In this document: positions 1 to 64,000 of the stretch, one piece after another
Numbering within the stretch: the stretch's first letter is position 1
How the letters are laid out: the number at the start of each line of letters is the position of its first letter
Assembly: GCA_041740115.1 (NCBI GenBank)
Contig: JBGSMO010000487.1
Span: 7,953-71,952, forward strand
Reading direction: 5' to 3'
Source of the DNA: Pirellulales bacterium
GTDB lineage: Bacteria > Planctomycetota > Planctomycetia > Pirellulales > Lacipirellulaceae
DNA: 64,000 bases
Notes under the pieces: generated by a model
Database searches by the model: none
What the model saw: only the letters and a program-made list of their open reading frames with translations
What the model was told of the DNA's origin: nothing
Made by a program: the position numbers and the translations under genes

Positions 1-313
1 TGAGGGCGCCCGAGTTGGCGCTTTCGGTCACCAGGCCGCGGATGTCGTTGAGCAGCGAGCTGACCCGGCCGAGGGCGGACTCGGCGGTGGCGATGACCTG
101 ATTGGCCCGGTCGGTGTTCGTGATGGCCCGTTGAATGCTGGTGATGTCCGAGCGAAGGTTTTCGCTGGCGATCAAACCGGCCGGATCGTCCTTGCCGGTG
201 TTGATGCGGAGACCGGTGCTGAGCCGCGTGAGCGATTGCTCCAACGACGCGTTGGACTGGCGCAACGTATTACGAGCGACCAGCGAACTCACGTTTGTAT
301 TGATACGAGTCAT
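1..313 (-). CDS. fliC: Flagellin, 5' part (truncated by window edge)
   Basis: Manual translation from ATG at 313: MTRINTNVSSLVARNTLRQSNASLEQSLTRLSTGLRINTGKDDPAGLIASENLRS..., the flagellin N-terminal domain. Not in the ORF track. Lies next to csrA and fliW. Confidence 0.94.
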   Translation of the reverse strand, partial: MTRINTNVSSLVARNTLRQSNASLEQSLTRLSTGLRINTGKDDPAGLIASENLRSDITSIQRAITNTDRANQVIATAESALGRVSSLLNDIRGLVTESANSGAL

Positions 314-647
314 TCTTCAAACCCCTGTCAGGTAAGAGCCACTTTTCGGACGCGGGCCAGAGCGCTGGGGGAGCGGCTCAGTTCTGGCCAATCATTTGGT
401 CGATCGCACGGCGCCGAGGTCACCCGCCTCGCGTTTATCCACCGTAGTTGGGTATCTCGACGGTCCTGGCGAATCCTCGCCCTATCGCAAGCGCTCGCCA
501 GAGTCCGTCGCGCCAAGCGTAGGTTGTAGTCCTGCGCCATGACGGAAAAATTTTTCTGGGCGACGCCGCGGTCCCTCGCCGTCGGACCGACTCCGCTCCG
601 CTTGTGCAGCGACCGCAGTGTTTTCCGACTCACCGTCTAGGGCGAGA

Positions 648-675
648 TATCGACGTGGGGTAAAAGGGGGCTTGA
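648..675 (-). promoter_or_regulatory. Possible sigma-28 (FliA)-like promoter for fliC
   Basis: Minus strand reads TCAAG-N16-GTCGATA, resembling TAAAG/TCAAG...GCCGATAA, but the spacer is about 2 nt longer than the usual consensus. Confidence 0.3.
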
Positions 676-847
676 GGGAGTGACAGCACCTTTACCCCGG
701 AATGCAGCATTCCGAAGTTGTCTCGCTAAGCGCGGCCGGCATAGCCGGCAAGATCGGCCGACGAGGAGCGTAACTGTCCAGGCGGCGCAAGCGGATCAAT
801 CGTCAAAGCCGATTGTCGTTGCCTAACCAGACAGGCGCCCGGACAGC

Positions 848-1084
848 TTAAGGACGCTCAGTGGACGAAGGCCGTCCGAGGCCGCGCGCCTCCTCGGGGC
901 GGAGCTTGGCGGCTTGTTGGTTCTCGCGGCGGATCGCTTCGTAGACTTCCCGCCGATGGACCGAAACGTCCTGTGGGGCTTCAATGCCGAGCTTCACTTT
1001 GTCGCCGCGGACGTCGACGACCGTCACCACCACGTTGTCGCCGATGATGATGCTCTCGTCGCGAGTTCTGGATAGAACAAGCAT
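848..1084 (-). CDS. csrA: Carbon storage regulator / translational regulator CsrA
   Basis: MLVLSRTRDESIIIGDNVVVTVVDVRGDKVKLGIEAPQDVSVHRREVY matches the CsrA signature; fliW-csrA-flagellin synteny. Confidence 0.97.
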   Translation of the reverse strand: MLVLSRTRDESIIIGDNVVVTVVDVRGDKVKLGIEAPQDVSVHRREVYEAIRRENQQAAKLRPEEARGLGRPSSTERP

Positions 1085-1275
1085 GGCGGCGTCTCCCTAA
1101 TCGCGGTTGGAACCGCGCTGCTGATTGTGTATCTGGCGAGCGCGCTGTCGATGGAGTCGACGCGCGAGGTGGTTATCGGTAGGGGGGAACGGCGAGTCGC
1201 GCTTTTTCGAGTGGCGAGCGGAAAGTCCGCCCAATCAACTCGTCGCTCGCGCCTCGCAACTCCGAGCTTCTTATC

Positions 1276-1713
1276 TTATGCCGTGAGCCGCATCTCGCCG
1301 TCAGTCGGCAAGATCAACCGCACGGGGAGGGGATCTCTCGCGATGACTTGCCGACCCTTGCGACCGTCGACGTTGATCACCAGCGGCGCCCGCAGGTTGA
1401 GCGCCAGTCCTTCCGGGTGGCGGCTGACGATCACGACGACTTGCGCGTCGGTCGCGTTGACTAATTGCAGAGGGGCCAGGTCTTGGCGGGCGATTCGCAG
1501 CTGATAATCAGAGACGAAGCGGCGCGGGCTGACGACGCCGAGCGCGGACTCGGGCTCGTCAATTGATTGTAGCCAACCGAGCGCGGAGTTATGCGCGTCG
1601 GCCAACACCACCCAGCGGCGGCAGGCGCGAAGCCCGATCAGACCTTGGTCGAATGTCAGAATGTCCGACGGCTGAACGGCAAGAACGCCAAATCTTGATG
1701 TCGTGATTTCCAT
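1276..1713 (-). CDS. fliW: Flagellar assembly factor FliW
   Basis: MEITTSRFG...LTFDQGLIG...WLQS...LNLRAPLVIN pattern; adjacent to csrA. Confidence 0.93.
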   Translation of the reverse strand: MEITTSRFGVLAVQPSDILTFDQGLIGLRACRRWVVLADAHNSALGWLQSIDEPESALGVVSPRRFVSDYQLRIARQDLAPLQLVNATDAQVVVIVSRHPEGLALNLRAPLVINVDGRKGRQVIARDPLPVRLILPTDGEMRLTA

Positions 1714-1941
1714 ATCGCCACCCGCACCTTCCCTGAGGCGGATCTCTGACTCGAGACAATCTCGAGGTCGCCTGTGCTATCCCACGGCACCCTTAGCATC
1801 GGCGCAGCGAGGCGGGGGGGAACAGTAAAAATGCGCGGCTTCTTGCGATGCGGCGAGCGGGGCAAGATGTGGCGGCTGGCGATGGCGTTGCTGACAAGCC
1901 TGTCAGACGAACGTTAGAAGACTGTTAAGTCGTTTTGATTT

Positions 1942-2153
1942 ACCGCTAAGGACGCCAAGGTTCGCCAAGGGAAGAGCAAGAATGTTGGAACCGCCGATAA
2001 ACGCCGATAAACGCCAATAAGAATTATCTGCGTTCATCTGCGTTTATCGGCGGTTCCAAACTCTTCCTCGTTTCTTCCGTCGTGGCCGTCGTGGCCGTCG
2101 TGGTTCAATTCCTCCCCCGCATTTCCTTGGCGAACCTTGGCGTCCTTGGCGGT
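1942..2153. repeat. Nested palindromic repeats (outer 29-bp and inner 20-bp inverted repeats, 9-10-nt periodic arms)
   Basis: 1942-1970 pairs with 2125-2153 (28/29); 1985-2004 pairs perfectly with 2040-2059; an unpaired CGTCGTGGC x3 tract lies near 2078-2105. Confidence 0.9.
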
Positions 2154-2191
2154 TAATCATTCAGACCTTGCTGTTCCCCAGGCGTCGTCTG

Positions 2192-4891
2192 CTACAGATA
2201 GCTCAGCAGCGACATCTGCAGGATGCTCGCGGTTGCTTTGAGAGAAGCTTCCAGCGAGACCTGTCGCGCGGTGAGATTGGAGATCGCTTCGACGAGGTCG
2301 ACTTCCAACTCCTCGGACAGGGCCGAGCGGAGTTGGACGTCTTCGTCTTCGAGATTCTGTTGCGTAACGTCGAGAGCCCGTTGGCGGGCGCCGACTTCGG
2401 AGCGCGAAAACGTGATGCGGTCGAGATCGGCGTCGATGCCTGAGATGGCGTTCTCGACCGCCGTGATGTCGTTGGCGGCGAGGGCGTCTCGCAGGCGAAT
2501 CAGCGTCGTGAAGACGCTGGGCGTATCGAGGTAGTTCTTGTCGGTTCCTGTAATCACGCCGCTGGCGCTGGTGACGGTCGTCGTGTCGGCCGGGAGGAGG
2601 CCGAGATATTCGGCGGCTTGGCTCCCTTCGGCGGCGGTGATCGTGAGGGGCTGGCCGGCGTCGTCGACGAGTTCAATGCCGTTGCCCGTGACGTTGAGCC
2701 GCGCCGTCACGGCGACGCCGGCCGTATTGTTGAGCGTGTGGTTGTTGATTAGGTCGATCACATCCTGAACGGTTTCGGCCCCGGAGACGTCGATCGGCAG
2801 GTCGACCGTGCCGACGCCGTCGCTGGCGGTGATCGTGAAGTCGGTGACGAACGGCGGCGGGTTCTCCTGATAGGAGTCGCGCTTGGCGGGGACGCCGAGG
2901 CCGCGGTTGAGCGCATCGAGCCGCGTCTCGCCCGTCAACGAGCGAATGCCGAGCTGCGTGGCGGTTTGGCCGCCGTTCTCGCCGATCTGGAGGTCGGTGC
3001 CGCTGAGCCGCGAGCGGATGTTAATGCCGCTGCCGTCGGCGTTGATCTCGGCGTGCAGGCCGGCTTCGGAGCCGTTGATGATGTTGAGCAGGTCTTCGAC
3101 CGTTTCCGCGTCGTCAAACGTGAGCGTGTAAGTCGATTCGCCGCTGACGATGCGAAGGCCGCTGGAGGCGTCGAACGGGGCGCCGCTGCCGCCGGAGGTC
3201 GTGGCGGTCGCGTTGAGCGACACGGGCTGGGCGCCGGCTTGGGAGCTGTTGGTGGTGTCGAGCGTGTCGAGCGTCGCGGTGAAGGTTCCCTCGGCGTTGA
3301 TCGCCGCGGCGACGTTATTGGCGCTCGAGGCGTTGGCGCGAACGTAGACGTACAGCGTGTTGGCGGCCCCGCCGCTGTTGCCGGTGTCGCCTTGGACGTT
3401 GGAAATGTCCGACGCCGCGATGAGCGAGGCGCCGTTGTACGACGCAGGGCCTTCGGCGCTTTCGTCGGAGGTGGCCGTGAAGTCGCCGGTGGCGTTGACG
3501 GCGTTGACGACAGCGTCGAGCGACGTGGCGCCGGCGTCGTCGACGGTGATCGTCAGTTGCTTGGTGGTGCTGTTGTAGCTGGCATTGGCGGCGTTGCCGA
3601 GGCCGGTCGCGCCGACGACGACGACGTCGACGTTGTTGAACGCCGTGCCGGCCGTGTTGGCGGTGATCGTCAAATCGTTGCCGGGCCCGCTGAAGCGGAG
3701 CGAGGCCTGGGCCTGCCGGGCGGTCGCCGAGTATTGGGCGTATTCCGCTCCTGGCGCCACGCCGGGCGACGCGCGGAGGAGCTCGTCGTCAACGATCTGA
3801 ATCGTGGCGCCGTTGTATTGGACTCCGTTGACGGCGGCTTGGATCAGCAGGTTGTTGTTGTCGCCGGGCGAAACAAGCCGGGTGCGGGCTTTGGAGCCGA
3901 GCAGGCTGTCGAGTTGCGTCGTTTTGGCGACGAGGGGATTTAGATCGCCGCCGACCAACGGGTTCGTGAGAACGCCGAGCGTGTTCAGGATGCCGAGCTC
4001 GCTCGCCGCCTTGCCGCTGGCGACTTCCTTGACGGTAAGGTTGCCGCCGCCGGCGGAGTCGAGTTGCAGCGTCAGGCCTTGTCCGGTGATGTCGACGGTC
4101 ACCTTGCGCCCAAAGGGGGCGTTGGCTTCGATCAGCCGGGCGACGTCGCCGACGGTGGCGGCGTGGCTGATGTCGACAATGACGGAATTGGCGCCGTCGG
4201 AGATCTGCAAGGCGCCGTTGGGGCTGATGCCGCGGCCGCCGCGGAGCGAACTGAGCGGCGTGTCGGCGGTGACTTCCGGGTTCAAGTCGACGCCGCCGAG
4301 GACTTCGCTGGAAATGCCGCCGAAGACGTCCTGGCCAGTGGCGTTCGTCGAGAACAGCACGCCGAGATCGGAATGGCTGCGGATCGACTGATCGTCGCCA
4401 TGGTAGGTGACGTAGGCGCCGTTGTAGGAGTAAGGTTCGACGTTGGTCTGCGATCCGGCGAACAGGTAGCGACCGCGAAATTGCGTGTTGCCGACGGAGA
4501 CCATCTGCTCGATGGCGCGATTGATTTCGGTGATCGCGGCTTGGCGCTCGGAATCGGTCGACGTCGTGCCCGAGACGCCGAGCGCCACGCCACGGATGTC
4601 GCCGAGGAGCCCGGCGACGTTGTTGAGGGCGACGTCGGTGCTTTTCAGAAAGGTTTGGCCGGTTTCTATATTGGAGCGGATCTGCGTCTTGCGTTCCAGC
4701 AACCTTTGCAGCGTCATCGCGCGGCGGGCGGCGGGAGCGTCCTCGCTGGGGAGCGTGAAGCGCTGACCGGTGCTGACCTGGTTTTGCAGGCGGAAGAGAT
4801 CGAGCTGATCGCCTTGCAATTGCGCGAGCAGCCGCTGGCGGACCAGCATGCCGCTGACGCGGGTCGTCGGGAGTGGGATGATGCTGGCCAT
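2192..4891 (-). CDS. flgL: Flagellar hook-associated protein 3 FlgL, very long form (899 aa)
   Basis: N-term QVSTGQRFTLPSEDAPAA...NTQFRGRYLFAG and C-term RSEVGARQ...EVDLVEAISNL are flagellin-family terminal domains; directly follows flgK. Confidence 0.9.
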   Translation of the reverse strand: MASIIPLPTTRVSGMLVRQRLLAQLQGDQLDLFRLQNQVSTGQRFTLPSEDAPAARRAMTLQRLLERKTQIRSNIETGQTFLKSTDVALNNVAGLLGDIRGVALGVSGTTSTDSERQAAITEINRAIEQMVSVGNTQFRGRYLFAGSQTNVEPYSYNGAYVTYHGDDQSIRSHSDLGVLFSTNATGQDVFGGISSEVLGGVDLNPEVTADTPLSSLRGGRGISPNGALQISDGANSVIVDISHAATVGDVARLIEANAPFGRKVTVDITGQGLTLQLDSAGGGNLTVKEVASGKAASELGILNTLGVLTNPLVGGDLNPLVAKTTQLDSLLGSKARTRLVSPGDNNNLLIQAAVNGVQYNGATIQIVDDELLRASPGVAPGAEYAQYSATARQAQASLRFSGPGNDLTITANTAGTAFNNVDVVVVGATGLGNAANASYNSTTKQLTITVDDAGATSLDAVVNAVNATGDFTATSDESAEGPASYNGASLIAASDISNVQGDTGNSGGAANTLYVYVRANASSANNVAAAINAEGTFTATLDTLDTTNSSQAGAQPVSLNATATTSGGSGAPFDASSGLRIVSGESTYTLTFDDAETVEDLLNIINGSEAGLHAEINADGSGINIRSRLSGTDLQIGENGGQTATQLGIRSLTGETRLDALNRGLGVPAKRDSYQENPPPFVTDFTITASDGVGTVDLPIDVSGAETVQDVIDLINNHTLNNTAGVAVTARLNVTGNGIELVDDAGQPLTITAAEGSQAAEYLGLLPADTTTVTSASGVITGTDKNYLDTPSVFTTLIRLRDALAANDITAVENAISGIDADLDRITFSRSEVGARQRALDVTQQNLEDEDVQLRSALSEELEVDLVEAISNLTARQVSLEASLKATASILQMSLLSYL

Positions 4892-4966
4892 AACTGCGGT
4901 GCGACGGGACTTGTTGCTTTTGGGTGTTTACTGCAGCGCGCCGGGGTCGGGACGACCCGGCTCGCT

Positions 4967-6664
4967 TTACAGCGAAACGAGGATGTCCATTAGTTCCGAC
5001 AGGGTGGAGATGTAGCGAGCCGACGCCTGATAGGTCCGCTGCAGCATGATCATGTCGATCGCTTCTTCGTCGAGATTGACGCCGCTGACGGCTTGCGCGT
5101 TGGCTTGTAGCGTTTGCTCGAATACCTTGAAGCCATCAGTCAAGGAACCAGCGACCGTGGCTCCCTGAGCCGTTTCGTTAATCAACTGGTCGTACAGGCC
5201 GGTGATCGAGTTGCCGCTGAGGCTGGCGAGCCCCTCGTCATGGAGGGCGACCAATCGCAACCCGTTCTCGACGTTGACGCCAATGCCGGCGTTGGAGGCG
5301 GCGAACTTCGAGCCGTCGGCAGCGACGACGGCGTTCACGGCGAGCGTCGCGGCGGTGGAGCCGGTGAAGAAGGTGTTGACGCCGATCGCCGCCAGCAAGC
5401 CGCTGCTGTCGTCGGCGAAGGCGAGCCGCGTTTCGGCGCTCGCGGCGGAGATTTTCAGCTTGTTATCGGAGGTGACCTGCGCGTTGACGCCTGCGACGCC
5501 GTTTAGCTGGCTGACCAGCGAAGCGAGCGTCGTGTCGTCTTGCAGGCCGTCGAGGTCGACGTTGATGGTGTGCGTTTCTGTCAGCTTGGTCGCCGTATTA
5601 TAGACGAGCAGTTTGAACTGTCCGTTGACCGGCGTGAACGGCAACCCGGCGGCGTCGAGCGTGAGCGCAGGATCGCTGACCGACTCTTGACTGGTGACGC
5701 TTTGAAAGCCGGTGGCGCCTTGGCCTTGCGAGTAAATCTTGTTGAACTCGAACGCCAGGGCCGACGCGAAGTTGTCGAGTCGATCAAGAAAGCCGCCGAC
5801 GATGCGGTCGCGTGATTCGTAGATGCCGTGCAATTCGCCCCCGGAAACGCGGAGGGGACTGCTATTCTCGACAAACTGGATCGAGGCGGTAGGTCGGCCA
5901 TTGGTGGTCGCGTAGACGGTTTTGACCGGTCGAGCGGTCCCTTCGAAGACGAGCAGTTCGCCGCCGACGGTGACGTTGACGGCGCCGACTGAATTCTCTG
6001 TGACCGACACGTCGGCGATTTCCGCGAGGCGCTTCAGCGCGACTCCGCGCTGGCTGCGCAGGGCGCCGGCCTGGCTGGCCGTGGGATTGCCCCCTTCCAG
6101 CGAAACGATCTGGACGTTGAGCTTGCGAACCTGTTCGGTGAGGGTGTTGATTTCGGTCGTGAGATTGTTCACCTCGATGCCGAACTCTTCGTAGGCCGTG
6201 GTGACGCGACGATTGAGCGTGTTGATCGTCGTCGCCAGCGCCTTGCCGGCCTGGACGGCGAGGTTGCGGACCGACATTTCCTCGGGTTGATCGACGACTT
6301 CTTCGATGCTGTTGAAGAAATTGGTGAGTTGCGTGCTGACGTCGGTGTCGGAAAGCTCGCCGATGATCGACTCGAGATCGCGGTAGACCTTCTCCTGAAT
6401 CTCGGAGCTGGCCCGATCGCCGGCGACGCCGCGGAGGCGGTCCTCGATGAACGTGTCGATGTTCTGGACGATGCCGGCGATCTCGACGCCGAGGCCGAGC
6501 GTCAGATTGCCGAGCTTTTGGACTGGCGCCGGGGCGTAGAGGACGCGCTCGCGGATGTAACCGGGCGTGTTGGCGTTGGCAATGTTGTTGCCGACGACGT
6601 GCAGGCCGATTTCCATCGCCTGCAGCGTATTGCCCGCCATCTGGATGGAGCCGAAGATCGACAT
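4967..6664 (-). CDS. flgK: Flagellar hook-associated protein 1 FlgK
   Basis: GNNIANANTPGYIRERV N-terminus and VSGVNLDEEAIDMIMLQRTYQASAR C-terminus. Confidence 0.95.
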   Translation of the reverse strand: MSIFGSIQMAGNTLQAMEIGLHVVGNNIANANTPGYIRERVLYAPAPVQKLGNLTLGLGVEIAGIVQNIDTFIEDRLRGVAGDRASSEIQEKVYRDLESIIGELSDTDVSTQLTNFFNSIEEVVDQPEEMSVRNLAVQAGKALATTINTLNRRVTTAYEEFGIEVNNLTTEINTLTEQVRKLNVQIVSLEGGNPTASQAGALRSQRGVALKRLAEIADVSVTENSVGAVNVTVGGELLVFEGTARPVKTVYATTNGRPTASIQFVENSSPLRVSGGELHGIYESRDRIVGGFLDRLDNFASALAFEFNKIYSQGQGATGFQSVTSQESVSDPALTLDAAGLPFTPVNGQFKLLVYNTATKLTETHTINVDLDGLQDDTTLASLVSQLNGVAGVNAQVTSDNKLKISAASAETRLAFADDSSGLLAAIGVNTFFTGSTAATLAVNAVVAADGSKFAASNAGIGVNVENGLRLVALHDEGLASLSGNSITGLYDQLINETAQGATVAGSLTDGFKVFEQTLQANAQAVSGVNLDEEAIDMIMLQRTYQASARYISTLSELMDILVSL

Positions 6665-6782
6665 GAGAAGCGGCCGACGAGGTTAGGACGAAGCGCCAGC
6701 GGAGCTATATCGCGACGCCGACGTGCGCTCCGCGACTCGCGTCGCAGTCCGCTGGTCGACGCCCCTAAACTCGCGGCGCTTC

Positions 6783-7280
6783 CTAGACTGCCTGATCGAT
6801 GAGGGCGCCGCCTCGTTCGACGACGCGGCCCTTTCCATATGTCGGCTGCGATCGGCCTCCCGTAGCAATGATCTCCAGCATTTGTGAAAGGTGCAGGACG
6901 GTGCGCTGGACGGCGACCCACTGCGCAAGGCACTCGTGACGGATGAGTTCGGCGCGCTGGCGTGCCTCGGCGACCGGCGTTTTCAGGGCCGAAGCGGCCG
7001 AACGTGGCAGCGCGGTGGCGAGTTCTTCGAGCGAACATGACGGCAGTCCTTCGGCGTCGGCTTGTCGCAACAGTTCTTGCCGGCGCTGCTGGCATGCTTG
7101 CAACTCGGCGGCCAGTTCGCCTTCGCGCGTGACGAGATCGGAGAGGCCCTGGTGGTCGCGGCGAACGATGAGCTCGCGCTTTACCGACAGCAGCGACAGC
7201 AACTCCTGCTGCGCGGTCGAGAGCCGCTTCAGCAGCGCGGCGAGTTCCGTTTCCCAATGGAGCGGCGTGGCGGCGGTCAC
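6783..7280 (-). CDS. flgN: Flagellar export chaperone FlgN
   Basis: Helical 165-aa protein ending PTYGKG; sits immediately upstream of flgK. Confidence 0.8.
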   Translation of the reverse strand: MTAATPLHWETELAALLKRLSTAQQELLSLLSVKRELIVRRDHQGLSDLVTREGELAAELQACQQRRQELLRQADAEGLPSCSLEELATALPRSAASALKTPVAEARQRAELIRHECLAQWVAVQRTVLHLSQMLEIIATGGRSQPTYGKGRVVERGGALIDQAV

Positions 7281-7301
7281 GAGCGGAGGTCCTTATTGAA
7301 G

Positions 7302-7426
7302 CCACCGGCTCCGCCGGTGGACGCATGCACTGGGAATTAGCGGTTACATCGGCGCCACTGGCATCTTGCCAGTGGGAAGTATCGATCGAGTACCCACTTC
7401 TGCACTGGCAGGATGCCAGTGGCGCC
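7302..7426. repeat. REP-like palindromes
   Basis: Hairpin CCACCGG-CTCCG-CCGGTGG (7302-7320) and a 24-bp inverted pair 7351-7374 / 7403-7426 (23/24), each arm itself a hairpin CACTGGCA..TGCCAGTG. Confidence 0.85.
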
Positions 7427-7459
7427 CAATCGATTTGTTTCTGGGTAGATACCGAAATA

Positions 7460-7840
7460 TTAACGGCGGCGAAGCGAGCTGAGATCGGTGAGCGATGCAG
7501 CGGCGTTTTTGTCAGCCTTGGCGATCAGTTCCGCTTCTTTCGGGAACTGGCGGCGGAACATGGCGGCCGAGAGTTCGCCGCCGTTTGATTTCGACATTTC
7601 GTCGCCGATCTGATGATCGAGTTGCTGCTGAAAAATCTTTTCGGCGTTGCCGCCGTGGAAGTAGGCGGGCTCCCCGACGGTGCTGCGCATCGACTTGAGC
7701 ATCTCGCCGTAAAAGCTCTTGCCGACAAAGTCTTCAAACGCCCCCTGCAGTTCGCGGGCGTTGTCGAGCTGCTGATCGGCCGACGACGTCGTCTGCCGGA
7801 GCGGCTTGATGTTCGCGGTGCTATTGAGGTTGATTTGCAT
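7460..7840 (-). CDS. flgJ: FlgJ-like rod-binding protein (no muramidase domain)
   Basis: ELQGAFEDFVGKSFYGEMLKSMRST...AEKIFQQQLD..IGDEMS rod-binding motif; follows flgI. Confidence 0.75.
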   Translation of the reverse strand: MQINLNSTANIKPLRQTTSSADQQLDNARELQGAFEDFVGKSFYGEMLKSMRSTVGEPAYFHGGNAEKIFQQQLDHQIGDEMSKSNGGELSAAMFRRQFPKEAELIAKADKNAAASLTDLSSLRRR

Positions 7841-7855
7841 GGCTTAAAAATTCTT

Positions 7856-7987
7856 TAACCGCGAATTACGCGAATCTTCGCGAATAAGGAAATGCTGAGG
7901 AGAATTGAATACTGGATTCGCGGGCCAAGAGTTAGTTGCCTGCTCTTTAGGGAATGGTCCTCGTCTTATTCGCGTGATTCGCGGTTA
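7856..7987. repeat. 9-10-nt-periodic palindrome
   Basis: TAACCGCGAATTACGCGAAT (7856-7875) pairs with 7968-7987 (19/20). Confidence 0.85.
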
Positions 7988-8003
7988 GTTTTTCCTGCCC
8001 GCA

Positions 8004-9062
8004 TTATTCCACAATCAGGCGCCCATGAAGTTTGCCGCTGCGGGCGATTTCCTTGATGATTTCGATCCGATCCTGGTTCGGGACCTTGATCGAGTTGAGG
8101 GCGTCGACCAGGGCGTCCAGCTTCGTGGAATTGACCTGTTCAGTGCCGATCGGCGTGAACCCGGGCGGATCGCCCGCTTCGATCACGACGTTGTTGTGCG
8201 AGACGACGACGTCGCCGATCGTGACGTCGCCGCTGATGACGATCGTGCCGGTACGCTGGTTGATAATCACGCGGGCTTCAGGCTCGGCGGAGTAGATGTC
8301 GACGTCGAGGATGTCGGCGACGAACGCCACCGGGTTGTCTTGGTACTCTTGCGGAATGCGGACGACGATGTTTGATGCGTTTACCGCCTGGACGAAGCCG
8401 TCTCCCTCGCGGGAGTAGAGTTTGTGGATCGAATCGACGACTTCCGTGGCGGTTTGGAAGTTGGCGTGGTGTTCTTCGAGGATCAGCGTGATGCAGCCGT
8501 TGTGGACGAAAGGGGTGAAGATGTCTTCCTCCATCTGGCAGCCCCCTTTGATGAAGCCGACGTTGGGCGATTCGGGGTCCTGTAGGTGGACGGCTCCTTC
8601 GCAGAGGCCGTAAACGCGGCGGTCTTGCGTGTGTGGGCCCTGCAATGCGGCGAAGGCGAGGCGGCCGCCGGCAAGGCTCTTGCCGTTGATCCCCATGACG
8701 TAGCAATCGATCTGGTCGCCGCGACGGGCGCCGGTGGCGGGAACCGTCGCGGTGACCATCACCATGGCGACGTTTTTGACCTTCTCCAGATCCTTCAAAC
8801 CGCTGCGACCGCCCAGAGGGACTTCGGGGACCGGGGCGCCCATGATCTCCATCGCCCTGGCCAGCGCCCGCATCGTGGCGTGGTCGTTCGCTTCGCCGGT
8901 GCCGTTGAGGCCGACGACGAGGCCGACGCCGCGGAGCGTGTTCGTTTCTTGCCCCTTCACGCGGACAATATTCCGCAGGACCGTGCGGCCGTAGCAGTCG
9001 GCGACGCCGCCGAACATGGCGACGAAGGCGAGCAAAGTCAGGAGCGTGCGATGAAGAGTCAT
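8004..9062 (-). CDS. flgI: Flagellar P-ring protein FlgI
   Basis: LRGVGLVVGLNGTG, ARVIINQRTGTIVI and SGKLHGRL motifs; start placed at the ATG before the signal peptide (MTLHRTLL...). Confidence 0.92.
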   Translation of the reverse strand: MTLHRTLLTLLAFVAMFGGVADCYGRTVLRNIVRVKGQETNTLRGVGLVVGLNGTGEANDHATMRALARAMEIMGAPVPEVPLGGRSGLKDLEKVKNVAMVMVTATVPATGARRGDQIDCYVMGINGKSLAGGRLAFAALQGPHTQDRRVYGLCEGAVHLQDPESPNVGFIKGGCQMEEDIFTPFVHNGCITLILEEHHANFQTATEVVDSIHKLYSREGDGFVQAVNASNIVVRIPQEYQDNPVAFVADILDVDIYSAEPEARVIINQRTGTIVISGDVTIGDVVVSHNNVVIEAGDPPGFTPIGTEQVNSTKLDALVDALNSIKVPNQDRIEIIKEIARSGKLHGRLIVE

Positions 9063-9112
9063 GTGATTCAGTCGTGTGTCGGAGAGTCTGGTTCGTCGTT
9101 TGGCGAACCGCG

Positions 9113-9814
9113 TTAGAAGGCCTTGTAGCGATCGTAGAACTTCGAGAACCAACCTCGTTCGTAACCCTCTCGCACCATGCCGACTTGTTTCGCCTTAATC
9201 TTTAGATTGACGATTGACTCGCTGGTGACGGTCCGGTCGGGCTGGATCGACTCGCGGCTCACTTCGCCGGCGAGGAACGTCTTCCAGTTTTCTTCGTTGT
9301 TTTCGACGTCCCAGTTGGCTTCGATGTAAAGGTTGCCGTTGGGACGAATGTCGATGACTTCCGCGGCGATTTTGAACGACATCGCGTCGCGAAGTTCGAG
9401 GTCGGACTCGGCCCGGTACTGGCTATTGTTGATGCCCGAAATGCGAGGATCGCCGGCCAGTTGCGGGGCGAGGCGGATCGATTTGCCGTCGAAGGCGAGC
9501 CAGCTGGTGAGGGCCTGGTTGAGGAACGAGTTTTTCCGCTGTTCCGCGTCCCCTTCGCTGATCATGCGGGTGCGGTAGTCGACGATCACCACTAGCGTAT
9601 CGTGGAGTTGCACCTCGCGGGGGCGATGGTCGGCGGGCAGTTCGCGGAACATGAACGAGCCGTTTTCCATCGTCAGCGCTTGCTGTTGTTGCGATCGAAC
9701 GGGCTCCAGCAGCAGGCTGCTGTCTTGGGCCGATGCGACGCCGACGCCCAGAGTCGCCGACGCGATGAGCGAGGCGGCAAGGGACGAACGGCGGATGGGA
9801 GAAGAGTGGTGCAT
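9113..9814 (-). CDS. flgH: Flagellar L-ring protein FlgH
   Basis: DTLVVIV, AAEVIDIRPNGNLYIE and GEVSRESIQPDRTV motifs; located between flgA and flgI. Confidence 0.88.
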   Translation of the reverse strand: MHHSSPIRRSSLAASLIASATLGVGVASAQDSSLLLEPVRSQQQQALTMENGSFMFRELPADHRPREVQLHDTLVVIVDYRTRMISEGDAEQRKNSFLNQALTSWLAFDGKSIRLAPQLAGDPRISGINNSQYRAESDLELRDAMSFKIAAEVIDIRPNGNLYIEANWDVENNEENWKTFLAGEVSRESIQPDRTVTSESIVNLKIKAKQVGMVREGYERGWFSKFYDRYKAF

Positions 9815-9839
9815 GAGTGAGTTTCCGGTGAAGAAGCAA

Positions 9840-10886
9840 TTACTGGGCCGGAGCTGGATTGGCGGCAAGTTCGGCGGCCGAGGCGCCCGCCGTGAAGATT
9901 TCGAGTTCGCGGACGCCGATGACGCGAGCGGCGTAACGTTCTTTGCTAGCGAGCGATTGAACCATCACCAGATCGCCCATCCCGCCATCTTGCTGAGCCA
10001 TCGCGTAAGTTCGCACCGAAACGCCGGCGGCGCGGGCACGGACGCTGACGCGCTCGTTACGGCGGACGATGACCGGCGTGCGGAGCTGATTGGCCTGCAC
10101 GATCGAATCGGGGCGGATGCCTTGGACCGCCTCGTGGCCGACGACCGCTTCGAGCGACATAGCCGACTGCGAGGGGAGGGCGCCGAGGTGGGGGCGGAGC
10201 TCGACGTCGCTGCGGCGGACGAGGTCGCCCCTTTTGATCGGCTGCACGGCGAACACGGCCATTTCGAGGCGGTCGATTTTGGCGTAGAGGAGCGTCAGCG
10301 GTTGATTCGCTTCGCCGAGCAGCGTTAGACGCTGGCGCCCGATCCAGGGAGCCTCGCCGCCGCTCAGCTGGATCCGATCGCCGACTCGCTCCGCATATTC
10401 CGCCAACTTGCCGTCGGCTTCGACTTTGACGTTCCAGAGGTCGTGGCCCGTCTGAGCTTGAAGGTATTGCTTCACGGCGGCGGATAAGCGTTCGCCGGCG
10501 AGTTGGATTTCCTCTTCGGTCCGCAGGACGGGACGGCTCGGGACTTGGCGTTTCGACGTCTCAGCGGCGGGAACCGCCTCGGCGAGGACCGACACCACCA
10601 CCGTACCGCCGAAGCGCACATCGCGAACGTCGACGCCGCGCGAGGCGACCAGGTCGCGGATTTCAGCGAGCCGCAGATATTGCTGCGTGCCAGCAGCCGG
10701 CGTTGGGATGAGCGGAGTGGCGGCTAGCTGGCTGCGGAGCGCCTCGTCGTCCGCCTTGATTTCGGCGACGTCGCCCAGCAGGACGACCGAACCGCGGGCC
10801 TCGACGCGATTGCGGAGGATGACCTCCGTCGCCAGCGCAGGCGACGCAGCAAGCAGGGCGACCAGGATGAGGAGTAAGCGTGACAT
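9840..10886 (-). CDS. flgA: P-ring assembly chaperone FlgA
   Basis: Signal peptide, V.LGDVAEI N-domain, SAF-like IKRGDLV and C-terminal GGMGDLVMVQS. Confidence 0.88.
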   Translation of the reverse strand: MSRLLLILVALLAASPALATEVILRNRVEARGSVVLLGDVAEIKADDEALRSQLAATPLIPTPAAGTQQYLRLAEIRDLVASRGVDVRDVRFGGTVVVSVLAEAVPAAETSKRQVPSRPVLRTEEEIQLAGERLSAAVKQYLQAQTGHDLWNVKVEADGKLAEYAERVGDRIQLSGGEAPWIGRQRLTLLGEANQPLTLLYAKIDRLEMAVFAVQPIKRGDLVRRSDVELRPHLGALPSQSAMSLEAVVGHEAVQGIRPDSIVQANQLRTPVIVRRNERVSVRARAAGVSVRTYAMAQQDGGMGDLVMVQSLASKERYAARVIGVRELEIFTAGASAAELAANPAPAQ

Positions 10887-10898
10887 GGCTTCGTTCTG

Positions 10899-11705
10899 CT
10901 AGTAGCGGCGGAGATTTGAGGCGACTTGCATGATCTGGTCGCCCGTTTGGACGACCTGCGAATTGAGCTCGAACGCACGCTGGGTGGTGATCAGGTCAAT
11001 CAATTCCTGCACCGGCTGGACGTTGGAGGCTTCGAGCACGCCCTGGCGGACGGTGCCCATGCCGTTCGAGCCGGGAAGCCCGTCGACGGGGAAACTTGAG
11101 GCGTCGGTCTGGCGGTACAAGTTGTCGCCGAGCTTGATGAGGCCGTCAGGGTTGAGGAACTGTGAGAGGAGGATTTGCCCAGCGTTCTGCAGCGAGGGAT
11201 CGGAGGCGGTGCTGTATTGCACCTGGCCGTCGGTGGTGATGACGATGTTGGTCGCTTCGATCGGAATCGAAATCGGCGGGTCGATCACGAGGCCATTCTG
11301 AGCCGAGCCGAGAACGACTTGGTTGTTGGCGTTGATGCCGAAGTTACCGGCTCGCGAGTAGAGGGTCCCGCCGTTGGTGGCGTCGTTGACGCGGAAGAAA
11401 CCGTCACCTTCGATAGCCAGGTCCAACGGGCGATTGGTGGTCTCGAAGGCGCCCTGCTCGTAATTCGTTTGCGTGCTGGAGACGCGGGCACCGAGACCGA
11501 CTTCGACGCCGGTTGAGGTAATATTGCCGTCGGCGTCGAGGGCGCCAGGGTAACGGATTTGGCGATAGAAGAGGTCCTGGAAGTTGGCCCGATCTTCCTT
11601 GAACGCCGTGGTGTTAACGTTCGCCAGATTATTGGCAATGACGTCGAGTTTGGTCTCGAGGGCGTCCATGCCGGTGGCGGCGGTGTAGAGGGTTTGAACG
11701 CTCAT
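10899..11705 (-). CDS. flgG: Distal basal-body rod protein FlgG
   Basis: LYTAATGM...IANNLANVNTTAFK...FQDLFY; LEASNVQPVQELIDLITTQRAFELNS. Confidence 0.96.
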   Translation of the reverse strand: MSVQTLYTAATGMDALETKLDVIANNLANVNTTAFKEDRANFQDLFYRQIRYPGALDADGNITSTGVEVGLGARVSSTQTNYEQGAFETTNRPLDLAIEGDGFFRVNDATNGGTLYSRAGNFGINANNQVVLGSAQNGLVIDPPISIPIEATNIVITTDGQVQYSTASDPSLQNAGQILLSQFLNPDGLIKLGDNLYRQTDASSFPVDGLPGSNGMGTVRQGVLEASNVQPVQELIDLITTQRAFELNSQVVQTGDQIMQVASNLRRY

Positions 11706-11730
11706 GGCAGTATCGAGAAGAGGGTTTTGA

Positions 11731-11821
11731 TGTAGCCCCTGGCTCCGCCAGGGGATGACGCCACGCAGGGCGACGATTGCCGGAGTGGTTTACCTACCCT
11801 CTGGCGGAGCCAGGGGCTGCA
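11731..11821. repeat. REPIN-like doublet (GTAG-type REP), copy A
   Basis: GTAG + CCCCTGG-CTCCG-CCAGGGG hairpin and an inverted second REP (20/21 pairing); near-identical to 61811-61900. Confidence 0.85.
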
Positions 11822-11825
11822 ATTC

Positions 11826-12584
11826 TTAGGTTCGCGTCGAGAGGAGTCGATTCACCAAACCGCTGATCATGTTGTCTTGGTGTTGAATCATGCGGGTGTT
11901 GGCTTCGTAGGCCCGCGAAGTTTCGATCATCGCCATCATCTCGCGGGTCGGGTTGACGCCCGATTGCTCGAGATAGCCTTGGCGAACGTCGCGCTCGCCT
12001 TCGCCCACGGGCGTCACGGGAGCCAGGGGACGGAAGAGGTTGTTGCCCATCTTGACGAGATCGCCGTTTGACTGCGGCTTGGCGAGGCCGATCTCGGTCC
12101 ATTCGCCATTCTGAACGATGTTGCCGCCCGGGTAGATTTCCCAGCGGCGGGTGTTGTCGATGAGGATTTCGTTGCCGTCGGTGCTGAGGACCGGCATATC
12201 GTCTTGCGTGATGAGCCGGCCGTTGGCGTCGATCGTGAAATTGCCGGCCCGCGTCAGATAGACATTGCCGTCGGGGGCCTGAACCTGGAAGTAGCCTTCG
12301 CCGTTGACCGTGAAGTCGGTCGGAATGTCGGTCTGGCGAAGGCTTTTCGATTCGAAGTCGGTTTCGACGTCGATGATCTTGACGCCGCCGCCGACGTCGT
12401 TCTGCTTGCCGCTATGCGGATAGTCGCTTTGCTGCTGGATCGCCTGAGCGAAGCGGGCCTGGAAGACGGGGATGTCGCGCTTGAAGCCGACCGTCTCCAT
12501 GTTCGCCATGTTGTTGGCGATCACTTCGAGCCGTTGCTGCTGAGCTTGGGCCCCTTCGGCGGAGATGTACATGCCGTAAGGCAT
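11826..12584 (-). CDS. flgF: Proximal basal-body rod protein FlgF
   Basis: MPYGMYISAEGA...IANNMANMETVGFKRD; YLEQSGVNPTREMMAMI; immediately upstream of flgG. Confidence 0.85.
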   Translation of the reverse strand: MPYGMYISAEGAQAQQQRLEVIANNMANMETVGFKRDIPVFQARFAQAIQQQSDYPHSGKQNDVGGGVKIIDVETDFESKSLRQTDIPTDFTVNGEGYFQVQAPDGNVYLTRAGNFTIDANGRLITQDDMPVLSTDGNEILIDNTRRWEIYPGGNIVQNGEWTEIGLAKPQSNGDLVKMGNNLFRPLAPVTPVGEGERDVRQGYLEQSGVNPTREMMAMIETSRAYEANTRMIQHQDNMISGLVNRLLSTRT

Positions 12585-12820
12585 CGTTCGACCAGTGCAG
12601 GCGTTGCCCCCCTGCATGTCGGTGGACTGGCTCTACGCACGCGGCGTGCCGAGAGTGACTTAGTAAGAATCACTTGAGTTTTCGCGAGATGCGAGCGACT
12701 GTTGACGTTTGCAGGCTAGCGGCGCCAGCGGCAGAAGGCGCCGATCGGCGCCGATTGGCAATCGGCAGAGGTTGCCGATTGAGACCTCGGCACGTGATAG
12801 GATCACAAACGATCTTCTGG

Positions 12821-12917
12821 CTCCCTCCCAATGGTGGGAGGGCAGGGGAGGGGGGGAAGAAGCCTGGTACACGCTGCTCATCACCCCTCCCTAACCTCCC
12901 CATCAAGGGAGGGAACC
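12821..12917. repeat. CCCTCCC/GGGAGGG-type palindromic intergenic unit
   Basis: Hairpins 12824-12841 and 12895-12912, plus cross-pairing of 12846-12853 with 12884-12891. Confidence 0.7.
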
Positions 12918-12949
12918 ACAGGAGTGAAACTACAACGAGTTAAATACCG

Positions 12950-13906
12950 CTAACCCTGCTTAGCGGCGAGAATGATCTCCTCGGCGCCGAGCTTACGGAG
13001 TTCTTCCGCGGCAGCGAGGCCCGCCGCTTCAGCCTCGCGGATGGCCGCGATTGCGTCGTGCGTCGGCAGGTTCGCAATGATGGAACTGCGGAGGACCTCA
13101 CGGCCATCGAGGCTGGCGACGAGACCATCGACGCGCAACAACTCGCCGTCGACGCGGCCCCAAGCGGCAATCGGGGCCGAACAGCCGCCATGGAGCTCAG
13201 CGAGGATCGTGCGCTCAGCGACGATGCCAATGCGAGTGGGGGGGTCGTTCAATTGGCCGACGATTGCTTGCGTGGCGAGGTCGTCGGCACGGCACTCCAG
13301 CGCCAGCGAGCCCTGGCCCGGCGCCGGCAGCATACGGGGCGGTTCGAGAAGTTCGGAAATGCGCGACGCCCAGCCGAGCCGAGTGAGGCCGGCGGCGGCG
13401 AGAATGATGGCGTCGTACTCCCCCTCGTCGAGTTTGCGGAGTCGCGTGTCGACATTCCCGCGAATGCCGGCGACGTGGAGATCGGGCCGCAGGTGAAGGA
13501 CTTGCGCTCGACGGCGGAGGCTGCCGGTGCCAATGCGGGCGCCAGCAGGGAGTTCGGCCAGCGAGGGGACGGCGTTCGTCACCAGGGCGTCGGCGACGTT
13601 CTCGCGCGGCGGCGTGGCGGCAAGGACCAATCCGCTGACTTGTTCGGTCGGCAGGTCCTTCAGACTGTGAACGGCGATGTCGACTTCGCCGGCGAGGACA
13701 GCCGCTTGGATTTCTTTCGTGAAGATGCCCTGCACGCCGATATCGGCGACGGGGCCGAGTTGCTCAACGTCGCCGCGGGTGGTGATCTCGACGATTTCAA
13801 CCTGGACGCCGAGCCGCGTTAGTTCCGCGGCGACCCAGTCGCTCTGCCAGCGGGCCAGCTTGCTGGCGCGGGTGCCGATGCGGAGCGGGCGATCGAGAGG
13901 CATCAC
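12950..13906 (-). CDS. hemC: Hydroxymethylbilane synthase (porphobilinogen deaminase)
   Basis: LRIGTRASKLARWQ, DIAVHSLKD, GTGSLRRRAQ, RGNVDTRLRKL and GGCSAPIA motifs. Confidence 0.97.
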   Translation of the reverse strand: MMPLDRPLRIGTRASKLARWQSDWVAAELTRLGVQVEIVEITTRGDVEQLGPVADIGVQGIFTKEIQAAVLAGEVDIAVHSLKDLPTEQVSGLVLAATPPRENVADALVTNAVPSLAELPAGARIGTGSLRRRAQVLHLRPDLHVAGIRGNVDTRLRKLDEGEYDAIILAAAGLTRLGWASRISELLEPPRMLPAPGQGSLALECRADDLATQAIVGQLNDPPTRIGIVAERTILAELHGGCSAPIAAWGRVDGELLRVDGLVASLDGREVLRSSIIANLPTHDAIAAIREAEAAGLAAAEELRKLGAEEIILAAKQG

Positions 13907-14835
13907 GTTTCCGGACTGGAGGCCGGCAATGGGGGCGCTGCGGGAAGCTGGCGGAACGTCGACGATTTGTAGACCTGTTGCGGCGGCGTCACGACGCCGC
14001 AGCTCATGATGAATTGTAACGCCTGCTCCATCGTAATGTTCAGGTCAATGGTTTCGCTCCGTTTTACGGTGCAGGTGAAGCCCGTAAAGGGCATCGGCGA
14101 GGTCGGGATCAGCACGGCGAGCACCGGTTCGTTGGCCGCGCAAGCGAGGTCCAGCAAGCTCTCGCCGGTGACGAACGCGATTTGCCACACGCCCTTCCGA
14201 GGATACTCGACCGCCACAATGCGGGTGTAGGCGATCTCGGTTTCGGTGAACATGAAGTCAGTCACTTGCTTGACCGACGAATAGACGTTGCGGATGAGCG
14301 GCAGCCGCGTCACGCCCCGTTCGAATTGCGTCCAGAAGAAGCGGCCGACGCCGGCGGCCAGAAACTTTCCAAGCAGGTACAGCGTCAGCACGAAGACGCA
14401 AAGGAAGATCGGCACGACGATCCGCCGTTGCAGGTATTTGTTCTGGACGTAAATCCGGTAGACGCCGTCGGCAGTGGCAGGCATCGGGCCGCGGCCGACG
14501 ACTTCGGCGACTTCGTCGTAATCGGCGGCAGGGATGTACTGACCGTCGGCGGTTTGTCGGTAGGCGACCCCTTCGATCAGGGCTCGACCTTTCACTGGTT
14601 GATCGGGCGGGACAAGAGCGGCCGGGATAATGCTCTTTTCGTGATAGTCGACCAGCAGCGTCCGCGCGCCATTCTCCAGCGGCACGAGCAGGTAGTCGGC
14701 GATCGTGTTCCAGACCCACAGCAGGATGACGATCGTCAGCAGTGGCGGGAGCAAGATACCCAAGCCGCGGACGATTGCGCGACGAAAGGGGTCGAGCGCA
14801 CTTCCGGTTTTCGTCGTTGGCTGGGGGGAGGACAT
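13903..14835 (-). CDS. DUF502 family membrane protein
   Basis: RGLGILLPPLLT, RLPLIRNVYSSVKQ, VAVEYPRKG and IPTSPMPFTGF motifs. Confidence 0.85.
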   Translation of the reverse strand: MSSPQPTTKTGSALDPFRRAIVRGLGILLPPLLTIVILLWVWNTIADYLLVPLENGARTLLVDYHEKSIIPAALVPPDQPVKGRALIEGVAYRQTADGQYIPAADYDEVAEVVGRGPMPATADGVYRIYVQNKYLQRRIVVPIFLCVFVLTLYLLGKFLAAGVGRFFWTQFERGVTRLPLIRNVYSSVKQVTDFMFTETEIAYTRIVAVEYPRKGVWQIAFVTGESLLDLACAANEPVLAVLIPTSPMPFTGFTCTVKRSETIDLNITMEQALQFIMSCGVVTPPQQVYKSSTFRQLPAAPPLPASSPET

Positions 14836-14897
14836 TGGAAAGCGGAGAGCGGAAAGAATCGGGAGGGGGAGTCGTTTGGCGGGTTTTATAGCTTGCT

Positions 14898-15049
14898 TTA
14901 GCCGTTGGCGGGTGTGCGGGCGAGGACCAGCACGGTGACGTCGGCGGCGCCGGCGCGGCGCAGGACGCGGGCGGCTTCGCTGCAGGTAGCGCCGGTCGTC
15001 AGAATATCATCGACGATCAGCACCCGGGCGGCCGCTAAATGATAGGACG
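14898..15049 (-). pseudogene. comF: comF 3' fragment (PRTase core), separated from its 5' part by the integrated element
   Basis: Manual translation SYHLAAARVLIVDDILTTGATCSEAARVLRRAGAADVTVLVLARTPANG*. VLIVDDILTTGAT is the PRPP-binding loop. An in-frame TAG lies 3 codons upstream inside the element, so the fragment has no start codon. Confidence 0.95.
15035..15049. repeat. Left attachment core (15-bp direct repeat)
   Basis: CTAAATGATAGGACG, identical to 27275-27289. Confidence 0.96.
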
Positions 15050-15093
15050 GGGAACGCTAAACGGTAGTGACTTTTGGAGGTTTTGGACCGGAC

Positions 15094-15112
15094 GCAACGC
15101 GCAAAGCAACGC
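15094..15112 (+). repeat. Putative integrase arm-type site (left)
   Basis: GCAACGCGCAAAGCAACGC, identical to 27138-27156; 45 bp inside the left core. Confidence 0.8.
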
Positions 15113-15251
15113 GCGCCGATTATCCGGCCGGTTTTGCTAAGATACGACACTGCTGGGCTCGGGGACTAATTACCCCCACAGGCCCCGGCCGTCAGCGGAC
15201 CACACCCCGCGGCGGCCGGGACCGGCTCGGCTCTTTGAAAGGTGTGGAAGC

Positions 15252-15875
15252 ATGGACGAATGGCAACCCCCGAAGTTGGGCGCAACGCTCCGAATGCTCG
15301 TCAAAATGCGAGTTCTCTGCCACCGGGAGTTTGATGCGCCGCCATACGCTGGATGCAGCATTTCCGAAGCAGAGTATGAGGCCGCCGGCAGTGACGGCTC
15401 AACCGAGGTCGGCTACGTCTCTTGGCGGACTCGCTGCGAGCGATACTATCGGATTCCGCGAGGGAAGTTCGATGACTTTGAGCGGTTGAGTTCGACGTTG
15501 TGGGGCATTAACAATGCGATATTGTCCATCAAGGCCGCCAAGTTATTGATTCAGCTTGGAGAGCCCGTAAGCGTCATCGCGACAGAGTGCGAGAGCATAG
15601 CGACTTCATGCTTCGTTGTTGGGTCGCAACTACGCCGGTACGCAGACGTTTCAACTCACCGCGAAAAGTCGACGCCCGTTCGCGTGTCGCAATTCGCAGA
15701 CATAGCGGTGGCCTCGAAAGCACGTGATGAAATCAAGCGGCAATTAAGATCGCGGTTGCCCTGGACTGCAGCAACGGACCGCGCCGCGACGACGCTTCGG
15801 AGCCATGGTATCCAAACAACTGGAAAAACCCTTAGGAACAACTTCGCCGACTTGAGGCCCGAAAAGGCGAAGTGA
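15252..15875 (+). CDS. Hypothetical protein (element)
   Basis: 207-aa ORF with no recognised motif; first gene of the element. Confidence 0.65.
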   Translation: MDEWQPPKLGATLRMLVKMRVLCHREFDAPPYAGCSISEAEYEAAGSDGSTEVGYVSWRTRCERYYRIPRGKFDDFERLSSTLWGINNAILSIKAAKLLIQLGEPVSVIATECESIATSCFVVGSQLRRYADVSTHREKSTPVRVSQFADIAVASKARDEIKRQLRSRLPWTAATDRAATTLRSHGIQTTGKTLRNNFADLRPEKAK

Positions 15876-16010
15876 AACGCGGAAACAACCCCGTAGCTTC
15901 CGAAAACTTGGCGGGAAATTACCCCGTCATTTCCGGGAATCATTGGTGACGCCCCTATCGTGATTGCAGTGCCGCACACAGCGGCAAGCACACGACAAAG
16001 GGAGCGACCA

Positions 16011-16214
16011 ATGGTAGCCGCAGCAAACTCACAGCAGCCTCTGCAAGTCAGCGAGCGTGAAGCCGCTCGCATTCTCGGCGTCTCACCGAAGACGCTCTTC
16101 AATCGTCGCCAAGCCGGCAAGATCGGCTTTGTTCGCGACGACGGCCGGATTCTCTACCGGCTCGACGAACTGCAGCGCTATTCCAAGGCCCGGGAAGTCC
16201 CGGCCGTTCTCTAA
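16011..16214 (+). CDS. Excisionase/AlpA-like winged-helix DNA-binding protein
   Basis: LQVSEREAARILGVSPKTLFNRRQAGKIGFVRDDGRILYRLDELQRY fits the Xis/MerR-like HTH pattern; SD AAAGGGAG before ATG 16011. Confidence 0.85.
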   Translation: MVAAANSQQPLQVSEREAARILGVSPKTLFNRRQAGKIGFVRDDGRILYRLDELQRYSKAREVPAVL

Positions 16215-16308
16215 CCCCCACCACCGCCTGGCTGTCCGCGCATTAAAACGCCCGGACGCACCGAGGGCTCAATTTCGGTGGCCGGGCAAAATCGAAAGGA
16301 CTATCCCC

Positions 16309-16554
16309 ATGATAGGGACCATTCAGCTGCAAACCAAGGCTTGCATGGTTTGCTTTCGTGCTGACTCCGTCGCCGGCAAAACTGTCAGCGGCAAGCAGGC
16401 TTGCTCTCAGTGTTGGAGGAACGACAGAGCTGCTGCAAAGCGTCGCGGCAAGATGCGGCCGGGCGTTTGTGCGACGGTCAACGCTTCACTGCCTTCGGTG
16501 AAGCATGTCGCCTCTCTCCCCGGTCAACTCGGCCTCTTCGGGGAGGGCGAGTAA
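16309..16554 (+). CDS. Small CxxC-CxxC (possible zinc-binding) protein
   Basis: SD GAAAGGA before ATG 16309; CMVC...CSQC; stop overlaps the next start (TAATG). Confidence 0.65.
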   Translation: MIGTIQLQTKACMVCFRADSVAGKTVSGKQACSQCWRNDRAAAKRRGKMRPGVCATVNASLPSVKHVASLPGQLGLFGEGE

Positions 16555-16934
16555 TGCAACACCAACCGCCCCCTGCCGTCCCAGTAATGCTCACCGGCCT
16601 ACTCCACGAGAACGGCCAACTCTTCACCGTGTTCGCCGCCGGCGACTCAGAGCGGATCATCGAAGCCGAGCTCTACGACATTCTGCCATTCGATAACTTC
16701 CGTCAGCACGTCCACGAGCGACTCGACTTGCGAGTCGTCTACCGACGCGGCCGTTGGTTCGCCGACGTGATTGAAGCCGCTGAGCGTGGCGGAATCGCAA
16801 TCGAGGTGGACGACCTCACCCGTTGCATCTGGTTGAACGATCGCCAGTTGAGTTACGCCGAAGCTGGATACGCTGCCGAGATTATGCTTTCGCCGGTTGT
16901 CCGTCTAGCCGGCAAGCTGGGGGTGGCCGGATGA
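16554..16934 (+). CDS. Hypothetical protein (element)
   Basis: 126 aa; translationally coupled on both sides (TAATG and ATGA overlaps). Confidence 0.7.
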   Translation: MQHQPPPAVPVMLTGLLHENGQLFTVFAAGDSERIIEAELYDILPFDNFRQHVHERLDLRVVYRRGRWFADVIEAAERGGIAIEVDDLTRCIWLNDRQLSYAEAGYAAEIMLSPVVRLAGKLGVAG

Positions 16935-18688
16935 TTGCAGCCCCGCATGGAATCGCGATTCTCGACGCCCTGGAAGGCGTGAAGTCGAACGGCCAAGACT
17001 CGTGGATGGCTCAATGCCCTTGCCACGAAGATTCAACCGCCTCGCTATCGATCACCCGCGAAGGCGACAAGACGCTCGTTTACTGCCATGCCGGTTGCGA
17101 CACTCGCGACGTGGTCGCCGCTTCTGGTTTGACGATGGCAGACCTGGGGCCGCGTAACGCCAACGGTTCAGCTCCGCACGTCGATAAGGTTTACGACTAC
17201 CGCGACGCTGACGGCTCGCTGATATCTCAAGTCGTGAAGATGCTGCCGAAGGATTTCCGCCAACGTCGGGCGGACGGCACGCCGAGCGTTAAGGGCTGCA
17301 AGGTCGTACCGTACCGGCTCCCTGAAATCGTCCGGGCTGATCCCGCGGCGCCCGTGTTCGTCGTCGAAGGCGAAAAGGATTGCGACAACCTGGCGAAGCT
17401 CGGCATCATCGCAACGTGCAACGCCGGCGGCGCTGGGAAGTGGCGGGCGGTTCACGCTGAGCACCTGAAGGGCCGGCACGTCGTCGTGCTTCCCGACAAC
17501 GATGATCCTGGCCGCAAGCACGCCGAGCAAGTTGCTGCGACGCTCGCGGGCATCGCCCGCAGCGTGAAGACGGTCGAGCTCCCCGGCTTGCCCGAAAAGG
17601 GGGACGTTTCGGATTGGCTCGCTGCAGGTGGGACCGCGGCGAAGCTACTGGAGTTGGCTGCGGAATCGTCCGACGAAGCTGCGGCGTTCCCTAAGTTCAC
17701 GCTCGGCGAACTGACTGAGAAGTTCCGCACGCTCAGCCCACCGGTGATTCACGGTTTCATCCGCGAGGGTGAGACTGCCAACTTCATAGCGAATCCGAAG
17801 ACCGGCAAGTCGTGGACGATGTACGGCTTGGCCATCAACGTCGTCACTGGGTCGGATTGGCTGGGATTGTTCCCAGTCTCTCAAGGTCGCGTGCTGCTGA
17901 TCGACAACGAACTTCACCCCGAGACGCTTGCTCACCGCATCCCGGCTGTTGGCAATGCTCTAGCTAGGCCGTTCGAGGACTATCGCGACGGCATCGACAC
18001 ATGGTGCCTTCGCGGCAATCTTCGCAGCCTGCAACAGTTGCTTGTCGAGTTCCGCAAGTCGGTCGAGCCGCGTCAGTACAAGCTGATCATCTTCGACGCC
18101 AAATATCGCTTCGCGGCCGAAGGCACGAGCGAGAACGACAACGCGGCGGAGACGGCTGTTTACAACCTACTCGACCAGATCGCGGCAGAGACGCGATCAG
18201 CCCTGATCGTCGTTCATCACGCGAGTAAGGGCGGCCAATCTGACAAACGCGTTACCGACGTTGGCGCGGGAGCCGGTGCTCAGAGCCGGGCGGCTGATTG
18301 CCACATGGTGCTGCGCGAGCATGAGGACGAGGGTATCGCCGTGCTCGACGCTGCGGTGCGATCGTTCCCGCCGGTGGCGCCAGTGGCTTTGCGTTGGTCA
18401 TTCCCGATCTGGATTCCCGACGAGTTCGCGGACGCTGCCAAGCTCAAGGGCAAGCAAACCCGCAATGAGGAACGGACGGCGGAGCGAGACAAAGAGGGCA
18501 TCGACAAGATCATCGCCGTGCTGATCACCGGGCCCGCGACAGCCAGCGTCATTAGGCAGGGGACCGGAATCAGCAAAGACCGGTGCGACCGCCTACTTAA
18601 CAAGCTCACTGCCGACGACCAGATCCGCGTGGAGATGGTGAAGGTGAAGGGCAATGAATGCCGCGAATACCACGTTGTCGATGGTTGA
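16931..18688 (+). CDS. Primase-helicase (Zn finger + TOPRIM + RepA/AAA_25-type helicase)
   Basis: CPCHED...CHAGC zinc site; VFVVEGEKD and VVVLPDNDDPG TOPRIM motifs; Walker A ANPKTGKS; Walker B LIIFD; C-terminal wHTH-like segment. Confidence 0.92.
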   Translation: MIAAPHGIAILDALEGVKSNGQDSWMAQCPCHEDSTASLSITREGDKTLVYCHAGCDTRDVVAASGLTMADLGPRNANGSAPHVDKVYDYRDADGSLISQVVKMLPKDFRQRRADGTPSVKGCKVVPYRLPEIVRADPAAPVFVVEGEKDCDNLAKLGIIATCNAGGAGKWRAVHAEHLKGRHVVVLPDNDDPGRKHAEQVAATLAGIARSVKTVELPGLPEKGDVSDWLAAGGTAAKLLELAAESSDEAAAFPKFTLGELTEKFRTLSPPVIHGFIREGETANFIANPKTGKSWTMYGLAINVVTGSDWLGLFPVSQGRVLLIDNELHPETLAHRIPAVGNALARPFEDYRDGIDTWCLRGNLRSLQQLLVEFRKSVEPRQYKLIIFDAKYRFAAEGTSENDNAAETAVYNLLDQIAAETRSALIVVHHASKGGQSDKRVTDVGAGAGAQSRAADCHMVLREHEDEGIAVLDAAVRSFPPVAPVALRWSFPIWIPDEFADAAKLKGKQTRNEERTAERDKEGIDKIIAVLITGPATASVIRQGTGISKDRCDRLLNKLTADDQIRVEMVKVKGNECREYHVVDG

Positions 18689-18830
18689 CCGACAACGTAC
18701 CCGACTACCCGACAACGGGCTGACGGGTGGGGTGGTGGCTCCCTAAAGGGGGAGCCGACAACCCTACCACGTCAGCCTACAGGAACGACAACGATGAATT
18801 CAACAATCGACAACGTACCCGACCGACAAC
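18674..18830. promoter_or_regulatory. Putative replication origin (iterons + hairpin)
   Basis: CGACAAC at 18690, 18710, 18756, 18786, 18808 and 18824, inverted at 18674; the 16-mer CGACAACGTACCCGAC twice; GGCTCCC/GGGAGCC hairpin at 18737-18756. Confidence 0.6.
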
Positions 18831-19009
18831 GCCAGACCACCATCATCTTCGACCAAACAGTCGCCGACCGCATCGAAAGCTTGCTGGCTCGCGTCGAAGG
18901 CGTCCGCCGCGGCGCCACGATCGACCGGCCAACCCGATTCAACCGCGAAGGCGAGCGCCACGCCCGTCGCGTAGCCCAAGCCGACCAATCCCGCGGGACT
19001 TCCCGCTAA
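18794..19009 (+). CDS. Hypothetical protein (element)
   Basis: 71-aa ORF with SD AGGA; its 5' end overlaps the iterons. Confidence 0.5.
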   Translation: MNSTIDNVPDRQRQTTIIFDQTVADRIESLLARVEGVRRGATIDRPTRFNREGERHARRVAQADQSRGTSR

Positions 19010-19034
19010 CCCCGTTTCCTGAAAGGAAAAACCG

Positions 19035-19475
19035 ATGGTAGTTTCCAACCACCCCGACCTCCGCGCCGCCATGTACGCCGCCCACATGGGCACTGGCGGA
19101 ACTCGCGACGAACTGCTCGCCCTAGCTCGACGTCACGGCCAGACGCCGGAGATCTTCGACGCCGACTACGCCGAGATGGGGCGCCGGATTGCGTTGCACA
19201 ACGCCTATTGGTCGTCGCCCGAAGGTTTGGCCATCCGCGACGCTCGGCAGAAGCTCGCTGAAGCCGCTCAGGCCGTCGACGCCGCTGTCGCAGAGTTCGC
19301 GAGCGACGCCCGGGTCGATCACCTGCGGAAGCTGCAGGCCGACGCCACGGCGGAAGTGAACAAGCTGCAGAATGCCAACAGCGAGCAGTTCCAAGCGTTC
19401 TCCAAGGCGATGAAGGCCACGGCCCACCCGGGCGACGCCAACTATCTCGACCCGGCCAACGTGCTCATTCACTAA
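19035..19475 (+). CDS. Hypothetical helical protein (element)
   Basis: 146 aa; strong SD GAAAGGAAA; phage-like codon style. Confidence 0.75.
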   Translation: MVVSNHPDLRAAMYAAHMGTGGTRDELLALARRHGQTPEIFDADYAEMGRRIALHNAYWSSPEGLAIRDARQKLAEAAQAVDAAVAEFASDARVDHLRKLQADATAEVNKLQNANSEQFQAFSKAMKATAHPGDANYLDPANVLIH

Positions 19476-19494
19476 TTCGATGAAAGGAAACACA

Positions 19495-20100
19495 ATGCAA
19501 ATCGTAAAAACCCCGCCGCTCCCGGCGCCCAAGGTTATCCAGCGGCCGTCAGACCGGATCTCAGCCGCCGACCGAGAAGAGATCTACGGCATCATCTGCC
19601 CGGCCGTCGAAGCCGGTAAGCCGCTCACGAAGTCGGAAACGGCCCGCGTCAACGCGATCGTCTCCGGCAAGCCCGTCGGCGTCTTCGTGGCGGAGGCTCA
19701 TCGGTTCGCCCGTGCCGTCGCCGCTGGCGAGGACGTCGCAAACTCGTCGCCCGATCTGCTCCGACTGCTGCAGGATGGACCGGCCGCCGCCCTGATGAAC
19801 GCCGCGACCGCCCGCAAGGCTCTGGCCGACGCGTTCGAGAAGACCGGCTACTTCAAGCGGGTGGCTGAGTTGAAAGAAGCGTGCCGGACTGCACTCGAAG
19901 CCTTCCAGGTCGCCGAGGCGGATGAAGATACCAGCATGCGGAAGATTCGGCGGCTTCAATTGGAGCACGAGCAATCGATTCAGCGGCTCAGTGACTTCTC
20001 GAACACCGCGAACGCCGAATTCACGCTGTTCCGCCGCGAGATGAAGAAGACCGCCGATCTCTCCAAGAACGAACTGCTCTGGCAGAACTTCCTGATTTAA
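19495..20100 (+). CDS. Hypothetical coiled-coil protein (element)
   Basis: 201 aa from ATG 19495 after TGAAAGGAAACAC. Confidence 0.75.
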   Translation: MQIVKTPPLPAPKVIQRPSDRISAADREEIYGIICPAVEAGKPLTKSETARVNAIVSGKPVGVFVAEAHRFARAVAAGEDVANSSPDLLRLLQDGPAAALMNAATARKALADAFEKTGYFKRVAELKEACRTALEAFQVAEADEDTSMRKIRRLQLEHEQSIQRLSDFSNTANAEFTLFRREMKKTADLSKNELLWQNFLI

Positions 20101-20109
20101 GGAGCGACC

Positions 20110-20448
20110 GTGGCAGCCTACGTTCTCAACCCGAAGCATCCCAATTATCGATTTGTACGCACGGTGACGATCGCCGGCCGTCAACCTCGCATCGTCATTT
20201 TCAAAGATGGCGCCGAGGTGGAACTCGACCCAAAGGAGGTGCGATTCCTCGCGGAAGAGATTGCCGCCAATTGGATCGGACTGGCCGGAGTCAAGTTTCC
20301 CAAACCGGAGAAGCCCATTCCCGCGCGGCTGGACCCATCCGAACTGGAAGACCGAGACCCTGAGACGTTTGAATTTGTTCGACCTGAAGACCGACCCCGT
20401 TGGTGGCAAGAGCGGCGTGCAATTTTCCGCGCCGTCAACGGTCGCTGA
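20110..20448 (+). CDS. Hypothetical protein (element)
   Basis: 112 aa; SD TAAGGAG before GTG. Confidence 0.7.
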   Translation: MAAYVLNPKHPNYRFVRTVTIAGRQPRIVIFKDGAEVELDPKEVRFLAEEIAANWIGLAGVKFPKPEKPIPARLDPSELEDRDPETFEFVRPEDRPRWWQERRAIFRAVNGR

Positions 20449-20474
20449 CCCTTTTACCCCTGAAGGAGTTTCCC

Positions 20475-20891
20475 ATGTCCCACTTTGACGATTTCGATGA
20501 CGACGACGACGACTACGAGATCGAGGCTAGTTCCAACCTTCGCCAATTTAGCAGCGGCACCTTGGCAGGCCGACTGGTCGAGAAGATCACGGCACTTCAG
20601 CAGGAGCAGCCGCTTACCCGTGCATTTACAACCCGACCAAGTCACAGGGCTATGCAAACCCAAACCCCTAAGCGGAGCGCCGAGCATCCGATCGTCACGA
20701 AGTATAAGGCCAATCACGGCAGCTATGCCGTCGCAGGCGTCACGCTGTGCGAATTCGCGTTGGACCACTTCGTCAATGACGACGACGCCGGAGAGCCCAG
20801 CGCCGCCCTGATCGCTGAGATTGAAGCTGAGAGCGCAGTTCTTCAGGCGGCTTGGATGAACGGTGAGATCACCAACCCATTTGATGCGTAA
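20475..20891 (+). CDS. Hypothetical acidic protein (element)
   Basis: 138 aa from ATG 20475 after GAAGGAG; begins with a poly-Asp tract (MSHFDDFDDDDDDY). Confidence 0.7.
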   Translation: MSHFDDFDDDDDDYEIEASSNLRQFSSGTLAGRLVEKITALQQEQPLTRAFTTRPSHRAMQTQTPKRSAEHPIVTKYKANHGSYAVAGVTLCEFALDHFVNDDDAGEPSAALIAEIEAESAVLQAAWMNGEITNPFDA

Positions 20892-21088
20892 GCGAGAGCC
20901 GGGCGACAAGCGGGGCCTTAATCCTGAATTTGCACCCCGTGGCCGAGTCGATCGTTGCGGTTCTCTTGACCGCAGCGTGTGTAACAAAGCCCGTCGCCTG
21001 TCCAGTCGGCTACCAGTCGCCCCCTTCGTTCCTTGTGTGGAAGCGGGGCGGCTGGGGCTGATTGATGGCAAAGGCCACCCCGCCGGTG

Positions 21089-21124
21089 GGGTCCTTCCGG
21101 CCTTCGTCAGACCACCCTCGGGTG
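21089..21124 (+). promoter_or_regulatory. Putative cos-like packaging site
   Basis: GGGTCCTTCCGG (21089-21100; lambda cosQ is GGGTCCT, followed by TTCCGG), then the 12-bp dyad CACCC-TC-GGGTG (21113-21124), about 75-100 bp upstream of the Nu1-like gene. Confidence 0.45.
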
Positions 21125-21196
21125 AAGCATCGAACGCCTTTTACACGTCAGGAGTTGAGAGTTGACCCCTAATAATAGCACCCTGGAGGCCCGCAA

Positions 21197-21685
21197 ATGG
21201 CCGCTGTAGCCCTCGAACCCCAGACTCTGAGCAAACACATCTGCGCCGATCTCCGCGATATGGGGCATTGGACGCGCGCCGTGCCGGAGATGTTCCGGGG
21301 CCTGATCGCGATGCATCGGGAAGGCGGCGAAACCGTCGTGAAGACGCTACCGGAAGTTGCCGCCGCGTTCAACATGGCTCCGCAGTCAGTCAAAGGCGAC
21401 TGGCGTGATGGCGGCATGCCTGGCCGTCCTGGGCGCTGGGATCTCGCCGAGATTTTGTGTTGGCGAATCGAGCGTGACGGGCGTGCTCGCGGGGCGACGG
21501 TCGATACGACGCCCGTTGAATCGCTGGTCGACAAGGCTTTGGAGCTACTCAGCGAGCAATACGGAATCACGCACGTCATCGCCGGCGGCGAGCGTCTCGC
21601 CCAAGCATGGGCCGACACGTTGGCCGAGGCGGAAGCGGGAGAGAAGAAACGGGCCCCTAGTGCTCGGAAGCGAATCACCAACTAG
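21197..21685 (+). CDS. Terminase small subunit (lambda Nu1-like) DNA-binding protein
   Basis: PEVAAAFNMAPQSVKGDWRDGGMP...WDLAEILCWRIERD aligns by eye with Nu1 KQLADIFGASIRTIQNWQEQGMP...YDSAAVIKWYAERD. Confidence 0.65.
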   Translation: MAAVALEPQTLSKHICADLRDMGHWTRAVPEMFRGLIAMHREGGETVVKTLPEVAAAFNMAPQSVKGDWRDGGMPGRPGRWDLAEILCWRIERDGRARGATVDTTPVESLVDKALELLSEQYGITHVIAGGERLAQAWADTLAEAEAGEKKRAPSARKRITN

Positions 21686-21710
21686 CCCGACGGGCTGAAA
21701 GGAAACACGA

Positions 21711-23267
21711 ATGAGCGCGAAGTTTGAAATCGGCGGTTCAGCCAGCGGCGCCGTCAAGGCGGTTGAGGAACTCAACAAAGCGTTGAACAAGACCGGCAAA
21801 GAAGCCGAGGGCGCGATCACGCCGACTAAGAAGGTGCAAGAGGCCGCGGCCCGATTGGCCCAACAAGCCGATCCGCAAGAGAAGTACAACGAACGGATGC
21901 GAAAGCTGGTCGAAGCAGTCAAGGGCGGGGGCCTGGAAATCTCCAAGGCGGAAGTGTTGGCCAAACGCTACGGCACGGCGCTTGATAAAGCCGGCGACTC
22001 CGGCGACAACGCGTTCGGTTCCGGGATGCTCGGCAAGATCATGGCGATGGGCGGCGGCATCACGGCGACGCTCGGTCCGCTCGCCCTGATGAAAAAAGGG
22101 TTCGACGATATCTCCGACTCGATCGAGAAAGCCAAGAACGCCAGCGCGGAAGCTCGCCGCGGCATGGGCTCACTTCGACAGTTGGCCAACTCCGACGCCG
22201 AGTTCCAGGGATTGAAGAGTAAGGCGGAAGCTTTGTTCGCCAATGGCTCAGTGCAGACGCTCGACCAGGGAGCGCAAGCCGTCTTCTCGTTGGCGTCTGC
22301 CGGTCAGCTCGACGACAAGAGTTTCAGCATGTTCGCGGGCCTGGCTCAAAAGGGCGTCGTCGATCCGGGGATGTTAGCCAAAGCAGTTCGCCAGTACCAA
22401 TCGGGGTTCGGCGCCGCCGAGACGGGCGGGGCTGGGCAGATCATCTCCAAGGCGTTCGCGGCGTCGGCCTACTCACCGGCGTCGGTCGAAGGGTTGCTCG
22501 GCGCCAGCCCGCAGATGGCGGCAGCCGCGTCGTCGTTGGGGATCAGCGACGAAGAATCGCTCGCGTCGCTGGCGGTGTTGTCGTCGAGCGTCGGGGAGAA
22601 CGTCGCGGCGACTCAGATTCGTGCGTTCCTTAGTTCGACGGCGAACATGGAGGGGACCGAGGGCATGAGCATTGCCGAGCGCGTGAAGATGGTCGCCGGC
22701 AAGAACCTGGATTACGCCAGCCTGAAGAAAACTCTGGGGACCGATGAAGCGACGACGGGCTTCGGCCTGCTGTCCAAGAATATGCAGGAGATTCAACGGG
22801 CGAATCTGGATATTCAAAAGGCGAATTCAGACACAGGCGCGGTAAGTCGTCGCCTGGGTTTCACCGACGCCGAGTCCGATGCAGCCCTGTCGTCGATGAT
22901 GATCGAGAACCAAGGCATTCTCCAAGACCGTCGCGTGGCGGCTTATGAGGAGTTGCGCGACGGCATCTTCGAACGGCAGCGGCAAGGGTTCCGCGAAAGC
23001 GCCAAGAACGGACTCCCGCAGCGATTGAACGCGTCGTTCGACCTGGGGCTAAGCCATACCCAAGAGTTCCTCAACGGCTACCTGATGAGTCCCGAGACGT
23101 TCGTCAACGTCAACGAGTCAGCGGTCGGCAGCGGCGGGATGAGCGACCAGCAACAGGCCGTTCTCGAATCGCTGAATCGTTCGGCAAAGGCGGCTGAGCA
23201 GACGGCGGAAGAGATCAAGCGGCTCTCCGGTCAAAACCGCAGCAAGGTCACGACGAGGCAAGAATGA
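21711..23267 (+). CDS. Phage tail tape-measure-like protein (518 aa)
   Basis: Ala/Gly/Ser-rich helical protein with the TMP-type core ASSLGISDEESLASLAVLSS...AATQIRAFL, an N-terminal PQEKYNERMRKL segment and a C-terminal coiled coil. Confidence 0.72.
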   Translation: MSAKFEIGGSASGAVKAVEELNKALNKTGKEAEGAITPTKKVQEAAARLAQQADPQEKYNERMRKLVEAVKGGGLEISKAEVLAKRYGTALDKAGDSGDNAFGSGMLGKIMAMGGGITATLGPLALMKKGFDDISDSIEKAKNASAEARRGMGSLRQLANSDAEFQGLKSKAEALFANGSVQTLDQGAQAVFSLASAGQLDDKSFSMFAGLAQKGVVDPGMLAKAVRQYQSGFGAAETGGAGQIISKAFAASAYSPASVEGLLGASPQMAAAASSLGISDEESLASLAVLSSSVGENVAATQIRAFLSSTANMEGTEGMSIAERVKMVAGKNLDYASLKKTLGTDEATTGFGLLSKNMQEIQRANLDIQKANSDTGAVSRRLGFTDAESDAALSSMMIENQGILQDRRVAAYEELRDGIFERQRQGFRESAKNGLPQRLNASFDLGLSHTQEFLNGYLMSPETFVNVNESAVGSGGMSDQQQAVLESLNRSAKAAEQTAEEIKRLSGQNRSKVTTRQE

Positions 23268-23584
23268 GCACCATCAGCGCCGACGCACGCTATGCCGAAC
23301 TGCTCACGCACGTCGACTTTCCCGACTGGTGGATTTTCGTCGTCGGCGCCACGCACGTCATCGAACGATGGCACGGCGTCAGCCTGCCGGTAACGACCGT
23401 CGGGCTGATCGAAGTAAAGAAGCAAGGCGTCGACTTCAAGGAACCGAAGTGGGCGTTGCTGCTCTGGGAACTTGGCGCGGAGGCGGACTTCATTGAGAGG
23501 CTACAGCGTGCAACCGCCGAACTGGGAACCGACCGAAGCGGAGATAGCGGCACAGTGTGCGGAGATCCGCCGCGGGTGGAGTGA
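23264..23584 (+). CDS. Hypothetical protein (element)
   Basis: 106 aa; ATGA overlap with the tape-measure-like gene. Confidence 0.55.
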   Translation: MSTISADARYAELLTHVDFPDWWIFVVGATHVIERWHGVSLPVTTVGLIEVKKQGVDFKEPKWALLLWELGAEADFIERLQRATAELGTDRSGDSGTVCGDPPRVE

Positions 23585-23672
23585 GGCGGAGCTGCGGCGG
23601 CGCTCGGCGTGGATGGTCTGCGAGCCGGTGACGGCGCCGGTGGCCGAAGAATCGCTCTTTGATAACTCGTGA
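23508..23672 (+). CDS. Small protein with a PTEAEIAAQCAEIRRGW motif
   Basis: GTG at 23508 with SD GAGAGG; 54 aa; overlaps the end of the previous ORF in another frame. Confidence 0.5.
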   Translation: MQPPNWEPTEAEIAAQCAEIRRGWSEAELRRRSAWMVCEPVTAPVAEESLFDNS

Positions 23673-23786
23673 AGATAAAACCGCCTCCGCACGCGCCGCG
23701 TCGTGCGTTGCGAGGGGCGGGCGTGACCATCGAGCCGCGTTTCGCTGCGATGCGTGAGGCGGGCGCTGAGGGGCTGAGAAGCGAGA

Positions 23787-23816
23787 TTGACAAAACGGGC
23801 GGCTGCGGAGCAAAAT
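23787..23816 (+). promoter_or_regulatory. Sigma-70-like promoter
   Basis: TTGACA-N18-CAAAAT upstream of the 24051/24443 gene pair. Confidence 0.5.
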
Positions 23817-23832
23817 AGCGGCGTCAAAGCAC

Positions 23833-23862
23833 GAACCTTCGGAAGTTAATTTCCGAAGGTTC
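23833..23862. repeat. Perfect 12-6-12 inverted repeat (operator or lox/dif-like recombination site)
   Basis: GAACCTTCGGAA-GTTAAT-TTCCGAAGGTTC. Confidence 0.85.
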
Positions 23863-24050
23863 AATCGCGGGCCTGAGAATCCGCGATACACGCAGTGAGT
23901 TATGTCGAATGGTGAGAAACAAGAACGATCGGCAGAGAGGGTGCGCAGGAAGGCAACGACCTGCGGGCGGTCTCACCCGCCTGACAGCGCCACCTCTGCC
24001 GGTCGTTTTTCTTAGCCCGTGCCGTTCTGGCCGGGCGGAAGGATTCTCCC

Positions 24051-24446
24051 ATGGCCCTCGCACTCTACGCGGGCGACGACCTAGAAGTCTGTCACGACAC
24101 GCGGACTTGGCTGCGGCAAGGTAAATCAGCCATCGAAGGCGGCTATCTAATCGAAGGCGCCGCGTTGCTCCAAAGAGCGGTTCGCGAGTTCCTGCAAGCC
24201 GACTGCGACTACTGGGGCGTTCCCCGGCATCGCACGCTGATCGGCATGGCGAAGTCACTTTATCGAGCCGAGCAGGTCACGCCCGATTCTTATGCGGTAC
24301 TGTCCGGCATCATCTCGACGTGCAACCGCGTCGTGCGTTGCGAGCCGAGGCGTTGCGAAGATGAAAGCCACTTGAAGGCATGCCTGCTAGCCATGCACTC
24401 ATTCTGCGACGGGACCGCCTATCTCGACGAAAGGAGCCAAGCATGA
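24051..24446 (+). CDS. Hypothetical helical protein, possibly HEPN/DUF4145-like
   Basis: 131 aa; GAALLQRAVREFL...TLIGMAKSLYRAEQVT...VLSGIISTCNRVVRC resembles the HEPN helical layout but lacks Rx4-6H; coupled to the recombinase by an ATGA overlap. Confidence 0.55.
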   Translation: MALALYAGDDLEVCHDTRTWLRQGKSAIEGGYLIEGAALLQRAVREFLQADCDYWGVPRHRTLIGMAKSLYRAEQVTPDSYAVLSGIISTCNRVVRCEPRRCEDESHLKACLLAMHSFCDGTAYLDERSQA

Positions 24447-25639
24447 GCACGACCGACAACAAGGCCGACTGGCCCCTACTCCGCATCGTCAACGAGATCA
24501 TGAAGCCGACCGGGCGATGGAAGCCGGCGGTCATTCGCGGTTATCGAGTTGTAGTACGACGCTACGAACGGTTCCGCGGCGGCGAGCAGACGGCCGGCGA
24601 AGTGACCGTCCGTCTGCTGGAGAAGTTCAAGGAACTGATGATTGCCGAGGGCGTTAAGACAAAGGCCGCGGCGACGAAGGCGAGCTACATCGGAACCATC
24701 GTCCGCCAAGCCGACCCCGATCTGTTGCCGAAGCGCAACCTTGGCGAGTACAGCAAGGCCGAGCAAGGCGACCTGCTCTACATCATGGAAAACGAATACT
24801 TCCCGGCGAAGTCGAAGATTGCGAGCGAGACGACGGAGCGGCAGTACAAGTACACGGCGACCCGTTTCTCGAAATTCTTGGGGCGTCGCGCGACGCTCGC
24901 CGACTTAACGGACCAAAGCCTCGGTAAATGGATGCGACAAATGCGAAAGGATGGTTTAGCGATGCCAACGATCAACGGCTACGTCACGAAGCTACGGGCG
25001 TTTTGGAACTGGTGTGCGAAGAAGCGGATGGTCGAAGAGTTCCCGACGATCGAAGATTTCCCCGAGCCGATGACGATTCCCAAGGCGTATAGCGAGGAAG
25101 AGTTTCGGTCCCTGATCGCCGCTACAAAGCTCATGGAAGGTCACGTGGGCGACGTGCCGGCCGGGCAATGGTGGTATGCGTTGCATCTGGTGGCGTTCGA
25201 CACGGGGGAGCGATGTTCGGCGCTGTTGCATCTTGAGTGGACCCACTACGACGCGGGAGACGCGACGCTCGCCGCTCCGGCTGAGATCCGCAAAGGGGGA
25301 CGCAAGCCGATGCTCTATCGCCTGAAGCCGGCGACCGTCGCCACGTTGGCGACCATGCGAGCGACGGCCAGCGGCAAGAAGATATTCTTCTGGGCGCATG
25401 ACGCAACGACGTTCTACAACCACTACAAAAAGCTGCTGGAGTTGGCGGGGCTGCCCTACGTTCCGCACAAGAGCGGGCTGCAAAAGGTGCGTCGGACGTT
25501 CGCCAGCCATATCGAAGCGGCTGGCGGCAACTCGACGCAGGCCCTTAGTCACACGTCGCGGCGAGTGACCGAGAAGTCGTACATCGATCCAAGAATCGCC
25601 AAGGAACCGCCGCACAACGACGTGCTGTTCGACCTGTAG
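24443..25639 (+). CDS. Tyrosine recombinase 1
   Basis: Catalytic motifs FDTGERCSAL (R), KGGRK, LQKVRRT (Q at the HxxR His position), LSHT...TEKSY (H, Y). Confidence 0.92.
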   Translation: MSTTDNKADWPLLRIVNEIMKPTGRWKPAVIRGYRVVVRRYERFRGGEQTAGEVTVRLLEKFKELMIAEGVKTKAAATKASYIGTIVRQADPDLLPKRNLGEYSKAEQGDLLYIMENEYFPAKSKIASETTERQYKYTATRFSKFLGRRATLADLTDQSLGKWMRQMRKDGLAMPTINGYVTKLRAFWNWCAKKRMVEEFPTIEDFPEPMTIPKAYSEEEFRSLIAATKLMEGHVGDVPAGQWWYALHLVAFDTGERCSALLHLEWTHYDAGDATLAAPAEIRKGGRKPMLYRLKPATVATLATMRATASGKKIFFWAHDATTFYNHYKKLLELAGLPYVPHKSGLQKVRRTFASHIEAAGGNSTQALSHTSRRVTEKSYIDPRIAKEPPHNDVLFDL

Positions 25640-26000
25640 CCCCACCGCCGCGGGCAGGCGGCGGTTTTCAAGAAGATCCGGGCGGGCCAAGTTGCTGAGG
25701 GTCGACACAACAACGCCTTGGCGCCGCCCGGAAGCGACCAATGGAGTATTGTTTTGGCCCTGCGCCGTGCCTGAAAAATCTGGCGCGATTGCGCCACGAT
25801 GCCGGTTGCTTGCCGGTGTGAGCGCGGATTGTATGAAAAGCCGTGACGGCGACCCCGCTGGCTAGCAAATCAGCGAAGGCCGCCGCCACAGACCGTTTGA
25901 TCGTTAATAGGCGGCGAGCCCTGGAACGAGTTCCCCAGAGCCCGCCGCCGACAGGAGCTAACCAGCAACTCTACCACCTTTTTTGAGCATTGGAGAAAAA

Positions 26001-27224
26001 ATGGCATCGTTATCAACTTACCAAGACGGCAAGAAAAAAGGCCGGCATCGCGTCCTGTTCACCGACCCCACCGGCAAGCGGCAGACGATCTACCTTGATC
26101 GCATTCCCAAGAAAACGGCCGAGGGCGTTCAACGCGCCATCACCGAGCTTGAGCGATCGGCCCGCTACGGTCACTCGGCGGCAGACTTCGCGTTGGCATG
26201 GCTATCGACCGCCGGCGATGAGATCCGCGAACGACTGACGAAGTTCGGGCTCGCGTCGGCTCGCATGGTCGAAGCGCCCGAGGCGGTAACTCTCGGCACG
26301 CTGGTCGACCTGTACCAGCTTCGCCCCGAGTGGCAGCAGCTGAAGCCCAAGACGATCAAGAACAAGTTGCGCCACTTCAAGCTGGCCCTGGCGTTCTACG
26401 GCGCCGACAAGCCGGTCGAGTCGATCACCAAGGCCGACGCCAAGGCGTTCTACGCGATGCTGCAGCTTCCCGAGGCCAAGGGAGGGCACGACTTCGCCGT
26501 CGCCACGGCCAACCAGACGGCCTCGACGCTGTTCGCTCTGGTCAGCTTCGCCATCGACGCCGAGCTGGTCGACCGGAACGTGTTCAAGGTTCTGCCGCGG
26601 AAGGCCCGAAAGGGGAACAACGTAAACGTCAGCGAGGCTGTCAGCCTTGCAGTGCTCGATTCGCTGCAGACCACCGAGGACAAGCTGCTGTTCGCCCTGG
26701 GGCGCTGGGGCGGGCTACGGATGCCCTCTGAGGGGACGCAGCTACGCTGGCAGGACGTTGATTGGGAAAGGGAGCGTTTCTACACTCGCAGCCCTAAGAC
26801 CGAGCGCCACGAGGGCAGGGAAGGGCGTTGGGTGCCGATCTACCCGCCGTTGGCGCCGCTGTTCCGCGAGATGTTCGAGAAAGCCGCCGACGGCGCCGTC
26901 TACGTTCTCCCGAACTATTGTCATGCGATCTACTCCAAGCCGACGCAGACGCTCAAACAAGCGATCAAGCACGCGGGCGTCGAGCCATGGCCAAGAGCGT
27001 GGCACAGTTGCCGAGCGACGCGGCAGACGGAACTGGCGGCCGATTTTCCGGCTCATGTCGTCGCGAGTTGGATGGGAAACACCGTCGCGGTCGCCGACGC
27101 TCACTACCTGATGGTGCGTGAACTCGACTTTGCAAAAGCAACGCGCAAAGCAACGCAGCACACGCCCGCAACGACGGATAACGAGAAGAAAACGGCTGGC
27201 GTGAACCCTGCAAATCCTCGATAA
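26001..27224 (+). CDS. Tyrosine recombinase 2, likely the integrase for the comF site
   Basis: N-terminal arm-binding-like region (GRHRVLFTDPTGKRQTIYL); RWGGLRMPSE (R), SPKTE (K), WHSCRAT (HxxR), WMGNT...AHY (Y); ends 50 bp from the right att core. Confidence 0.94.
   Translation: MASLSTYQDGKKKGRHRVLFTDPTGKRQTIYLDRIPKKTAEGVQRAITELERSARYGHSAADFALAWLSTAGDEIRERLTKFGLASARMVEAPEAVTLGTLVDLYQLRPEWQQLKPKTIKNKLRHFKLALAFYGADKPVESITKADAKAFYAMLQLPEAKGGHDFAVATANQTASTLFALVSFAIDAELVDRNVFKVLPRKARKGNNVNVSEAVSLAVLDSLQTTEDKLLFALGRWGGLRMPSEGTQLRWQDVDWERERFYTRSPKTERHEGREGRWVPIYPPLAPLFREMFEKAADGAVYVLPNYCHAIYSKPTQTLKQAIKHAGVEPWPRAWHSCRATRQTELAADFPAHVVASWMGNTVAVADAHYLMVRELDFAKATRKATQHTPATTDNEKKTAGVNPANPR
27138..27156 (+). 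repeat. Putative integrase arm-type site (right), inside the integrase CDS
   Basis: GCAACGCGCAAAGCAACGC, identical to 15094-15112; translated as part of KATRKATQ. Confidence 0.8.
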
Positions 27225-27263
27225 TTGCAGGCTGTTGCAGGTGGTTGCCGTTCTATTCCGGAC

Positions 27264-27905
27264 CTAAAGAGCGTCTAAATGATAGGACGCACCTACAGCC
27301 ATTTCTCCCGCCAAATTGCGAAATCGCGCGGGGCGTGATAACCCGACCTGGGGCGGCACATCCCGCACAAGCCGCAGCATCTCGCCCGCGCAGGGGACGT
27401 TCAGCTTTTCGGCGAGGCGGCGAGCGATCAGTTGCGGTGCATTCGCGCCTCGTTGCCATCGGCGCCACCGGTGCATCGGGACGGCGGTGACGACGTCGAT
27501 CTGTAACTCCAGTAGCTGGTTGCTGAGCCGCTGCCATGCCAGTTCGGCGAGCGCGTGCGTCACGACCCCTTGGCGATCGGCCTTCGTGCGCATCACGAGT
27601 TGCCGTAACAGCCCTTCGTAGCTGCCGAGCGCGATCGCCCGCTGGAAGCGAAGCTTGTCGCCGCGGCAGTGGTTGCAGGCGAGGTCGACGCCATTCGTCG
27701 AGGGGACCGGCGCAGCGCAGCGGGGGCAGACTGGCCAGTCGATGAATTCGAGGCGCTCTTCACACTCTCGGCAGATGGGTGACTCGCGCTGCTCTTCGCC
27801 GAGGTCGCCGTGGCAGGCGATGCATTTGGCGGGGAAGAGGAGATCGAGGCCGGCGCCTACGGCGTGTCGCCACCATCGAGTTCGTTGAGTTGGCGGTGTT
27901 GGCAT
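27264..27905 (-). pseudogene. comF: comF 5' fragment (double zinc ribbon + N-part of PRTase), truncated by the element
   Basis: LDLLFPAKCIAC...CREC...CPRC...CNHC, TAVPMHRWRRWQRGAN and QVGLSRPARFRNL; ends ASYHL+DAL* at the att core and lacks the DD..TTGAT motif found at 14898-15035. Confidence 0.95.
27275..27289. repeat. Right attachment core (15-bp direct repeat)
   Basis: CTAAATGATAGGACG, identical to 15035-15049. Confidence 0.96.
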
Positions 27906-28141
27906 GCGCTTCGATCCGGTCGGCGGTTCGATTGAGTAGTCTCAAGATGGATATTCTGGGGCGGGGGAGTGCGGGGTGCAAGCATTTTGGCTGGCGGACG
28001 GACCCCTTGGAGTACCGCGGGGTGACGGCTGCCGGCTCGCAGGCGACGCCTTTCTCGCACCGTGCGGCCGAGCTTGACGCTAGCTGCCGCTCTCAACTAC
28101 CCTCCGCGGCTTCACTCCCGCAGCATGCCGGCGTTCGCGCG

Positions 28142-29272
28142 ATGTTCATCCTCAACCGATACCTGCTGCGGCAATTCTTGCAGGTGTTTCTCATCTGCTT
28201 TTTGAGCCTCACCGGGCTCTACATCGTTATCGACGCCTTTGGGCACCTCGACCACTTCTCGTCGTACGCCGAGAAGGGAGGGAGCCTCTTCGGCATCATG
28301 GCCCAGTATTACGCCTACCACAGTCTCGCTTTTTTCGACGGGACGAGCGGCATCCTGGCGATGATCTCAGCGATGTTCACCGTCACCTGGTTGCAACGGC
28401 ATCAGGAACTGACGGCGATCATGGCGGCTGGCATCTCGAAGATGCGGATCATGAAGCCGATCCTCTTTGCCGCGGCGAGCGTCAGTCTGCTTGGCGTGGC
28501 GAATCGCGAGTTGGTGATTCCGCGCGTCCGCGATGAACTGACGCGCGACACGAAGGACCTCGGCGGCGACGCGGCGCGCGATCTGGAGCCGCGGTTCGAT
28601 CGCAATGGCATCCTCATCGGCGGCGAGAAGATCATCCTCGGCGAGCGGAAGATTCTCAAACCAGCGTTTGTCTTGCCGGCGGAACTCGCCAAGAGCGGCC
28701 AGCAGCTTGTCGCGGCGGAAGCTTATTACAAAGACGCTGAAGAGGGCCGACCGGCGGGGTTCGTCCTCACCGGGGTCACCGCCCCTTCGCGGGTCGACAA
28801 GATGGCGTCAGTCCTCATCGGCGATCAGCCGGTGATTGTGACGCCGCAAGATGTGCCGTGGCTGGGCTCGAACGACTTGTTCGTCGTGAGCGACATACCA
28901 TTTCCAGTCTTAGCGAGCGGCTCGAACTGGCGGAAGTACGCCTCGATTGGCGAGCTCATTCACGAGCTCAACGATCCCGGCGCCGACCTGGGCGCCGACG
29001 TGCGGGTGACCGTTCACACGCGGCTGGTGCAGCCGCTGATGGACGGGACGCTGCTGATGCTCGGCTTGCCGTTGATGTTGTCGCGGAGCAACCGGAACAT
29101 CTTCCTGTCGATCGGCATCTGCATGGGCGTGGCGACGGCGTTCACGCTGATTGCGCTGAGCTGCCAGTCGCTCGGCGCCGTGAACATGCTGCGGCCGTCG
29201 CTGGCGGCATGGTTGCCGCTGCTGATCTTCGTGCCGGTGGCGGCTGGGATGAGCCAGACGCTGCGGACGTAG
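28142..29272 (+). CDS. LptF/LptG (YjgP/YjgQ) family permease
   Basis: MFILNRYLLRQF, ELTAIMAAGISKMRIMKP and PSLAAWLPLLIF motifs. Confidence 0.9.
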   Translation: MFILNRYLLRQFLQVFLICFLSLTGLYIVIDAFGHLDHFSSYAEKGGSLFGIMAQYYAYHSLAFFDGTSGILAMISAMFTVTWLQRHQELTAIMAAGISKMRIMKPILFAAASVSLLGVANRELVIPRVRDELTRDTKDLGGDAARDLEPRFDRNGILIGGEKIILGERKILKPAFVLPAELAKSGQQLVAAEAYYKDAEEGRPAGFVLTGVTAPSRVDKMASVLIGDQPVIVTPQDVPWLGSNDLFVVSDIPFPVLASGSNWRKYASIGELIHELNDPGADLGADVRVTVHTRLVQPLMDGTLLMLGLPLMLSRSNRNIFLSIGICMGVATAFTLIALSCQSLGAVNMLRPSLAAWLPLLIFVPVAAGMSQTLRT

Positions 29273-29278
29273 GTTCCG

Positions 29279-29363
29279 GTAGGTTGGGCCTTCCAGCCGA
29301 CGGAAGCGCCAAAAGGCTCCGCTATCGCAGCGAGCTGCCTGTCGGGCTGAAAGCCCAACCTAC
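29279..29363. repeat. REPIN-like doublet, GTAGGTTGGGC family, copy A
   Basis: GTAGGTTGGGC...GCCGAC with an inverted GTCGGGCTGAAAGCCCAACCTAC; related to 37056-37163. Confidence 0.85.
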
Positions 29364-29481
29364 GTGAGGGTTGAGAATCTGGCTGCCTAGAGATAGGCTG
29401 GTTCTCCTGCGAAATTTCAAGCTGCGCGTGACGATCTCGGCAGCGACCATAACCTATGGACAATGGACCCTCGGAGCTGCC

Positions 29482-29916
29482 ATGAAAGTCGCCACGATGA
29501 CCACGAACAAGGGCGTTATTCGTCTGGAACTGTTCGCCGACAAGACCCCCAAGACGGTTGAAAATTTCGAGAAGCTCGCCAAGCAGGGCTTCTACAATGG
29601 GCTGAAGTTTCACCGCGTGATCGAAGACTTCATGATCCAGGGGGGCTGCCCCGAAGGGACCGGCACCGGCGGTCCGGGCTACAAGTTCGCCGATGAATTC
29701 CATCCGGAACTGAAGCACTCGGGACCCGGCATTCTGTCGATGGCCAATTCAGGCCCGAACACCAACGGCTCGCAGTTCTTCATCACGCACGTCGCCACCC
29801 CCTGGCTCGACGGTAAGCACACGGTGTTTGGCAAGGTGCTCGATAAGGGGCAAGACGTCGTCAATAAGATCAAGCAGGGTGATAAGATCGAGACGCTGGT
29901 CATTGCTGACGAGTAG
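29482..29916 (+). CDS. Cyclophilin-type peptidyl-prolyl cis-trans isomerase
   Basis: [38 protein letters not shown] and [10 protein letters not shown]. Confidence 0.96.
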
Positions 29917-29934
29917 TCTTTCATTAAAGACAAA

Positions 29935-30032
29935 GACGAATAGGACGCGGATTGTCGCGGATCGGACGGATTGACCCGGATATTGATACGCGAACATCCG
30001 CTCAATCCGCGACAATCCGCGTCCTATTCGTC
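29935..30032. repeat. Perfect 28-bp inverted repeat with 10-nt-periodic arms
   Basis: 29935-29962 GACGAATAGGACGCGGATTGTCGCGGAT pairs exactly with 30005-30032. Confidence 0.9.
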
Positions 30033-30245
30033 ATTCGTACGGGGAAGTGCTGAGCGTCCGTTGCGGGTCTAGCGTCCCAGCGCGATGTACAGCGGCGGCT
30101 CGTCGGGAGCCTCGCGCTGCTGGTGTCATGGCGGTTATTCCGGCTGTAGCGTCCGCGTTGTTTGCGGAGAAGTCATCTGAGCGGCGAGCTATCCTTTCGG
30201 CTAGTGAAGGATTAGCACCAAGCCTCTCCGTTCAGCGCCGCCGAT

Positions 30246-31379
30246 ATGCTCCAAGTCCGTGAGATCAATCAACTTTCCGAGCTCTCCGCGCTGCGCGAAA
30301 CGTGGAGCCGACTGCTGCGTGCGACGCCCCGTTACTCGTTCTTTCAGACGCTCGAGTGGCTGGAGGCGGCATGGGACCACTACCCGCAGCAGCGCTTGCG
30401 GGCCGTGGTCGTTGAGCGCGACGGCGAAGTTATCGGCATCGTGCCGTTCTGCGTTCGCACGGAGCGGCGGCGGATTGGCGCCGTGCGGGTGCTGACGTAC
30501 CCGCTCGACGATTGGTCGACTTTCTACGGCCCGATCAGCGCTGAACCGGCCATCGTGATAAAAGCGGCGCTGAGGCATATCGAGGCGACGCCGCACGATT
30601 TGGACTTCATCGATCTTCGCTACGTCGATCAAGCGACCGTCGAGTATATGGCGATCGGCGAAACGTTCCGCGAACTTGGCAGCCGCTTCTTTGTTCGTCC
30701 GCGAATGGAAGTCCGCTTCTGCAGCATGAGCGAAGGATGGGAGTCGTACGTCGAGAGTCGCTCGCGCAACTGGCGGCGACAAATGCGGCGCGACATCGAG
30801 GTCTTGGAGAAGACTGGCCCTGTCGAGTTGCTGCGGTATCGGCCGGAAGCAGGCGGCACGGGGCGCGATGCGCGCACCGTCGAGATTTATGAGATCTGCG
30901 AACAGATCGCCGCGAAGAGTTGGCAGGCCGAGGCGGAATCGCAAAGCACGCTCTCGTCGCCGCGCGTCCGCAATCTGCTGCTGGAAATCCATTGCCGGGC
31001 GGCGGCGCTGGGAATGCTCGACACGAACATTCTCACGGTGGGCGGCCTGCCGGTCGCGTTCAATTACAACTACGTCGCCGATGGGCGCACCTACGGCTTG
31101 CGGGCCGGGTTCGATCCGACGGCCGAAATGGAACACTGCGGGCGGATCCTGCTCTACAAGATGCTCGAAGATTCGTTCGCCCGCGGCGACGAGGAATACA
31201 GCTTCGGACCGGGGCGGCAGGCGTATAAAGATCGGTTTGCGACGAAAATGCGATACGCCTATACTTTTCGGAGCTACTCGCGGTCGTCGCTCAAGGCGCG
31301 GCTGCTGCAATGGCGCGAGCGGATTGCCGATAGCCTGTATTCAGAAAAAGATTTGGTTGAGAAGAATCTCGTCGATTGA
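30246..31379 (+). CDS. GNAT family acetyltransferase (CelD/BcsL-like)
   Basis: FFQTLEWLEA, SRNWRRQMRR and GRILLYKML...GDEEYSFGPG..YKDRF fit the Acetyltransf_6 pattern. Confidence 0.85.
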   Translation: MLQVREINQLSELSALRETWSRLLRATPRYSFFQTLEWLEAAWDHYPQQRLRAVVVERDGEVIGIVPFCVRTERRRIGAVRVLTYPLDDWSTFYGPISAEPAIVIKAALRHIEATPHDLDFIDLRYVDQATVEYMAIGETFRELGSRFFVRPRMEVRFCSMSEGWESYVESRSRNWRRQMRRDIEVLEKTGPVELLRYRPEAGGTGRDARTVEIYEICEQIAAKSWQAEAESQSTLSSPRVRNLLLEIHCRAAALGMLDTNILTVGGLPVAFNYNYVADGRTYGLRAGFDPTAEMEHCGRILLYKMLEDSFARGDEEYSFGPGRQAYKDRFATKMRYAYTFRSYSRSSLKARLLQWRERIADSLYSEKDLVEKNLVD

Positions 31380-31556
31380 GTCCTGGTAGTTTGACCCTCG
31401 GGGGCTTTGCCCGTGGGCTATTCGCACGATGCTGATGCGGTAGGCGACGCGATTACCCGGTAGAGGGGCAGCGCCGGCTTGCTTGACCCCGCCGTCGGCA
31501 TCGGCCAGCATGGCAGCGACGCTTGTGAGTCGTCGCTTGTCACCGGGGGCGTATCG

Positions 31557-33821
31557 ATGCTCAACCTCTTCTCGGCGCTGCTGCTGTCCGTTGTCTTGCC
31601 CGCGGGCGAGTCGCCCGAGGCGCTGCCGCTGCAACATTTTCCTGATCGTTTCCACGCCTTCGTCTGGCGGAATTGGCAGATCACGCCGATTGAGCGAATG
31701 GCGGCGGCAACGGGGGCGACGCCTGAGCAAATCAGTGCCGTTGGCGAGTCGATGGGGCTGGCCCCGCCGCCGCCGATCTCGGCGGATCAGTGGCGACGAT
31801 CGTACGTCACGGTGATTCGCGCCAATTGGCACCTGCTCCCCTACGACCAATTGCTGAAGTTGCTCGACTGGTCGCCCGATGAACTCGCCTTCACGTTGCG
31901 TGAGGACGATTTCTTGATGGTGAAGTTGGGGAACCTGAAGCCTCGCTGTGAGCCGCTGGCGTACGTGCCGCCGGATGAGGCGACTCGCGCGCGGACCAAG
32001 GAGATCGCCGCGATCTTAGCTGAAGTTTTTCCAGAAAAGGTCGGCGAGTTGCGCGAGCCGCTCTTTCACTTTGTCGAGGAGCTATCGGCCCCAGTCATGG
32101 GAGAGGCGACGGCCGCGGCGTCCCCAGCCGTGGAAGCGCCGCGATATTGCTACTCCTACTTTGCTCTCTACGGCGATCCATTGCTCGACGACGACCTGGA
32201 TCCTTATCCAGATGGCTATTTGGCTCGGCTCCGCGCAACCGGCGTGAACGGCGTTTGGCTGCAGGGCGTGTTGCCGAAGCTGACGCCGTTTCCGTGGGAT
32301 CCCGCGCTGAGCGTTGGGTACGAGACGCGCTTGAAGAATCTGGCGGCGCTCGTAGAGCGGGCGAAGCGCCACGGCATCGGCGTCTATCTCTATCTGAACG
32401 AGCCGCGGTCGATGCCGGTCGCTTGGTTAGAGACGCACCCCGAATTAAAGGGGGTGACCGAGGGGGAGTTTGCGGCGCTCTGCACGAGCCATCCTGAGGT
32501 GCAGCGGTATCTGCGCGACGGGGTCGCGTCGATTGTCCGCCGCGTGCCTGATCTGGCGGGAGTCTTCACGATCTCGGCGTCGGAGAATCTCACCAGCTGT
32601 TGGTCGCACTATCAGGGAAAGGCTTGTCCTCGCTGCAGCGGGAGGCCTGCCGGCGAGGTGATTGCCGAAGTGAACGCCCTGATCGGCGAAGGCGTGCGGT
32701 CGGCGGGGTCGTCGACGCGCATGATTGCTTGGGATTGGGGGTGGCAAGACGAGTGGGCCGAGGCGGCGGTCGGGGCGATGCCTGTGGAGAACGCAGTGAT
32801 GAGCGTCAGTGAATGGAGCCTGCCGATCGAGCGCGGCGGCGTGAAGGCGACGGTGGGGGAGTATTCGATCTCGGCGATTGGGCCGGGACCTCGAGCGGAG
32901 CGGCAATGGAAAGCGGCCAAATCGCGCGGCATGCCGGCCTTTGCGAAGCTGCAGGTCGGGACCACCTGGGAACTTGGTTCCGTCCCCTATTTGCCGGCGA
33001 TGATGAACGTGGCCGAGCATATGGGCCGGTTGCGGGCGGCGAACGTCGACGGCGTTATGTTGGGTTGGACGCTGGGGGGATACCCGTCGCCCAATCTGGA
33101 AACGGCGTCACGAGTTCTCCAAGGGGAAGCGCCCCACGACGCGCTGCAGGCGACGGCGACTCGGCGGTTTGGGGCAGCGCACGCCGCGGGGGTGTTACGC
33201 GCTTGGCGAGAGTTTAGCGAGGGGCTCAAGCAGTACCCCTACGACGGCACCGTGGTTTACAACGGGCCGCACCACGTGGGGCCGGCGAACCTGCTGTGGG
33301 AGCGGCCGACTGGCTACCGCGCGACGATGGTGGGAATTCCCTACGACGATGTGACGGGCTGGCGCGGTCCCTATCCGGCGGAGACGCTGGCCAATCAATT
33401 CGCGCTCGTTGCCGACGGGTTCGACCGCGGGGTGAGCGAATTGCACAACGAGCGGGCGACGCCGGGCGAATTCGACGAGGCGCTCGGGCGGGAGGAGAGC
33501 GTCGGCGAGGCGGCGGCGATTCTGTTTCGGAGCGCTGCTAACCAGACGCGGTTCGTGCTTGCCAGGGATCGCTTGGCGACGCGTGGCCCGGCGGACGATG
33601 CAGAGCCAACGCTGCAGGAGATCAAAGCGTTGTTGCGGGCGGAGATTGAACTTGCTCGACGGCTGTATGCCATTCAGACGAACGATTCACGCATTGGATT
33701 TGAGGCGACGAATCACTACTTCTTCACGCCGATGGATCTGGCGGAAAAGGTGCTTAACAGCCGTGATTTGCTGGAGCGATGGCTCCCTGCGGAGCGTCAG
33801 CGGCTGGCAAATTTGCGGTAA
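31557..33821 (+). CDS. Secreted hypothetical protein, possible glycoside-hydrolase-like TIM barrel
   Basis: Signal-like MLNLFSALLLSVVLPA; GVNGVWL, GIGVYLYLNEP and ALCTSHPEVQRYL...VPDLAGVFTISASEN resemble GH-like barrels. Confidence 0.6.
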   Translation: MLNLFSALLLSVVLPAGESPEALPLQHFPDRFHAFVWRNWQITPIERMAAATGATPEQISAVGESMGLAPPPPISADQWRRSYVTVIRANWHLLPYDQLLKLLDWSPDELAFTLREDDFLMVKLGNLKPRCEPLAYVPPDEATRARTKEIAAILAEVFPEKVGELREPLFHFVEELSAPVMGEATAAASPAVEAPRYCYSYFALYGDPLLDDDLDPYPDGYLARLRATGVNGVWLQGVLPKLTPFPWDPALSVGYETRLKNLAALVERAKRHGIGVYLYLNEPRSMPVAWLETHPELKGVTEGEFAALCTSHPEVQRYLRDGVASIVRRVPDLAGVFTISASENLTSCWSHYQGKACPRCSGRPAGEVIAEVNALIGEGVRSAGSSTRMIAWDWGWQDEWAEAAVGAMPVENAVMSVSEWSLPIERGGVKATVGEYSISAIGPGPRAERQWKAAKSRGMPAFAKLQVGTTWELGSVPYLPAMMNVAEHMGRLRAANVDGVMLGWTLGGYPSPNLETASRVLQGEAPHDALQATATRRFGAAHAAGVLRAWREFSEGLKQYPYDGTVVYNGPHHVGPANLLWERPTGYRATMVGIPYDDVTGWRGPYPAETLANQFALVADGFDRGVSELHNERATPGEFDEALGREESVGEAAAILFRSAANQTRFVLARDRLATRGPADDAEPTLQEIKALLRAEIELARRLYAIQTNDSRIGFEATNHYFFTPMDLAEKVLNSRDLLERWLPAERQRLANLR

Positions 33822-33942
33822 TAGTCCGCCCGTGGACCGCATTGCAAGGGGTTGTAGGAACGGTCGCCGCTTTCGCCCCGCTAGCGGGTGGGGGTATATT
33901 AGCCGCTTGGTTTGCCACTCTGACCTTGGAGTAACTGCCGTG

Positions 33943-35235
33943 ATGGTTGCACGATTTTCCGCCGCGATGGCCTGTTTGTTGATGTTTGCCTCCGTCACGA
34001 CAGCGGCGGAGGAGAACCAACCGCCCAAAGGCTTTACGGCTCTGTTCGACGGCAAGGATCTGAAGGGGTGGAAGGGGGGCTCGACGGCCGATCCGCGGAA
34101 GATCACGCCTGAACAGCAGGCGGCTTGGGATGCGGATGTTCCTAAGCATTGGAAGGTGGAGGATGGCCAACTGGTGAGCGACGGCCATGGACCCCATTTG
34201 GTGACCGACAAGGACTACGGCGACTTTGAGTTGTGGGTCGATTGGAAGCTTTCGCCCAAGGGGGACAGCGGCATCTACATCCGCGACACGCCGCAGGTGC
34301 AGTTGTGGGACCCGACCAACGAAGAAGCCCACCAGCACGGCTCGGACAAAGGTTCAGGGGGGCTGTGGAACAACGAGAACGCCGACCGTTGGCCGAGCGA
34401 AGTGGCCGACAAGCCGATCGGCGAGTGGAACCGGATGTACGTCCGAATGGTGGGCGACAAGGTGACGGTGGTGCTGAACGACAAGAAGGTCGTCGACAAT
34501 GTAGTGCTGGAGAACTACTTCGACCGCTCACTTCCGGTGTTCCCCCAGGGAACGATTCAGCTGCAGACGCATGGGAGCGAGACGCGGTTTAAGAACGTCT
34601 TTGTGCGGGAAATCCCGGCCGATGAGGCGGCGAAGCTCTTGTCGGAGATCGGCGGCGGCGAAGAGGGGTTTGTGGAACTGCTGAACGGCAAGGACCTGAC
34701 TGGCTGGGTCGGGGCGACCAAGGATTACGAGATCGTCGATGGCGCCGTCCAGGCGAAGAAGGGGGCCGGAGGGAATCTGCTGACGGAGAAGGAGTACGAC
34801 AATTTCGCCGTGCGGTTGGAGTTCAAGCTGCCGCCGGGGGGGAATAACGGGTTGGCGATTCGCTCGCCCGGTCCTGGTGCCGACGCGGCGTTTGACGCGG
34901 TGGAATTGCAGGTGCTCGACGATTCGCCCGAGCATTATCCCGACTTGCAGCCCTATCAGTCGCACGGCAGCGCTTACGGCTTGGCCCCCGCTGCGAGGGG
35001 GTATCTGCGGCCGGTCGGCGAGTGGAACTACCAGGAGACGATCGTCGACGGCGATCACATCGAAGTTCACCTGAACGGGCACAAGATTCTCGATACGAAT
35101 CTGGCCGAGGTGCGGGAAAAGCCGATGGATGGCCGGCCTCATCCTGGGGCCGCCCGGACGAAGGGGCATTTTGGGTTTGCCGGGCATGGCGACCCGGTGG
35201 CCTTCCGCAAGGTGCGGATTAAGGAATTGAAGTAG
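33943..35235 (+). CDS. Tandem DUF1080 (3-keto-disaccharide hydrolase family) secreted protein
   Basis: Two repeats with LFDGKDLKGW/LLNGKDLTGW, NSG-type motifs, GEWN, and G.I.LQ.HG / GHFGFAGHG. Confidence 0.92.
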   Translation: MVARFSAAMACLLMFASVTTAAEENQPPKGFTALFDGKDLKGWKGGSTADPRKITPEQQAAWDADVPKHWKVEDGQLVSDGHGPHLVTDKDYGDFELWVDWKLSPKGDSGIYIRDTPQVQLWDPTNEEAHQHGSDKGSGGLWNNENADRWPSEVADKPIGEWNRMYVRMVGDKVTVVLNDKKVVDNVVLENYFDRSLPVFPQGTIQLQTHGSETRFKNVFVREIPADEAAKLLSEIGGGEEGFVELLNGKDLTGWVGATKDYEIVDGAVQAKKGAGGNLLTEKEYDNFAVRLEFKLPPGGNNGLAIRSPGPGADAAFDAVELQVLDDSPEHYPDLQPYQSHGSAYGLAPAARGYLRPVGEWNYQETIVDGDHIEVHLNGHKILDTNLAEVREKPMDGRPHPGAARTKGHFGFAGHGDPVAFRKVRIKELK

Positions 35236-35473
35236 AAGCCGCGGCTCAACGAGCCACTGGAGCGGTTTACGAGCGGGTTCGTGCCGTGACGATAGCCGCT
35301 CCGGCCGGTCGTTGACCGGCATCTGCCGAATGCAGGTTCTGCGCTAAATCGATGCGCTGGACGCGGCTTGTGGCGGTTTGCGACTTCCGTCTAGAATGGC
35401 TAGCTTCAGCAATGCAGGCGCGGGGCGATTGGATCAGCCCGGCGCTTAGCGAACGAAGTCCCACCCCACGATC

Positions 35474-35851
35474 ATGCCTGAATTCCCTCCGCTGTTCGTC
35501 TACGCCATTATTCTGGTCGGCTTCGTGCTGACGAACTTGGCGCTGACGCATCTGATTGGCCCGAAGAAGCGAACGCCCGTTAAGGACATGCCCTATGAGT
35601 CTGGCATGGACCCGGTGGGCGACGCCCGTCAGCCGTTTAACGTGCGGTTCTGCCTGGTGGCCATCCTGTACCTGGTGTTCGACGTCGAACTGCTGTTCCT
35701 CTATCCCTGGGCGGTGAGTGCGTTCAGCGACGATGGAGGGATCCCGGCCGAACTGCGAGGGACGGTTTTCGGCATCATGCTTGCCTTCATCGCCACGTTG
35801 GTGATTGCTTACATCTATGCGTGGCGGAAGGGGGTTTTCAAATGGCGGTAG
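35474..35851 (+). CDS. nuoA: NADH-quinone oxidoreductase subunit A
   Basis: PYESGMDP...FDVELLFLYPWA. Confidence 0.96.
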   Translation: MPEFPPLFVYAIILVGFVLTNLALTHLIGPKKRTPVKDMPYESGMDPVGDARQPFNVRFCLVAILYLVFDVELLFLYPWAVSAFSDDGGIPAELRGTVFGIMLAFIATLVIAYIYAWRKGVFKWR

Positions 35852-36441
35852 GACTACCTGAAAACGTCTTTGTGACGAAGCTCGACGCGGCGGCCAACTG
35901 GGCCCGGACGAACAGTCTGTGGCCGATGCCGTTCGCGACCGCCTGCTGCGGCATCGAATTGATGGCGACGGCTTCGTCGCGGCACGACATTGCTCGCTTC
36001 GGCGCCGAGGTGATGCGGTTCAGTCCGCGGCAGTGCGATCTGCTGATCGTCGCCGGCCGCGTGGCGATGAAGATGTTGCCCGTGCTGCAGCGCATCTGGC
36101 TCCAAATGCCCGAACCAAAGTGGAGCATCTCGATGGGCGCCTGTGCCTGCACCGGCGGGGTGTTCGACACCTACGCGGTGGTACAGGGGGTCGATCGCTT
36201 CATCCCGGTAGATATGTACGTCCCTGGCTGCCCGCCGCGGCCCGAGCAACTGATCGCCGCGGTGATGGAGATGCAGGAAAAGATCAAGCGGACCGGGACG
36301 ATCACCGGCAAAGAGTTCTTGCAACGGACGACGTCGCCGGGGCCGCAGCCGTTTGACATCGACGAGCTCCGCCGCCGCCGCGAAGTGACGCCGGTGCCGG
36401 GTTTGGAGATTTACGGGCAACCGCCCGTAGCTGCTAAATAA
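35842..36441 (+). CDS. nuoB: NADH-quinone oxidoreductase subunit B
   Basis: FATACCGIE, SPRQCDL and YVPGCPPRPE. Confidence 0.97.
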   Translation: MAVGLPENVFVTKLDAAANWARTNSLWPMPFATACCGIELMATASSRHDIARFGAEVMRFSPRQCDLLIVAGRVAMKMLPVLQRIWLQMPEPKWSISMGACACTGGVFDTYAVVQGVDRFIPVDMYVPGCPPRPEQLIAAVMEMQEKIKRTGTITGKEFLQRTTSPGPQPFDIDELRRRREVTPVPGLEIYGQPPVAAK

Positions 36442-36445
36442 TTGA

Positions 36446-36544
36446 ACCACAACGGCACGAAGGACACGACGGAAATGCGAATGAAGCAGGGAAGACCGGA
36501 TATTATCCCCGTCATCTTCGTCGTGATCGTTGTGTCGTCGTGGT
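36446..36544. repeat. 9-nt-periodic imperfect palindrome (nuoB-nuoC junction)
   Basis: ACCACAACGGCACGAAGGACACGACG pairs imperfectly with 36519-36544. Confidence 0.75.
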
Positions 36545-36564
36545 GAGTTTTCAGAAGCAAAGAC

Positions 36565-37053
36565 ATGCCTAGCCTGGAAGAAATTCGAGCGAAAGTCGGA
36601 GCGGATATCGACGAATCGTCGTTCCGCGACAATCGGCGCGTCATGGTGCCGGCGGAAAAGGCGTTTACGCTGCTCGCTTGGCTGAAGGAGCAGGGCTTCA
36701 ACATGTTGGTCGACCTCACGGCGGTCGACTACTTGGAGTATCCGAAAGCGGTCGATCGGTTTCACGTCGTGTACGTGCTGCTGAACGTCGACAGCGGCGA
36801 ACGGCTGATCGTGAAGACGCCGCTCAACCCGCCGGAGTTGGAATTGCCGACTGTCACGACGCTCTGGAAGGGCGCCGATTGGATGGAACGAGAAGTGTAC
36901 GACATGTACGGGATCGTCTTCGCGGGACATCCCGACTTGCGTCGCATTTTGATGCCGGATGAATTCACCGCGTACCCGTTGCGAAAGGATTATCCGCGTA
37001 AGGGGTATGGAGAGCGACACAATTTCCCGGTGATCACGCGAGCTGAGAGTTAG
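36565..37053 (+). CDS. nuoC: NADH-quinone oxidoreductase subunit C
   Basis: ADWMEREVYDMYGIVFAGHPDLRRIL...PLRKDYP. Confidence 0.97.
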   Translation: MPSLEEIRAKVGADIDESSFRDNRRVMVPAEKAFTLLAWLKEQGFNMLVDLTAVDYLEYPKAVDRFHVVYVLLNVDSGERLIVKTPLNPPELELPTVTTLWKGADWMEREVYDMYGIVFAGHPDLRRILMPDEFTAYPLRKDYPRKGYGERHNFPVITRAES

Positions 37054-37055
37054 CC

Positions 37056-37163
37056 GTAGGTTGGGCTTTGAGCCCGACATGCGTGCTGAGTTGGTTTGAA
37101 ATCAAATCCGGTCGCAAGGCCCGACCTAAAACGTGATGCTGTCAGGCTGAACGCCTGACCTAC
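37056..37163. repeat. REPIN-like doublet, GTAGGTTGGGC family, copy B (nuoC-nuoD junction)
   Basis: GTAGGTTGGGCTTTGAGCCCGAC ... GTCAGGCTGAACGCCTGACCTAC. Confidence 0.8.
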
Positions 37164-37168
37164 AAACA

Positions 37169-38389
37169 ATGCCGCTCGCAGTATCAGACGCCGCTGAAGT
37201 GGATTCCGTCGATCAGGAGTACCTGTGGACGCTGAACTTCGGCCCGCAACATCCGGCGACCCACACGACGCTGCGCCTGGTGCTGAAGCTCGACGGCGAG
37301 AAGGTGATCGACGCGGTCCCTCACATCGGCTACCTGCATAGCGGGTTCGAGAAGTTGGGCGAAGACCTCGACTTCAACCAGTACGTGACCATCGTCGACC
37401 GGATGAATTACATCTCGCCGATGGCCAACGAAATTGCGTGGCACCACACGGTCGAGAAGCTGCTCGGCATTGAGCTGACGCCGCGGTGCAAGTACCTGCG
37501 CACGATTCTCGCGGAGCTGATGCGGCTGCATGATCACCTGCTCTGCTGCGGGGCTCAGGCGCTGGATCTTGGCGCATTTACGGCGTTTCTTTATGCGTTC
37601 ACGCAACGCGAGAAGATTTACGACCTGGCCGAGTATGCGTCGGGGCAGCGTTTTCACGCGAGCTACACCCGCGTCGGCGGCGTGATGTTCGACGTGAACA
37701 GCGACTGGGCGGCTCAGGTGAAGCGGTTCACCGAAGGGTTCAAACCGGTCCATGCGGAACTCCATCGGTTGCTGACGCGCAACCGGATCTTCATCGATCG
37801 CTGCAAGGGGATCGGCGTCCTCACGCCTGAAGATGCGATCAACATGAGCGTCACCGGTCCTCTCGCCCGCGCGAGCGGCGTCGTCCGCGACATTCGCAAG
37901 GATGAGCCGTATCTCGCTTATGCTGATCTCGACTTCAAGGTCGTCTGCGCCAAGGGCGGCGACGTCTATTCTCGTTATCTCGTTCGCATGGCCGAGATGA
38001 TGGAAAGCATCAAAATCATCGAGCAGGCTATCGATAACATTCCGGGCGGCCCGGTGAACGTCGACGCGGTGACCGACGTCGTGTTGCCGACGAAGCCAGC
38101 CGTGTATCGCAGCATCGAAGGGTTAATTCAACACTTCGAAGTGCTGATGCCGAACCGCGGCTTCCCGGTGCCGACGGATGAAGTCTACGGGGCCACGGAA
38201 TCGCCAAACGGCGAGCTGGGGTTCTATCTGGTGGGCGACGGCAGCAACCGCGCCTACCGCTGCCGGACGCGGCCGCCGTCGTACATCCATTTTTCGATTT
38301 TCCCCCACCTAATCCGCGGGCATCAGTTGAGCGACGTGGTGGCGGTGTTGGGGAGTCTCAATATCATCGCGGCCGAGTTGGACCGTTAA
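37169..38389 (+). CDS. nuoD: NADH-quinone oxidoreductase subunit D
   Basis: LNFGPQHPATH, GYLHSGFEK, DRMNY and GSLNIIAAELDR. Confidence 0.97.
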   Translation: MPLAVSDAAEVDSVDQEYLWTLNFGPQHPATHTTLRLVLKLDGEKVIDAVPHIGYLHSGFEKLGEDLDFNQYVTIVDRMNYISPMANEIAWHHTVEKLLGIELTPRCKYLRTILAELMRLHDHLLCCGAQALDLGAFTAFLYAFTQREKIYDLAEYASGQRFHASYTRVGGVMFDVNSDWAAQVKRFTEGFKPVHAELHRLLTRNRIFIDRCKGIGVLTPEDAINMSVTGPLARASGVVRDIRKDEPYLAYADLDFKVVCAKGGDVYSRYLVRMAEMMESIKIIEQAIDNIPGGPVNVDAVTDVVLPTKPAVYRSIEGLIQHFEVLMPNRGFPVPTDEVYGATESPNGELGFYLVGDGSNRAYRCRTRPPSYIHFSIFPHLIRGHQLSDVVAVLGSLNIIAAELDR

Positions 38390-38403
38390 AAACATTCCGA
38401 ACC

Positions 38404-38512
38404 AACCACGAAGCCACCAAGGCACGAAGGAGATCACGAAGAATTGCCTGAGAGCCAGGCCGATCAGCACAACTCATTTCATTCTTCTTTGTGCCTTCGT
38501 GTCTTCGTGGTT
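38404..38512. repeat. 9-nt-periodic palindrome (nuoD-nuoE junction)
   Basis: AACCACGAAGCCACCAAGGCACGAAG pairs with 38487-38512 (23/26). Confidence 0.85.
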
Positions 38513-38525
38513 AAGCATTAAAACG

Positions 38526-38999
38526 ATGCCAGTACTTTCAGAACAAATTCGCGAGCGGATTCGGGCCGAGTTCCCGAAGTATCCCGACCGTCGGGCGGTG
38601 ACGTTGCCGGCGCTGCATATCGTCCATGACGAGTTGCGTCAGGTCTCGCCCGAGGCGATTCGGGAGATTTCGGAATTGCTCGAAATCCACCCGGCTGAGA
38701 TCCACGACACGATGTCGTTTTACAACTTTTTCCGCGAGCCTGATCGGCCGCTGGGAAAGCGGCGGGTCTGGGTCTGTCGGAGCATTTCCTGTATGCTTCG
38801 TGGCGGCGAGGAACTGCTGGAAAACCTGTCCCATAAGTGGCATGTCGGTCCGGGCCAGACGTCGGCCGACGGATCGGTGTCGCTCGAATACGCCGAGTGT
38901 CTGGGAGCGTGCGAAGGAGCGCCTTGCATCCTCGTGGACGATGAGTGCCACATGAACGTCTCGGAGGAAGACGTTGAGAGGATTGTGGGCAAGCACTAG
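38526..38999 (+). CDS. nuoE: NADH-quinone oxidoreductase subunit E
   Basis: CRSISC...ECLGAC 2Fe-2S motif. Confidence 0.96.
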   Translation: MPVLSEQIRERIRAEFPKYPDRRAVTLPALHIVHDELRQVSPEAIREISELLEIHPAEIHDTMSFYNFFREPDRPLGKRRVWVCRSISCMLRGGEELLENLSHKWHVGPGQTSADGSVSLEYAECLGACEGAPCILVDDECHMNVSEEDVERIVGKH

Positions 39000-39051
39000 C
39001 CCGTGCGGTGGCCATTATGATGGTCCGTCCTCAATCGAATAAGTTAGCCAT

Positions 39052-39124
39052 GGGTCCAGGGTTCGGGGTTCAGTGAATACTGAATTCTCTTTCCCTGAAC
39101 CCCATACCCCGAACCCTATACCCT
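39052..39124. repeat. 7-nt-periodic palindrome (nuoE-nuoF junction)
   Basis: GGGTCCA-GGGTTCG-GGGTTCA versus CTGAACC-CCATACC-CCGAACC; 39058-39068 pairs perfectly with 39107-39117. Confidence 0.75.
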
Positions 39125-39129
39125 CCCTG

Positions 39130-40467
39130 ATGCCCGCATTCGAACCAGTCCTGTTGGCCCGCATTGCCAAGCCGAACAGCGCGAAGCTGGAAACGTATCG
39201 CGCCGATGAAGGCTACGAAGCGCTGAAGAAGGCGCTTGCGATGGCGCCGGCCGACGTGACGACGCTCGTGAAGGACTCGGTCCTCCGCGGTCGCGGCGGC
39301 GCTGGTTTCCCCGCGGGGCTCAAGTGGACCTTCCTGCCGAAGGATCACCCGGGCCCGATCTATCTCTGCGTCAACGCGGATGAGAGCGAGCCGGGGACGT
39401 TCAACAACCGGATCCTGATGGAACTCGATCCCCATCAGTTGATCGAAGGAATCGCGATCGCCTGCTACGCGATCAAGTCGGAGAAGGCGTACCTGTACCT
39501 ACGCTACGAGTATGGCCGGAGCTACCGGGTGCTCGATGCGGCGATTAAGGAATGCTACGCGGCGGGTTTGCTCGGCAAGAACATTCTCGGCACGGGCTTC
39601 AATCTCGACATCGTGCTCCACCGCGGGGCGGCCGCCTACATCTGCGGCGAAGAGACGGGCTTGATTGAAAGCCTCGAAGGCAAGCGGGCCTGGCCGCGGA
39701 TCAAGCCGCCGTTCCCTGCCATTGAAGGCTTGTTTCGCAAGCCGACCATCGTCAACAACGTCGAGACGCTCTGCTGCGTCACGCACATTCTCAATCGCGG
39801 TTCGGAGTGGTTTAAGTCGATCGGCGTCCCGCCTGATCCGGCCAATCCTCGCGATTTGGGAAGCTACGGCCCGAAGCTGTACTGCATCAGCGGCCACGTG
39901 AATAAGCCCGGCTGCGTCGAGTTGCCGCTGGGCGTCACCGCTCGCGAACTGATCGACGAACATGCGGGCGGCGTCTGGAAAGGCCGTAAAGCGAAGGCGG
40001 TCGTGCCGGGCGGCATCAGCATGGGTTTTCTCTCGGCCGATGAACTTGACACGCCGCTCGATTTTAACGGTCCGGGCAAGGCAGGCTGCTTGGGCCTGGG
40101 TACTGCAGCGGTCGTCGTCGTCGACGATCAGACGAGCATGGTCGACGTGCTGTACAACTGCTGCCGGTTCATGTCGCACGAATCGTGTGGTCAGTGTACG
40201 CCGTGCCGCGAAGGGACTTCTTGGATGACGAAGATCCTCGAACGAATCCGCGCAGGTCACGGCAAGATGGAAGACCTCGATACGCTCACCGAAGTTGCCG
40301 GGTCGATGGGAATCATTCCGGGCACGACGATCTGCGGCCTGTCCGACGGCGCCGCCTGGCCGGTGAAGAATGCGATCAAGAAGTTCCGCGGCGACTTTGA
40401 GGAATACATCACGAGCGGCCGGCGATCGGTGACGAGCGCTCAAGAGTTAATGGCGGGAGCCCACTAG
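39130..40467 (+). CDS. nuoF: NADH-quinone oxidoreductase subunit F
   Basis: LRGRGGAGFPAGLKW, NADESEPG, AYICGEET and ESCGQCTPCREG. Confidence 0.97.
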   Translation: MPAFEPVLLARIAKPNSAKLETYRADEGYEALKKALAMAPADVTTLVKDSVLRGRGGAGFPAGLKWTFLPKDHPGPIYLCVNADESEPGTFNNRILMELDPHQLIEGIAIACYAIKSEKAYLYLRYEYGRSYRVLDAAIKECYAAGLLGKNILGTGFNLDIVLHRGAAAYICGEETGLIESLEGKRAWPRIKPPFPAIEGLFRKPTIVNNVETLCCVTHILNRGSEWFKSIGVPPDPANPRDLGSYGPKLYCISGHVNKPGCVELPLGVTARELIDEHAGGVWKGRKAKAVVPGGISMGFLSADELDTPLDFNGPGKAGCLGLGTAAVVVVDDQTSMVDVLYNCCRFMSHESCGQCTPCREGTSWMTKILERIRAGHGKMEDLDTLTEVAGSMGIIPGTTICGLSDGAAWPVKNAIKKFRGDFEEYITSGRRSVTSAQELMAGAH

Positions 40468-40560
40468 CAGCGGCAGCGAAGAATTTAGTTTTGTAGCCGG
40501 ACCGAGACCGAACGAGACACCAACCACGCAGCCTCTCCCTACGCGGGCGAGGAGTTTGTA

Positions 40561-42240
40561 ATGCCCACGGCGATCATCAACAACCAACCGCTCGAACTCA
40601 AAGACGGGGAGCAGCTCAACTGCATCCAGGCGGCGCAGCGGATCGGCTACGAGATTCCCTCCTACTGCTGGCATCCGGCGTTGTCGGTCGTGGCGAGTTG
40701 TCGCATGTGCCTCGTCGAGGTGGGAGATACCAAGCCGGACGGCACCGTCGTGATGCAGCCGAAGCTCGTTCCCGGCTGTCAGACGCCGGTGAAAGAGGGC
40801 ACGGTTGTCATCGCCGATAGCGAAAAGGTGAAGGCGGCTCAGAAGGCGACGCTCGAATATCTGCTGCTGAACCATCCGCTCGACTGCCCCACCTGCGATC
40901 AAGCGGGCGAGTGCTTCCTGCAGGATTACAGCTACAAGTACGGTCGCGGCTACAGCCGGCTGCAAGAGCCGAAGAACATCAAGCCGGATAAAGACCACAT
41001 CGGCGAGCACATCACGCTCTTCACCGATCGCTGCATCATGTGCACCCGCTGCGTACGGTTCACGCGCGAGGTGAGCGGCACGTCGGAACTGCAGGTGATC
41101 TCCCGCGGCTCGGCGGAACAGATCGATATTTTCCCCGGCATCCCTTGCGACAACAAACTCGCGGGCAACGTGGTCGATCTTTGCCCCGTCGGCGCCCTCT
41201 GCAGCAAGGACTTCTTGTATCAGCAGCGCGTCTGGTGGCTGAAGACGACCAAAAGCGTCTGCCCCAATTGCAGCACCGGCTGCAGCGTCGACGTCGATCA
41301 GAACGAGGACCAGGTTTACCGCCTGACGCCTCGCCCGAATCCGCTGTCGCAGGGCGACTTCATGTGCGACGAGGGGCGGTTCGGCTGGAAGTACATCCAC
41401 TCGGATCAGCGGCTCACCTTTCCGGCTCGCCGGAAGAATGGCGAAGTCCGCACCCGCGACTGGGACGACATTATTCCGTCGCTGCAAAAAGCGCTGACGA
41501 AGGCGGTGGCCAAGTCTCCTGAGAAGTGCGCGGCCGTCTTCTCGCCGTGGATGACGGTCGAAGAAGCTTACATGCTGGCGAGCTACCTTCGCGGCCTCTC
41601 GCCGAAGGTGAAGCTCGCCCTGGGCCCGGTGAAGACGGTTGGCGAAGACGACACCTACCCGAAGGACTTCTACGGCAAGCCGATGGAGCCGGTGAAGTTC
41701 ACGATTCGCGCCGAGAAGGCGCCGAACCGCCGCGGCGTGCAGATGGTGTTGACTCACTTCGGCGGCGCCGCGACGACGCTCGGCGATCTGGCGGCCGACG
41801 GGGCCGCCGGCAAGCTCGAAGCGATCTACCTCGTCGGCGGCGATCCGAGCGGCTGGCTCGAACCGCAGCAAGTGACGGGCCTCGGCAAAGCGGCGCTGGT
41901 GATCCTGCAAGACTTCCTGCCGTCGGCGATCAGCGACCGGGCCGACTTCCTGCTCACCGGCGGTTCGTTCGCCGAGCGGGACGGGAGCTTTGTGAACTAC
42001 AAGGGACTCGCCCAAGAGATTGGCCGGGCGATTCGCGGCCCCGACGGGACGCGGCCTGACGGACGGATTCTGTGGGAACTCACCGGCCGCAAGGGGTTGT
42101 TTAATCCCGCCGCGATCCGCAAGGAGATGGCCGACATAATCCCAGCGTTTGCCGCGTTCAAGCAAGGCGTGCTTGGCGACTACGGCGTAAAGCTCAACGA
42201 ACATGGCGCCCCTGAGCCGCACGTCGTGGTGAAGGCCTAG
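40561..42240 (+). CDS. nuoG: NADH-quinone oxidoreductase subunit G (short, 559 aa)
   Basis: CWH...CRMC, HPLDCPTCDQAGEC, CIMCTRC and CPNCSTGC...MCD cluster motifs. Confidence 0.94.
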   Translation: MPTAIINNQPLELKDGEQLNCIQAAQRIGYEIPSYCWHPALSVVASCRMCLVEVGDTKPDGTVVMQPKLVPGCQTPVKEGTVVIADSEKVKAAQKATLEYLLLNHPLDCPTCDQAGECFLQDYSYKYGRGYSRLQEPKNIKPDKDHIGEHITLFTDRCIMCTRCVRFTREVSGTSELQVISRGSAEQIDIFPGIPCDNKLAGNVVDLCPVGALCSKDFLYQQRVWWLKTTKSVCPNCSTGCSVDVDQNEDQVYRLTPRPNPLSQGDFMCDEGRFGWKYIHSDQRLTFPARRKNGEVRTRDWDDIIPSLQKALTKAVAKSPEKCAAVFSPWMTVEEAYMLASYLRGLSPKVKLALGPVKTVGEDDTYPKDFYGKPMEPVKFTIRAEKAPNRRGVQMVLTHFGGAATTLGDLAADGAAGKLEAIYLVGGDPSGWLEPQQVTGLGKAALVILQDFLPSAISDRADFLLTGGSFAERDGSFVNYKGLAQEIGRAIRGPDGTRPDGRILWELTGRKGLFNPAAIRKEMADIIPAFAAFKQGVLGDYGVKLNEHGAPEPHVVVKA

Positions 42241-42306
42241 ACCAGGAAGACGGGTTCGTCGTTATCGAAAACTGAAGGTATGTCAGGTTGAATGCCTGAC
42301 TGACGT

Positions 42307-43494
42307 ATGGACAAGATTCTCGAATACATCCCGGAAGATTTGGTCGTCACCCTCATCGCCATTGTGGCGGCGGTGGGCGCCATGCTGGGGGTGATTTCGT
42401 ATTTGATTCTGCTCGAGCGTAAGCTCTCGGCGTGGATGCAAGATCGCCGCGGTCCGAACCGCGTCGGCCCGATGGGCATCTTTCAGCCCTTTGCCGACGG
42501 CGCCAAGTTCTTGTTGAAGGAAGACGTCATCCCGGCGAACGCCGACAAGGTCCTCTTCCTCGCGGCGCCCGGCATCGGGTTGCTCACCACGATGCTGGCC
42601 TTCGCGGTGGTGCCGTACGGGCCGGTCGGCGTCGAGGGCGTTCCCTGGTTCTTGCGATTCATTATCGCGCCGAACGTCGACATCGGCATCGTCTTCATCT
42701 TTGCCGTGACGAGCTTGTCGGTGTATGGCGTGATCCTCGGCGGCTGGGCGTCGAACAACAAATACAGTGCGCTCGGGGCATTGCGGGCAAGCGCCCAAGT
42801 GATTAGCTACGAGATACCCCTCGGCATGTCTGTCCTTGGCATCGCCCTGCTTGGCAGCACGCTAAACATTCAAGAGATCCTGACGCAACAGGCAACGGGC
42901 GGGTTCTGGAACTGGTACTTCTGGACGCAACCGCTCGCCTGCCTCATCTTCTTCACCAGCGCGATGGCGGAAGCGAACCGGTTGCCGTTCGACCTTTCTG
43001 AGTGCGAACAGGAACTGGTCGGCGGCTTTCATACCGAATACAGCTCCATGAAGTTCGCCTTGTTCTTCCTCGGCGAATACACGCACGTCATCACGACGAG
43101 CTTTCTGACGGTCATCTTGTTCTTCGGCGGCTGGCATTTTCCTTGGATCGCCACGCCGGAGTCGACCTACGTCGGCGCCTGGATCGTCATGCTGCTCGTG
43201 CTGCTCACCAAGGTCTTCATGGTGATCGTGCTGATCATGTTGCTCCGCTGGACGATTCCGCGGTTCCGCTTCGATCAGCTAATGAATCTGTCGTGGAAGG
43301 CGCTCATCCCGCTGTCGCTGGCGAACATGCTCGCGGTGATGACGGTGCTGCAATTCGGGTGGGATCGCTGGTTGCTCGGGCCGATCTCGATTGGCCTGTT
43401 CGTGATTGCCGGCGTGATCAGCGTCGGATTCAAACGGGCGGAGATTCGCCATCGGCCGAGCGCCGTGGAACTTTCGCACCACTTGGTGACTTGA
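42307..43494 (+). CDS. nuoH: NADH-quinone oxidoreductase subunit H
   Basis: ERKLSAWMQDRRGPNRVGP and NRLPFDLSECEQELVGGFHTEY. Confidence 0.97.
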   Translation: MDKILEYIPEDLVVTLIAIVAAVGAMLGVISYLILLERKLSAWMQDRRGPNRVGPMGIFQPFADGAKFLLKEDVIPANADKVLFLAAPGIGLLTTMLAFAVVPYGPVGVEGVPWFLRFIIAPNVDIGIVFIFAVTSLSVYGVILGGWASNNKYSALGALRASAQVISYEIPLGMSVLGIALLGSTLNIQEILTQQATGGFWNWYFWTQPLACLIFFTSAMAEANRLPFDLSECEQELVGGFHTEYSSMKFALFFLGEYTHVITTSFLTVILFFGGWHFPWIATPESTYVGAWIVMLLVLLTKVFMVIVLIMLLRWTIPRFRFDQLMNLSWKALIPLSLANMLAVMTVLQFGWDRWLLGPISIGLFVIAGVISVGFKRAEIRHRPSAVELSHHLVT

Positions 43495-43544
43495 TCGAGC
43501 CCCCGCTTTCGCCTTAACGACTCAAAACATTAACCGCAGACGCC

Positions 43545-44228
43545 ATGGCTGTTGCAAAAGAAGACGTGATTTGGATCGAGGAGCCGGCAATGGGTTTCTG
43601 GGAGATGACGTTTCTCCCGGCGATCGTCGACGGCCTGAAGACGACCATCAAGCACGTCACCAACTATCAACCGGTCACGCAGCAGTACCCGGAAGAAAAG
43701 CCGGTGCTGCCGCTCCACTATCGTGGCGTTCATCGGCTCAATCGCGACGAGAAGGGGCGCGTCAAGTGCGTCGCCTGCATGCTCTGCGCAACCGCCTGCC
43801 CGGCCGATTGCATTTCGATCGAAGCGGCCGCGGCGCCGCCCGACTGGCCCGATCGCGACAAGTTCCCGGCGACGTTTGTGCTCGACGAGCTCCGCTGCAT
43901 CTACTGCGGCATGTGCGAAGAGGCGTGCCCCGTCGATGCGATCGAATTGACGCACATCTATGATCTCACCGGCGAGTCGCGTGCGGAACTCATGTACGAC
44001 CGCGAGAAGCTGCTCGCGGTCTACGACGAGACGAAGGATGACCCACGCGATCCGCTGCGGACTCGCCGCGGCAAGCTCGGACCGGCCGCCGATTTCGGTA
44101 CGCTGCCGACCCTGGCCCCCGCGACGCAAGTGACGCCGGGCGACCGCTCGGCGCAAGCGACGGCTCCCGGTACGATCCACACCTACAATAATCCCCGTCC
44201 CTTCGACGATCCTGGAGCGGCGCGTTAA
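43545..44228 (+). CDS. nuoI: NADH-quinone oxidoreductase subunit I
   Basis: CVACMLCATACP and CIYCGMCEEACP. Confidence 0.97.
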   Translation: MAVAKEDVIWIEEPAMGFWEMTFLPAIVDGLKTTIKHVTNYQPVTQQYPEEKPVLPLHYRGVHRLNRDEKGRVKCVACMLCATACPADCISIEAAAAPPDWPDRDKFPATFVLDELRCIYCGMCEEACPVDAIELTHIYDLTGESRAELMYDREKLLAVYDETKDDPRDPLRTRRGKLGPAADFGTLPTLAPATQVTPGDRSAQATAPGTIHTYNNPRPFDDPGAAR

Positions 44229-44234
44229 TCCACG

Positions 44235-44969
44235 ATGACTGACTCGGCTGTTCAAGGAGTGTTGTACGGATCGCTGGCCGCCGGCGCGGTCGGCATGTGG
44301 CTCGCCACGTCGCCGCGGACCGGGGCGCTGCGCGTCCTCGGCTCATTTCTCGCTTCGGCGGGACTGATCGCCGCCGTGGCGATGTTCAGCGGGCCCGGAG
44401 GCGACGTCACCAACAAGATTTTGTTCTGGTTGTTCGCCGGTTCGGCGCTGCTGAGCGGCGTGCTGATGGTGACGAGTCGCGAGCCGGTGTACGCGGCATT
44501 GTGGTTCGCTCTCGCCACGCTCGGGACTTGCGGCTTATTCATGATGCAGGCGGCGCCCTTCCTCGCGGCGGCGACGATCATCGTTTACGCCGGCGCCATC
44601 ATCGTGACGTTCCTCTTTGTGATCATGCTCGCCCAACAGCAGGGGCGGAGCTTTTACGACTACCGCGCCCGGACGCCGATCATGTCGATCGTCGCCAGTT
44701 GGCTGATGCTCGCCGCGTTACTCTGGAACTTCCAGGAATGGCAGCAGCGTGCGCCAGCTGCCGAGACAGGGCCCGCGCTGACCGCCGAAGCGGCGTCGAA
44801 TCCATTTAGCCAGCCAAGTGAACTCAACAAGTTCGATTCGCTGCGGGCGCTGGGCCTGTCGCTGTTCGGCGATTATCTTTACGCCGTCGAAATTGCAGGA
44901 ACGCTGCTCCTCGTGGCCGGCATTGGCGCCATCGCGATCGCGCCGCGGAGGGCCGAAGGAACGATATGA
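44235..44969 (+). CDS. nuoJ: NADH-quinone oxidoreductase subunit J
   Basis: IIVYAGAIIVTFLFVIML and EIAGTLLLVAGIGAI; has two extra N-terminal hydrophobic segments. Confidence 0.93.
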   Translation: MTDSAVQGVLYGSLAAGAVGMWLATSPRTGALRVLGSFLASAGLIAAVAMFSGPGGDVTNKILFWLFAGSALLSGVLMVTSREPVYAALWFALATLGTCGLFMMQAAPFLAAATIIVYAGAIIVTFLFVIMLAQQQGRSFYDYRARTPIMSIVASWLMLAALLWNFQEWQQRAPAAETGPALTAEAASNPFSQPSELNKFDSLRALGLSLFGDYLYAVEIAGTLLLVAGIGAIAIAPRRAEGTI

Positions 44970-45463
44970 CCGCTGATTCGGGTTGTTATTTGGCGGTTGG
45001 CGCCGCGCTGTTCGTGTTGGGCGGCATCGGGTTCGTCACGCGCCGCAATTTGATTCTGATTTTCCTGTCGGTGGAGCTGATGCTCCATGGCGTCTCGCTG
45101 ACGCTGCTCACCTTCGGGCGGATGCACAACAACCTCGAAGGGCAGTCGTTTACGATCTTCATGTTGACCGTCGCCGCGTGCGAAGCAGCCCTCGGGCTGT
45201 CGCTCGTGTTGTCATTGTATCAGCGGACCAAGTCGCTCGACGTCGACATCTGGAGCAAGCTGAGCGAGCCTGATCTGCCGAAGTGGGACAAGCCCGTGCA
45301 GCCGTTGGAAAGTCGCCTGGAGCGAGCAGAACACCCCGCATCGCCCCGGCTGACGAAGGCGGGCGGTATGCCGGAGATCGACGATGATTTTCCGGTTGAA
45401 CTCGCGGCGACGACTGACCCGCGTAAAGTGCTGACACCCTCGCCGCCGGATGACGATTACTGA
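44966..45463 (+). CDS. nuoK: NADH-quinone oxidoreductase subunit K with C-terminal extension
   Basis: RRNLILIFLSVELML and VAACEAALGL; about 65-aa Pro/acidic tail. Confidence 0.94.
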   Translation: MTADSGCYLAVGAALFVLGGIGFVTRRNLILIFLSVELMLHGVSLTLLTFGRMHNNLEGQSFTIFMLTVAACEAALGLSLVLSLYQRTKSLDVDIWSKLSEPDLPKWDKPVQPLESRLERAEHPASPRLTKAGGMPEIDDDFPVELAATTDPRKVLTPSPPDDDY

Positions 45464-45467
45464 AGTG

Positions 45468-45562
45468 GGGATCCGTGATCGGTGATCGGGAAGATTGCCG
45501 AATCAGAATCCTCGATTGCTTGCTGTCTCCTACCGATCACCAGTCACCGATCTCAGATCACC
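45468..45562. repeat. 7-nt-periodic palindrome (nuoK-nuoL junction)
   Basis: GTGATCG x2 on the left; CCGATCAC-CAGTCAC-CGATCTC-AGATCAC on the right. Confidence 0.75.
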
Positions 45563-45575
45563 ATACTCCCCCCCT

Positions 45576-47558
45576 ATGTCTCCTGCGACTGAACAACTTG
45601 TGCTGTGGCTGATCCCCGGCGCCCCCCTCGTGGCGGCCCTGGCGATCGCGCTGCTCGGCAAGACCGTGCTCCATGAGCGGAGCCACTGGCCCTGCTGGTT
45701 GGCGCTCGCTACGTCGATGGTCTGTGCGATTCTGCTCGTGACAAAGCTCGTGCCGGCGACGTTCGAGAATGCCGACGAGACTGTCATGGGCGCCATGGCG
45801 ACCGGCTATTCGTGGCTGAAAGTCGGCACGATCGACGTGCGCATTGACCTGCGGGCCGATGCAATGAGCGCGCTCATGCTGACGATGGTTACCAGCGTCA
45901 GTTTCCTGGTGTCGATCTTCGGCGCCGGCTACATGCACGGCGACAAGGGCTACCCGCGATTTTTCGGGGCGGTGTCGTTGTTCGTCTTTTCGATGGTGAT
46001 GTTGGTGCTGTCGGCTAACTTCCTGCAGTTGTTCATCTTTTGGGAACTGGTCGGCCTATGCAGTTACCTGCTGATCGGCTTCTGGTTCCAGAAGCCAAGC
46101 GCAGCGGCCGCGGCGAAGAAGGCGTTCGTCGTCAATCGCATCGGCGACATGGGGCTGATCCTCGGCATCTTCTTGATCTGGGATACCTTCGGATCGATGG
46201 ACTTCTCGAAGGTGTTGTTTGACGCCGACAATTTAGCGCTGATCGCTGGCGATCATCCCATGCGGCTGGTCGCGATTTGCTTCCTGCTGCTGGTCGGGGC
46301 GATGGGCAAGAGCGCCCAGTTCCCGCTCCACGTCTGGTTGCCCGACGCGATGGAAGGCCCCACTCCGGTGAGCGCCCTCATCCACGCGGCGACGATGGTC
46401 ACCGCTGGCGTCTACCTGGTGGCGCGTAGTACGCCGCTGTTCATGTACGCCCCGCAAGCTCAGGTCTTTGTTTCATGCATTGGGGCGACGACCGCTCTGG
46501 TGGCGGCCCTAATTGCTTTGACCCAAACGGACCTGAAACGCGTCCTCGCTTACTCCACTGTCAGCCAGCTCGGGTACATGTTCATGGCCCTCGGCGTCGG
46601 CGCCGCGGGGGCGGAACTGGCGACGGCGGGCGCCACAGCCGGGATGTTCCACCTCGTGACCCACGGCGTTTTCAAGGCGCTGTTGTTCCTCTCGGCCGGC
46701 AGCGTAATGCACTCGATGGGCGACGTCATCGACATGCGTCGCTTCAGCGGCCTGCGAAAAGTGATTCCGATCACCCACTGGACGTTCCTCTGTGGCGCCG
46801 GGGCGCTGGCCGGCGTGCCGTTGTTGGCGGGCTTCTGGAGCAAGGACGAGATTCTCGCCGTGCTGCACGAAGCTGGGCATCACAATGAGAAGTACGGGAC
46901 GATCTTCACCACGATTTACTGGATCGCGACATTCACCGCCCTGCTGACGGCGTTTTACACGTTCCGCGCTTACTTCATGACCTTCTGGGGCCCGGAGCGG
47001 ACGCCGCCCGAAGCGGGGCATCATCCCCACGACGCCCCGCCGGCGATGGCCTGGCCTTTGCGCATTCTGGCGATCGGCGCCCTCACCGTCGGCGCCGCCG
47101 TCGCAGTGACGCACTTCTTTGCTCACTACTTTGAACATACCCCCGGCTTCACGCCCATCGAGCAGCATGTCTTCCACATCAGCCTGATGGTGCAGAGCGG
47201 CTTGATCGCCCTCTTCGGCATCGCGGTGGCGTGGTTCATGTACGTGAAGAACCCAGGCCTGCCGGCGAAGGTGAGCCAGGGAGCGAATTTCTTCTACGAC
47301 CTGTCTTCGCGGAAGTTTTTCCTTGACGAGATCTTCACGGCGATCCTAGTGATGCCGCTGCGATTCTTGGCTCACTTCTGCTTCCTGTTCGACACGCATG
47401 TGATCGACCGCATCGTCGACGCCGTCGGCGCCTTGCCGCGACTGCTGAGCGCCCCCCCGCGGTTGTTGCAGACTGGTTACGTCTCAAGTTACGCCTTGAT
47501 GATGTGGGTCGGCGCTTTGGCCTGCATGGGCTACATGCTGGGGCTGTTTCACCAGTAA
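45576..47558 (+). CDS. nuoL: NADH-quinone oxidoreductase subunit L
   Basis: GKSAQFPLHVWLPDAMEGPTPVSALIHAATMV. Confidence 0.97.
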   Translation: MSPATEQLVLWLIPGAPLVAALAIALLGKTVLHERSHWPCWLALATSMVCAILLVTKLVPATFENADETVMGAMATGYSWLKVGTIDVRIDLRADAMSALMLTMVTSVSFLVSIFGAGYMHGDKGYPRFFGAVSLFVFSMVMLVLSANFLQLFIFWELVGLCSYLLIGFWFQKPSAAAAAKKAFVVNRIGDMGLILGIFLIWDTFGSMDFSKVLFDADNLALIAGDHPMRLVAICFLLLVGAMGKSAQFPLHVWLPDAMEGPTPVSALIHAATMVTAGVYLVARSTPLFMYAPQAQVFVSCIGATTALVAALIALTQTDLKRVLAYSTVSQLGYMFMALGVGAAGAELATAGATAGMFHLVTHGVFKALLFLSAGSVMHSMGDVIDMRRFSGLRKVIPITHWTFLCGAGALAGVPLLAGFWSKDEILAVLHEAGHHNEKYGTIFTTIYWIATFTALLTAFYTFRAYFMTFWGPERTPPEAGHHPHDAPPAMAWPLRILAIGALTVGAAVAVTHFFAHYFEHTPGFTPIEQHVFHISLMVQSGLIALFGIAVAWFMYVKNPGLPAKVSQGANFFYDLSSRKFFLDEIFTAILVMPLRFLAHFCFLFDTHVIDRIVDAVGALPRLLSAPPRLLQTGYVSSYALMMWVGALACMGYMLGLFHQ

Positions 47559-47643
47559 CGCATGTTGAGCTTCAGCAAGAATCGACAACGATCGCGACAC
47601 GACGCAAAGAATAAATAGTTCAATTCACGATAGCGACGACTGA

Positions 47644-49290
47644 ATGATTCAACTCCTATTCATCTTGCTGCTGGTCCCGCTGGGCGCCGGGGGGCTGTTG
47701 CTCCTGTTTTCTGGCGTCTCTCAGCAACGCTCCGCACGCTGGATCGCGTTGGGGGGCTCGCTGGTCGCGCTCGCGTTGTCGTTGCAGTTGGCGGCCGACT
47801 ATCGTGCGTTGCAAGCAGAGCAGGGGGCCACGGCCAGCGATTCGCCGATCGCTCCGCGGGTTGAGTACCGCCGCACTTGGGAAATTCTCGGCGACGCGTC
47901 GACGCCCGAAGCCGCCAATGATGCGATCAAGCTGGAATTTCACTTCGGCCTCGACGGCGTCAGCGTCGTGATGATCGTACTGACGGCGCTGCTTGGCGTG
48001 GTGTGCGTTCTCTGCTCTTGGGACGCGATCACCGAACGAGAGTCGGAGTTCTACGCCGCGTTGCTGATCCTGCAGAGCGGCGTCATCGGCGTCTTCTGCG
48101 CGTTCGACGCGGTGCTGTTCTACGTCTTCTTCGAGTTCACGCTCATCCCGCTCTTCTTCCTGATTGCGATCTGGGGCGGCCCGCAGCGTCGTTACGCAGC
48201 AGTAAAGTTTTTCCTCTATACGCTCGCCGGCAGCTTGGTGACGCTCTTGGGATTGATCACGCTAATCGGTTACGCGGCCAAGGGGGGCCTTACGTCGCCC
48301 TGTTCGCTGCCGGAACTGGCGGCGTGGTATCGCGACAACCCTATGCCGTTCTCGCTGCAGGTGGCGACGTTCCTCGCGCTCTCGGTCGGCTTTCTGATCA
48401 AAGTGCCGGTCTTTCCGTTCCATACCTGGTTGCCGCTGGCTCACGTCGAGGCGCCGACCGCGGGCAGTATCTTGCTCGCTGGCGTGCTGCTAAAGCTTGG
48501 CACCTACGGCTTCCTACGATTTTGCCTGCCGATGCTCCCCGACGCCTGCCTGACTGTCGGACTGCCGGCAGCGGCTATCCTGTCGGTGATCGGCATCGTC
48601 TACGGATCGCTCTGTGCCTTGATCCAACGCGACGTCAAGAAACTCGTCGCGTATTCCAGCGTCGCCCACTTGGGCTTCTGCATGCTTGGACTCTTCGCCC
48701 TGAACGTCGAAGGGATGACCGGCGGCGTGTTGCAGATGGTCAATCACGGTCTCTCGACCGGGGCGTTGTTCCTCATCGTCGGAATGTTTTACGAGCGGTA
48801 TCACACCCGTATGATGGACGACCTCGGCGGTCTCGCGAGCCGCTTGCCGTTGATGGCGGCGGGAATGGTGTTCATTTCGATGGCGAGTGTCGGTTTGCCG
48901 GGTCTCAATGGCTTCCCCGGCGAAATGTTGTCGCTCGCCGGTATGTTCAAGCGGAACCCCTACTACGCCGCGGCCGGCGCCACTGGCCTGGTGCTTGGCG
49001 CTTGGTATCTGCTGTCGATGCTGCAGTTCGTCTTCTTCGGCCCGCTGAAGGAACCGACTGTCCACGACCATAGTCACGGTCCCATCCGCGATATCTCGCT
49101 CCGTGAGTTGGCCGCGCTCGTCCCGTTGGCAGCCGCTTGCTTGTGGATCGGCGTGAAGCCGCAACCGTTGATCGACGTCATCCGGCCCGATATCGAAGCC
49201 GTGGCGAAATTGTACGAAGGACGGTACCCCGTCGAGGTCGAGGCGCAGGCTGTCGCCGAAGTGAAGAGCCGTCCGCGGCAGGAGCAGTAA
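47644..49290 (+). CDS. nuoM: NADH-quinone oxidoreductase subunit M
   Basis: IKVPVFPFHTWLPLAHVEAPTAGS and KKLVAYSSVAH. Confidence 0.97.
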   Translation: MIQLLFILLLVPLGAGGLLLLFSGVSQQRSARWIALGGSLVALALSLQLAADYRALQAEQGATASDSPIAPRVEYRRTWEILGDASTPEAANDAIKLEFHFGLDGVSVVMIVLTALLGVVCVLCSWDAITERESEFYAALLILQSGVIGVFCAFDAVLFYVFFEFTLIPLFFLIAIWGGPQRRYAAVKFFLYTLAGSLVTLLGLITLIGYAAKGGLTSPCSLPELAAWYRDNPMPFSLQVATFLALSVGFLIKVPVFPFHTWLPLAHVEAPTAGSILLAGVLLKLGTYGFLRFCLPMLPDACLTVGLPAAAILSVIGIVYGSLCALIQRDVKKLVAYSSVAHLGFCMLGLFALNVEGMTGGVLQMVNHGLSTGALFLIVGMFYERYHTRMMDDLGGLASRLPLMAAGMVFISMASVGLPGLNGFPGEMLSLAGMFKRNPYYAAAGATGLVLGAWYLLSMLQFVFFGPLKEPTVHDHSHGPIRDISLRELAALVPLAAACLWIGVKPQPLIDVIRPDIEAVAKLYEGRYPVEVEAQAVAEVKSRPRQEQ

Positions 49291-49292
49291 CG

Positions 49293-50792
49293 ATGGCCAT
49301 CGCCATAGAGCAAATCACGAACGGCGTTTACTACCTCGCCCCGGAATTGATTCTGGTGCTGGCGGTTTGCGTCATGTTCCTCACCGGGCCCTTCTTCGTC
49401 ACGGAAGCAGGCGTGGGCGCTGCCGGACTGCGCAAGCGTTGGGGCGCCCTGGCGCTCGCCGCGATTGGCTGCGCCGGCTTCTTTTGGTGGAACTCCGACT
49501 CTCCGCCGCTTGATACCGGGCCGTTTCGCGCGGACGCGCTGACCTGGTACGTCCGCGGCCTGACGCTTGTCCTCGGAGCCGTCATCTCGATCATCCTGGT
49601 CGATCAGATCGACGAAGGGCACTCCGCCGAATCGCAAGCCTGCCTGTTGGCGATCCTCGTCGGCGTGAATCTCACCGCGCTTGCGAACGACTTGGTGGTG
49701 CTGTTCCTGGCGTTGGAGTTGGTCAGTATCCCGACGTATGTCCTCCTTTACCTGCCGCGACGGGGCGAGGCGAATCAGGAAGCGGCCATTAAATACATGC
49801 TGCTCAGCATTTTTTCGTCCGCGATTGTCCTCTACGGCATGAGCATGCTGTATGGCGCCGCGGGAACGACGAATTTGGCCGGCATCGCCGAGTATTTTGA
49901 AGCGGGCCAATCGGAGAGTGCGACGACGCTCATTCGACTGTCGGTTGCCCTGTTGATTGCAGGCCTCTCGTTCCGCCTCGGCGCCGTACCGTTTCACTTT
50001 TACGCCCCCGACGTGTTTCAGGGAATTCCCTCTGCGGCGGCGGCGATGTTGTCGTATGTGCCGAAGGTGGTCGGCTTCGTCGCCTTGCTGCGATTGCTGC
50101 CGCTGGTCGGCGGTCTGGGAGTAGCCGAGGCGGTCGACGGTCCGTCGGCCCGCATCTTGCTCGCCGCTCTGGCGATTGCGACGATGACGATCGGCAACCT
50201 CCTCGCTTTCCGGCAAGACAATCTCTACCGGCTGATGGCCTACTCCAGCGTCGCGCATGCCGGCTACATGATGATCGGCCTGGTGGTCGAGAGCGGGAAC
50301 GACGACGTCAGCGGCGTCGGCGCCCTGCTGTTCTACCTGGCGACCTACGGCTTAATCACGATCGGCGTCTTCGCCCTCTTCGCCGGCGTCAGCAGCGAGA
50401 AATCGCCCGTGCGGGTGATCGGCGACCTGGCAGGCATGAGTCGCATTCACCCCGCGGTGGCCCTGGCCTTGGCCATCTGCCTGTTCAGCCTCACCGGTCT
50501 GCCGCCAACGGTTGGCATGCTCGGCAAACTGAACCTGTTCCTCGCCAGTTGGGGCGAGGGAACGACGCTCGGCCATTCGTTGGCGATCGTCCTCGCCGTC
50601 AATGCGGCGATTTCGGCCTGGTATTACCTGCGCATCATCGGCGTGATGTTCTTCGATTCCGCGCCGGCGGGCGAACCATCAAAGTTGACGCTGGCCCCGG
50701 CTGTGGCGGGAACACTTTGTTCCATTGCGAGCATTCTGCTGTTCATCGCCCCGCAGTACCTGTGGGAAGCGGCCGTGAAATTCGTGCCGTAG
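49293..50792 (+). CDS. nuoN: NADH-quinone oxidoreductase subunit N
   Basis: LALELVSIPTY, EAAIKY, FRLGAVPFHFYAPDV and RLMAYSSVAHAGY. Confidence 0.96.
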   Translation: MAIAIEQITNGVYYLAPELILVLAVCVMFLTGPFFVTEAGVGAAGLRKRWGALALAAIGCAGFFWWNSDSPPLDTGPFRADALTWYVRGLTLVLGAVISIILVDQIDEGHSAESQACLLAILVGVNLTALANDLVVLFLALELVSIPTYVLLYLPRRGEANQEAAIKYMLLSIFSSAIVLYGMSMLYGAAGTTNLAGIAEYFEAGQSESATTLIRLSVALLIAGLSFRLGAVPFHFYAPDVFQGIPSAAAAMLSYVPKVVGFVALLRLLPLVGGLGVAEAVDGPSARILLAALAIATMTIGNLLAFRQDNLYRLMAYSSVAHAGYMMIGLVVESGNDDVSGVGALLFYLATYGLITIGVFALFAGVSSEKSPVRVIGDLAGMSRIHPAVALALAICLFSLTGLPPTVGMLGKLNLFLASWGEGTTLGHSLAIVLAVNAAISAWYYLRIIGVMFFDSAPAGEPSKLTLAPAVAGTLCSIASILLFIAPQYLWEAAVKFVP

Positions 50793-50825
50793 AGCGCTGC
50801 CACGCCTATTCGCTCGGCGGCGCGA

Positions 50826-50850
50826 CCCCCCGGCGGAGCCGGGGGCTGCA
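50826..50850. repeat. Single REP of the 11731/61811 family
   Basis: CCCCCCGGCGGAGCCGGGGGCTGCA, downstream of nuoN. Confidence 0.75.
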
Positions 50851-51153
50851 ATAGGCGTTGCGCGGCCGCGACTCGCGTCAAATGCCGGCGGGCATGCGAA
50901 GTGGTCCGTACGATCCGGATAACCGGCGCGCGACGACCCTGGCGAGACCGTGCGACCCTCGCCAGCCGTCTCGGCCCATCCCAATTTCAGGCCATTCGGG
51001 CGGTCGAATTCTAGACACGTCCATCCCCCCAATCAGACTGAAATAGTCGGCCCCCCGACCGGAGCTTCGGCTCCGCTTCTCGTCGGGGCGTGAGGATGCC
51101 GCACTCGAACGGCGTCGAGCTCTCGAAGTTCCTGCTCTCGCTCACGACCAAGA

Positions 51154-53640
51154 TTGGCCGCTATGAATGTGATTGCTTCCGTGCCTGTCGACGCTTGGCG
51201 CCCATTTCAATTCAACGTTCGGCGCTGCTTCACTGGACTGCTGACGCTCGCGCTCGTCGCGCTGTCGACGGCCGCGACGCAGGCGGCGCTCGTTTACGAC
51301 GTGGGCCAGACGGAGGTGATCTACACCGCGTCGCAACGTCGCAACAAGGGACTCGATTACTGGGTCGACGGCAATCTCGGCGTCGTTCCGATCGGCAACG
51401 GTCAGTATCACTTCTATGGCGCCAACGGTCCGACGCCCGTGCGAACGACGGGGACCTTGGCGGATCCGGCACAGTCGCGCAGTAACGTCAGCATTACGGG
51501 CCTCCCCAGCAATTACTTCAACTACGTTGCAGGCGGGCCGACTTACTTCGACGCCACGACTGGCGCTCGGCTGATGATCTATCACGCTGAACGTCACGCC
51601 ACCAGCGGCCAGGATTATTACAGCGTCCTGGGCATGGCGATCTCCACCGACTCGCAGGGGCTGCAGTTCCGCGATCTGGGCGTGATCGTCGAGCCTGACG
51701 TGCCGATGGCGCAACGTCCTCATTCGATCGAAGTCGGCGGCGGCTCGTTCGCCGTCATGAATGGCGAGATGTACGTCTACTACCGCGACTACCTGGAAGG
51801 GGGCGGCAGCAGCGAGCTCGCGGTGGCGAAGGCGCCCGTCTCCACGATCCTCGCCAACGCGATGAACAACCAGGGGACGAGTTTCACCAAGTACTACAAC
51901 GGCGGCTGGACCCAGCCCGGCATCGGCGGGCGGTCGTCGGCGCTGGAAGTCGGCAACCCCGGCAACGCCTGGTCGGCGGTGTCGTACAACGACTACCTCG
52001 GCGGCCTCGTCATGATGACGTCGGCGTGGGCCGACTCGACTGGCAACAACAACCTCTTCATGTCGACCTCGACGGACGGCGTCAACTGGAGCCAGCGGCA
52101 GGCGATCGTCACCGACGCCGGCGAACAAATGTATCCCACGCTGATCGGAACGGGCGCCGACCCGACTCGCACCGGCCAGTCGTTTTACGCCTACTACACC
52201 GACAGCGCGTCTGGGGGCTGGAATCGCTGGAACGACGCTAAGCTCGTCCGGCGGCAGATCACGCTCAACAACGGCAGCACAACGCCTCCCCCCGATACGG
52301 AGCCGACGCCGACCCCGGCTGCCAACGTCGTCGCCGACTTTCGCTCCGACTTCCAAGCGGGCGCTCCCGCCCAGGGGTGGAAGTACATGTGGAATCCCAA
52401 CGGCAAGCTCGGCGACGCCAGCAAGTACGTCTCGCTCAACTGGAGCTCCACCGCCGGCGTCTACAACACGACTGGCGGCGCCACCACCGTTTGGAACGGC
52501 AGGACGCACAAAGACGACTACCTAATGCTGGGCGGTGATAGCGGGCACCCCGGACGGCCCGGTTACTATGCCATCACGGGCTATACGATCCAAGCCGACG
52601 ACGGCGCCGGGCTCTATTCGCTGATCGGCAGCTCGATCATGAAGAACGACACGATCAAGACGGGCGACGAGGACGGCCTCGACTTGCTGCTCTACATCAA
52701 CAACACCAAGCTCGGCTCGGTGCAGAGCGTCTCGACGACCGGCTCGCTGATGACGTTCGATCGCGATTTGGGACAACTGGCCGTCGGCGATACGGTCTAC
52801 GTGATGCTCGGCGCTGGCAAGAACAATAACTACGATCTGTTCAAGAACTTCGACTTTTCGCTCCAGCGGACGCCGATCGTCACCATTCCGAACCCAACTC
52901 CAACTCCGACTCCAACTCCGACGCCAGGCCAGCCCGTGGAACAGCAGTGGGTGGCCGTCGCCGGCTTCCGCAACGATTTCAAGGCAGGCGGTCCGGCGGC
53001 AGGTTGGAAATATCAGTGGAGCGCCAGCGGCAAACTCGGCGACGCGAGCAAATACGCCAATCTCACCTGGAGCTCAGTCGCCGGCGCCTACAACACTACC
53101 GGCGGCGCGACGCGCGAATGGGACGGTAGGGCCCACAAGGACGACTACCTGATGCTGGGGCTCGACGCCGGACATCCCGGTCGCGCCGGCTACTACACAA
53201 TCGCCGGCTACACCATTCAGGCCGAAGACGGCGCCGGAATCTATCGGCTTAACAACGGGCTAATCTCGAAGGCCGACGGCGTGAAGACGGGCGACGAAGA
53301 CGGACTCGAGGTTCTAGTCTACGTAAACAACATCCGCATGGGGGACGTCCTATCCGTTCTCACGGACGGTTCCTGGACAGGCCTCTACCGCGACCTGGGG
53401 CAACTTGCCGTCGGCGACACGATCTACGTCATGATCGGCTCGGCGAAAAATCTGAACTACGATCTGTTCACTAACTTCAATTTTAATATCGAGAAGCTCA
53501 CAGCGATCGCGCCCGCGTCCGCCGCGGCGTCGTTCGCAATCAGCGCCGTGCCGGAGCCGTCGAGCGGCCTGCTGCTACTGGGAACTGCGACCGTCGGCGC
53601 CGTCGCCATGCGGAGGAAACGAGCAAGTAGAAGCAATTAA
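51154..53640 (+). CDS. PEP-CTERM surface protein: propeller-like N-domain + two tandem ~181-aa domains
   Basis: Signal peptide ...STAATQA; C-terminal VPEPSSGLLLLG...MRRKR; repeats at 52327-52869 and 52951-53496 separated by a PT-rich linker. The start may be ATG 51163. Confidence 0.9.
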   Translation: MAAMNVIASVPVDAWRPFQFNVRRCFTGLLTLALVALSTAATQAALVYDVGQTEVIYTASQRRNKGLDYWVDGNLGVVPIGNGQYHFYGANGPTPVRTTGTLADPAQSRSNVSITGLPSNYFNYVAGGPTYFDATTGARLMIYHAERHATSGQDYYSVLGMAISTDSQGLQFRDLGVIVEPDVPMAQRPHSIEVGGGSFAVMNGEMYVYYRDYLEGGGSSELAVAKAPVSTILANAMNNQGTSFTKYYNGGWTQPGIGGRSSALEVGNPGNAWSAVSYNDYLGGLVMMTSAWADSTGNNNLFMSTSTDGVNWSQRQAIVTDAGEQMYPTLIGTGADPTRTGQSFYAYYTDSASGGWNRWNDAKLVRRQITLNNGSTTPPPDTEPTPTPAANVVADFRSDFQAGAPAQGWKYMWNPNGKLGDASKYVSLNWSSTAGVYNTTGGATTVWNGRTHKDDYLMLGGDSGHPGRPGYYAITGYTIQADDGAGLYSLIGSSIMKNDTIKTGDEDGLDLLLYINNTKLGSVQSVSTTGSLMTFDRDLGQLAVGDTVYVMLGAGKNNNYDLFKNFDFSLQRTPIVTIPNPTPTPTPTPTPGQPVEQQWVAVAGFRNDFKAGGPAAGWKYQWSASGKLGDASKYANLTWSSVAGAYNTTGGATREWDGRAHKDDYLMLGLDAGHPGRAGYYTIAGYTIQAEDGAGIYRLNNGLISKADGVKTGDEDGLEVLVYVNNIRMGDVLSVLTDGSWTGLYRDLGQLAVGDTIYVMIGSAKNLNYDLFTNFNFNIEKLTAIAPASAAASFAISAVPEPSSGLLLLGTATVGAVAMRRKRASRSN

Positions 53641-53668
53641 AAGATACTCGGAATCGGTACGCCTTCGC

Positions 53669-54991
53669 CTACTTTTTCAACTCCCGCACGTAGTCGGCCC
53701 ACAACTGGTCGACTGATTTGTCGGTGAATTCTTCCCACAGCGCTTCGTCGTAATCGCCGTTGCGCATGGCGGCGTTGAACTTTTCAATTATCTTGGGATC
53801 GTGCTCGGCGACGACGTATTCGAGAAACGCCGCGGTCGTCTGGTAGCTGTCGGTGTAGTTCGCGCGGTCGGGATTTGGCTGCCGGCGCTTCTCGACGGGC
53901 TCGTAGAGAGACCAGCGGATATAGTCGGCCAGCCCTTCAACCATCCAGCCGGGATTGCGTCGGGCGCCGCGAGTCCGTCCATATTGCTGGACGATATGGA
54001 CCATCTCATGCACGACGGCGCCAGCCGCTTCGCCGTCGAGATTCCGCGAAAACCACGGCTCGGCGCAATGAATCTTGGTTCCCATCGCGTGGGCAACTCC
54101 TTCCATGTCGGCGTGGAAGTAGATCGTGAATCGCTCCGGGGCGGCGTATTCTTCGCTTGGCAGCATCTCGACGATCTTGGGATACCACTCGACGCAGATC
54201 GGCTTGAGCGTTTCGTCGATCCAAGGCTGCAAGGCTGGAGCGTCGGAGGCGTCGAACGTGATCTCGTACTTATCGCCTATTCTCACGACCTCGGGCGTCA
54301 AGCGGGCCGGGGGCTCGTGCTTGCGGCCGTCGTCGACGTCGATCTCGCTGAAAAAGGTGAGGCCGAACGGCGTCTCAGTTTCAGTCCGCAATACCTCAAA
54401 CAACAGGTAGCGATGTTTGCCGAGACGCCTCCCCTTGGGGCCGGCGATGCTGACGCCGTGCTGCCCGCCGAGTTCGCCCTCGGCTGGTCGGGTGTCGACG
54501 CTGGCGATCAGCTTCCAATCGGCGCTCGGCAAATCAGCTTCCTTCGCTGAACCGACGTCGAAGGACTTCACTCGCGAATTGTCGCCGTAAAGTTTGTAGA
54601 CCTGCGGACCTCGCGATCCGGCGTGCCATGAATAGGAGTTCACCCGCTTGATCGCGGTTTCTTCTCCCAAATCGACGAGTAGACGCCCTCCCTCCGAGCC
54701 TGCGGCAAAAAAGAAATTCGCGAGCGGATCGTCCGCATTGCCGGGGAGCTTGCCGTCGTTCAGAGCGTTAAGCTGCCCGCCCTTGGCGTCGCGGCGGCCG
54801 GCGACGATCTTCACCTTTGCCGAGTTGGCTGCGTCCGTTGGCGACGGCGCCGGAATCTTGTCGAACTTGAAATCGGCTGTCGCTTGATCGCCCCGATTAA
54901 CCTCGACGGTCACTTCCGCTTCTGCCCAGACAGGACAAGGCATCCTCAGAACGCAGACGACGACGGCTATCCGAAAAGCAGCGTGGCCCAT
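53669..54991 (-). CDS. Basic secretory protein (BSP)-type zincin peptidase with N-terminal beta-sandwich-like domain
   Basis: AVVHEMVHIVQQY...GWMVEGLADYIR (HExxH plus distal E); signal-like N-terminus. Confidence 0.82.
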   Translation of the reverse strand: MGHAAFRIAVVVCVLRMPCPVWAEAEVTVEVNRGDQATADFKFDKIPAPSPTDAANSAKVKIVAGRRDAKGGQLNALNDGKLPGNADDPLANFFFAAGSEGGRLLVDLGEETAIKRVNSYSWHAGSRGPQVYKLYGDNSRVKSFDVGSAKEADLPSADWKLIASVDTRPAEGELGGQHGVSIAGPKGRRLGKHRYLLFEVLRTETETPFGLTFFSEIDVDDGRKHEPPARLTPEVVRIGDKYEITFDASDAPALQPWIDETLKPICVEWYPKIVEMLPSEEYAAPERFTIYFHADMEGVAHAMGTKIHCAEPWFSRNLDGEAAGAVVHEMVHIVQQYGRTRGARRNPGWMVEGLADYIRWSLYEPVEKRRQPNPDRANYTDSYQTTAAFLEYVVAEHDPKIIEKFNAAMRNGDYDEALWEEFTDKSVDQLWADYVRELKK

Positions 54992-55016
54992 CGCTCCGAC
55001 CTTTCTGAGCAGGGCG

Positions 55017-56054
55017 TCACCCGTCGCTAGTCGCCGCGCGGATGTCGCCCAGTAATGCGTCGACCTCGGCGACGGTTGTCGCCCAAGAACACATGAATCG
55101 CGCCGAACCTTGACCGATGAAAGTGTAGTATCGCCAACCTCGCTCCGCGAGATGCCGATGGACTTTTTCTGGTAGCAGAGCAAAGACGGCGTTGGCGTCG
55201 ATTGGATGGAGAAGCTTGACGCCCGCCATGTCTCTCAGCCCATCGGCCAGTCGAGCGGCCATGGCGTTGCCCTGGCGAGCGTGCCGCAGCCACGCCGACT
55301 CGGTGAGGAGCCCCAGCCACGGAGCGGTCAAAAACCTCATCTTCGATGCGAGTTGGCCGGCCTGCTTGCAGCGGTAAGCGAAGTCAGCGGCTAGGCGACG
55401 ATCGAAAAAGAGGACCGCTTCGCCGACGGGCAATCCAATCTTGGCCCCACCGAGGCAGAGCACGTCGACCTGAGCCGCACGAACGATCTCGCCAGGAGGA
55501 ACGTCCAGTGTGGCGACGGCGTTGGCGAAGCGGGCGCCATCCATGTGGACTCGCAGTCCCAGACGCTTCGCCGCCGCGCCCAGTTCGTTGAGCTCGGCCA
55601 AGGAGTAAACCGTGCCCATCTCCGTCGACTGGGTGATACTCAGGACATGCGGCTTCGGATAGTGAATATCCGTGCGGCGCGTAACCAACTCTTCAACCGA
55701 CGCGACGTCGATCTTGCCGTGCAATGAATTGGCGAGCAGCAACTTGGCGCCGCCGGAGAAGAATTCGGGGCCGCCGCACTCGTCGGTTTCCAAATGCGCG
55801 ACATCCGCGCAAATGACGCTGTGATAGGGCTGGCAGCAAGTGGAGACGGCCAGCGAATTAGCCGCGGTGCCGTTGAAGACGAAGAAGACCTCGCAGTCGG
55901 CGGCGAACAACTCGCGCAGGCGGTCGGCGACGACGGACGTGTAGCGATCGTTGCCGTAGGAGGCCTGCGACCCCGCATTCGCTGCGATGAAGGCCTCGAG
56001 CGCCTCGGGGCAAGCGCCGGCCGTATTGTCGCTGGCGAATTGACAGTCTGGCAT
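55017..56054 (-). CDS. ltaE: Low-specificity L-threonine aldolase
   Basis: FASDNTAG, VFNGTAAN, HMDGARFANA and KQAGQLASKMRF. Confidence 0.92.
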   Translation of the reverse strand: MPDCQFASDNTAGACPEALEAFIAANAGSQASYGNDRYTSVVADRLRELFAADCEVFFVFNGTAANSLAVSTCCQPYHSVICADVAHLETDECGGPEFFSGGAKLLLANSLHGKIDVASVEELVTRRTDIHYPKPHVLSITQSTEMGTVYSLAELNELGAAAKRLGLRVHMDGARFANAVATLDVPPGEIVRAAQVDVLCLGGAKIGLPVGEAVLFFDRRLAADFAYRCKQAGQLASKMRFLTAPWLGLLTESAWLRHARQGNAMAARLADGLRDMAGVKLLHPIDANAVFALLPEKVHRHLAERGWRYYTFIGQGSARFMCSWATTVAEVDALLGDIRAATSDG

Positions 56055-56105
56055 GACCGTCGATTCCGTTTCGCTCTTCATGTTGTGCAATCTGCCTGAT
56101 GGATA

Positions 56106-57068
56106 CTACGATTGCCCGTTTCCAAATGCGCTTTTCAACAACGACAGGCTCTGCGGAATCGCGGTTCGCCAGTCCTCGTTGCCCTCGAATTCCAGCGACA
56201 CGTACCCGCGGTAGCCGTGCCGCCGCAACATCTCGGCAATCCGCGGATAGTCGAGTTCCAGCGAGTACCAGACGCCGCCGCCGTAGTAGGTTTTCGCTTG
56301 CACGAAGACGGTTTCAGGCGCAAGCATCTCGAGCCGATCGTAGGGATCCTCGAGAAAGTTGCCCGTATCGAGCGTCACGCGCAGCCAGGGCGAGTCGATC
56401 GCGTTGACGATCCGCAGCACCCCTTCCGGCGTCAGGCCTAAGCCCCAATGGTTTTCCAATCCGAGCGTCACGCCGCACTTTTCCGCCGTCGGCACGCACT
56501 TCTCGAACGAGTCGATCACCCATTTGAACCCGTCGTCGTCCGAATATCCTTCCAGGCGAGGTTCGACGCCGCGATTGGCCATGAGCGCGTCAAAATCTTT
56601 GCTCGTTCCCCAGCGTCCCGTGTTGACGCGCATCGTGGGGATGCCGAGGGCGTACGCCAGTTCGATGGCGCGGTTCGTGTGATCGATGTTCTTCTGGCGA
56701 ATCGCCGGATCAGGCGAGAGAAAGCCTTGGTGCGTGCTCAAACCGCAGAGACTCACGCCATTGATGAGCGCTCGCTGCTTGAGCCGCTGCAGATAGGCTG
56801 GCTGTTCGCTCTCCATTTGCATCTGCAAGATTTCCACGGCGTCGAAGCCCATTCGGGCCGCTTCGTCGATGCACGTTTCGATTGGCAGCTTCGAATCGTC
56901 CTTGAATCGCCAGAAGGAATAGGTCGACACGGCGATCGGATTGCCACTCGCGGGAACGGGAGGCGGCGGCGCGGCCGACTGCGGCTCGGCGACCGCCGTC
57001 GCAATAGTAGCGCCGGTTCCGGCGGCGACAGCTGCGTGGGCGAGAAATTGGCGACGATTCGAAGGCAT
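56106..57068 (-). CDS. Tat-exported sugar phosphate isomerase/epimerase-family TIM barrel
   Basis: Twin-arginine MPSNRRQFL; LGLENHWG, LDTGNF and YVSLEFEG metal-binding motifs. Confidence 0.88.
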   Translation of the reverse strand: MPSNRRQFLAHAAVAAGTGATIATAVAEPQSAAPPPPVPASGNPIAVSTYSFWRFKDDSKLPIETCIDEAARMGFDAVEILQMQMESEQPAYLQRLKQRALINGVSLCGLSTHQGFLSPDPAIRQKNIDHTNRAIELAYALGIPTMRVNTGRWGTSKDFDALMANRGVEPRLEGYSDDDGFKWVIDSFEKCVPTAEKCGVTLGLENHWGLGLTPEGVLRIVNAIDSPWLRVTLDTGNFLEDPYDRLEMLAPETVFVQAKTYYGGGVWYSLELDYPRIAEMLRRHGYRGYVSLEFEGNEDWRTAIPQSLSLLKSAFGNGQS

Positions 57069-57220
57069 CACGGCAATTCTCCAGCGGTGCGATTTGATCA
57101 GAGACACAGGTGGATGGCGGAGCGACGACTTCGCGCCGGCAAGCATTCTAACTGATTTGGCGTCGCGAGGGCTCCTCTAAAGCCCTTCGCTTGCGGCGTG
57201 CCTTGCCAGTGCGAGTCAGC

Positions 57221-57652
57221 CTACACCGCGTCAATCAAGTCAATCCGCCGCTGGTGCCGGCCACCCTCGAACGGCGTCGCCAGCCAGGCGTCGACGATCG
57301 CCAGCGCCGTTTCTTCCGACATCATCCGTTCGCCAAGAGAAATGACGTTGGCGTCGTTATGTTGACGCCCGAGCTTGGCCGATTCGACGTTCCAGCAGAG
57401 GGCGCATCGGACTCCCTTCACGCGGTTCGCGACAATCGCCTCGCCGTTGCCGGAACCGCCCAGCACGATCCCGCGCTCGAACTCGCCGCGAGCGACCGCC
57501 TCGGCGACCGGCCGAATGAACAGGGGGTAATCGACCGCCTCCGGAGAGTCGGTTCCGAAGTCCTTGACCTGATGGCCCGTGGCCGCGAGGCGGGTCTTGA
57601 TCAATTCCTTGTAGCGGAATCCAGCGTGATCGGAACCGATGGCAATGTTCAT
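57221..57652 (-). CDS. rpiB: Ribose-5-phosphate isomerase B
   Basis: IAIGSDHAG, VDYP, GSGNG...ANRVKGVR and FEGGRHQRRI. Gly occupies the usual catalytic Cys position (VLGGSGNG). Confidence 0.93.
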   Translation of the reverse strand: MNIAIGSDHAGFRYKELIKTRLAATGHQVKDFGTDSPEAVDYPLFIRPVAEAVARGEFERGIVLGGSGNGEAIVANRVKGVRCALCWNVESAKLGRQHNDANVISLGERMMSEETALAIVDAWLATPFEGGRHQRRIDLIDAV

Positions 57653-57841
57653 GGCGGTAAGCGAAAGGCAATGGAGGTGTCAAGCAAACCGACAATTCTA
57701 CCGGCCAAGTCTGCGAGCGCCGACCAGTTCGAGGCCGCCGTCTCCAGGCGAAATCGCGACGCCGTTCAAGTCGTCGGCGTGAGGTATACTTGCCCGTCGT
57801 AAATCCGCGGCCGACAAGCTTCCGCCAGAGATCCGCCATAC

Positions 57842-58240
57842 TTGAAACACCGAGTCTTCAACTACGAATCTCGCAGCGAACCCCTCCTGGCGCGGGCGGC
57901 GTTCGCTCGTCGACTCGGCGTAAACCTGCTCGTGGCGCTTTTGCTGATTGGAGCGTCGCTGCTAGCCGGCATGGCCGGGTACCATCATTTCGAATCGATG
58001 CCGTGGATCGACGCCTTTGCCAACGCCTCGATGATTCTCTCCGGCATGGGCCCGCTGGCGCCGATGAACACCTGGGGCGGGAAGTGCTTCGCCGGCTGGT
58101 ACGCCCTCTACAGCGGCCTCGCGCTCATCCTAGTGAGCGGACTGATTCTGGCCCCCCTTCTGCATCGCCTCATGCACCGCTTCCACCTCGACACCGAGGA
58201 AGACGAAGAAGTGACCGAGAGGAATCGACCGTCATCCTGA
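57842..58240 (+). CDS. Small two-TM membrane protein with a K+-channel-like pore architecture
   Basis: TM1, then WIDAFANASMILSGMGP and P.NTWGGK, then TM2. Confidence 0.65.
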   Translation: MKHRVFNYESRSEPLLARAAFARRLGVNLLVALLLIGASLLAGMAGYHHFESMPWIDAFANASMILSGMGPLAPMNTWGGKCFAGWYALYSGLALILVSGLILAPLLHRLMHRFHLDTEEDEEVTERNRPSS

Positions 58241-58304
58241 GCGCAGCGAAGGATCTGGCATCTCCAACGGGCTTCCAGATTCTTCGCTGCGCTCTGAATG
58301 ACGG
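58229..58304. repeat. CGTC-type REP doublet between convergent genes
   Basis: CCGTCATCCTGAGCGCAGCGAAGGATCT pairs with 58277-58304 (25/28). Confidence 0.85.
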
Positions 58305-58328
58305 CAGGGTGAGCCTTCATGGCTATTC

Positions 58329-61300
58329 TCACTCCAGCGTGATCAGCAGATCGCCCGCCTCGACTTGCCCCCCCGTGCCGACGTGAATCGTCGCCACCGT
58401 GCCGTCGGCCTCGGCGGCGATGGTGGTCTCCATCTTCATCGCTTCGAGCGTCATTAGCTTCTGGCCCTTGGCAACCTTCTCCCCCGCTTGGACGGCGACT
58501 AGCACGACCATGCCGGGCATGCTGGCCCCGATCTGCTTCGGATTATTCGGGTCGGCCTTCGCGGCGACGGTCGCTTCGTTCACCAGCGAGCGGTCGGTCA
58601 CTGTCACCTCGCGTGGCTGGCCGTTCAGTTCGAAGAAAACGCCGCGGGTTCCGTCGGCGTGCGGCTCCCCAACCGTGAGGAACTTGATAATGAGAGTCTT
58701 TCCCGGCTCGATGTCGACCGCGATCTCTTCCTGCGACTCCATGCCGTAGAGGAAGATTGGCGTCGGCAGCACGCCCGTGTCGCCATAGTGCTGCTGGTGC
58801 TGGGCGAACTGCTCGAAGACCTGCGGGTACATGAAGTGCGAGACGACTTCCTGCGGCGTTGGTTCCCCTTCGGTGAGCGGGGCGATCTTCTCCTTCGCCG
58901 CGGCGAAGTCGGCCGGCGGCAGCGTGTCGCCGGGGCGGCCTTCGACCGGCTTCTCGTCGCGGAGAATGCGCTTCTGCACTTCCTTGGGGAAACCAAAAGT
59001 AGTCTGTCCCATCTTGCCGCCGAGCAGGTCGAGCACCGACCGCGGGAACGCTAGTTCGCGATCGGTCGCCATCAACTCGGCGCAACTCAGGTCGTTCGCC
59101 ACGAGGAACAGCGCCATGTCGCCGACCGCCTTCGACGTCGGCGTCACTTTGACGATGTCGCCGAAGAGCTGGTTGACGTCGGCGTAGACGCGGCAAACTT
59201 CCAGCCATCGCGACGCCAACCCGAGCGCCTGGGCTTGCTGAAACAGATTCGTGTACTGCCCGCCGGGCATCTCGTGTTGATACAGATCCGCTCCCGCCGC
59301 CAGCACCGGACTCTCGAACGGAGCGTAAAATTCCCGGGCCTCGCGCCAGTATTCCGAAATCGCGTCGAGCGCGGCCGCATCAAGATTCGAAGCCCGCGGC
59401 GTGAACCGCAGCCCCTCGACCATCGTGTTGAGATTCGGCTGCGAGGTGCCGCCCGACATCGAGGCGAGCGCGCCGTCGGCAATGTCGAGCCCCGCCTCGG
59501 CCGCGTTCAGGATCGACGCCGCCTGGACGCCGCCAGTGTCGTGGGTGTGGAAGTGGATTGGAATGCCGACCTCTTCCTTCAGCGCCTTCACCAGCACCGC
59601 CGCCGCATGCGGCTTGAGCAACCCCGCCATATCCTTGATCGCGAGGATGTGAGCCCCCATCTGCTCCAGCTCTTTGGCGAGGTCGACGTAGTACTTCAAG
59701 CTGTACTTCGTCCGCTGCGGATTGAGGATGTCGCCGGTGTAGCAGATGGCCGCCTCGCAAATGGCATCGGTTTGCTGCACCGCCTCCATGGCGACCCGCA
59801 TGTTGGGGGTCCAGTTCAGCGCGTCGAAGATGCGGAAGACGTCGATTCCCGCCGCGGCCGACTCGCGGACGCACTCGGCGACGACGTTGTCGGGATAGTT
59901 CGCGTACCCCATCGCGCTGGAGGCCCGCAGCAGCATCTGGAACAGGATGTTCGGAATCTTTTCCCGCAGAATTTCCAACCTCAGCCAGGGCGATTCCTTC
60001 AAAAACCGCATCGACGTGTCGAACGTCGCCCCGCCCCACATCTCGATCGAGAAGAGGTCCGCCGCGTTCCGCGCGTAGGCGTCGGCGATGACCGCTAAGT
60101 CGTAGGTGCGGAACCGAGTCGCCAGCAGCGACTGATGGGCGTCGCGCATCGTCGTGTCGGTCCACAGGAGCGGCTTCTGTTCCTTGACCCATTTCGTGAA
60201 CCCCCCGACGCCAAGCTCCCTCAGCCGGTCGCGCGTCCCCTTGGGGAGCGGGCCCCTGGCGTCGACCGCCGGCAGCACGGCCGGTTCACGCCGCTTGGCG
60301 CGGGGCTGCCCCTTCACGATCGCGTTGCCGTTGACGATTATGTCGCCGATGTAGGTGAGCAGCTTCGTCGCCCGGTCGCGACGCGGGACGAAGTCGAACA
60401 ACGACGGCGTCTCGTCGATGAACCGCGTCGTGCAGTTGCCCGCCATAAAAGTGGGGTCGGTGATCAGCCGGGTGAGGAACGGAATGTTCGTCTTCACGCC
60501 GCGGATGCGGAACTCCTGGAGACAGCGTTCCATCCTCTCGGCGGCGTCGACGAAGTTTCGCCCCCATGCGCTTACCTTCACGAGCAGCGAGTCGTAATAA
60601 GGAAACACCACGGCGCCGGAGAACGCCGTCCCGGCGTCGAGCCGCACCCCCATGCCGCCGGCCGAGCGGTAGTGAGTGATCCGACCATAGTCGGGCATGA
60701 ATCGATTGGAGGGATCCTCGGTGGTCACGCGACACTGGATCGCAAAGCCGGTGGTTTCGACCGCCGCTTGCGAAGGGAGTCCGATCGCGTCGCTGCCCAG
60801 CGCTTCGCCCTGGGCGACCAGAATCTGCGAGCGGACAATGTCGATGCCGGTCACCTCCTCGGTGACCGTATGCTCGACCTGGATCCGCGGATTCACTTCG
60901 ATGAAGTAGAACTCGTTCGTGTCGGCGTCGACCAGGAACTCGACCGTGCCCGCATTGTCGTACTTCACCGCAGCGCCGATCTGCACAGCCGCTTCGCAGA
61001 GCCGGTTGCGGACATCCGTCGGCAGGTTGGGCGCCGGAGCGATCTCGACGACCTTCTGATGCCGGCGCTGCACCGAGCAGTCGCGTTCAAACAGGTGAAC
61101 AAGGTTGCCGTGCCGGTCGCCCAGGAGCTGAACCTCAATGTGCCGAGCCCGCTTGATAAACTTCTCGACGAAGATCTCGGGACTGCCGAACGCGGTGAGC
61201 GACTCGCGCTTGGCCGATTCGTAGGAGTCAACGAAGTCCTTTGGATCGTTGACGACCCGCATGCCGCGGCCGCCGCCGCCGTGGGCCGCCTTGAGGATGA

Positions 61301-61772
61301 TGGGGAAGCCGAGCTTCTCCGCCGTCTTTAGCCCCTCAGCCACGTCGACGATGGGGGTATCACTGCCGCCGAGGACTGGAACGCCGACCTTGATCGCGAG
61401 TTCGCGCGCCTTGATCTTGTCGCCGAGGCCTTCGAGCAACTCGACGCGCGGGCCGACGAAGATGATTCCCGCCTCTTCGCACGCTTTGGCGAACTTCGGG
61501 TTTTCCGACAAGAACCCGTAGCCGGGATGGATTGCGTCGATCTCGTGTTGCTTGGCGAGCGCAATCACCCCCTCGATGTTGAGGTACGACTGCAGCGGCT
61601 GGCCTTCCTTGCCGACCGGGTAGGCCTCGTCCGCCTTGAAGCGGTGGAGGGCGTAGCGGTCTTCGTGGGAGTACATTGCCACGGTGCGGATGCCAAGCTC
61701 GTGAGCGCTGCGGAACACGCGGATCGCGATTTCACTACGGTTGGCGGCGAGAAGTCTGCGGATGGGCTTCAT
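58329..61772 (-). CDS. pyc: Pyruvate carboxylase
   Basis: LLAANRSEIAIR biotin carboxylase domain, DTTMRDAHQSL carboxyltransferase domain and EAMKME biotin-attachment motif. Confidence 0.98.
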   Translation of the reverse strand: MKPIRRLLAANRSEIAIRVFRSAHELGIRTVAMYSHEDRYALHRFKADEAYPVGKEGQPLQSYLNIEGVIALAKQHEIDAIHPGYGFLSENPKFAKACEEAGIIFVGPRVELLEGLGDKIKARELAIKVGVPVLGGSDTPIVDVAEGLKTAEKLGFPIILKAAHGGGGRGMRVVNDPKDFVDSYESAKRESLTAFGSPEIFVEKFIKRARHIEVQLLGDRHGNLVHLFERDCSVQRRHQKVVEIAPAPNLPTDVRNRLCEAAVQIGAAVKYDNAGTVEFLVDADTNEFYFIEVNPRIQVEHTVTEEVTGIDIVRSQILVAQGEALGSDAIGLPSQAAVETTGFAIQCRVTTEDPSNRFMPDYGRITHYRSAGGMGVRLDAGTAFSGAVVFPYYDSLLVKVSAWGRNFVDAAERMERCLQEFRIRGVKTNIPFLTRLITDPTFMAGNCTTRFIDETPSLFDFVPRRDRATKLLTYIGDIIVNGNAIVKGQPRAKRREPAVLPAVDARGPLPKGTRDRLRELGVGGFTKWVKEQKPLLWTDTTMRDAHQSLLATRFRTYDLAVIADAYARNAADLFSIEMWGGATFDTSMRFLKESPWLRLEILREKIPNILFQMLLRASSAMGYANYPDNVVAECVRESAAAGIDVFRIFDALNWTPNMRVAMEAVQQTDAICEAAICYTGDILNPQRTKYSLKYYVDLAKELEQMGAHILAIKDMAGLLKPHAAAVLVKALKEEVGIPIHFHTHDTGGVQAASILNAAEAGLDIADGALASMSGGTSQPNLNTMVEGLRFTPRASNLDAAALDAISEYWREAREFYAPFESPVLAAGADLYQHEMPGGQYTNLFQQAQALGLASRWLEVCRVYADVNQLFGDIVKVTPTSKAVGDMALFLVANDLSCAELMATDRELAFPRSVLDLLGGKMGQTTFGFPKEVQKRILRDEKPVEGRPGDTLPPADFAAAKEKIAPLTEGEPTPQEVVSHFMYPQVFEQFAQHQQHYGDTGVLPTPIFLYGMESQEEIAVDIEPGKTLIIKFLTVGEPHADGTRGVFFELNGQPREVTVTDRSLVNEATVAAKADPNNPKQIGASMPGMVVLVAVQAGEKVAKGQKLMTLEAMKMETTIAAEADGTVATIHVGTGGQVEAGDLLITLE

Positions 61773-61810
61773 AATGGCGAAAAGAGTTGGCAACTGGAAT
61801 TAATGTGCAA

Positions 61811-61900
61811 TGTCAGCCCCCGGCTCCGCCGGGGGGTAGCGCCACGCGCGGCGACGGTTGCCGGAATGGCGTCCGCCCCTCGGCGAAGCCGGGGGCTGCA
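61811..61900. repeat. REPIN-like doublet, copy B
   Basis: Aligns end to end with 11731-11821, including the spacer (GCCACGC..GGCGACG.TTGCCGGA.TGG). Confidence 0.85.
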
Positions 61901-62234
61901 AAGGACGCTCCAAGCGACGCAGGCGCCCAGGAGGAGCGATTGTCGCATGGAAGCGGAAGATTTTCGAGGCGCCATTGTCGGTGGCAGGCACGGGGCTTCT
62001 GTCGTCGTTCACCTGAACTGCAGCCGGCAGAGAAATTGCTTGAAAGTGGAAAGTGGCGCTTTCACTCAGTCGACAGCGCAGAATGGGAACTTTCTTTTCC
62101 TACTTGCCTTCCTGGGATTATTTCTGGTCAGCTTGCCATCGTCGTTCTTCGCTCTAGGAATGTGATCGAATATCCCCGCCGCCGAGCCAAGCACTCGGAC
62201 CGCCTGATCGCTGATCCAAGCATGGAGTCCATCG

Positions 62235-63239
62235 ATGCTCGTGACCGTCTACAGCACCAAACCGTATGATCGCCGCTTTCTCGACGTTGCGAATAGCGAC
62301 GGCCAGCATCAGTTCGTGTACTTCGAAGAACGGCTCAGCGATCATACGGCGATCGTACACGGCAATGCGCCGGCTGCCTGCGTGTTCGTGAACGACCAGT
62401 GCGATGCGGGAGCGCTGTCCGCACTGGCTCGTCAGGGCTGCCGCCTCATCGCGTTGCGCTGCGCGGGATTCAATAACGTCGACCTGCGGGCGGCCGAGCG
62501 TCTGGGACTAAGGGTTGTTCGCGTCCCCGCCTACTCGCCTTACGCCGTCGCCGAACATGCGCTCGCGCTGATCTTGTGCCTCAATCGCAAGATCCATCGG
62601 GCCCACAATCGCGTGCGCGAAGGAAACTTCGCGCTCCATGGCCTGCTTGGCTTCGACATGCACGGGAAGACGGTCGGCATCATCGGCACAGGCAAGATTG
62701 GCCTGATACTGGCCCGCACCTTGGCGGCGATGGGTTGCCGTGTCTTGGGGCACGATCCATTTCCCTCCCCTGAATTCGAACAGTTAGGCGGCTCGTATGT
62801 CGGTCTACCTGAGATTTGGAAGTCCTCCGACGTCATCAGTCTTCATTGCCCGCTGACGCCCGATTCTTATCACCTGATCAATTCCGGATCCATCGCCCAC
62901 ATGAAGCATGGCGTGATGATCGTCAACACCAGTCGCGGCGGACTGATCGACACCGAGGCGGTCATCCACGCTCTGAAGTGCCGACAGATCGGCCATCTCG
63001 CGCTCGACGTCTACGAGCAGGAAGCCGATTTGTTCTTCGAGAATCTCTCCGACACCATCATTCAGGACGATCAGTTTCAGCGATTGCTCACGTTTCCCAA
63101 TGTGCTGATCACCGGTCACCAAGCCTATTTCACGGACCAGGCCCTGACGAATATCGCCGAAACCACGATCGCCAACCTCACGGCGTTTGAGCAAGGCGCT
63201 CCGCTCCTCAACGAAGTCACCGCCGACCGCATCAAGTAG
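62235..63239 (+). CDS. ldhA: D-lactate dehydrogenase / 2-hydroxyacid dehydrogenase
   Basis: ALRCAGFNNVDL, VPAYSPYAVAEH, GIIGTGKIG, NTSRGG and LITGHQAY. Confidence 0.9.
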   Translation: MLVTVYSTKPYDRRFLDVANSDGQHQFVYFEERLSDHTAIVHGNAPAACVFVNDQCDAGALSALARQGCRLIALRCAGFNNVDLRAAERLGLRVVRVPAYSPYAVAEHALALILCLNRKIHRAHNRVREGNFALHGLLGFDMHGKTVGIIGTGKIGLILARTLAAMGCRVLGHDPFPSPEFEQLGGSYVGLPEIWKSSDVISLHCPLTPDSYHLINSGSIAHMKHGVMIVNTSRGGLIDTEAVIHALKCRQIGHLALDVYEQEADLFFENLSDTIIQDDQFQRLLTFPNVLITGHQAYFTDQALTNIAETTIANLTAFEQGAPLLNEVTADRIK

Positions 63240-63425
63240 CCGCCAGTCAACGACCCGCCGTAGGGAGGCAGGTGGGGTGGCAAAAGCGGGGACAAATTTG
63301 TGGCGCGCCGGCGGATCGTTGATCCGCGGCTAAACGGGCTCCAGGCCGACTTCACCAGCGAATGTCACTCCGGGCCCGGCGAAAAACGCCTTCCAAGGTT
63401 GCCGCTCCCGCAACGAATTCCTTCG

Positions 63426-63462
63426 GTTATGATAACAGATTGCCTGTACAATTGCCTGTACA
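63426..63462. promoter_or_regulatory. Candidate operator array
   Basis: Palindrome GTTAT-G-ATAAC (63426-63436), then tandem ATTGCCTGTACA x2 (63439-63462), about 50 bp upstream of the RND adaptor. Confidence 0.5.
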
Positions 63463-63513
63463 TCGTTACCCTATTGGGACTTCCTTCAACTCGTCGATCA
63501 ACGACCTGCCGCC

Positions 63514-64000
63514 ATGTCGCCACCCTCGACTACCGTCCCGCCAGCCCGTCCTAGCGCCAAAACTGGTTCGCCGCGCGACGAGCTCTCTTCCCTCCGCATT
63601 GACCGCAGCCAGGCGCAAAAGAGCTCGCCGCTGGCGCTGCTGGCGTGGCTGCTGCTCGCTCTGCTTATCATCGGCGGCATCGGCGGCGCCGGTTATTTTG
63701 CGCTCAAGGACAAACTTTTCCCGCTCACTGAGGTCACCGTCGAATCGGTCCGCGTGATGACGCTCGGCCAGGCGCAAACCGAACTCACCGCCACCGGCTA
63801 TCTCGAATCGCGCTGGCAAGCCGCCGTCGGCGCCAAGGTCCCCGGCCGCATCGCCGAGATCCCCGTCGAAGAGGGAACCGAAGTGAAGGCTGGCGACGTG
63901 TTGGCTGAGCTTGAGCACGCCGACCTCGATGCGATGCTCGAATCACGCAGAGTCGCCGTGGCGCTGGCCGAAGCCCAAGTGGCTGAAGCAAAGTTCAATG
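63514..64000 (+). CDS. RND/ABC efflux periplasmic adaptor (membrane fusion protein), 5' part
   Basis: Manual translation MSPPSTT...DELSSLRIDR...TM...LTATGYLES...VGAKVPGRIAEIPVEEGTEVKAGDVLAEL (biotinyl-lipoyl-like motif); open to the window edge. Confidence 0.9.
   Translation, partial: MSPPSTTVPPARPSAKTGSPRDELSSLRIDRSQAQKSSPLALLAWLLLALLIIGGIGGAGYFALKDKLFPLTEVTVESVRVMTLGQAQTELTATGYLESRWQAAVGAKVPGRIAEIPVEEGTEVKAGDVLAELEHADLDAMLESRRVAVALAEAQVAEAKFN

Follow-up and report, generated by a model that had tools for sequence, protein, structure and literature searches.

The split comF gene

In the window, the whole 64-kb stretch of DNA that was analyzed, the minus-strand comF gene, which other bacteria require for DNA uptake, is split by 12,240 bp bracketed by two copies of an exact 15-bp direct repeat, CTAAATGATAGGACG (15035-15049 and 27275-27289). 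These are the only two copies in the window, and 0.06 matches to this 15-mer are expected by chance, even with two mismatches tolerated. The gene fragments and repeats are arranged as follows.

14898-15034, minus strand: comF 3' fragment with the final 45 codons (AAARVLIVDDILTTGAT...PANG) and the stop codon at 14898-14900
15035-15049: attL core CTAAATGATAGGACG, coding strand (A)SYHL(A); the ambiguity of the empty-site joint is the same 15 bp
27275-27289: attR core CTAAATGATAGGACG, the same 15-mer as at the junctions of the related loci L001, L002, L003, L004, L005, and L041
27276-27905, minus strand: comF 5' fragment, 210 codons, covering a double zinc ribbon and the beginning of a phosphoribosyltransferase domain

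In situ, the 5' fragment is read as a 213-aa open reading frame (ORF; 27905-27264, minus strand), in which the 210 comF codons, ending in ...ASYHL, are followed by DAL and a TAG stop codon. The 3' fragment, whose first codon extends into the core, supplies two parts of the phosphoribosyltransferase fold, its central beta-strand and the PRPP-binding loop. The core itself spans the A-S-Y-H-L-A codons, approximately 5 codons ahead of the VLIVDDILTTGAT strand and PRPP loop, and the element carries no replacement for the 45 codons that comF has lost, the PRPP loop among them. When one repeat copy and the insert (15050-27289; 12,240 bp) were deleted in silico, a 255-aa comF ORF was obtained, which aligned over its full length with intact ComF proteins (95%, 93%, and 84% identity) and was colinear with intact orthologues of 253 to 256 aa, with no gap at the junction. 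In a tblastn search, the 3' fragment was recovered as residues 207-255 at 100% identity, and both halves of the gene are undecayed. Without the insert, the gene order in the window is cyclophilin-lptF/G-comF-DUF502-hemC, which is also the order in relatives with an intact gene. The original prediction, i.e., that a discrete, site-specific 12.24-kb element separates a 210-codon 5' part from an in-frame 45-codon 3' part, severs the PRPP loop without supplying a new 3' end, and would restore a 255-aa ComF upon precise excision, was thus borne out by the 15-bp repeat, the restored frame, and the colinearity with orthologues.

The rebuilt ORF has the architecture of the ComF/ComFC/GntX proteins (about 190 to 260 aa), with an N-terminal double zinc ribbon (Pfam DZR_2, residues 20-81, E 7.7e-12) and a type-I phosphoribosyltransferase domain (Pfam Pribosyltran, residues 163-253, E 9.4e-8), both above the gathering score. 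It was matched end to end by the GntX profile PRK11595 (positions 4-226 of 227, E 3.7e-34), although the score of 118 bits was below the curated cut-off of 304, and the end-to-end match to TIGR00201 (comF) likewise scored below its cut-off (85 versus 234 bits). Close relatives carry the NCBI/JGI name "ComF family protein," and intact orthologues were found across the family. The 3' fragment holds a canonical PRPP loop (DDxxTTG) in VLIVDDILTTGAT, which aligned to the PRPP loops of solved phosphoribosyltransferases; in Helicobacter pylori ComFC, the corresponding signature is DDIITTGTTL (PMC9005727).

Gene content of the island and its integrase

The ORFs of the element share one strand, and all of them are uninterrupted. 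From attL to attR, the following features were found (X1 is one of four sequencing runs, X1 to X4, described below).

15094-15112, plus strand: first copy of the 19-bp repeat GCAACGCGCAAAGCAACGC (two GCAACGC units 12 bp apart), 45 bp inside attL
15252-15875, plus strand: 207-aa ORF, the first of the element, without a family match
15960-16214, plus strand: excisionase/AlpA-like helix-turn-helix protein, 84 aa (Pfam HTH_17, E 9.9e-8)
16823-18688, plus strand: primase-helicase, 621 aa if read as the longest possible ORF, in which a CHC2 zinc finger is combined with Toprim and an AAA_25 RepA/DnaB-like ATPase
19035-19475, 19480-20100, 20110-20448, and 20475-20891, plus strand: four small ORFs, also present among the gene calls of X1 contig L128
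21197-21685, plus strand: 162-aa ORF, best left unassigned, with weak similarity to a terminase small subunit (PHROG 57, E 0.008, residues 50-102 only)
21711-23267, plus strand: tape-measure or minor tail-like protein, 518 aa, whose homologues P0162-P0168 carry PF10145 (PhageMin_Tail)
23264-23584, plus strand: 106-aa ORF, conserved with the tape-measure-like gene
23675-24050, plus strand: non-coding but conserved stretch that contains a hairpin and a match to a sigma-70-like promoter (23787-23816)
24051-25639, plus strand: two-gene module in which a 131-aa ORF (24051-24446) precedes a second tyrosine recombinase (24443-25639 in the X1 gene calls)
25983-27224, plus strand: comF-specific tyrosine integrase, 407 aa from the ATG at 26001
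27138-27156, plus strand: second copy of GCAACGCGCAAAGCAACGC, 119 bp inside attR, where it lies in the integrase gene at its 3' end

The 207-aa ORF occupies the position of the first genes (178 to 184 aa) of the related elements L121 and L124. The 84-aa protein matched PHROG 66 ("excisionase and transcriptional regulator," E 3e-8), and the primase-helicase matched Pfam AAA_25 (E 8e-29), Toprim_2, and Zn_ribbon_DnaG as well as PHROG 239 ("DNA primase/helicase," E 4.6e-37), with 56% identity to its L124 homologue and about 30% to actinophage primase/helicases. No significant Pfam, PHROGs, or PADLOC match was obtained for the four small ORFs, and the AlphaFold model of the 162-aa ORF was unusable (pLDDT 41). 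The 518-aa protein had no direct Pfam match of its own; it aligned over its full length with the 511-aa PhageMin_Tail protein of L124 (29% identity, E 3e-34), and its homologue P0164 lies within the tail module of a Posidoniimonas prophage. The 106-aa ORF is 42% identical to the ORF that follows the L124 PhageMin_Tail gene. Pieces of L003 and L006 are 83 to 86% identical to the non-coding stretch, for which an Rfam search gave no match. The longest ORF for the second recombinase begins at 24380; it matched Phage_int_SAM_5 (E 7.5e-11), PF00589 weakly, and PHROG 1 ("integrase," E 4.8e-20), and the two-gene module is also present in L005, L003, and L041.

The stop codon of the comF-specific integrase lies 50 bp ahead of the attR core, the att-adjacent position known from phage-type integrases, and the protein matched PF00589 (E 5.6e-7; 29.9 bits against a cut-off of 27.1) and PHROG 1 ("integrase," E 3.3e-22). 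Among the putative catalytic residues, assigned by eye in alignment A2, R246, K272, R344, and Y375 are invariant, while H341 is replaced by Gln in sublineage B. The catalytic His/Trp position, also read by eye, is apparently Asn (N366, in an "MGN" motif); most of the family carry His or Trp there. The repeat GCAACGCGCAAAGCAACGC occurs exactly twice in the window, once near each end of the element (0.08 copies expected), and the copy near attR is kept in L005 with one mismatch. These repeats are candidate arm-type binding sites of a recombinase.

Capsid, portal, and large terminase genes were not found among the element ORFs in Pfam and PHROG searches, and no relaxase was detected in the element. 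Given this, together with the AlpA/Xis-like protein, the primase-helicase, and the tape-measure-like gene, the island resembles a phage-derived element that is dependent, as a satellite or in some other way, and not a complete prophage. P4-like and PICI satellites share its size (about 10 to 15 kb), the integrase at one end, the small AlpA/Xis-type helix-turn-helix protein followed by a primase-helicase, and the few morphogenesis-type genes without a full virion module. Among the relatives of the island, L121 has a gene for an HK97-type capsid. In contrast to those satellites, the island lacks psu, sid, and delta genes, an Stl-type divergent repressor, and confirmed TerS or capsid-remodelling genes (the TerS hint being weak), has all its genes on one strand, and possesses a second recombinase; genes of the tape-measure-like kind are not known as satellite markers. 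We know of no helper phage for the island, and viral collections (IMG/VR and a phage GenBank set) contained no relatives of it save for generic primase similarity.

Tn554-type elements combine two tyrosine recombinases with a third, small protein, and they integrate into radC in a single orientation. The two tandem tyrosine recombinases of the island, its companion ORF of roughly 130 aa, and its single chromosomal site in a competence-linked gene resemble this arrangement. However, the island has a duplicated 15-bp core, as in classical integrase att sites, and a different gene order, an NCBIfam search of it gave no match to the TnpA, TnpB, or TnpC models, and the comF-targeting relative L001 has no second recombinase in its visible 5 kb.

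Occupied and empty comF sites

The original prediction proposed a survey of comF loci for independent insertions at the core, and besides the lineage of the window and X1, four other occupied lineages were found (L005, L003/L004, L041, and L001/L002), making five in all. Their elements carry different cargo, and the host ComF proteins are 68 to 93% identical. In L001, L002, L003, L004, L005, and L041, the core is followed by a related integrase and then by the differing cargo, and the integrases of L005, L003, L041, and L001 all adjoin a comF cut at the same core. The integrase of the window is 93% identical to that of L005 and 46 to 48% identical to those of L003, L041, and L001; two integrase sublineages (mutual identity of about 47%), with at least five cargo sets, thus share one core. 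In every occupied locus, comF ends 2 to 7 codons past residue L210 and its 3' end is never rebuilt, and two ComF relatives, P0012 and P0047, terminate at the same codon as the split comF. Judged by sequence, this is an integrase lineage specialised for the comF core site.

An empty site, also predicted, exists in nature. In X2, a 10,007-bp contig agrees with the window on either side of the insert at 0 mismatches and lacks exactly the 12,240 bp in between, and the expected ..CGGCCG-core-CACC.. joint is present in contigs of X2, X3, and X4. Outside the element, the window differs from X2 contigs by 0 to 1 mismatch over about 19 kb; no X2 contig matched the element, save for a few short, mismatched pieces. 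Among the indexed runs, the element was found in X1 alone, where contigs cross attL (14989-19148) and attR (19162-27663) with 0 differences from the window's element in 8,128 nt. There, it lies in a sister lineage's comF, with flanks diverging by 6 to 12% from those of the window; the X1 host comF differs from the window comF by 26 substitutions in 387 nt, which alter 20 codons synonymously and 3 non-synonymously. The depth of the element in X1 (18.7-19.1) and that of the host flank (14.4-18.6) were regarded as equal.

The window thus combines X2-type flanks with the X1 element, and it may represent either a second natural host or an assembly chimera. In the latter case, for which we see slightly less than even chances, an X2-type chromosome would have been joined, in a co-assembly or a strain-collapsed assembly, to an element truly located in the X1-type sister comF, through short identical stretches around the core. 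This would fit the empty site and missing element in X2 despite its near-identical flanks, the restriction of the element to X1 among indexed runs and on more divergent flanks, and the finding that the window's exact junctions are in no indexed public run (best share of sampled words, 0.61) and that no record of the 213-aa truncated product was found anywhere. On the other hand, the shared stretches are short (52 bp at attR, i.e., the core and 37 bp, and at most about 77 bp at attL), two strain switches would be needed inside them, and assemblers usually separate lineages that are about 90% identical. The source run may also be outside the index, e.g., a long-read or later run, and the X2-type lineage is present in X1 at low depth. 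In a chimera, the element's location in comF would be true of another host, and recent between-host transfer would lose its evidence. Insertion into comF is real whether or not the junctions in the window are, since insertion at the same nucleotide was seen independently, at both ends, in the single-run contigs of X1.

Probable loss of ComF function and the choice of target

We consider it likely that a phage-related island was inserted into the comF core by its att-proximal tyrosine integrase, most likely leaving comF non-functional. The 12,240-bp island would have recombined between its own 15-bp core and the identical 15 bp inside comF, in a step presumably carried out by this integrase (26001-27224), and the insertion would have produced the 210-codon 5' fragment, with a stop after three foreign codons, and the orphan 45-codon 3' fragment. 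As the fragments are separated and the element offers no substitute, ComF would lose the core of its phosphoribosyltransferase fold, and its function is most likely lost. A PRPP-loop point mutation in H. pylori ComFC cuts transformation >40-fold (PMC9005727), and by analogy DNA uptake would be lost in carriers. A selective benefit to the element, e.g., escape from removal by transformation, may be supposed, as may some means of moving between cells.

The comF core could instead be used as a conserved, unique sequence, like tRNA genes, with comF being dispensable and its loss playing no role in the success of the element. To our knowledge, natural transformation has never been demonstrated in Planctomycetota, and our literature search on it returned nothing bearing on the question; the nearest relatives of the integrase (L006, L007, L121, L122, and L124) sit at other, unrelated sites, and occupancy is rare, with 2 truncated clusters among the 120 ComF matches listed. 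Nevertheless, we find such a neutral landing pad rather unlikely: purifying selection on comF is clear in these hosts, with the 20 synonymous against 3 non-synonymous codons between the X1 and X2 types and intact orthologues throughout the family, and while integrases in needed genes usually rebuild the 3' end, neither divergent sublineage does so. Disruption of competence genes by mobile elements is, moreover, a recurrent, documented pattern (PMC4774983, PMC12378983). Possibly reversible silencing, which had also been proposed, found no support. The exact restoration of the gene upon precise excision, the undecayed halves, the excisionase-like gene and intact recombinases, and the natural empty sites are what would be expected if the island excised, restored comF, and re-integrated, as the Listeria comK prophage does (active lysogeny). 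However, X1 contigs held no empty site, and thus no coexisting excised and integrated forms, the element depth there equals that of the flanks, and no circle (attP) junction was found in run contigs or viral contigs; these are weak negatives, as contigs drop rare variants. The empty sites come from another lineage or sample and are explained equally well by never having been occupied, and we regard such a switch as improbable. Decay of a larger prophage into an immobile remnant within comF would agree with the small size, the lone tail-type gene, and the missing capsid, portal, and large terminase genes. This is very improbable given the clean 15-bp att duplications, the matching 19-bp arm repeats at both ends, the uninterrupted ORFs on one strand, the relatives of about 10 to 12 kb with the same layout, and the X1 copy identical to that of the window.

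Coming back to insertion by a comF-directed integrase, the specialisation could have arisen because knocking out ComF-dependent import shields the island from deletion by homologous DNA, a reading we hold to be doubtful. If true, natural transformation or a ComF-requiring, GTA-type uptake would be active and relevant to fitness in Planctomycetota, and the identical copy in two host lineages of about 90% identity would imply that the island passed from one host to another very recently. The idea that transformation purges genomic parasites draws its main field evidence from mobile elements that disrupt competence genes. Recurrent targeting of comF, in a Lacipirellula-like planctomycete and in other hosts, adds a new target gene, of the ComFC family, and a new phylum to this known strategy, and it gives an indirect, testable hint of ComF-dependent DNA uptake in Planctomycetota. 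The compact integrase and its 15-bp core could serve as a site-specific integration tool for the Lacipirellulaceae, which are genetically hard to manipulate. For assembly, the locus illustrates that one metagenome contig can hold one strain's chromosome and another strain's island.

Known insertions into competence genes include the comK prophage phi10403S of Listeria, comYC prophages of Streptococcus pneumoniae, comFA prophages of S. suis, S. equi, and Bacillus cereus, and comM islands (AbaR and others) (PMC4774983, PMC12378983). The island differs from these in its target, comF (ComFC/GntX, with a zinc ribbon and a phosphoribosyltransferase domain), in its Planctomycetota hosts (Lacipirellulaceae), in being a 12-kb satellite-like island as opposed to a full prophage or resistance island, and in being known from sequence. 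In the passages of a 2025 review of competence-gene insertions that contain comF terms, no comF/ComFC insertion was found; comFA, listed there as a target, is a helicase unrelated to comF. Like the known elements, the island interrupts, site-specifically, the coding sequence of a gene for DNA uptake or processing, which is not rebuilt, and related integrases use one site across diverged hosts. The presence of two comF-targeting sublineages only 47% identical on the same gene resembles the convergence seen at comFA.

Reconstruction of the split comF gene

A repeat search of the window recovered exactly two copies of the 15-mer CTAAATGATAGGACG, at 15035-15049 and 27275-27289, against a chance expectation of 0.06 matches with 2 mismatches permitted. 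The comF 5' part is a minus-strand ORF that starts at 27905, runs for 210 codons to ...ASYHL within the right core and then ends with DAL and a stop codon, and the 3' part continues in the same frame from the left core as AAARVLIVDDILTTGAT...PANG, with 45 codons and its stop codon at 14898-14900. Deletion of 15050-27289 (12,240 bp) joined the two into a 255-aa ORF. All positions and counts in the original prediction proved correct upon repeat search, ORF reading and in silico removal. It had also proposed that precise excision of the element splitting comF would restore a 255-aa ComF, and this was borne out by the colinearity of the ORF with intact relatives. In a protein collection search, full-coverage relatives of 253-256 aa showed 95%, 93% and 89% identity, and that of Lacipirellula limnantheis 84%, with neither gap nor shift in the alignment at the junction.

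Pfam placed a DZR_2 domain at residues 20-81 and a Pribosyltran domain at residues 163-253 of the product, and the GntX and comF models matched it end to end, with scores under the curated cut-offs, which is not surprising in so distant a phylum. The intact ComF relatives, including L. limnantheis, indicate that the host is a Lacipirellula-like member of the Pirellulales. With the insert removed, the gene order in the window is cyclophilin - lptF/G - comF - DUF502 - hemC, and L. limnantheis and two other relatives have these genes in the same order. Judged by sequence, the element splits a member of the ComF family, whose natural form is the rebuilt ORF. The surroundings are ordinary core chromosome.

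The break lies ~5 residues ahead of the β-strand and PRPP loop (VLIVDDILTTGAT), a segment that could be aligned to the corresponding loops in solved phosphoribosyltransferases. When solved structures were searched by sequence and by profile, the matches were generic phosphoribosyltransferases only, and not Helicobacter pylori ComFC. In the latter protein, one substitution in the PRPP loop cuts transformation >40-fold (PMC9005727). Given the position of the break before this loop and the phenotype of the H. pylori loop mutant, the 213-aa truncated product (for which a lookup of the exact sequence returned no record) has very probably lost its function. It is plausible that the insertion silences DNA uptake.

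Gene content of the island

All ORFs of the element lie on the plus strand, and its transcription therefore converges with that of comF.

Features of the element and its chromosomal surroundings
2192-10886, left of the element: flagellar genes (flagellin-like, 899 aa; flgK, flgI, flgA)
15252-15875, plus strand: 207-aa ORF with no assigned family (Pfam, PHROG)
15960-16214, plus strand: HTH_17/excisionase-like protein (Pfam and PHROG profiles)
16823-18688, plus strand: Zn-finger/Toprim/AAA_25 primase-helicase, ~30% identity to actinophage enzymes
19035-20891, plus strand: four small ORFs without assigned function (no family matches)
21197-21685, plus strand: 162-aa ORF with a weak TerS hint (E 0.008); predicted structure unusable (pLDDT 41)
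21711-23267, plus strand: 518-aa tape-measure-like protein (via PhageMin_Tail homologues)
23264-23584, plus strand: small partner ORF, recognized by conservation
23675-24050: conserved non-coding stretch, similar to other elements
24051-25639, plus strand: 131-aa ORF and second tyrosine recombinase (profile matches)
25983-27224, plus strand: att-proximal integrase (profile matches)
37169-42240, right of the element: NADH dehydrogenase (nuo) operon

The 518-aa protein matched nothing in a phage GenBank set or among solved structures, and its tape-measure-like label comes solely through homologues that carry PhageMin_Tail, one of which occupies the tape-measure position in the tail module of a Posidoniimonas prophage. 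Neither a capsid, portal, large terminase or relaxase nor a defence system, tRNA or Rfam RNA was detected in the element. Defence cargo had been considered, and the lone PADLOC match, a marginal LmuB fragment (E 6e-4) on a 146-aa ORF, was discounted. Targeting of the tRNA type was likewise rejected, since Rfam returned nothing for the element or its surroundings and the window contains no tRNA.

The layout HTH_17 - primase/helicase - ... - integrase recurs in relatives of ~10-12 kb, and two planctomycete islands of ~10 kb with this layout carry virion-type genes, namely an HK97-type capsid gene (Phage_capsid_4; L121 6121-7371) and a tape-measure-like PhageMin_Tail gene (L124 6999-8534). Their sequences suggest that the Pirellulales harbour a diverse and so far undescribed family of such satellite-like elements. 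The element itself is best described as a small phage-derived integrative island, probably helper-dependent and satellite-like, with a resemblance to P4-like and PICI satellites that need not mean membership of those families.

An exact 19-bp repeat, GCAACGCGCAAAGCAACGC, composed of GCAACGC units spaced 12 bp, occurs within the element at 15094-15112, 45 bp from attL, and at 27138-27156, 119 bp from attR. The right copy forms part of the integrase gene, where it encodes residues ...KATRKATQ..., and is kept in L005, another comF-occupied locus. These copies have the look of candidate arm-type binding sites.

The non-coding stretch at 23675-24050 contains a hairpin at ~23838-23866 and, at 23787-23816, a match to a sigma-70-like promoter. 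It has no Rfam match and shows 83-86% identity to pieces of two other loci (L003 6546-6615 and L006 110-331). It also draws short, high-depth contigs in runs without the element, and is perhaps a shared sequence, either regulatory or repeated.

Empty and filled sites in public runs

Contigs of public sequencing runs were aligned to window positions 14300-28500. A 10,007-bp contig of run X2, a hot-springs metagenome, matched 14300-15034 and 27275-28500 with 0 mismatches, and its joint, which was ambiguous over the 15 bp of the core, skipped exactly 12,240 bp. Contigs of two other runs (X3 and X4) had the same joint, and the empty-site sequence that had been predicted thus exists in nature. Among indexed runs the element was present only in X1 (Logan SRR28170464). 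This biofilm metagenome belongs to the same study as X2, and its single-run contigs cross both junctions (14989-19148 and 19162-27663).

The X1 element was identical to that of the window (0 differences in 8,128 nt), while its host chromosome was not: comF had 26 differences in 387 nt (20 synonymous and 3 non-synonymous codons), the first of them 37 bp past the core, and the outer flanks diverged by 6-12%. Outside the element, the window chromosome (14300-46500) equals X2 contigs, with 0-1 mismatch over ~19 kb, and no X2 contig matched the element except for a few short, mismatched pieces. One reading is that two ~90% identical lineages hold the same element, which would imply very recent transfer. 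The other, to which we give slightly less than an even chance, is that the window contig is a co-assembly strain chimera of an X2-type chromosome and an X1-type island. The latter would account for window flanks equal to X2 around an element equal to X1, whose own host flanks differ; the lineages share a 52-bp stretch at attR and a stretch of <=77 bp at attL as possible joining points, and the window's own junction words were in no indexed run (best share 0.61). Under the chimera and the two-host reading alike, insertion of the element at this comF nucleotide is real; the window's own junctions are provisional.

The original prediction had further raised the possibility that the insertion is reversible. 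An excision-controlled comF switch would fit with the undecayed state of both comF halves, the Xis-like gene and two intact recombinases in the element, and the existence of natural empty sites, but X1, the sole indexed run with the element, had neither an empty-site nor a circle contig, and its element depth (18.7-19.1) equals that of the host flanks (14.4-18.6). Moreover, an exact search of viral contigs in IMG/VR did not find the attP circle junction, and no joint that goes back across attP was present in contigs of X1-X4. Missing contigs of this kind are weak negative evidence, since contigs drop rare variants. Reversibility is thus left unsupported, and we regard such a switch as improbable.

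Recurrent insertion into comF

A protein search identified two clusters of truncated ComF (P0012 and P0047) that stop at the same codon as in the window (...SYHL|AL). On their contigs (L003/L004 and L001/L002) the core is followed directly by a 406-407-aa integrase with 46-47% identity to that at 25983-27224; the cargo differs, L003 carrying Fic, DUF2971 and a second recombinase and L001 a protein kinase. Two further occupied loci came from scans of genome and metagenome collections: L005, from the Pirellula sp. PB1.3.31 MAG, whose integrase is 93% identical to that of the window and whose cargo is otherwise unrelated, and L041, whose integrase shows 47% identity. The survey of relatives for independent insertions at this core, as had been proposed, gave five occupied lineages with the window counted, and two integrase sublineages, one comprising the window and L005 and the other L003, L041 and L001 (76-87% mutual identity), with ~47% identity between them.

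The host ComF proteins of the occupied loci were 68% to 93% identical to that of the window and the 15-mer was unchanged at every occupied site. Unoccupied relatives had 1-2 or more mismatches there; those of L. parvula and L. limnantheis numbered 1-2. In all occupied loci the truncated ORF ends 2-7 codons past L210, and the element never rebuilds the gene. No comF 3' fragment was found within the contigs or 10-kb flanks of the other occupied loci, where the contig ends or the element runs on. The closest other relatives of the integrase (51-56% identity) adjoin unrelated genes, and no relatives were found in viral contigs. As far as sequence comparison can tell, insertion into comF is characteristic of one lineage of integrases. 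With natural empty sites, comF-targeting relatives and a colinear ORF, neither outcome named as speaking against the original prediction (no empty site and no such integrases in relatives, or a rebuilt ORF out of line with ComF orthologues) was obtained.

Among competence genes, comFA codes for a helicase unrelated to comF. Mobile-element insertions have been catalogued in comK, comYC, comGA, pilQ, comFA, comEC, comM, ssbB and others, and have been argued to shield the element from removal by transformation, according to Croucher et al. 2016 (PMC4774983) and a 2025 review (PMC12378983). When the review was searched for comF terms, no insertion into comF/ComFC turned up. Literature searches likewise gave no comFC insertion by a prophage or integrase, and nothing relevant on transformation in Planctomycetes. 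Compared with known competence-gene insertions, the target gene and the phylum are therefore new, whereas the strategy, and hence the type of system, is already known. The same review states that DNA uptake from the Rhodobacter gene-transfer agent needs ComEC and ComF (PMC12378983), and the consequence of the insertion thus need not be classical transformation alone.

In four of the five comF-targeting elements, a module of a ~130-aa ORF and a second tyrosine recombinase lies just upstream of the comF-specific integrase (window 24051-25639; L130, the same locus as L005, 4853-6513; L003 3051-4714; L041 16-1113). The ~130-aa proteins are homologous (24-46% identity), and the second recombinases of L005 and L003 share 78% identity, against only 47% for their comF integrases; the second recombinase of the window is very divergent. 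Outside comF, the nearest relative of the integrase (53% identity; L006 2176-4939, PNKX01000015.1, from the MAG that also contains L005) is located immediately upstream of a sulfatase-like ORF with an apparently missing N-terminus, and this integrase family may have split a gene there as well.

Follow-up and report, generated by a model that had tools for sequence, protein, structure and literature searches.

A probable phage satellite with small-terminase-like and tape-measure-like genes in the comF gene of a Lacipirellula species

The comF gene of a Lacipirellula species (Planctomycetota) is split by a 12,240-bp insertion, which spans positions 15035-27289 of the window, that is, the whole 64-kb stretch of DNA analysed. 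Because the insertion brings genes for its own replication and integration, with only a small-terminase (TerS)-like gene and a tape-measure protein (TMP) gene as virion or packaging genes, we consider the region to be probably an integrative, self-replicating phage satellite. It most likely represents a new family of phage satellite, of an already known kind. The original prediction had given this span (12.24 kb) and a probable planctomycete host; exact 15-bp repeats bear out the boundaries, and the host is now placed in the genus Lacipirellula.

The insertion site is made up of the following features:

14902-15049, minus strand: detached 3' part of comF (last ~47 codons), with the PRPP-binding motif VLIVDDILTTGAT
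15035-15049, no strand: attL core CTAAATGATAGGACG, within the comF codons S-Y-H-L, matching 27275-27289 exactly
15094-15112, plus strand: arm repeat GCAACGCGCAAAGCAACGC on the attL side, 19 bp, matching 27138-27156 exactly; candidate arm-type integrase binding site
27138-27156, plus strand: arm repeat GCAACGCGCAAAGCAACGC on the attR side, matching 15094-15112 exactly, within the 3' end of int2
27264-27905, minus strand: truncated 5' part of comF, 213 codons with a double zinc ribbon, ending with DAL and a stop within the element
27275-27289, no strand: attR core, an exact repeat of attL

Both att sites are perfect, and the 15-bp core is present in two copies only in the 64-kb window, even when up to 3 mismatches are allowed; this search across the window found no att remnant inside the element. 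The 5' part of comF matches DZR_2 (6.4e-12) and has no PRTase domain, while excision in silico gives, read across the simulated junction, a 255-aa ComF with the DZR_2 and Pribosyltran domains. In L. limnantheis, comF is intact (84% identity) at the syntenic position and represents the empty site. The related genome PB1.3.31, a MAG, holds a different element in the same comF site; it shares the core and ~125 bp of the arm with the window element, among them the attL-side arm repeat at an unchanged distance from the core. Judging from the repeats, the element entered comF by site-specific recombination at the 15-bp core, and precise excision would restore the gene. The integrated element inactivates ComF, and natural transformation is probably blocked as a result. 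Among the assembled contigs of the one run holding the element, which are blind to rare forms, there were no attP or attB junction contigs. In that run the element reaches a depth of ~19, close to what the two host-strain variants add up to (16 + 4), with no sign of extra copies.

All genes of the element lie on one strand, and their ORFs are intact and carry coding signatures. They are listed here together with the two non-coding features:

15252-15875, plus strand: g01, hypothetical protein of 207 aa, codon-position GC signature weak
15960-16214, plus strand: g02, HTH_17 protein (Xis/AlpA-class MerR-like wHTH; PF12728, E 9.9e-8)
16554-16934, plus strand: g03, hypothetical protein of ~126 aa, overlapping the primase-helicase start, coding signature good
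16928-18688, plus strand: g04, primase-helicase with CHC2 zinc ribbon, Toprim and RecA-like AAA_25 (AAA_25 8e-29, Toprim_2 2.4e-4)
18673-18831, no strand: iteron cluster, six copies of CGACAACG, one of them inverted; putative replication origin
18794-19009, plus strand: g05, conserved 71-aa ORF 3' of the helicase, coding signature good
19035-19475, plus strand: g06, 146 aa, weak paralogue of g07
19480-20100, plus strand: g07, 206 aa, 28% identity to the syntenic gene of the metagenomic locus L086
20110-20448, plus strand: g08, 112 aa, 53% identity to the syntenic L086 gene
20475-20891, plus strand: g09, acidic protein of ~138 aa with a DDFDDDDDDYE run, C-terminus 37% identical to the syntenic L086 gene
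20892-21196, no strand: 305-bp non-coding region 5' of g11, candidate packaging (cos/pac) site and/or late promoter
21197-21685, plus strand: g11, Nu1/Rpp-type small-terminase-like wHTH protein (direct match to phrog_57 weak, E 0.008)
21711-23267, plus strand: g12, TMP homologue of 518 aa, assigned transitively via homologues
23264-23584, plus strand: g13, conserved 106-aa TMP partner, its start overlapping the TMP stop
24051-24446, plus strand: g14, 131 aa, paired with int1; a homologue is found ahead of a tyrosine recombinase (455 aa) in the comF element of PB1.3.31
24380-25639, plus strand: int1, divergent tyrosine recombinase (Phage_int_SAM_5 7.5e-11, Phage_integrase 3.4e-3), likely start near 24440
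25983-27224, plus strand: int2, tyrosine integrase adjoining attR (Phage_integrase 5.6e-7), likely ATG at 26001

Domain matches and the ORF map back the gene order of the original prediction, which runs from a hypothetical gene through HTH_17, small ORFs, the primase-helicase, iterons, unknown ORFs and a non-coding gap to the Nu1-like gene, the TMP-like gene and two tyrosine recombinases. One ORF called in the iteron region (18727-19041) had to be corrected to 18794-19009 (71 aa), which is conserved in the related loci L082 and L093. The predicted lack of capsid, portal, large terminase (TerL), tail-tube and lysis genes was likewise upheld, as Pfam, PHROGs and NCBIfam gave no match to any of these in the element. 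The largest ORF without a family assignment encodes 207 aa, and no ORF without assignment is big enough for any of these genes. Searches for family matches gave none for g01 (in Pfam, PHROGs, NCBIfam and PADLOC), g03 and g07, and no significant one for g06, which aligns with g07 over its C-terminal 67 aa (BLASTP, E 3e-4). No tail assembly chaperone was recognised in the element; relatives carry a 259-aa gene at that position. Elsewhere in the 64-kb window there are no head or tail genes, and no helper phage is visible.

The primase-helicase g04 also matches Zn_ribbon_DnaG (3.7e-3) and phrog_239 (4.6e-37), and more than 300 relatives of it were found in genomes. The CGACAACG repeat occurs 16 times in the window against 5.2 expected, with six copies inside 160 bp. 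Iteron clusters of their own occupy the corresponding position in L082 and L093, where homologues of g05 follow the helicase gene (60% identity in L082). Replication modules are swapped among the relatives, being of the Toprim-AAA_25, DnaB-like or PrimPol-AAA_25 type. The HTH protein g02 shows 62% identity to its equivalent in PB1.3.31 and 34-39% to the products of genes located 5' of primase-helicases in other planctomycete islands; the Pfam Phage_AlpA model did not match it, and its likeness to AlpA is at the level of the HTH class only. Orthologues of int2 (31-36% identity) close minimal HTH-primase-integrase islands in other planctomycetes, and int2 is the probable comF-site integrase. A diverged copy of the g14-int1 pair is present on another contig of the same sample.

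The predicted Nu1-like gene, g11, falls below the Pfam threshold by itself, and its assignment to TerS is transitive, via homologues. A profile built from its close homologues found 294 proteins, 145 of which were scanned: 128 of the 145 matched phrog_57 (TerS), 57 matched phrog_141, and 5 matched Pfam Phage_Nu1. Against the PDB, the family profile matched TerS 6HN7 (2.3e-7), RppC 6HLK (4.2e-6) and lambda Nu1 1J9I (1.6e-5), as well as 7LW0. Foldseek with the g11 model returned weak generic matches to MerR/Xis-type wHTH proteins only. The profile searches place g11 in the Nu1/Rpp-type TerS superfamily, but it may have an Xis-like or regulatory role. As for the "cos-like site" of the original prediction, a conserved non-coding stretch is indeed there, but cos function is not readable from sequence. 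The ORF called within the 305-bp region is without a coding signature. The motifs GCGGCTGGGGCTGAT, GCCGGTsGGGTCCTT and CCCTAATAATArCACC are common to this region and the corresponding upstream regions of loci L086 and L162, and are kept at a protein identity of no more than 32-53%. The head-tail relatives in view all lack a Nu1-type TerS.

The tape-measure-like gene claimed at first is supported through its relatives. At 35-44% identity, homologues of g12 score above the PF10145 gathering threshold in the aligned region, and they sit in the TMP slot of head-tail clusters, IMG/VR viral contigs included. The g12 protein itself has no Pfam match and no tail-gene neighbours in the window. It is 52-65% identical to proteins of 515-518 aa, one of which lies in the small element L086/L087; the closest relative is in L083, where the context is ambiguous. 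The TMPs of this group keep a length of 515-518 aa, which is near the 537-548 aa seen in phage TMPs. The partner gene g13 has 10 homologues with a mean column identity of 64%, and follows the TMP gene in L082 and L159. Its AF2 model consists of four helices (pLDDT 72) and gave no fold match. A search of 50,697 isolated phage genomes gave no match for either g11 or g12.

The diverged metagenomic element L086/L087 and the P0017 contig repeat the layout of TerS, an optional further gene, TMP and a small gene. In L082 and L159 the TMP-g13 pair is retained, and a protease-major-capsid fusion is present beside the TMP gene instead. Proteins of these elements share 31-69% identity, with intact ORFs that differ little in length. 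Because diverged relatives repeat the layout with intact ORFs, the element is, as judged from these loci, not a one-off deletion remnant. At least 10 other planctomycete loci hold only the HTH gene, the primase-helicase gene and an int2 orthologue, and span ~5 kb.

As a satellite, the element would depend on a helper, likely a lambda-like siphovirus (portal_2 / S49-protease type), whose growth would trigger excision. For excision the element would rely on the HTH protein and on int2, the recombinase gene adjoining attR and the arm repeats, and it would afterwards replicate from its own origin. The TerS-like g11 would steer the large terminase of the helper to the candidate packaging site of the element, 5' of g11, while the TMP with g13 would go into tails made in all other respects by the helper, as happens between PLEs and ICP1. 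The resulting particles would deliver the element to new cells, where it would re-enter comF.

The alternative that survives best is an integrative, replicating island that does not become packaged at any stage, and whose TerS-like and TMP-like proteins are decoys poisoning the terminase or the tail assembly of infecting phages, in other words an abortive or interference defence island. The presence of just two virion- or packaging-related genes with no helper in sight would suit it, as would the minimal planctomycete islands without any packaging genes, and islands interfering with tail assembly are known (PMC11364771; Rta of PLE11). We regard it as unlikely, since PADLOC gave no meaningful defence match in the element, the conserved TMP length argues for a working ruler, and the non-coding region 5' of TerS is conserved where packaging sites lie. 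Decoys also leave the full protease-capsid gene of the relatives unexplained, and the known interfering satellites are packaged too.

The element may also be a composite of two fused mobile elements, in which a minimal HTH/primase-helicase/int2 island captured g06-g13 and g14-int1, so that the two recombinases and the phage genes are historical baggage with no coordinated function. The minimal ~5-kb loci, the exchange of replication modules between relatives, and the separability of g14-int1, found both in the PB1.3.31 element and as the diverged copy elsewhere in the sample, point this way. However, there is no internal att remnant, and the genes are intact, with coding signatures, on a single strand; moreover, such mosaicism is normal for satellites and compatible with a satellite life cycle. 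We consider a purely historical composite quite improbable.

Decay of a prophage, by a large deletion that took everything between small terminase and tape measure plus everything beyond the tape measure, is very improbable. Lambda-like phages do have TerS and TMP in one late operon, a single deletion could join both, and g11 and g12 are 25 bp apart. Yet the same juxtaposition is found with intact genes in independent, strongly diverged elements, which keep the same small architecture and so speak against the deletion remnant of a longer prophage that the original prediction had named as its rival. The element is further equipped with a replication module of plasmid or satellite type and with iterons, its att sites are perfect, and it is identical over the stretches covered by the two long contigs of the run, whereas the flanking comF differs by ~9% between the strains. 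A tblastn search with the proteins of phage relatives found no pseudogene fragments of head or tail genes. An autonomous tailed prophage, the other rival named at the outset, is rejected, as the family searches turned up no hidden capsid, portal, large terminase or lysis gene in the element, where unassigned ORFs reach at most 207 aa.

Beyond the satellite reading of this one element, we put forward tentatively a wider idea. Pirellulales may host a hitherto undescribed mosaic superfamily of satellites hijacking both tails and heads, which differ in the few virion genes that each retains as a minimal set (TerS only; TerS, TMP and g13; or capsid-protease, TMP and g13). The TMP-g13 pair would replace the helper tape measure to give chimeric tails, g13 being a new kind of chaperone or an inhibitor of the helper TMP, and insertion in comF, by shutting off transformation, would guard the element from curing by recombination.

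No phage satellites of Planctomycetota are described in the literature searched, and few phage-host systems of any kind are described in this phylum. A satellite family there, if true, would bring the PVC group into satellite biology. With it, the very recent finding that satellites manipulate tail assembly via their own tape measure could be probed for its generality, since lineage, recombinase type and likely siphovirus helper have no relation here to those of the PLE system. A compact modular family, with TerS, TMP-g13 and capsid-protease in varied combinations, would be useful for asking which minimal gene sets suffice to parasitise a virion. The use of comF as a target by at least two different elements is a further case for mobile elements disabling competence genes, and the cultured relative L. 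limnantheis I41, with its empty site, is a possible experimental recipient.

Among known systems, Gram-negative PICIs of the EcCICFT073 type (AlpA, primase-replicase, Rpp/TerS) share with the element a size of ~12 kb and site-specific integration at direct repeats. Both have an integrase, an AlpA/Xis-class HTH gene and a primase-helicase gene followed by an iteron origin and a Nu1/Rpp-fold packaging-redirection gene, and the g11 family profile matches RppC (6HLK) as well as the TerS that partners it (6HN7). The lack of capsid, portal, TerL and lysis genes is likewise shared, and the primase-helicase is a functional equivalent of the PICI Pri-Rep. The label "PICI-like" holds for the island, its integrase, HTH protein, replicase and TerS-like gene. 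It does not hold further, because no protein of the element is a demonstrated orthologue of a PICI protein, and because a tail structural gene (TMP) is carried, whereas PICIs are defined as free of phage structural and lysis genes. The element also differs in having two tyrosine recombinases, with the integrase at the 3' end reading towards attR, in targeting and inactivating the interior of a protein-coding gene, and in its host phylum, Planctomycetota.

P4 is about 11.6 kb in size. P4-like satellites are thus similar in size to the element, and they resemble it in their tyrosine integrase, in their fused primase-helicase and, likely, in a cos-type packaging logic of lambda/P2 style. Pfam and PHROGs revealed no homologues of Psu, Sid or Delta in the element, its helicase is RecA-like AAA_25 rather than of the P4 alpha type, and P4 has no TerS-like or TMP gene. 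The likeness to cfPICIs lies in the relatives L082 and L159, with their protease-major-capsid fusion beside TMP, whereas the element itself is without capsid, portal, protease and connector genes. The Listeria comK prophage switch (PMC7397523) resembles it in lying within a competence gene, with an exact core repeat and precise excision that restores the frame. The target here is comF, however, and the element, for which reversible excision is a candidate property, is not a complete phage.

The tape-measure gene had been put forward as an unusual feature, but it has precedents. PLEs of Vibrio cholerae build chimeric tails with their own TMP, which replaces that of the helper (PMC12987554), EPIP satellites encode a TMP (PMC12822802), and tmp genes are encoded by other putative satellites, some cfPICIs reportedly carrying putative ones (PMC12987554, Extended Data Fig. 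10). PLEs have no sequence similarity to the element and differ from it in using a large serine recombinase and a RepA_N initiator instead of tyrosine recombinases and Toprim/AAA_25, in encoding a TAC and a baseplate hub, neither of which was recognised in the element, and in parasitising a lytic myovirus rather than a likely lambda-like siphovirus. The element is, like PLEs, satellite-sized; both bring a replication module and a tape-measure gene of their own and lack tail tube, sheath and fibres, and the chimeric-tail mechanism, which has been tested in PLEs, fits its gene set.

The satellite-like element that the original prediction placed in comF was confirmed by its att repeats, by a 255-aa ComF restored across its ends, and by its gene set. 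The att cores are the direct repeat CTAAATGATAGGACG at 15035-15049 and 27275-27289, so that the element is 12,240 bp long and the predicted boundaries proved exact; no third copy was found in the window with up to three mismatches allowed. The features at the element ends are as follows.

comF 5' fragment, ending just inside attR, minus strand: 213 codons with a double zinc ribbon (DZR_2, 6e-12)
15094-15112 and 27138-27156: 19-bp repeat GCAACGCGCAAAGCAACGC, flanking the core in attP orientation, the second copy within the 3' end of int2, the tyrosine integrase gene adjoining attR

The remaining ~47 comF codons, which include the PRPP-binding loop VLIVDDILTTGAT, sit outside attL, and joining the flanks in silico gave the 255-aa ComF with DZR_2 and Pribosyltran domains. 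We read the two GCAACGCGCAAAGCAACGC copies as candidate arm-type integrase sites. The neighboring DUF502 protein matches its counterparts in the 'Pirellula sp. PB1.3.31' MAG (92% identity) and Lacipirellula limnantheis I41 (91% identity), and therefore the host is assigned to Lacipirellula (Planctomycetota, Pirellulales). L. limnantheis carries an intact comF in the syntenic position (84% identity over all 255 residues), which represents the empty attB. The window has a G+C content of ~62% and no tRNA gene, which rules out a tRNA-targeting island, and tandem double insertion was rejected because no internal att remnant was found on search.

At its comF locus the PB1.3.31 MAG has only a 3' fragment of comF, and beside it lie the identical core, an element arm that is near-identical over ~125 bp, and a copy of the 19-bp GCAACGCGCAAAGCAACGC. 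The contig concerned (PNKX01000011; L094 1-7790 with L158 1-2849) carries a different element on the same comF core, with its far end beyond view. The following genes were seen.

312-aa ORF
HTH_17 gene, 62% identity to g02
DnaB-like helicase gene, in place of the Toprim primase-helicase
wHTH gene
g14 homologue, then the gene for a 455-aa tyrosine recombinase

Neither TerS nor a tape-measure protein (TMP) was found within the 10.6 kb in view. Because both elements occupy one comF core, comF is a recurrent target of an element family with common attachment machinery.

The element was found in one public run only, among the assembled contigs of a biofilm metagenome (2024) whose study also sampled hot springs. 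Contigs covering 14989-19148 and 19162-27663 span nearly the whole element with zero differences inside and a depth of ~19. Two variants of the left flank are present (depth 16 and depth 4), and the contig crossing attR runs into a comF flank ~9% different from the window; in the 5' part of comF (27327-27621) it is the dominant strain of the run that differs by ~9%. Excision or amplification, suggested by an element depth ~5 times that of the flanks of the window strain, was rejected since the second strain variant at depth 16 explains the excess, and no attP or attB junction was seen among the assembled contigs of the run. An identical element beside diverged flanks hints at recent horizontal transfer, or else may reflect chimeric assembly of the window contig.

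All element genes lie on the plus strand, and codon-position GC backs g02-g09, g11-g14, int1, and int2 as coding, while ORFs 18727-19041 and 20863-21165 were rejected on the same measure. Scanning every unknown ORF against the Pfam, PHROGs, NCBIfam, and PADLOC families gave usable matches only for g02, g04, the recombinases, and, weakly, g11, and no Rfam RNA family was found in the element. The g02 product is an HTH_17 protein. Between g02 and g03 there is a possible 81-aa ORF (16309-16554) with two CxxC pairs, zinc-ribbon-like and of ambiguous coding signature. In the g04 product a CHC2 zinc ribbon is joined to Toprim and AAA_25 domains (AAA_25, 8e-29; phrog_239 'DNA primase/helicase', 4.6e-37), and directly after its gene CGACAACG occurs in six copies within 160 bp (16 copies in the whole window vs 5.2 expected). 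In relatives with other primase types, separate iteron sets of their own occupy this position, and next comes a homologue of ORF 18794-19009 (71 aa). The arrangement of g04 and the iterons is, judging from sequence, the layout of a replication origin beside its initiator. Among the small genes, g06 and g07 are weak paralogues, and g07, g08, and g09 are syntenic with genes of the metagenomic element L086 at 28-53% identity. The g09 product (20475-20891) starts with the strongly acidic run DDFDDDDDDYE and may serve as an acidic DNA mimic or in anti-restriction.

By itself, g11 matched just phrog_57 (E 0.008). The profile of its five close homologues retrieved 294 proteins from a library of 1.8 billion, and among the 145 of these that were scanned, 128 matched phrog_57 and 57 matched phrog_141 (both small terminase families), while five matched Pfam Phage_Nu1. 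The combined profile matches a solved TerS (6HN7_B, 2.3e-7), the PICI protein RppC (6HLK, 4.2e-6), and lambda Nu1 (1J9I, 1.6e-5). In the AF2 model (pLDDT 83), long helices follow a wHTH; its Foldseek search gave no significant PDB match, only weak ones to the wHTH of BldC, Xis, and MerR. We accept g11 as a putative Nu1/Rpp-type small-terminase-like protein, with an exclusively regulatory or Xis-like function as a possible alternative. The 305 bp upstream of g11 are non-coding and share three motifs with the regions upstream of the g11 homologues in L086 and L162. Because these motifs are kept although the proteins show only 32-53% identity, the region is likely a cis-acting site. Of the cos-like site originally predicted, the conserved non-coding region with its common motifs stands, and its cos function is putative.

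No direct Pfam match was found for g12, whose homologues form two groups, one of 515-518 aa at 52-65% identity and one of 506-611 aa at 35-44% identity. In the first group, the 52%-identical member belongs to the small element L086/L087, and the closest homologue (L083, 65% identity) has an ambiguous context in which the upstream neighbor matches the gene upstream of TMP in phage clusters. In the second, several members pass the PF10145 gathering score across the region aligning with g12, and most of those with known context take the tape-measure slot in lambda-like head-tail clusters, in the order gpW-like, Phage_portal_2, Peptidase_S49, major head protein (phrog_1005), further genes, TMP, and tail-tip genes. 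Such clusters occur in Posidoniimonas corsicana, metagenomic contigs, and IMG/VR viral contigs; P0006, from the small element L082, also falls within the 35-44% range. Searching PDB with a profile of the TMP alignment returned spurious PPR-repeat matches only, and neither g11 nor g12 had a tblastn match among 50,697 isolated phage genomes. Five collection scans with the TMP, TerS, and g13 alignments found nothing, a second metagenome scan gave two short loci only, and a viral scan with a wider TMP alignment found five phage loci. In the head-tail clusters with the closest phage TMPs (L081 1437-20181 and L084 965-18674), the first gene is gpW-like and immediately follows a host gene. Within view, these clusters lack both terminase genes, small and large, as well as any replication gene, and an integrase closes L084. 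The clusters may be prophage-like or GTA-like elements that lack a terminase, or their terminase may be encoded at another place.

The start of g13 falls on the TMP stop codon. Its ten homologues have a mean column identity of 64%, and in L082 and L159 g13 lies downstream of TMP; Foldseek with its four-helix AF2 model found no match in PDB or BFVD. In the gap after g13, a short dispersed repeat of ~65-75 bp (23705-23780) recurs in the source metagenome on three or more further contigs, with a summed depth of 55-75 vs 19 for the element. The exact 19-bp direct repeat CCGCGTCGTGCGTTGCGAG lies in this gap (23696-23714) and inside g14 (24326-24344). Downstream of the sole sigma-70-like promoter match in the element, TTGACA-18-CAAAAT at 23787-23816, and ahead of g14-int1 lies a near-perfect 30-bp palindrome (23833-23862), which could be an operator. 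Short stretches of the g14-int1 region (24048-25650) are matched by a 1,992-bp contig of the source run at depth 22.5, which points to a diverged second copy of this gene pair elsewhere in the community.

A small autonomous phage with hidden capsid, portal, or TerL genes is contradicted by ORF size: the unassigned ORFs of the element reach at most 207 aa, too short for a portal, large terminase, or HK97-type capsid. A deletion remnant is made unlikely by the recurrence of the TerS/TMP juxtaposition in independent, diverged elements. The original prediction had named both alternatives. The gene content of related elements is as follows.

L086/L087: TerS-like gene, 81-aa gene, TMP, 141-aa gene
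P0017 contig: TerS-like gene, 259-aa gene, TMP, 88-aa gene
L082 and L159: helicase, small ORF, 660-aa protease-capsid fusion (phrog_4523, 1e-41; Phage_capsid_4), TMP, g13; L082 additionally with an integrase
L093: g11 homologue, integrase, ParB, PrimPol-helicase; without TMP

In L093, a 10.9-kb contig that may be a complete or circular element, the g11 homologue (53% identity) and a tyrosine integrase accompany ParB_N and a PrimPol-AAA_25 helicase, which has its own iterons and the conserved small ORF after it. A bare core of HTH, primase-helicase, and int2 orthologue (~5 kb) is present in about ten planctomycete genomes. We therefore regard the element not as the product of a single deletion but as a member of a mosaic family whose replication, packaging, and structural modules are swappable.

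In function, the genes fit what defines a satellite, as originally predicted: integration/excision genes, a replicon of its own, and a packaging-specificity gene, with otherwise no virion genes. The original satellite reading is partly supported, the element being a strong candidate by gene set and its satellite behavior putative. Packaging of the element would depend on a putative helper and be directed by g11, and the tails of the particles would be measured by g12. We consider this the most likely mechanism, and a moderately probable one, because of the satellite gene set and the TMP precedents in PLEs and EPIPs.

The original prediction knew of no characterized satellites in this phylum, and our literature search likewise found no paper describing satellites in Planctomycetota. 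For the TMP there is an experimentally tested precedent in PLEs, which build chimeric tails by swapping the TMP, chaperone, and hub of ICP1 for their own; PLE-like elements and cfPICIs are reported to carry putative tmp genes (PMC12987554). EPIP satellites of Mycolicibacterium encode a TMP too (PMC12822802). Orthology gives no support for placing the element in the PICI, PLE, P4-like, or cfPICI family. Judging from its genes, the element would work most like a Gram-negative PICI, with a PLE-like tail module.

Follow-up and report, generated by a model that had tools for sequence, protein, structure and literature searches.

What do four unfamiliar ORFs, lying between a candidate replication origin and a set of packaging-type genes, do for the element that carries them? 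The first-pass annotation had pointed out that this is where a phage satellite would encode head or interference functions. We analysed the window (the whole stretch of DNA around the ORFs, 64 kb long) together with related loci, which carry the prefix L below.

An integrative island with its own replication genes

The ORFs belong to an integrative island of about 12.25 kb (15036-27289), recognised by sequence inspection between 15-bp direct repeats. Its insertion split a comF-like gene; the PRTase-type C-terminal remnant of that gene adjoins attL on its left on the minus strand, and the N-terminal part (27264-27905, minus strand) adjoins attR. Upstream of ORF1-4 lie genes for an HTH_17 protein, a primase-helicase and possibly a small regulator, along with an iteron cluster; downstream come genes of the TerS-like and tape-measure-like types and then two integrases. 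Its boundaries and the features outside the ORF1-4 module are as follows.

15036-15050, no strand: attL, the left island end, a 15-bp direct repeat (CTAAATGATAGGACG)
15960-16214, plus strand: HTH_17 (AlpA/excisionase-type) DNA-binding protein, 84 aa (PF12728, 9.9e-8, Pfam)
16928-18688, plus strand: primase-helicase fusion with a CHC2 zinc finger, Toprim, AAA_25 and a C-terminal winged-helix tail
18673-18831, no strand: iteron-like cluster, six exact copies of CGACAACG within 160 bp
18794-19009, plus strand: basic protein of 71 aa, pI 11.4, the first gene of the operon, called as the same gene in public assemblies
24443-25639, plus strand: first integrase, tyrosine-recombinase-type, 398 aa (Phage_int_SAM_5 and SAM_4, both faint, precomputed Pfam)
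25983-27224, plus strand: second integrase, 413 aa (PF00589, weak)
27275-27289, no strand: attR, the second copy of CTAAATGATAGGACG

Overall, the island is a 12.25-kb integrative, self-replicating element of a Planctomycetota-type genome. The HTH_17 protein also matches phrog_66, 'excisionase and transcriptional regulator' (3e-8). The primase-helicase was identified via AAA_25 (8e-29) and Toprim_2 (2.4e-4) in Pfam and via phrog_239, DNA primase/helicase (4.6e-37); genome contigs contain 326 relatives, many from Planctomycetota, and ORF1-4 are all absent from 80 related primase islands. The word CGACAACG occurs 16 times in the 64-kb window, versus 5.2 +/- 2.4 copies expected, and an inverted repeat (I6) also lies at the iteron-like cluster, which from its sequence is a candidate origin or operator; the word does not cluster in the other loci. 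The 71-aa basic protein, which has a 53% identical homologue at the same position in L084, resembles a ribbon-helix-helix protein by eye and may be a small regulator.

At the far end of the island, the first integrase has weak tblastn matches to integrases of related loci. The second is common to related Planctomycetota primase islands, with homologues of 31-39% identity located 0.7-1.7 kb downstream of the primase (L002, L004, L010, L013, L016, L019, L024, L034 and L079). An identical copy of the island is carried by a more abundant strain in which the flanking DNA is roughly 9% diverged. The element is present in the assembled contigs of one metagenome run only, and no excision joint is visible in those contigs. 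We detected no capsid, portal, large terminase or lysis genes on the island with Pfam, PHROGs and NCBIfam; some of its orphan proteins may yet be structural. A consensus scan of the island for sigma-70 promoters and terminators did no better than shuffles.

ORF1-4 lead a conserved module

The part of the island under study, together with the genes that follow it, comprises these features.

19035-19475, plus strand: ORF1, 146 aa; paralogous over residues 49-145 to ORF2's C-terminal half, C-terminal motif included
19495-20100, plus strand: ORF2, 201 aa, all-helical; the longest mechanical ORF begins at 19480
20110-20448, plus strand: ORF3, 112 aa, basic, GTG start; the N-terminal domain (~75 aa) is conserved, the Pro/charged tail variable
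20475-20891, plus strand: ORF4, 138 aa, acidic, pI 4.5; a poly-Asp N-terminus, then a conserved helical C-terminal domain (~64-138)
20898-21065, plus strand: structured non-coding RNA element; a 5' three-way-junction (20898-21005), then a long hairpin to ~21065
21197-21685, plus strand: TerS-like protein, 162 aa; the HTH domain is homologous, the C-terminal part short and diverged
21711-23267, plus strand: tape-measure-like protein, 518 aa, with orthologues of 511-517 aa in L082, L087/88 and L091
23264-23584, plus strand: conserved protein of 106 aa, overlapping the stop of the 518-aa gene

ORF1-4 are tightly spaced plus-strand genes (19035-20891, gaps of 9-26 nt). Public assembly gene calls give identical products and agree with the coordinates and lengths (146, 201, 112 and 138 aa) first reported. 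The strong SDs described at that stage were also found, as AGGA or GGAG 7-10 nt upstream of each ORF, and the position between origin and packaging module was confirmed, with the iteron cluster (18673-18831) upstream and the TerS-like gene downstream. Codon-position GC follows a coding pattern, and GC3 is 0.82, 0.80, 0.60 and 0.68 in ORF1, ORF2, ORF3 and ORF4, versus 0.77-0.86 in host genes. Clustered at 90% identity with about 15 billion proteins, each of the four remains a singleton.

The description of the ORFs as unrecognisable is upheld by searches of Pfam, PHROGs, NCBIfam, PADLOC, a phage genome collection and PDB sequences, none of which gave a significant match to ORF1-4. Matches of the ORFs and their neighbours to ERp29, GREB1_C, prephenate dehydrogenase and an LmuB coiled coil in the family libraries were set aside as sub-threshold noise. 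The concatenated ORF1-4 have no tblastn match in 50,697 phage genomes, and family scans of IMG/VR viral contigs found no relatives of ORF3, of the 518-aa protein or of the ORF4-related fusion proteins described below; the ORF2 family and the mixed ORF4 alignment are too divergent for the IMG/VR pattern scan.

Relatives occur in about nine rare metagenomic contigs, where the gene order of the module recurs. ORF2, ORF3 and ORF4 are adjacent in L082, L084, L085, L087/88, L092, L093 and L094, and L089/90 keep ORF2 and ORF4 without ORF3. The trio accompanies three replication modules (primase-AAA_25, DnaB-like and a DUF3102 context) and is always followed by TerS-like and/or TMP-like genes. Thus, ORF1-4 are the leading genes of a conserved operon-like module, the order of which is small basic protein, ORF1, ORF2, ORF3, ORF4, structured RNA, TerS-like gene, tape-measure-like gene and 106-aa gene.

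Identity of the ORFs to their homologues is 28-62% in the annotated frames, with synonymous sites saturated. In the sister clade dN/dS is 0.13-0.46 for ORF2-4, and the window's own copies show pN < pS. The first-pass annotation had named a match to a known non-phage family, or a lack of conservation or purifying selection, as what would count against it; the genes are real and conserved with pN < pS, and its proposal therefore came through on these points.

The ORFs do not, as first presented, form four unrelated genes. All four are present, but they represent three families rather than four because ORF1 is a partial paralogue of ORF2 (hhalign against the ORF2 family, probability 94%, E 1.3e-7; BLASTP 3e-4). 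ORF1-4 are, in sum, real, conserved genes of three previously undescribed protein families. An ORF1 orthologue that is 61% identical occurs in L087/L088, and pN is 0.27 versus a pS of 0.55. An exhaustive search of 1.84 billion representatives found only six relatives of ORF2 (27-38% identity, 183-216 aa), all of them element-borne. This very rare family shares a conserved C-terminal motif, N..D.E..FR.AMK.T......W..F.I., and dN/dS among sister loci is 0.14-0.36. Homologues of ORF3 with 46-57% identity occur in L082-L085, L087/88 and L092-L094, each adjoining ORF2 (dN/dS 0.24-0.46). Family libraries (Pfam, PHROGs, NCBIfam and PADLOC) and PDB sequences give no match to ORF3.

The statement that the ORFs are mostly helical holds for ORF2 via its AlphaFold model (pLDDT 84.4, pTM 0.72, all-helical), for ORF1 by paralogy and for the C-terminal domain of ORF4 at moderate confidence. 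The Foldseek check that had been proposed gave nothing for the ORF2 model: no fold match in PDB or BFVD has E < 0.4, and these searches reveal no resemblance to scaffold, Sid, Psu or any other structure. Matches to 14-3-3 proteins, BAR domains and tape measures, at E 0.4 or worse, are generic to helical proteins and meaningless. A match to adenovirus protein IX on the PDB-sequence side of the search (1.4e-3) most likely reflects Ala-rich composition.

ORF4, the structured RNA and the packaging- and tail-type genes

ORF4 does begin with a poly-Asp tract (MSHFDDFDDDDDDYEIE), which had suggested a nucleic-acid mimic or a scaffold-like protein. The tract is absent from all homologues (25-37% identity), and the mimic idea is without comparative support because the tract is specific to the window's copy. 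What is conserved is the C-terminal domain. In sister elements a domain of this type is fused to a prohead-protease-like N-terminal domain, in proteins of 258-272 aa plus one member of 206 aa. Residues ~64-138 of ORF4 align with the C-terminal domain of the fusion (tblastn, 1e-7 to 2e-4), which is predicted in the fusion model to be helical with moderate confidence (pLDDT 60-76). ORF4 itself lacks the N-terminal protease-like domain. The label 'scaffold-like' is therefore retained in an indirect sense, via a conserved domain that extends a protease-like protein in sister elements, but not for the poly-Asp reason originally given.

Homology links the N-terminal domain of the fusion to the first 150 aa of a Bacteroidales phage protein (hhalign 96%, E 1.5e-9; tblastn down to 2e-4). 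The gene for that protein lies immediately upstream of a gene annotated as XkdG / major capsid protein or as 'head and packaging'; the phage homologues of the domain are themselves all annotated 'hypothetical'. Fusions and phage homologues share an invariant G-x-S and a D-L-V-G-x-P-A motif. A Foldseek search of BFVD with a fusion model of mean pLDDT 48 gave TM-scores of only 0.2-0.4; its top 50 matches include 14 that carry the name prohead protease or COG3740 head maturation protease, two capsid fragments and one prohead core scaffold protein. Pfam (run on all members), PHROGs and PDB sequences (also searched with a widened profile) gave no match for the fusion family, and comparisons with HK97 gp4 and P2 gpO by hhalign and HMM-versus-shuffle are not significant or not collinear. 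Protease function of the N-terminal domain is a weak assignment. Via the core domain that it has in common with this capsid-protease-like protein, a role for ORF4 in hijacking the capsid assembly of a helper is plausible.

Directly after ORF4, in every complete relative, lies the structured RNA element. Its model has 39 pairs, 18 of which show compensatory changes. Across the alignment, 91.8% of cells are paired versus 27-47% when the alignment is slid, and none of 500 shuffles reached the observed pairing values. Covariance model R1 matches only the nine module-bearing loci, at 78-110 bits, and the single-sequence MFE fold agrees with the model (z = -2.4). Further conserved blocks and a hairpin extend beyond the element to ~21150. 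Searched with the window's island and with seven related loci, Rfam gives no match to the element at E<=1; a weak match to sR43 in L093 (E 0.043) is located elsewhere than the element. A pattern scan of IMG/VR returned 24 stretches, about the chance number, which score <=13 bits with the model and are coding-like. The element is a candidate new cis-regulatory RNA, absent from Rfam.

Beyond the RNA, the 162-aa TerS-like protein matches phrog_57 at 0.008. It matches the TerS-like family of the sister loci over residues 43-99 (hhalign probability 97%, E 5e-11), and those relatives match phrog_57 over nearly the full length of that family (2.6e-11, 1.2e-13 and 1.7e-12); the HTH domain is the only part common to the window's protein and these better-supported relatives. 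For the 518-aa family, sub-threshold matches point to a tape measure: PF10145 PhageMin_Tail (4.5e-4, 20.6 bits versus a cut-off of 33.2), TMP_N (PF24164, 3.6e-3) and the tape measure family phrog_1272 (5.6e-5), coming from three family members. There is no tail module around the gene, and tblastn of the protein against 50,697 phage genomes gave no match. A metagenome scan recovered one extra locus, with only the 518-aa gene and its downstream neighbour. That neighbour, the 106-aa protein, has a 65% identical orthologue at the same position in L087/L088.

A proposed satellite-like element and its alternatives

We favour, at somewhat under an even chance, the reading that ORF1-4 form a capsid-assembly or hijack module of a new family of satellite-like elements. 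The island would then be phage-satellite-like, with ORF1-4 redirecting or exploiting the capsid assembly of a helper phage. ORF4 would be a stand-alone copy of the helical domain that sister elements append to a prohead-protease-like domain, and may join or bind procapsids in a scaffold-like role, with no protease activity of its own, because in the architecture of P2 gpO, PBSX XkdF and lambda C/Nu3 the C-terminal part is the scaffold or capsid-targeting region. ORF1 and ORF2, elongated helical paralogues that share their extreme C-terminal motif, would bind one common partner, plausibly a capsid or scaffold protein or the TerS-like protein. ORF3 would be a small basic adaptor. Downstream of ORF4, the structured RNA together with a hairpin/U-run ahead of the TerS-like gene would control whether transcription reads through into the packaging genes. 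It is position that may place ORF1-3 with the packaging side, and helper interference by ORF1-4, the other function first proposed, is not supported by the sequence evidence.

A more elaborate version is rather unlikely to hold as a whole: a new Planctomycetota-type satellite family with ORF1-4 as its capsid-hijack toolkit, a short tape measure of its own and an RNA read-through switch. Here the ORF4 scaffold domain would derive from a prohead protease-scaffold protein, with ORF1 and ORF2 as paralogous helical partners and ORF3 as a small adaptor.

Several known systems offer parallels for the satellite-like reading. Like SaPI/PICI elements, this is an att-flanked island (12-15 kb) with an integrase, an AlpA/HTH regulator, a primase/replicase and an origin; the PICI features present are an att-bounded island of ~10-15 kb with an integrase, and an AlpA-type regulator with its own primase/replicase and origin. 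Also shared are several small, largely helical proteins encoded immediately upstream of a small-terminase gene, or here a TerS-like one. In SaPI operon I, cpmA, cpmB and pti stand before terS, and CpmB and Rcm work by mimicry of the helper scaffold (PMC12409344), a likeness to ORF4 with its relation to a scaffold-type region. However, the ORFs lack sequence or fold similarity to Cpm, Pti and Rcm proteins, the integrases lie at the far end of the island in the same orientation, and the island adds a tape-measure-like gene, a structured RNA and a Planctomycetota-type host. Described satellites are not known to carry a tape-measure-like gene.

P4 is comparable in size to the island's about 12 kb. 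It, too, is an integrative replicon in which a zinc-finger/Toprim primase is fused to a helicase, and its Sid and Psu match the size of the helical proteins of 150-250 aa seen here. Unlike P4, the island carries a TerS-like gene rather than relying on cos alone; no homologues of Sid, Psu or Delta were found among ORF1-4 in Pfam and PHROGs, and ORF2 has no PDB match with E < 0.4. The sister fusions, in which an N-terminal protease-like domain is followed by a helical C-terminal one, are built like P2 gpO, PBSX XkdF, lambda C/Nu3 and Mu I/Z. ORF4 corresponds to the C-terminal part of the fusion alone, much as Nu3 does to that of C and gpZ to that of I; unlike in those systems, no capsid gene accompanies the fusion in sister elements. 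Some satellites, the cfPICIs, carry head-morphogenesis genes of their own, prohead serine protease included (PMC10085698). However, the head set of cfPICIs is complete (capsid, portal and connectors), and Pfam, PHROGs and NCBIfam detected no such gene on the island.

An unlikely alternative is that ORF1-4 are accessory replication, partition or regulatory factors (for example, origin-binding helpers, or regulators of copy number or transcription) of an integrative plasmid-like element, with no role in a virion. The ORFs directly follow the primase-helicase, the iteron cluster and the possible small basic regulator, ORF3 is basic, ORF1-3 have no detectable structural-protein signature, and TerS-like HTH proteins can be mere DNA binders. 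Yet the trio changes among three kinds of replication module while always keeping TerS-like and/or TMP-like genes, and the 80 related primase islands are entirely without it, so it is tied to the packaging side and not to the replicon. The ORF4 domain is, moreover, fused elsewhere to a domain homologous to the product of a phage head-module gene.

It is quite unlikely that the island is an autonomous, very small temperate virus, with ORF1-4 and the 518-aa protein as its own unrecognisable virion proteins. All module proteins are orphans, the element spreads between strains, and a TMP-like gene, which satellites do not normally carry, together with the protease-like gene of sister elements represents virion-assembly functions. 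However, there is no candidate for a capsid fold, portal or packaging ATPase; known capsid folds would not fit into proteins as small as ORF1, ORF3 and ORF4, and ORF2 consists of helices only. To have a small-terminase gene, here a TerS-like one, but no large one is the signature of helper dependence, and the IMG/VR scans with the ORF3, 518-aa and fusion families revealed no viral relatives.

Still less probable is a cargo role, in anti-phage defence, helper-interference toxicity or anti-defence, with poly-Asp ORF4 as a nucleic-acid mimic. In its favour, defence genes are common on satellites, ORF4 begins with a highly acidic stretch, and ORF1 has a weak PADLOC match to the LmuB coiled coil (6.4e-4, 16 bits). 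That match sits in a coiled-coil region and PADLOC gave no significant one; every homologue lacks the poly-Asp tract, and cargo hotspots vary between relatives, whereas these ORFs are a conserved core. Finally, chance open frames in GC-rich DNA, suggested by overlapping antisense ORFs of 136, 282 and 205 aa such as are usual at 62% GC, are already refuted by the conservation data (28-62% protein identity with synonymous sites saturated, dN/dS < 0.5), by the ribosome sites and by the confident ORF2 fold.

If the module proved unrelated to virions, the finding would shrink to rare conserved orphan genes on a mobile element. The characterised satellite families compared here (SaPI/PICI, P4 and cfPICI) are from Proteobacteria and Firmicutes, and the large satellite surveys that were checked make no mention of Planctomycetes; the satellite-like reading, if true, would add a new, Planctomycetota-type host lineage for phage satellites. 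In that case the short list of candidate capsid-redirection factors would gain three new families. The covarying RNA that separates ORF4 from the TerS-like gene is a directly testable candidate, and the tape-measure-like protein prompts the question whether satellites can use a protein of this kind of their own to set tail length or DNA delivery. An entry point to the mechanism is offered by the ORF4 domain, which stands alone here but is joined to a protease-like domain in relatives.

The island and its gene order

A 15-bp direct repeat, CTAAATGATAGGACG, at 15036-15050 (attL) and 27275-27289 (attR) bounds a 12.25-kb island with the following features.

15960-16214: HTH_17 (AlpA/excisionase-type) protein
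16401-16934: small ORF
16928-18688: primase-helicase (CHC2 zinc finger, Toprim, AAA_25)
18673-18831: six CGACAACG repeats clustered within 160 bp
18794-19009: 71-aa basic protein
19035-20891, + strand: ORF1 to ORF4
20892-21196: non-coding gap, 305 bp
21197-21685: 162-aa protein
21711-23267: 518-aa protein
23264-23584: 106-aa protein
24051-24446: 131-aa protein
24443-25639 and 25983-27224: two tyrosine integrases in tandem

Right of attR, a comF-like gene is truncated (27264-27905, - strand), leaving the 213-aa N-terminal part, and a PRTase-type C-terminal remnant was identified by eye to the left of attL (14900-15050, - strand). Because comF-like parts lie on both sides, we infer that the island is inserted in such a gene, and the host gene would thus appear to be interrupted. 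No tRNA was found within the 64-kb window. An exact 19-nt direct repeat, GCAACGCGCAAAGCAACGC, occurs at 15094-15112 and 27138-27156, ~45-120 bp inside each att, with the right copy inside the second integrase gene, at its 3' end; both copies are candidate arm-type integrase binding sites. Another exact 19-nt repeat, CCGCGTCGTGCGTTGCGAG, is present twice inside the island (23696-23714 and 24326-24344).

Reference genomes contain 326 relatives of the primase-helicase, including many in Planctomycetota. In nine related loci (L002, L004, L010, L013, L016, L019, L024, L034, and L079), the primase is followed within ~1-2 kb by a gene for a homologue of the second integrase, and related Planctomycetota islands, including that of Blastopirellula marina DSM 3645, carry only this homologue, directly after the primase. 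ORF1 to ORF4 and the genes for the 162-, 518-, and 106-aa proteins were found in none of 80 related primase loci. The stretch that runs from ORF1 through the first integrase hence behaves like an added module, and looks like a ~7-kb addition to a minimal HTH-primase-integrase island.

Over window 14989-27663, in the single public metagenome run with this sequence, two contigs at ~19x word depth cover the island, with no differences inside it. The window's chromosomal flanks are at 1-4x word depth, and the 19x contig carries 26 substitutions in ~300 bp right of attR (~9% divergence). Thus, an identical island appears to be inserted at this position in another strain, diverged and more abundant, reflecting either recent spread or a chimeric source contig. 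No excision joint was seen in the contigs. Island stretches 23705-23764 and 25911-25948 recur in two other ~20x contigs from the same metagenome.

Small genes of three protein families

The first-pass annotation described four ORFs of 146, 201, 112, and 138 aa with strong SDs, and both points were borne out by the sequence; the four are co-oriented, with AGGA or GGAG 7-10 nt 5' of each start. The genes are separated by 19, 9, and 26 nt, and the 71-aa gene (pI 11.4), 25 nt ahead of ORF1, is a fifth small gene. The annotated frames show a coding pattern in codon-position GC; window GC is ~62%, and the long antisense ORFs over these genes are the usual high-GC by-product. Products identical to ORF1 to ORF4 are called as genes in public assemblies, and all proteins of the block are singletons at 90% identity among ~15 billion sequences. 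The four ORFs were also described as unrecognisable, and indeed no significant match was found in Pfam, PHROGs, NCBIfam, PADLOC, 50,697 phage genomes, or PDB sequences.

The four ORFs make up three protein families, none with an annotated member. ORF1 residues 49-145 align to residues 105-201 of the ORF2 family, including the extreme C-terminal motif (hhalign 94%, E 1.3e-7; BLASTP 3e-4). Since ORF1 is present only in the window and in the related locus L087/88, it looks like a clade-specific partial duplicate. The expectation of mostly helical proteins holds for ORF2: its AlphaFold model, built from a seven-sequence alignment (pLDDT 84, pTM 0.72), is all-helical; it has three long helices and ends in a short tail at the C terminus. 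Foldseek searches of PDB and BFVD with this model gave a best E of 0.4 and TM-scores ≤0.35; the predicted fold is new, or else so generic that it resists placement.

When 1.84 billion cluster representatives were searched exhaustively with ORF2 (HMMER), only six relatives were recovered (27-38% identity, 183-216 aa). The same neighbourhood is repeated on their contigs and on contigs reached via an ORF4 relative, for example:

L087/88: ORF1, ORF2, ORF3, ORF4, 511-aa gene, 88-aa gene
L082: DnaB-like helicase, HTH, three small genes, ORF2, ORF3, ORF4, TerS-like, 81 aa, 515 aa, 141 aa
L092: HTH, primase-AAA_25, 94 aa, 43 aa, ORF3, ORF2, 272 aa, TerS-like
L093: integrase and other upstream genes, ORF3, ORF2, 260 aa, TerS-like, 236 aa, start of TMP-like gene

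Identity to the window proteins is 61% for ORF1, 28-37% for ORF2, 46-57% for ORF3, and 25-37% for ORF4. In L092 (12066-14330, - strand), 579- and 128-aa orphan genes on the opposite strand follow the TerS-like gene, replacing the tape-measure-like gene; this pair may mark a slot for cargo or defence genes, or else the element's end.

In L082, L092, and L093, the TerS-like proteins match almost the full extent of phrog_57, the terminase small subunit family (2.6e-11, 1.2e-13, and 1.7e-12). Their HTH domain recurs in the window's 162-aa protein (hhalign 97%, E 5e-11), whose C-terminal part is short and diverged and whose own phrog_57 match is only 0.008. The 511-518 aa family has three independent tape-measure matches, all sub-threshold.

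ORF4 and a possible role in capsid assembly

Conservation of ORF4 is confined to its C-terminal ~75 residues; the poly-Asp start remarked on earlier is present in the sequence but is not conserved in homologues. In the sister clade, this C-domain forms the end of a 258-272 aa protein that begins with an extra domain of ~175 residues. The extra domain has a homologue in the first 150 residues of a protein (tblastn down to 2e-4; hhalign 96%, E 1.5e-9) found in >130 Bacteroidales phages and annotated as 'hypothetical'. The homologue is encoded immediately 5' of a gene annotated XkdG / major capsid protein in Bacteroides phage BT2, and upstream of a 'head and packaging' structural protein in Parabacteroides phage PM708P2. 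The slot just upstream of the major capsid gene is canonical for a scaffold or prohead-protease gene, and the 'hypothetical' gene is probably these phages' unannotated protease or scaffold gene.

For the fusion, AlphaFold gives a poor model (pLDDT 48). Its top 50 Foldseek matches in BFVD include 14 with the name prohead protease or COG3740 head maturation protease, one prohead core scaffold protein, and two capsid fragments, at E from 9e-4 upward. Fusions and Bacteroidales proteins have in common an invariant G-x-S and a D-L-V-G-x-P-A motif that by eye, without statistical support, resemble the HK97 gp4 Ser motif and 'S-x-V-x-x-P-A-N'. Searches for protease identity by hhalign, HMM-versus-shuffle, Pfam, and PDB profiles were all negative. 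Overall, it is moderately likely that the N-domain is prohead-protease-like. If so, ORF4 would correspond to the C-terminal domain on its own, lacking the protease-like portion, a situation that recalls P2 gpO, lambda C/Nu3, and Mu I/Z. The C-terminal part of P2 gpO is a scaffold or capsid-binding region, and the nested C-terminal products of lambda C/Nu3 and Mu I/Z have a scaffold or capsid-binding role.

More broadly, the att-bounded 12-kb island resembles PICI/P4-type satellites in its integrase, AlpA-like HTH, primase-helicase, iteron-like repeats, and small, largely helical proteins followed by a TerS-like gene. No head genes were detected. In SaPIs, the slot corresponding to ORF1 to ORF4 holds cpmA/cpmB/pti (PMC12409344). 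Given this layout, the SaPI-like slot, and the ORF4 fusion, we tentatively favour a capsid-assembly or hijack module. The fusion would tie at least one of the four proteins to head assembly, and the functional lead is ORF4 alone. Counting against this reading are the weak protease assignment and the unexplained tape-measure-like gene.

It is possible, with a distinctly smaller probability, that these genes next to a primase-helicase encode replicon-accessory or regulatory proteins. Virion proteins of an autonomous tiny virus are unlikely; capsid, portal, large terminase, and lysis genes were not detected in the window island or in the searched related contigs. Defence or interference cargo, for which PADLOC gave no significant match, seems rather improbable. 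Chance ORFs can be set aside almost entirely: homologues occur in the same neighbourhood, dN/dS is 0.13-0.46 in the sister clade, and pN < pS for the window's own copies. The absence of conservation that would have told against the first-pass reading is thus not seen.

A structured RNA downstream of ORF4

Exact blocks of 12-16 nt recur in the gaps that separate ORF4 from the following gene, even as the flanking proteins are only 30-50% identical. Although beyond the 19035-20891 interval, this region belongs to the module. The fold of a seven-sequence alignment is a three-way junction (window 20898-21005) and then a long hairpin that reaches ~21065. Compensatory changes occur in 18 of 39 pairs, 91.8% of cells are paired (versus 27-47% with slid partners), and on no measure did any of 500 shuffles come up to the observed values. 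The abundance of G-U pairs points to a + strand transcript, and the junction loops GAGUCGAU and AACAAAG are conserved. Additional conserved stretches, and a hairpin that carries a U-run, lie between the long hairpin and the TerS-like gene.

With a covariance model, the RNA is detected in each of the nine loci that bear the module (78-110 bits), whereas the 80 loci with the primase only give no hit. Beyond the window (20898-21150), it occurs in L084, L087/88, L089/90, L092, L093, and L094, and in L082 with the 3' half only. No match to it was found in Rfam. IMG/VR pattern matches were rejected as chance.

Judged by its position, this RNA may act in cis, gating read-through into the packaging genes. 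Of all single features in the region it may be the most novel, and it is a candidate new motif. The 12.25-kb island as a whole is best described as phage-satellite-like, a known kind, with new parts that include this candidate RNA motif; the two satellite surveys consulted, SatelliteFinder and marine VEIMEs, mention neither Planctomycetes nor tape-measure genes.
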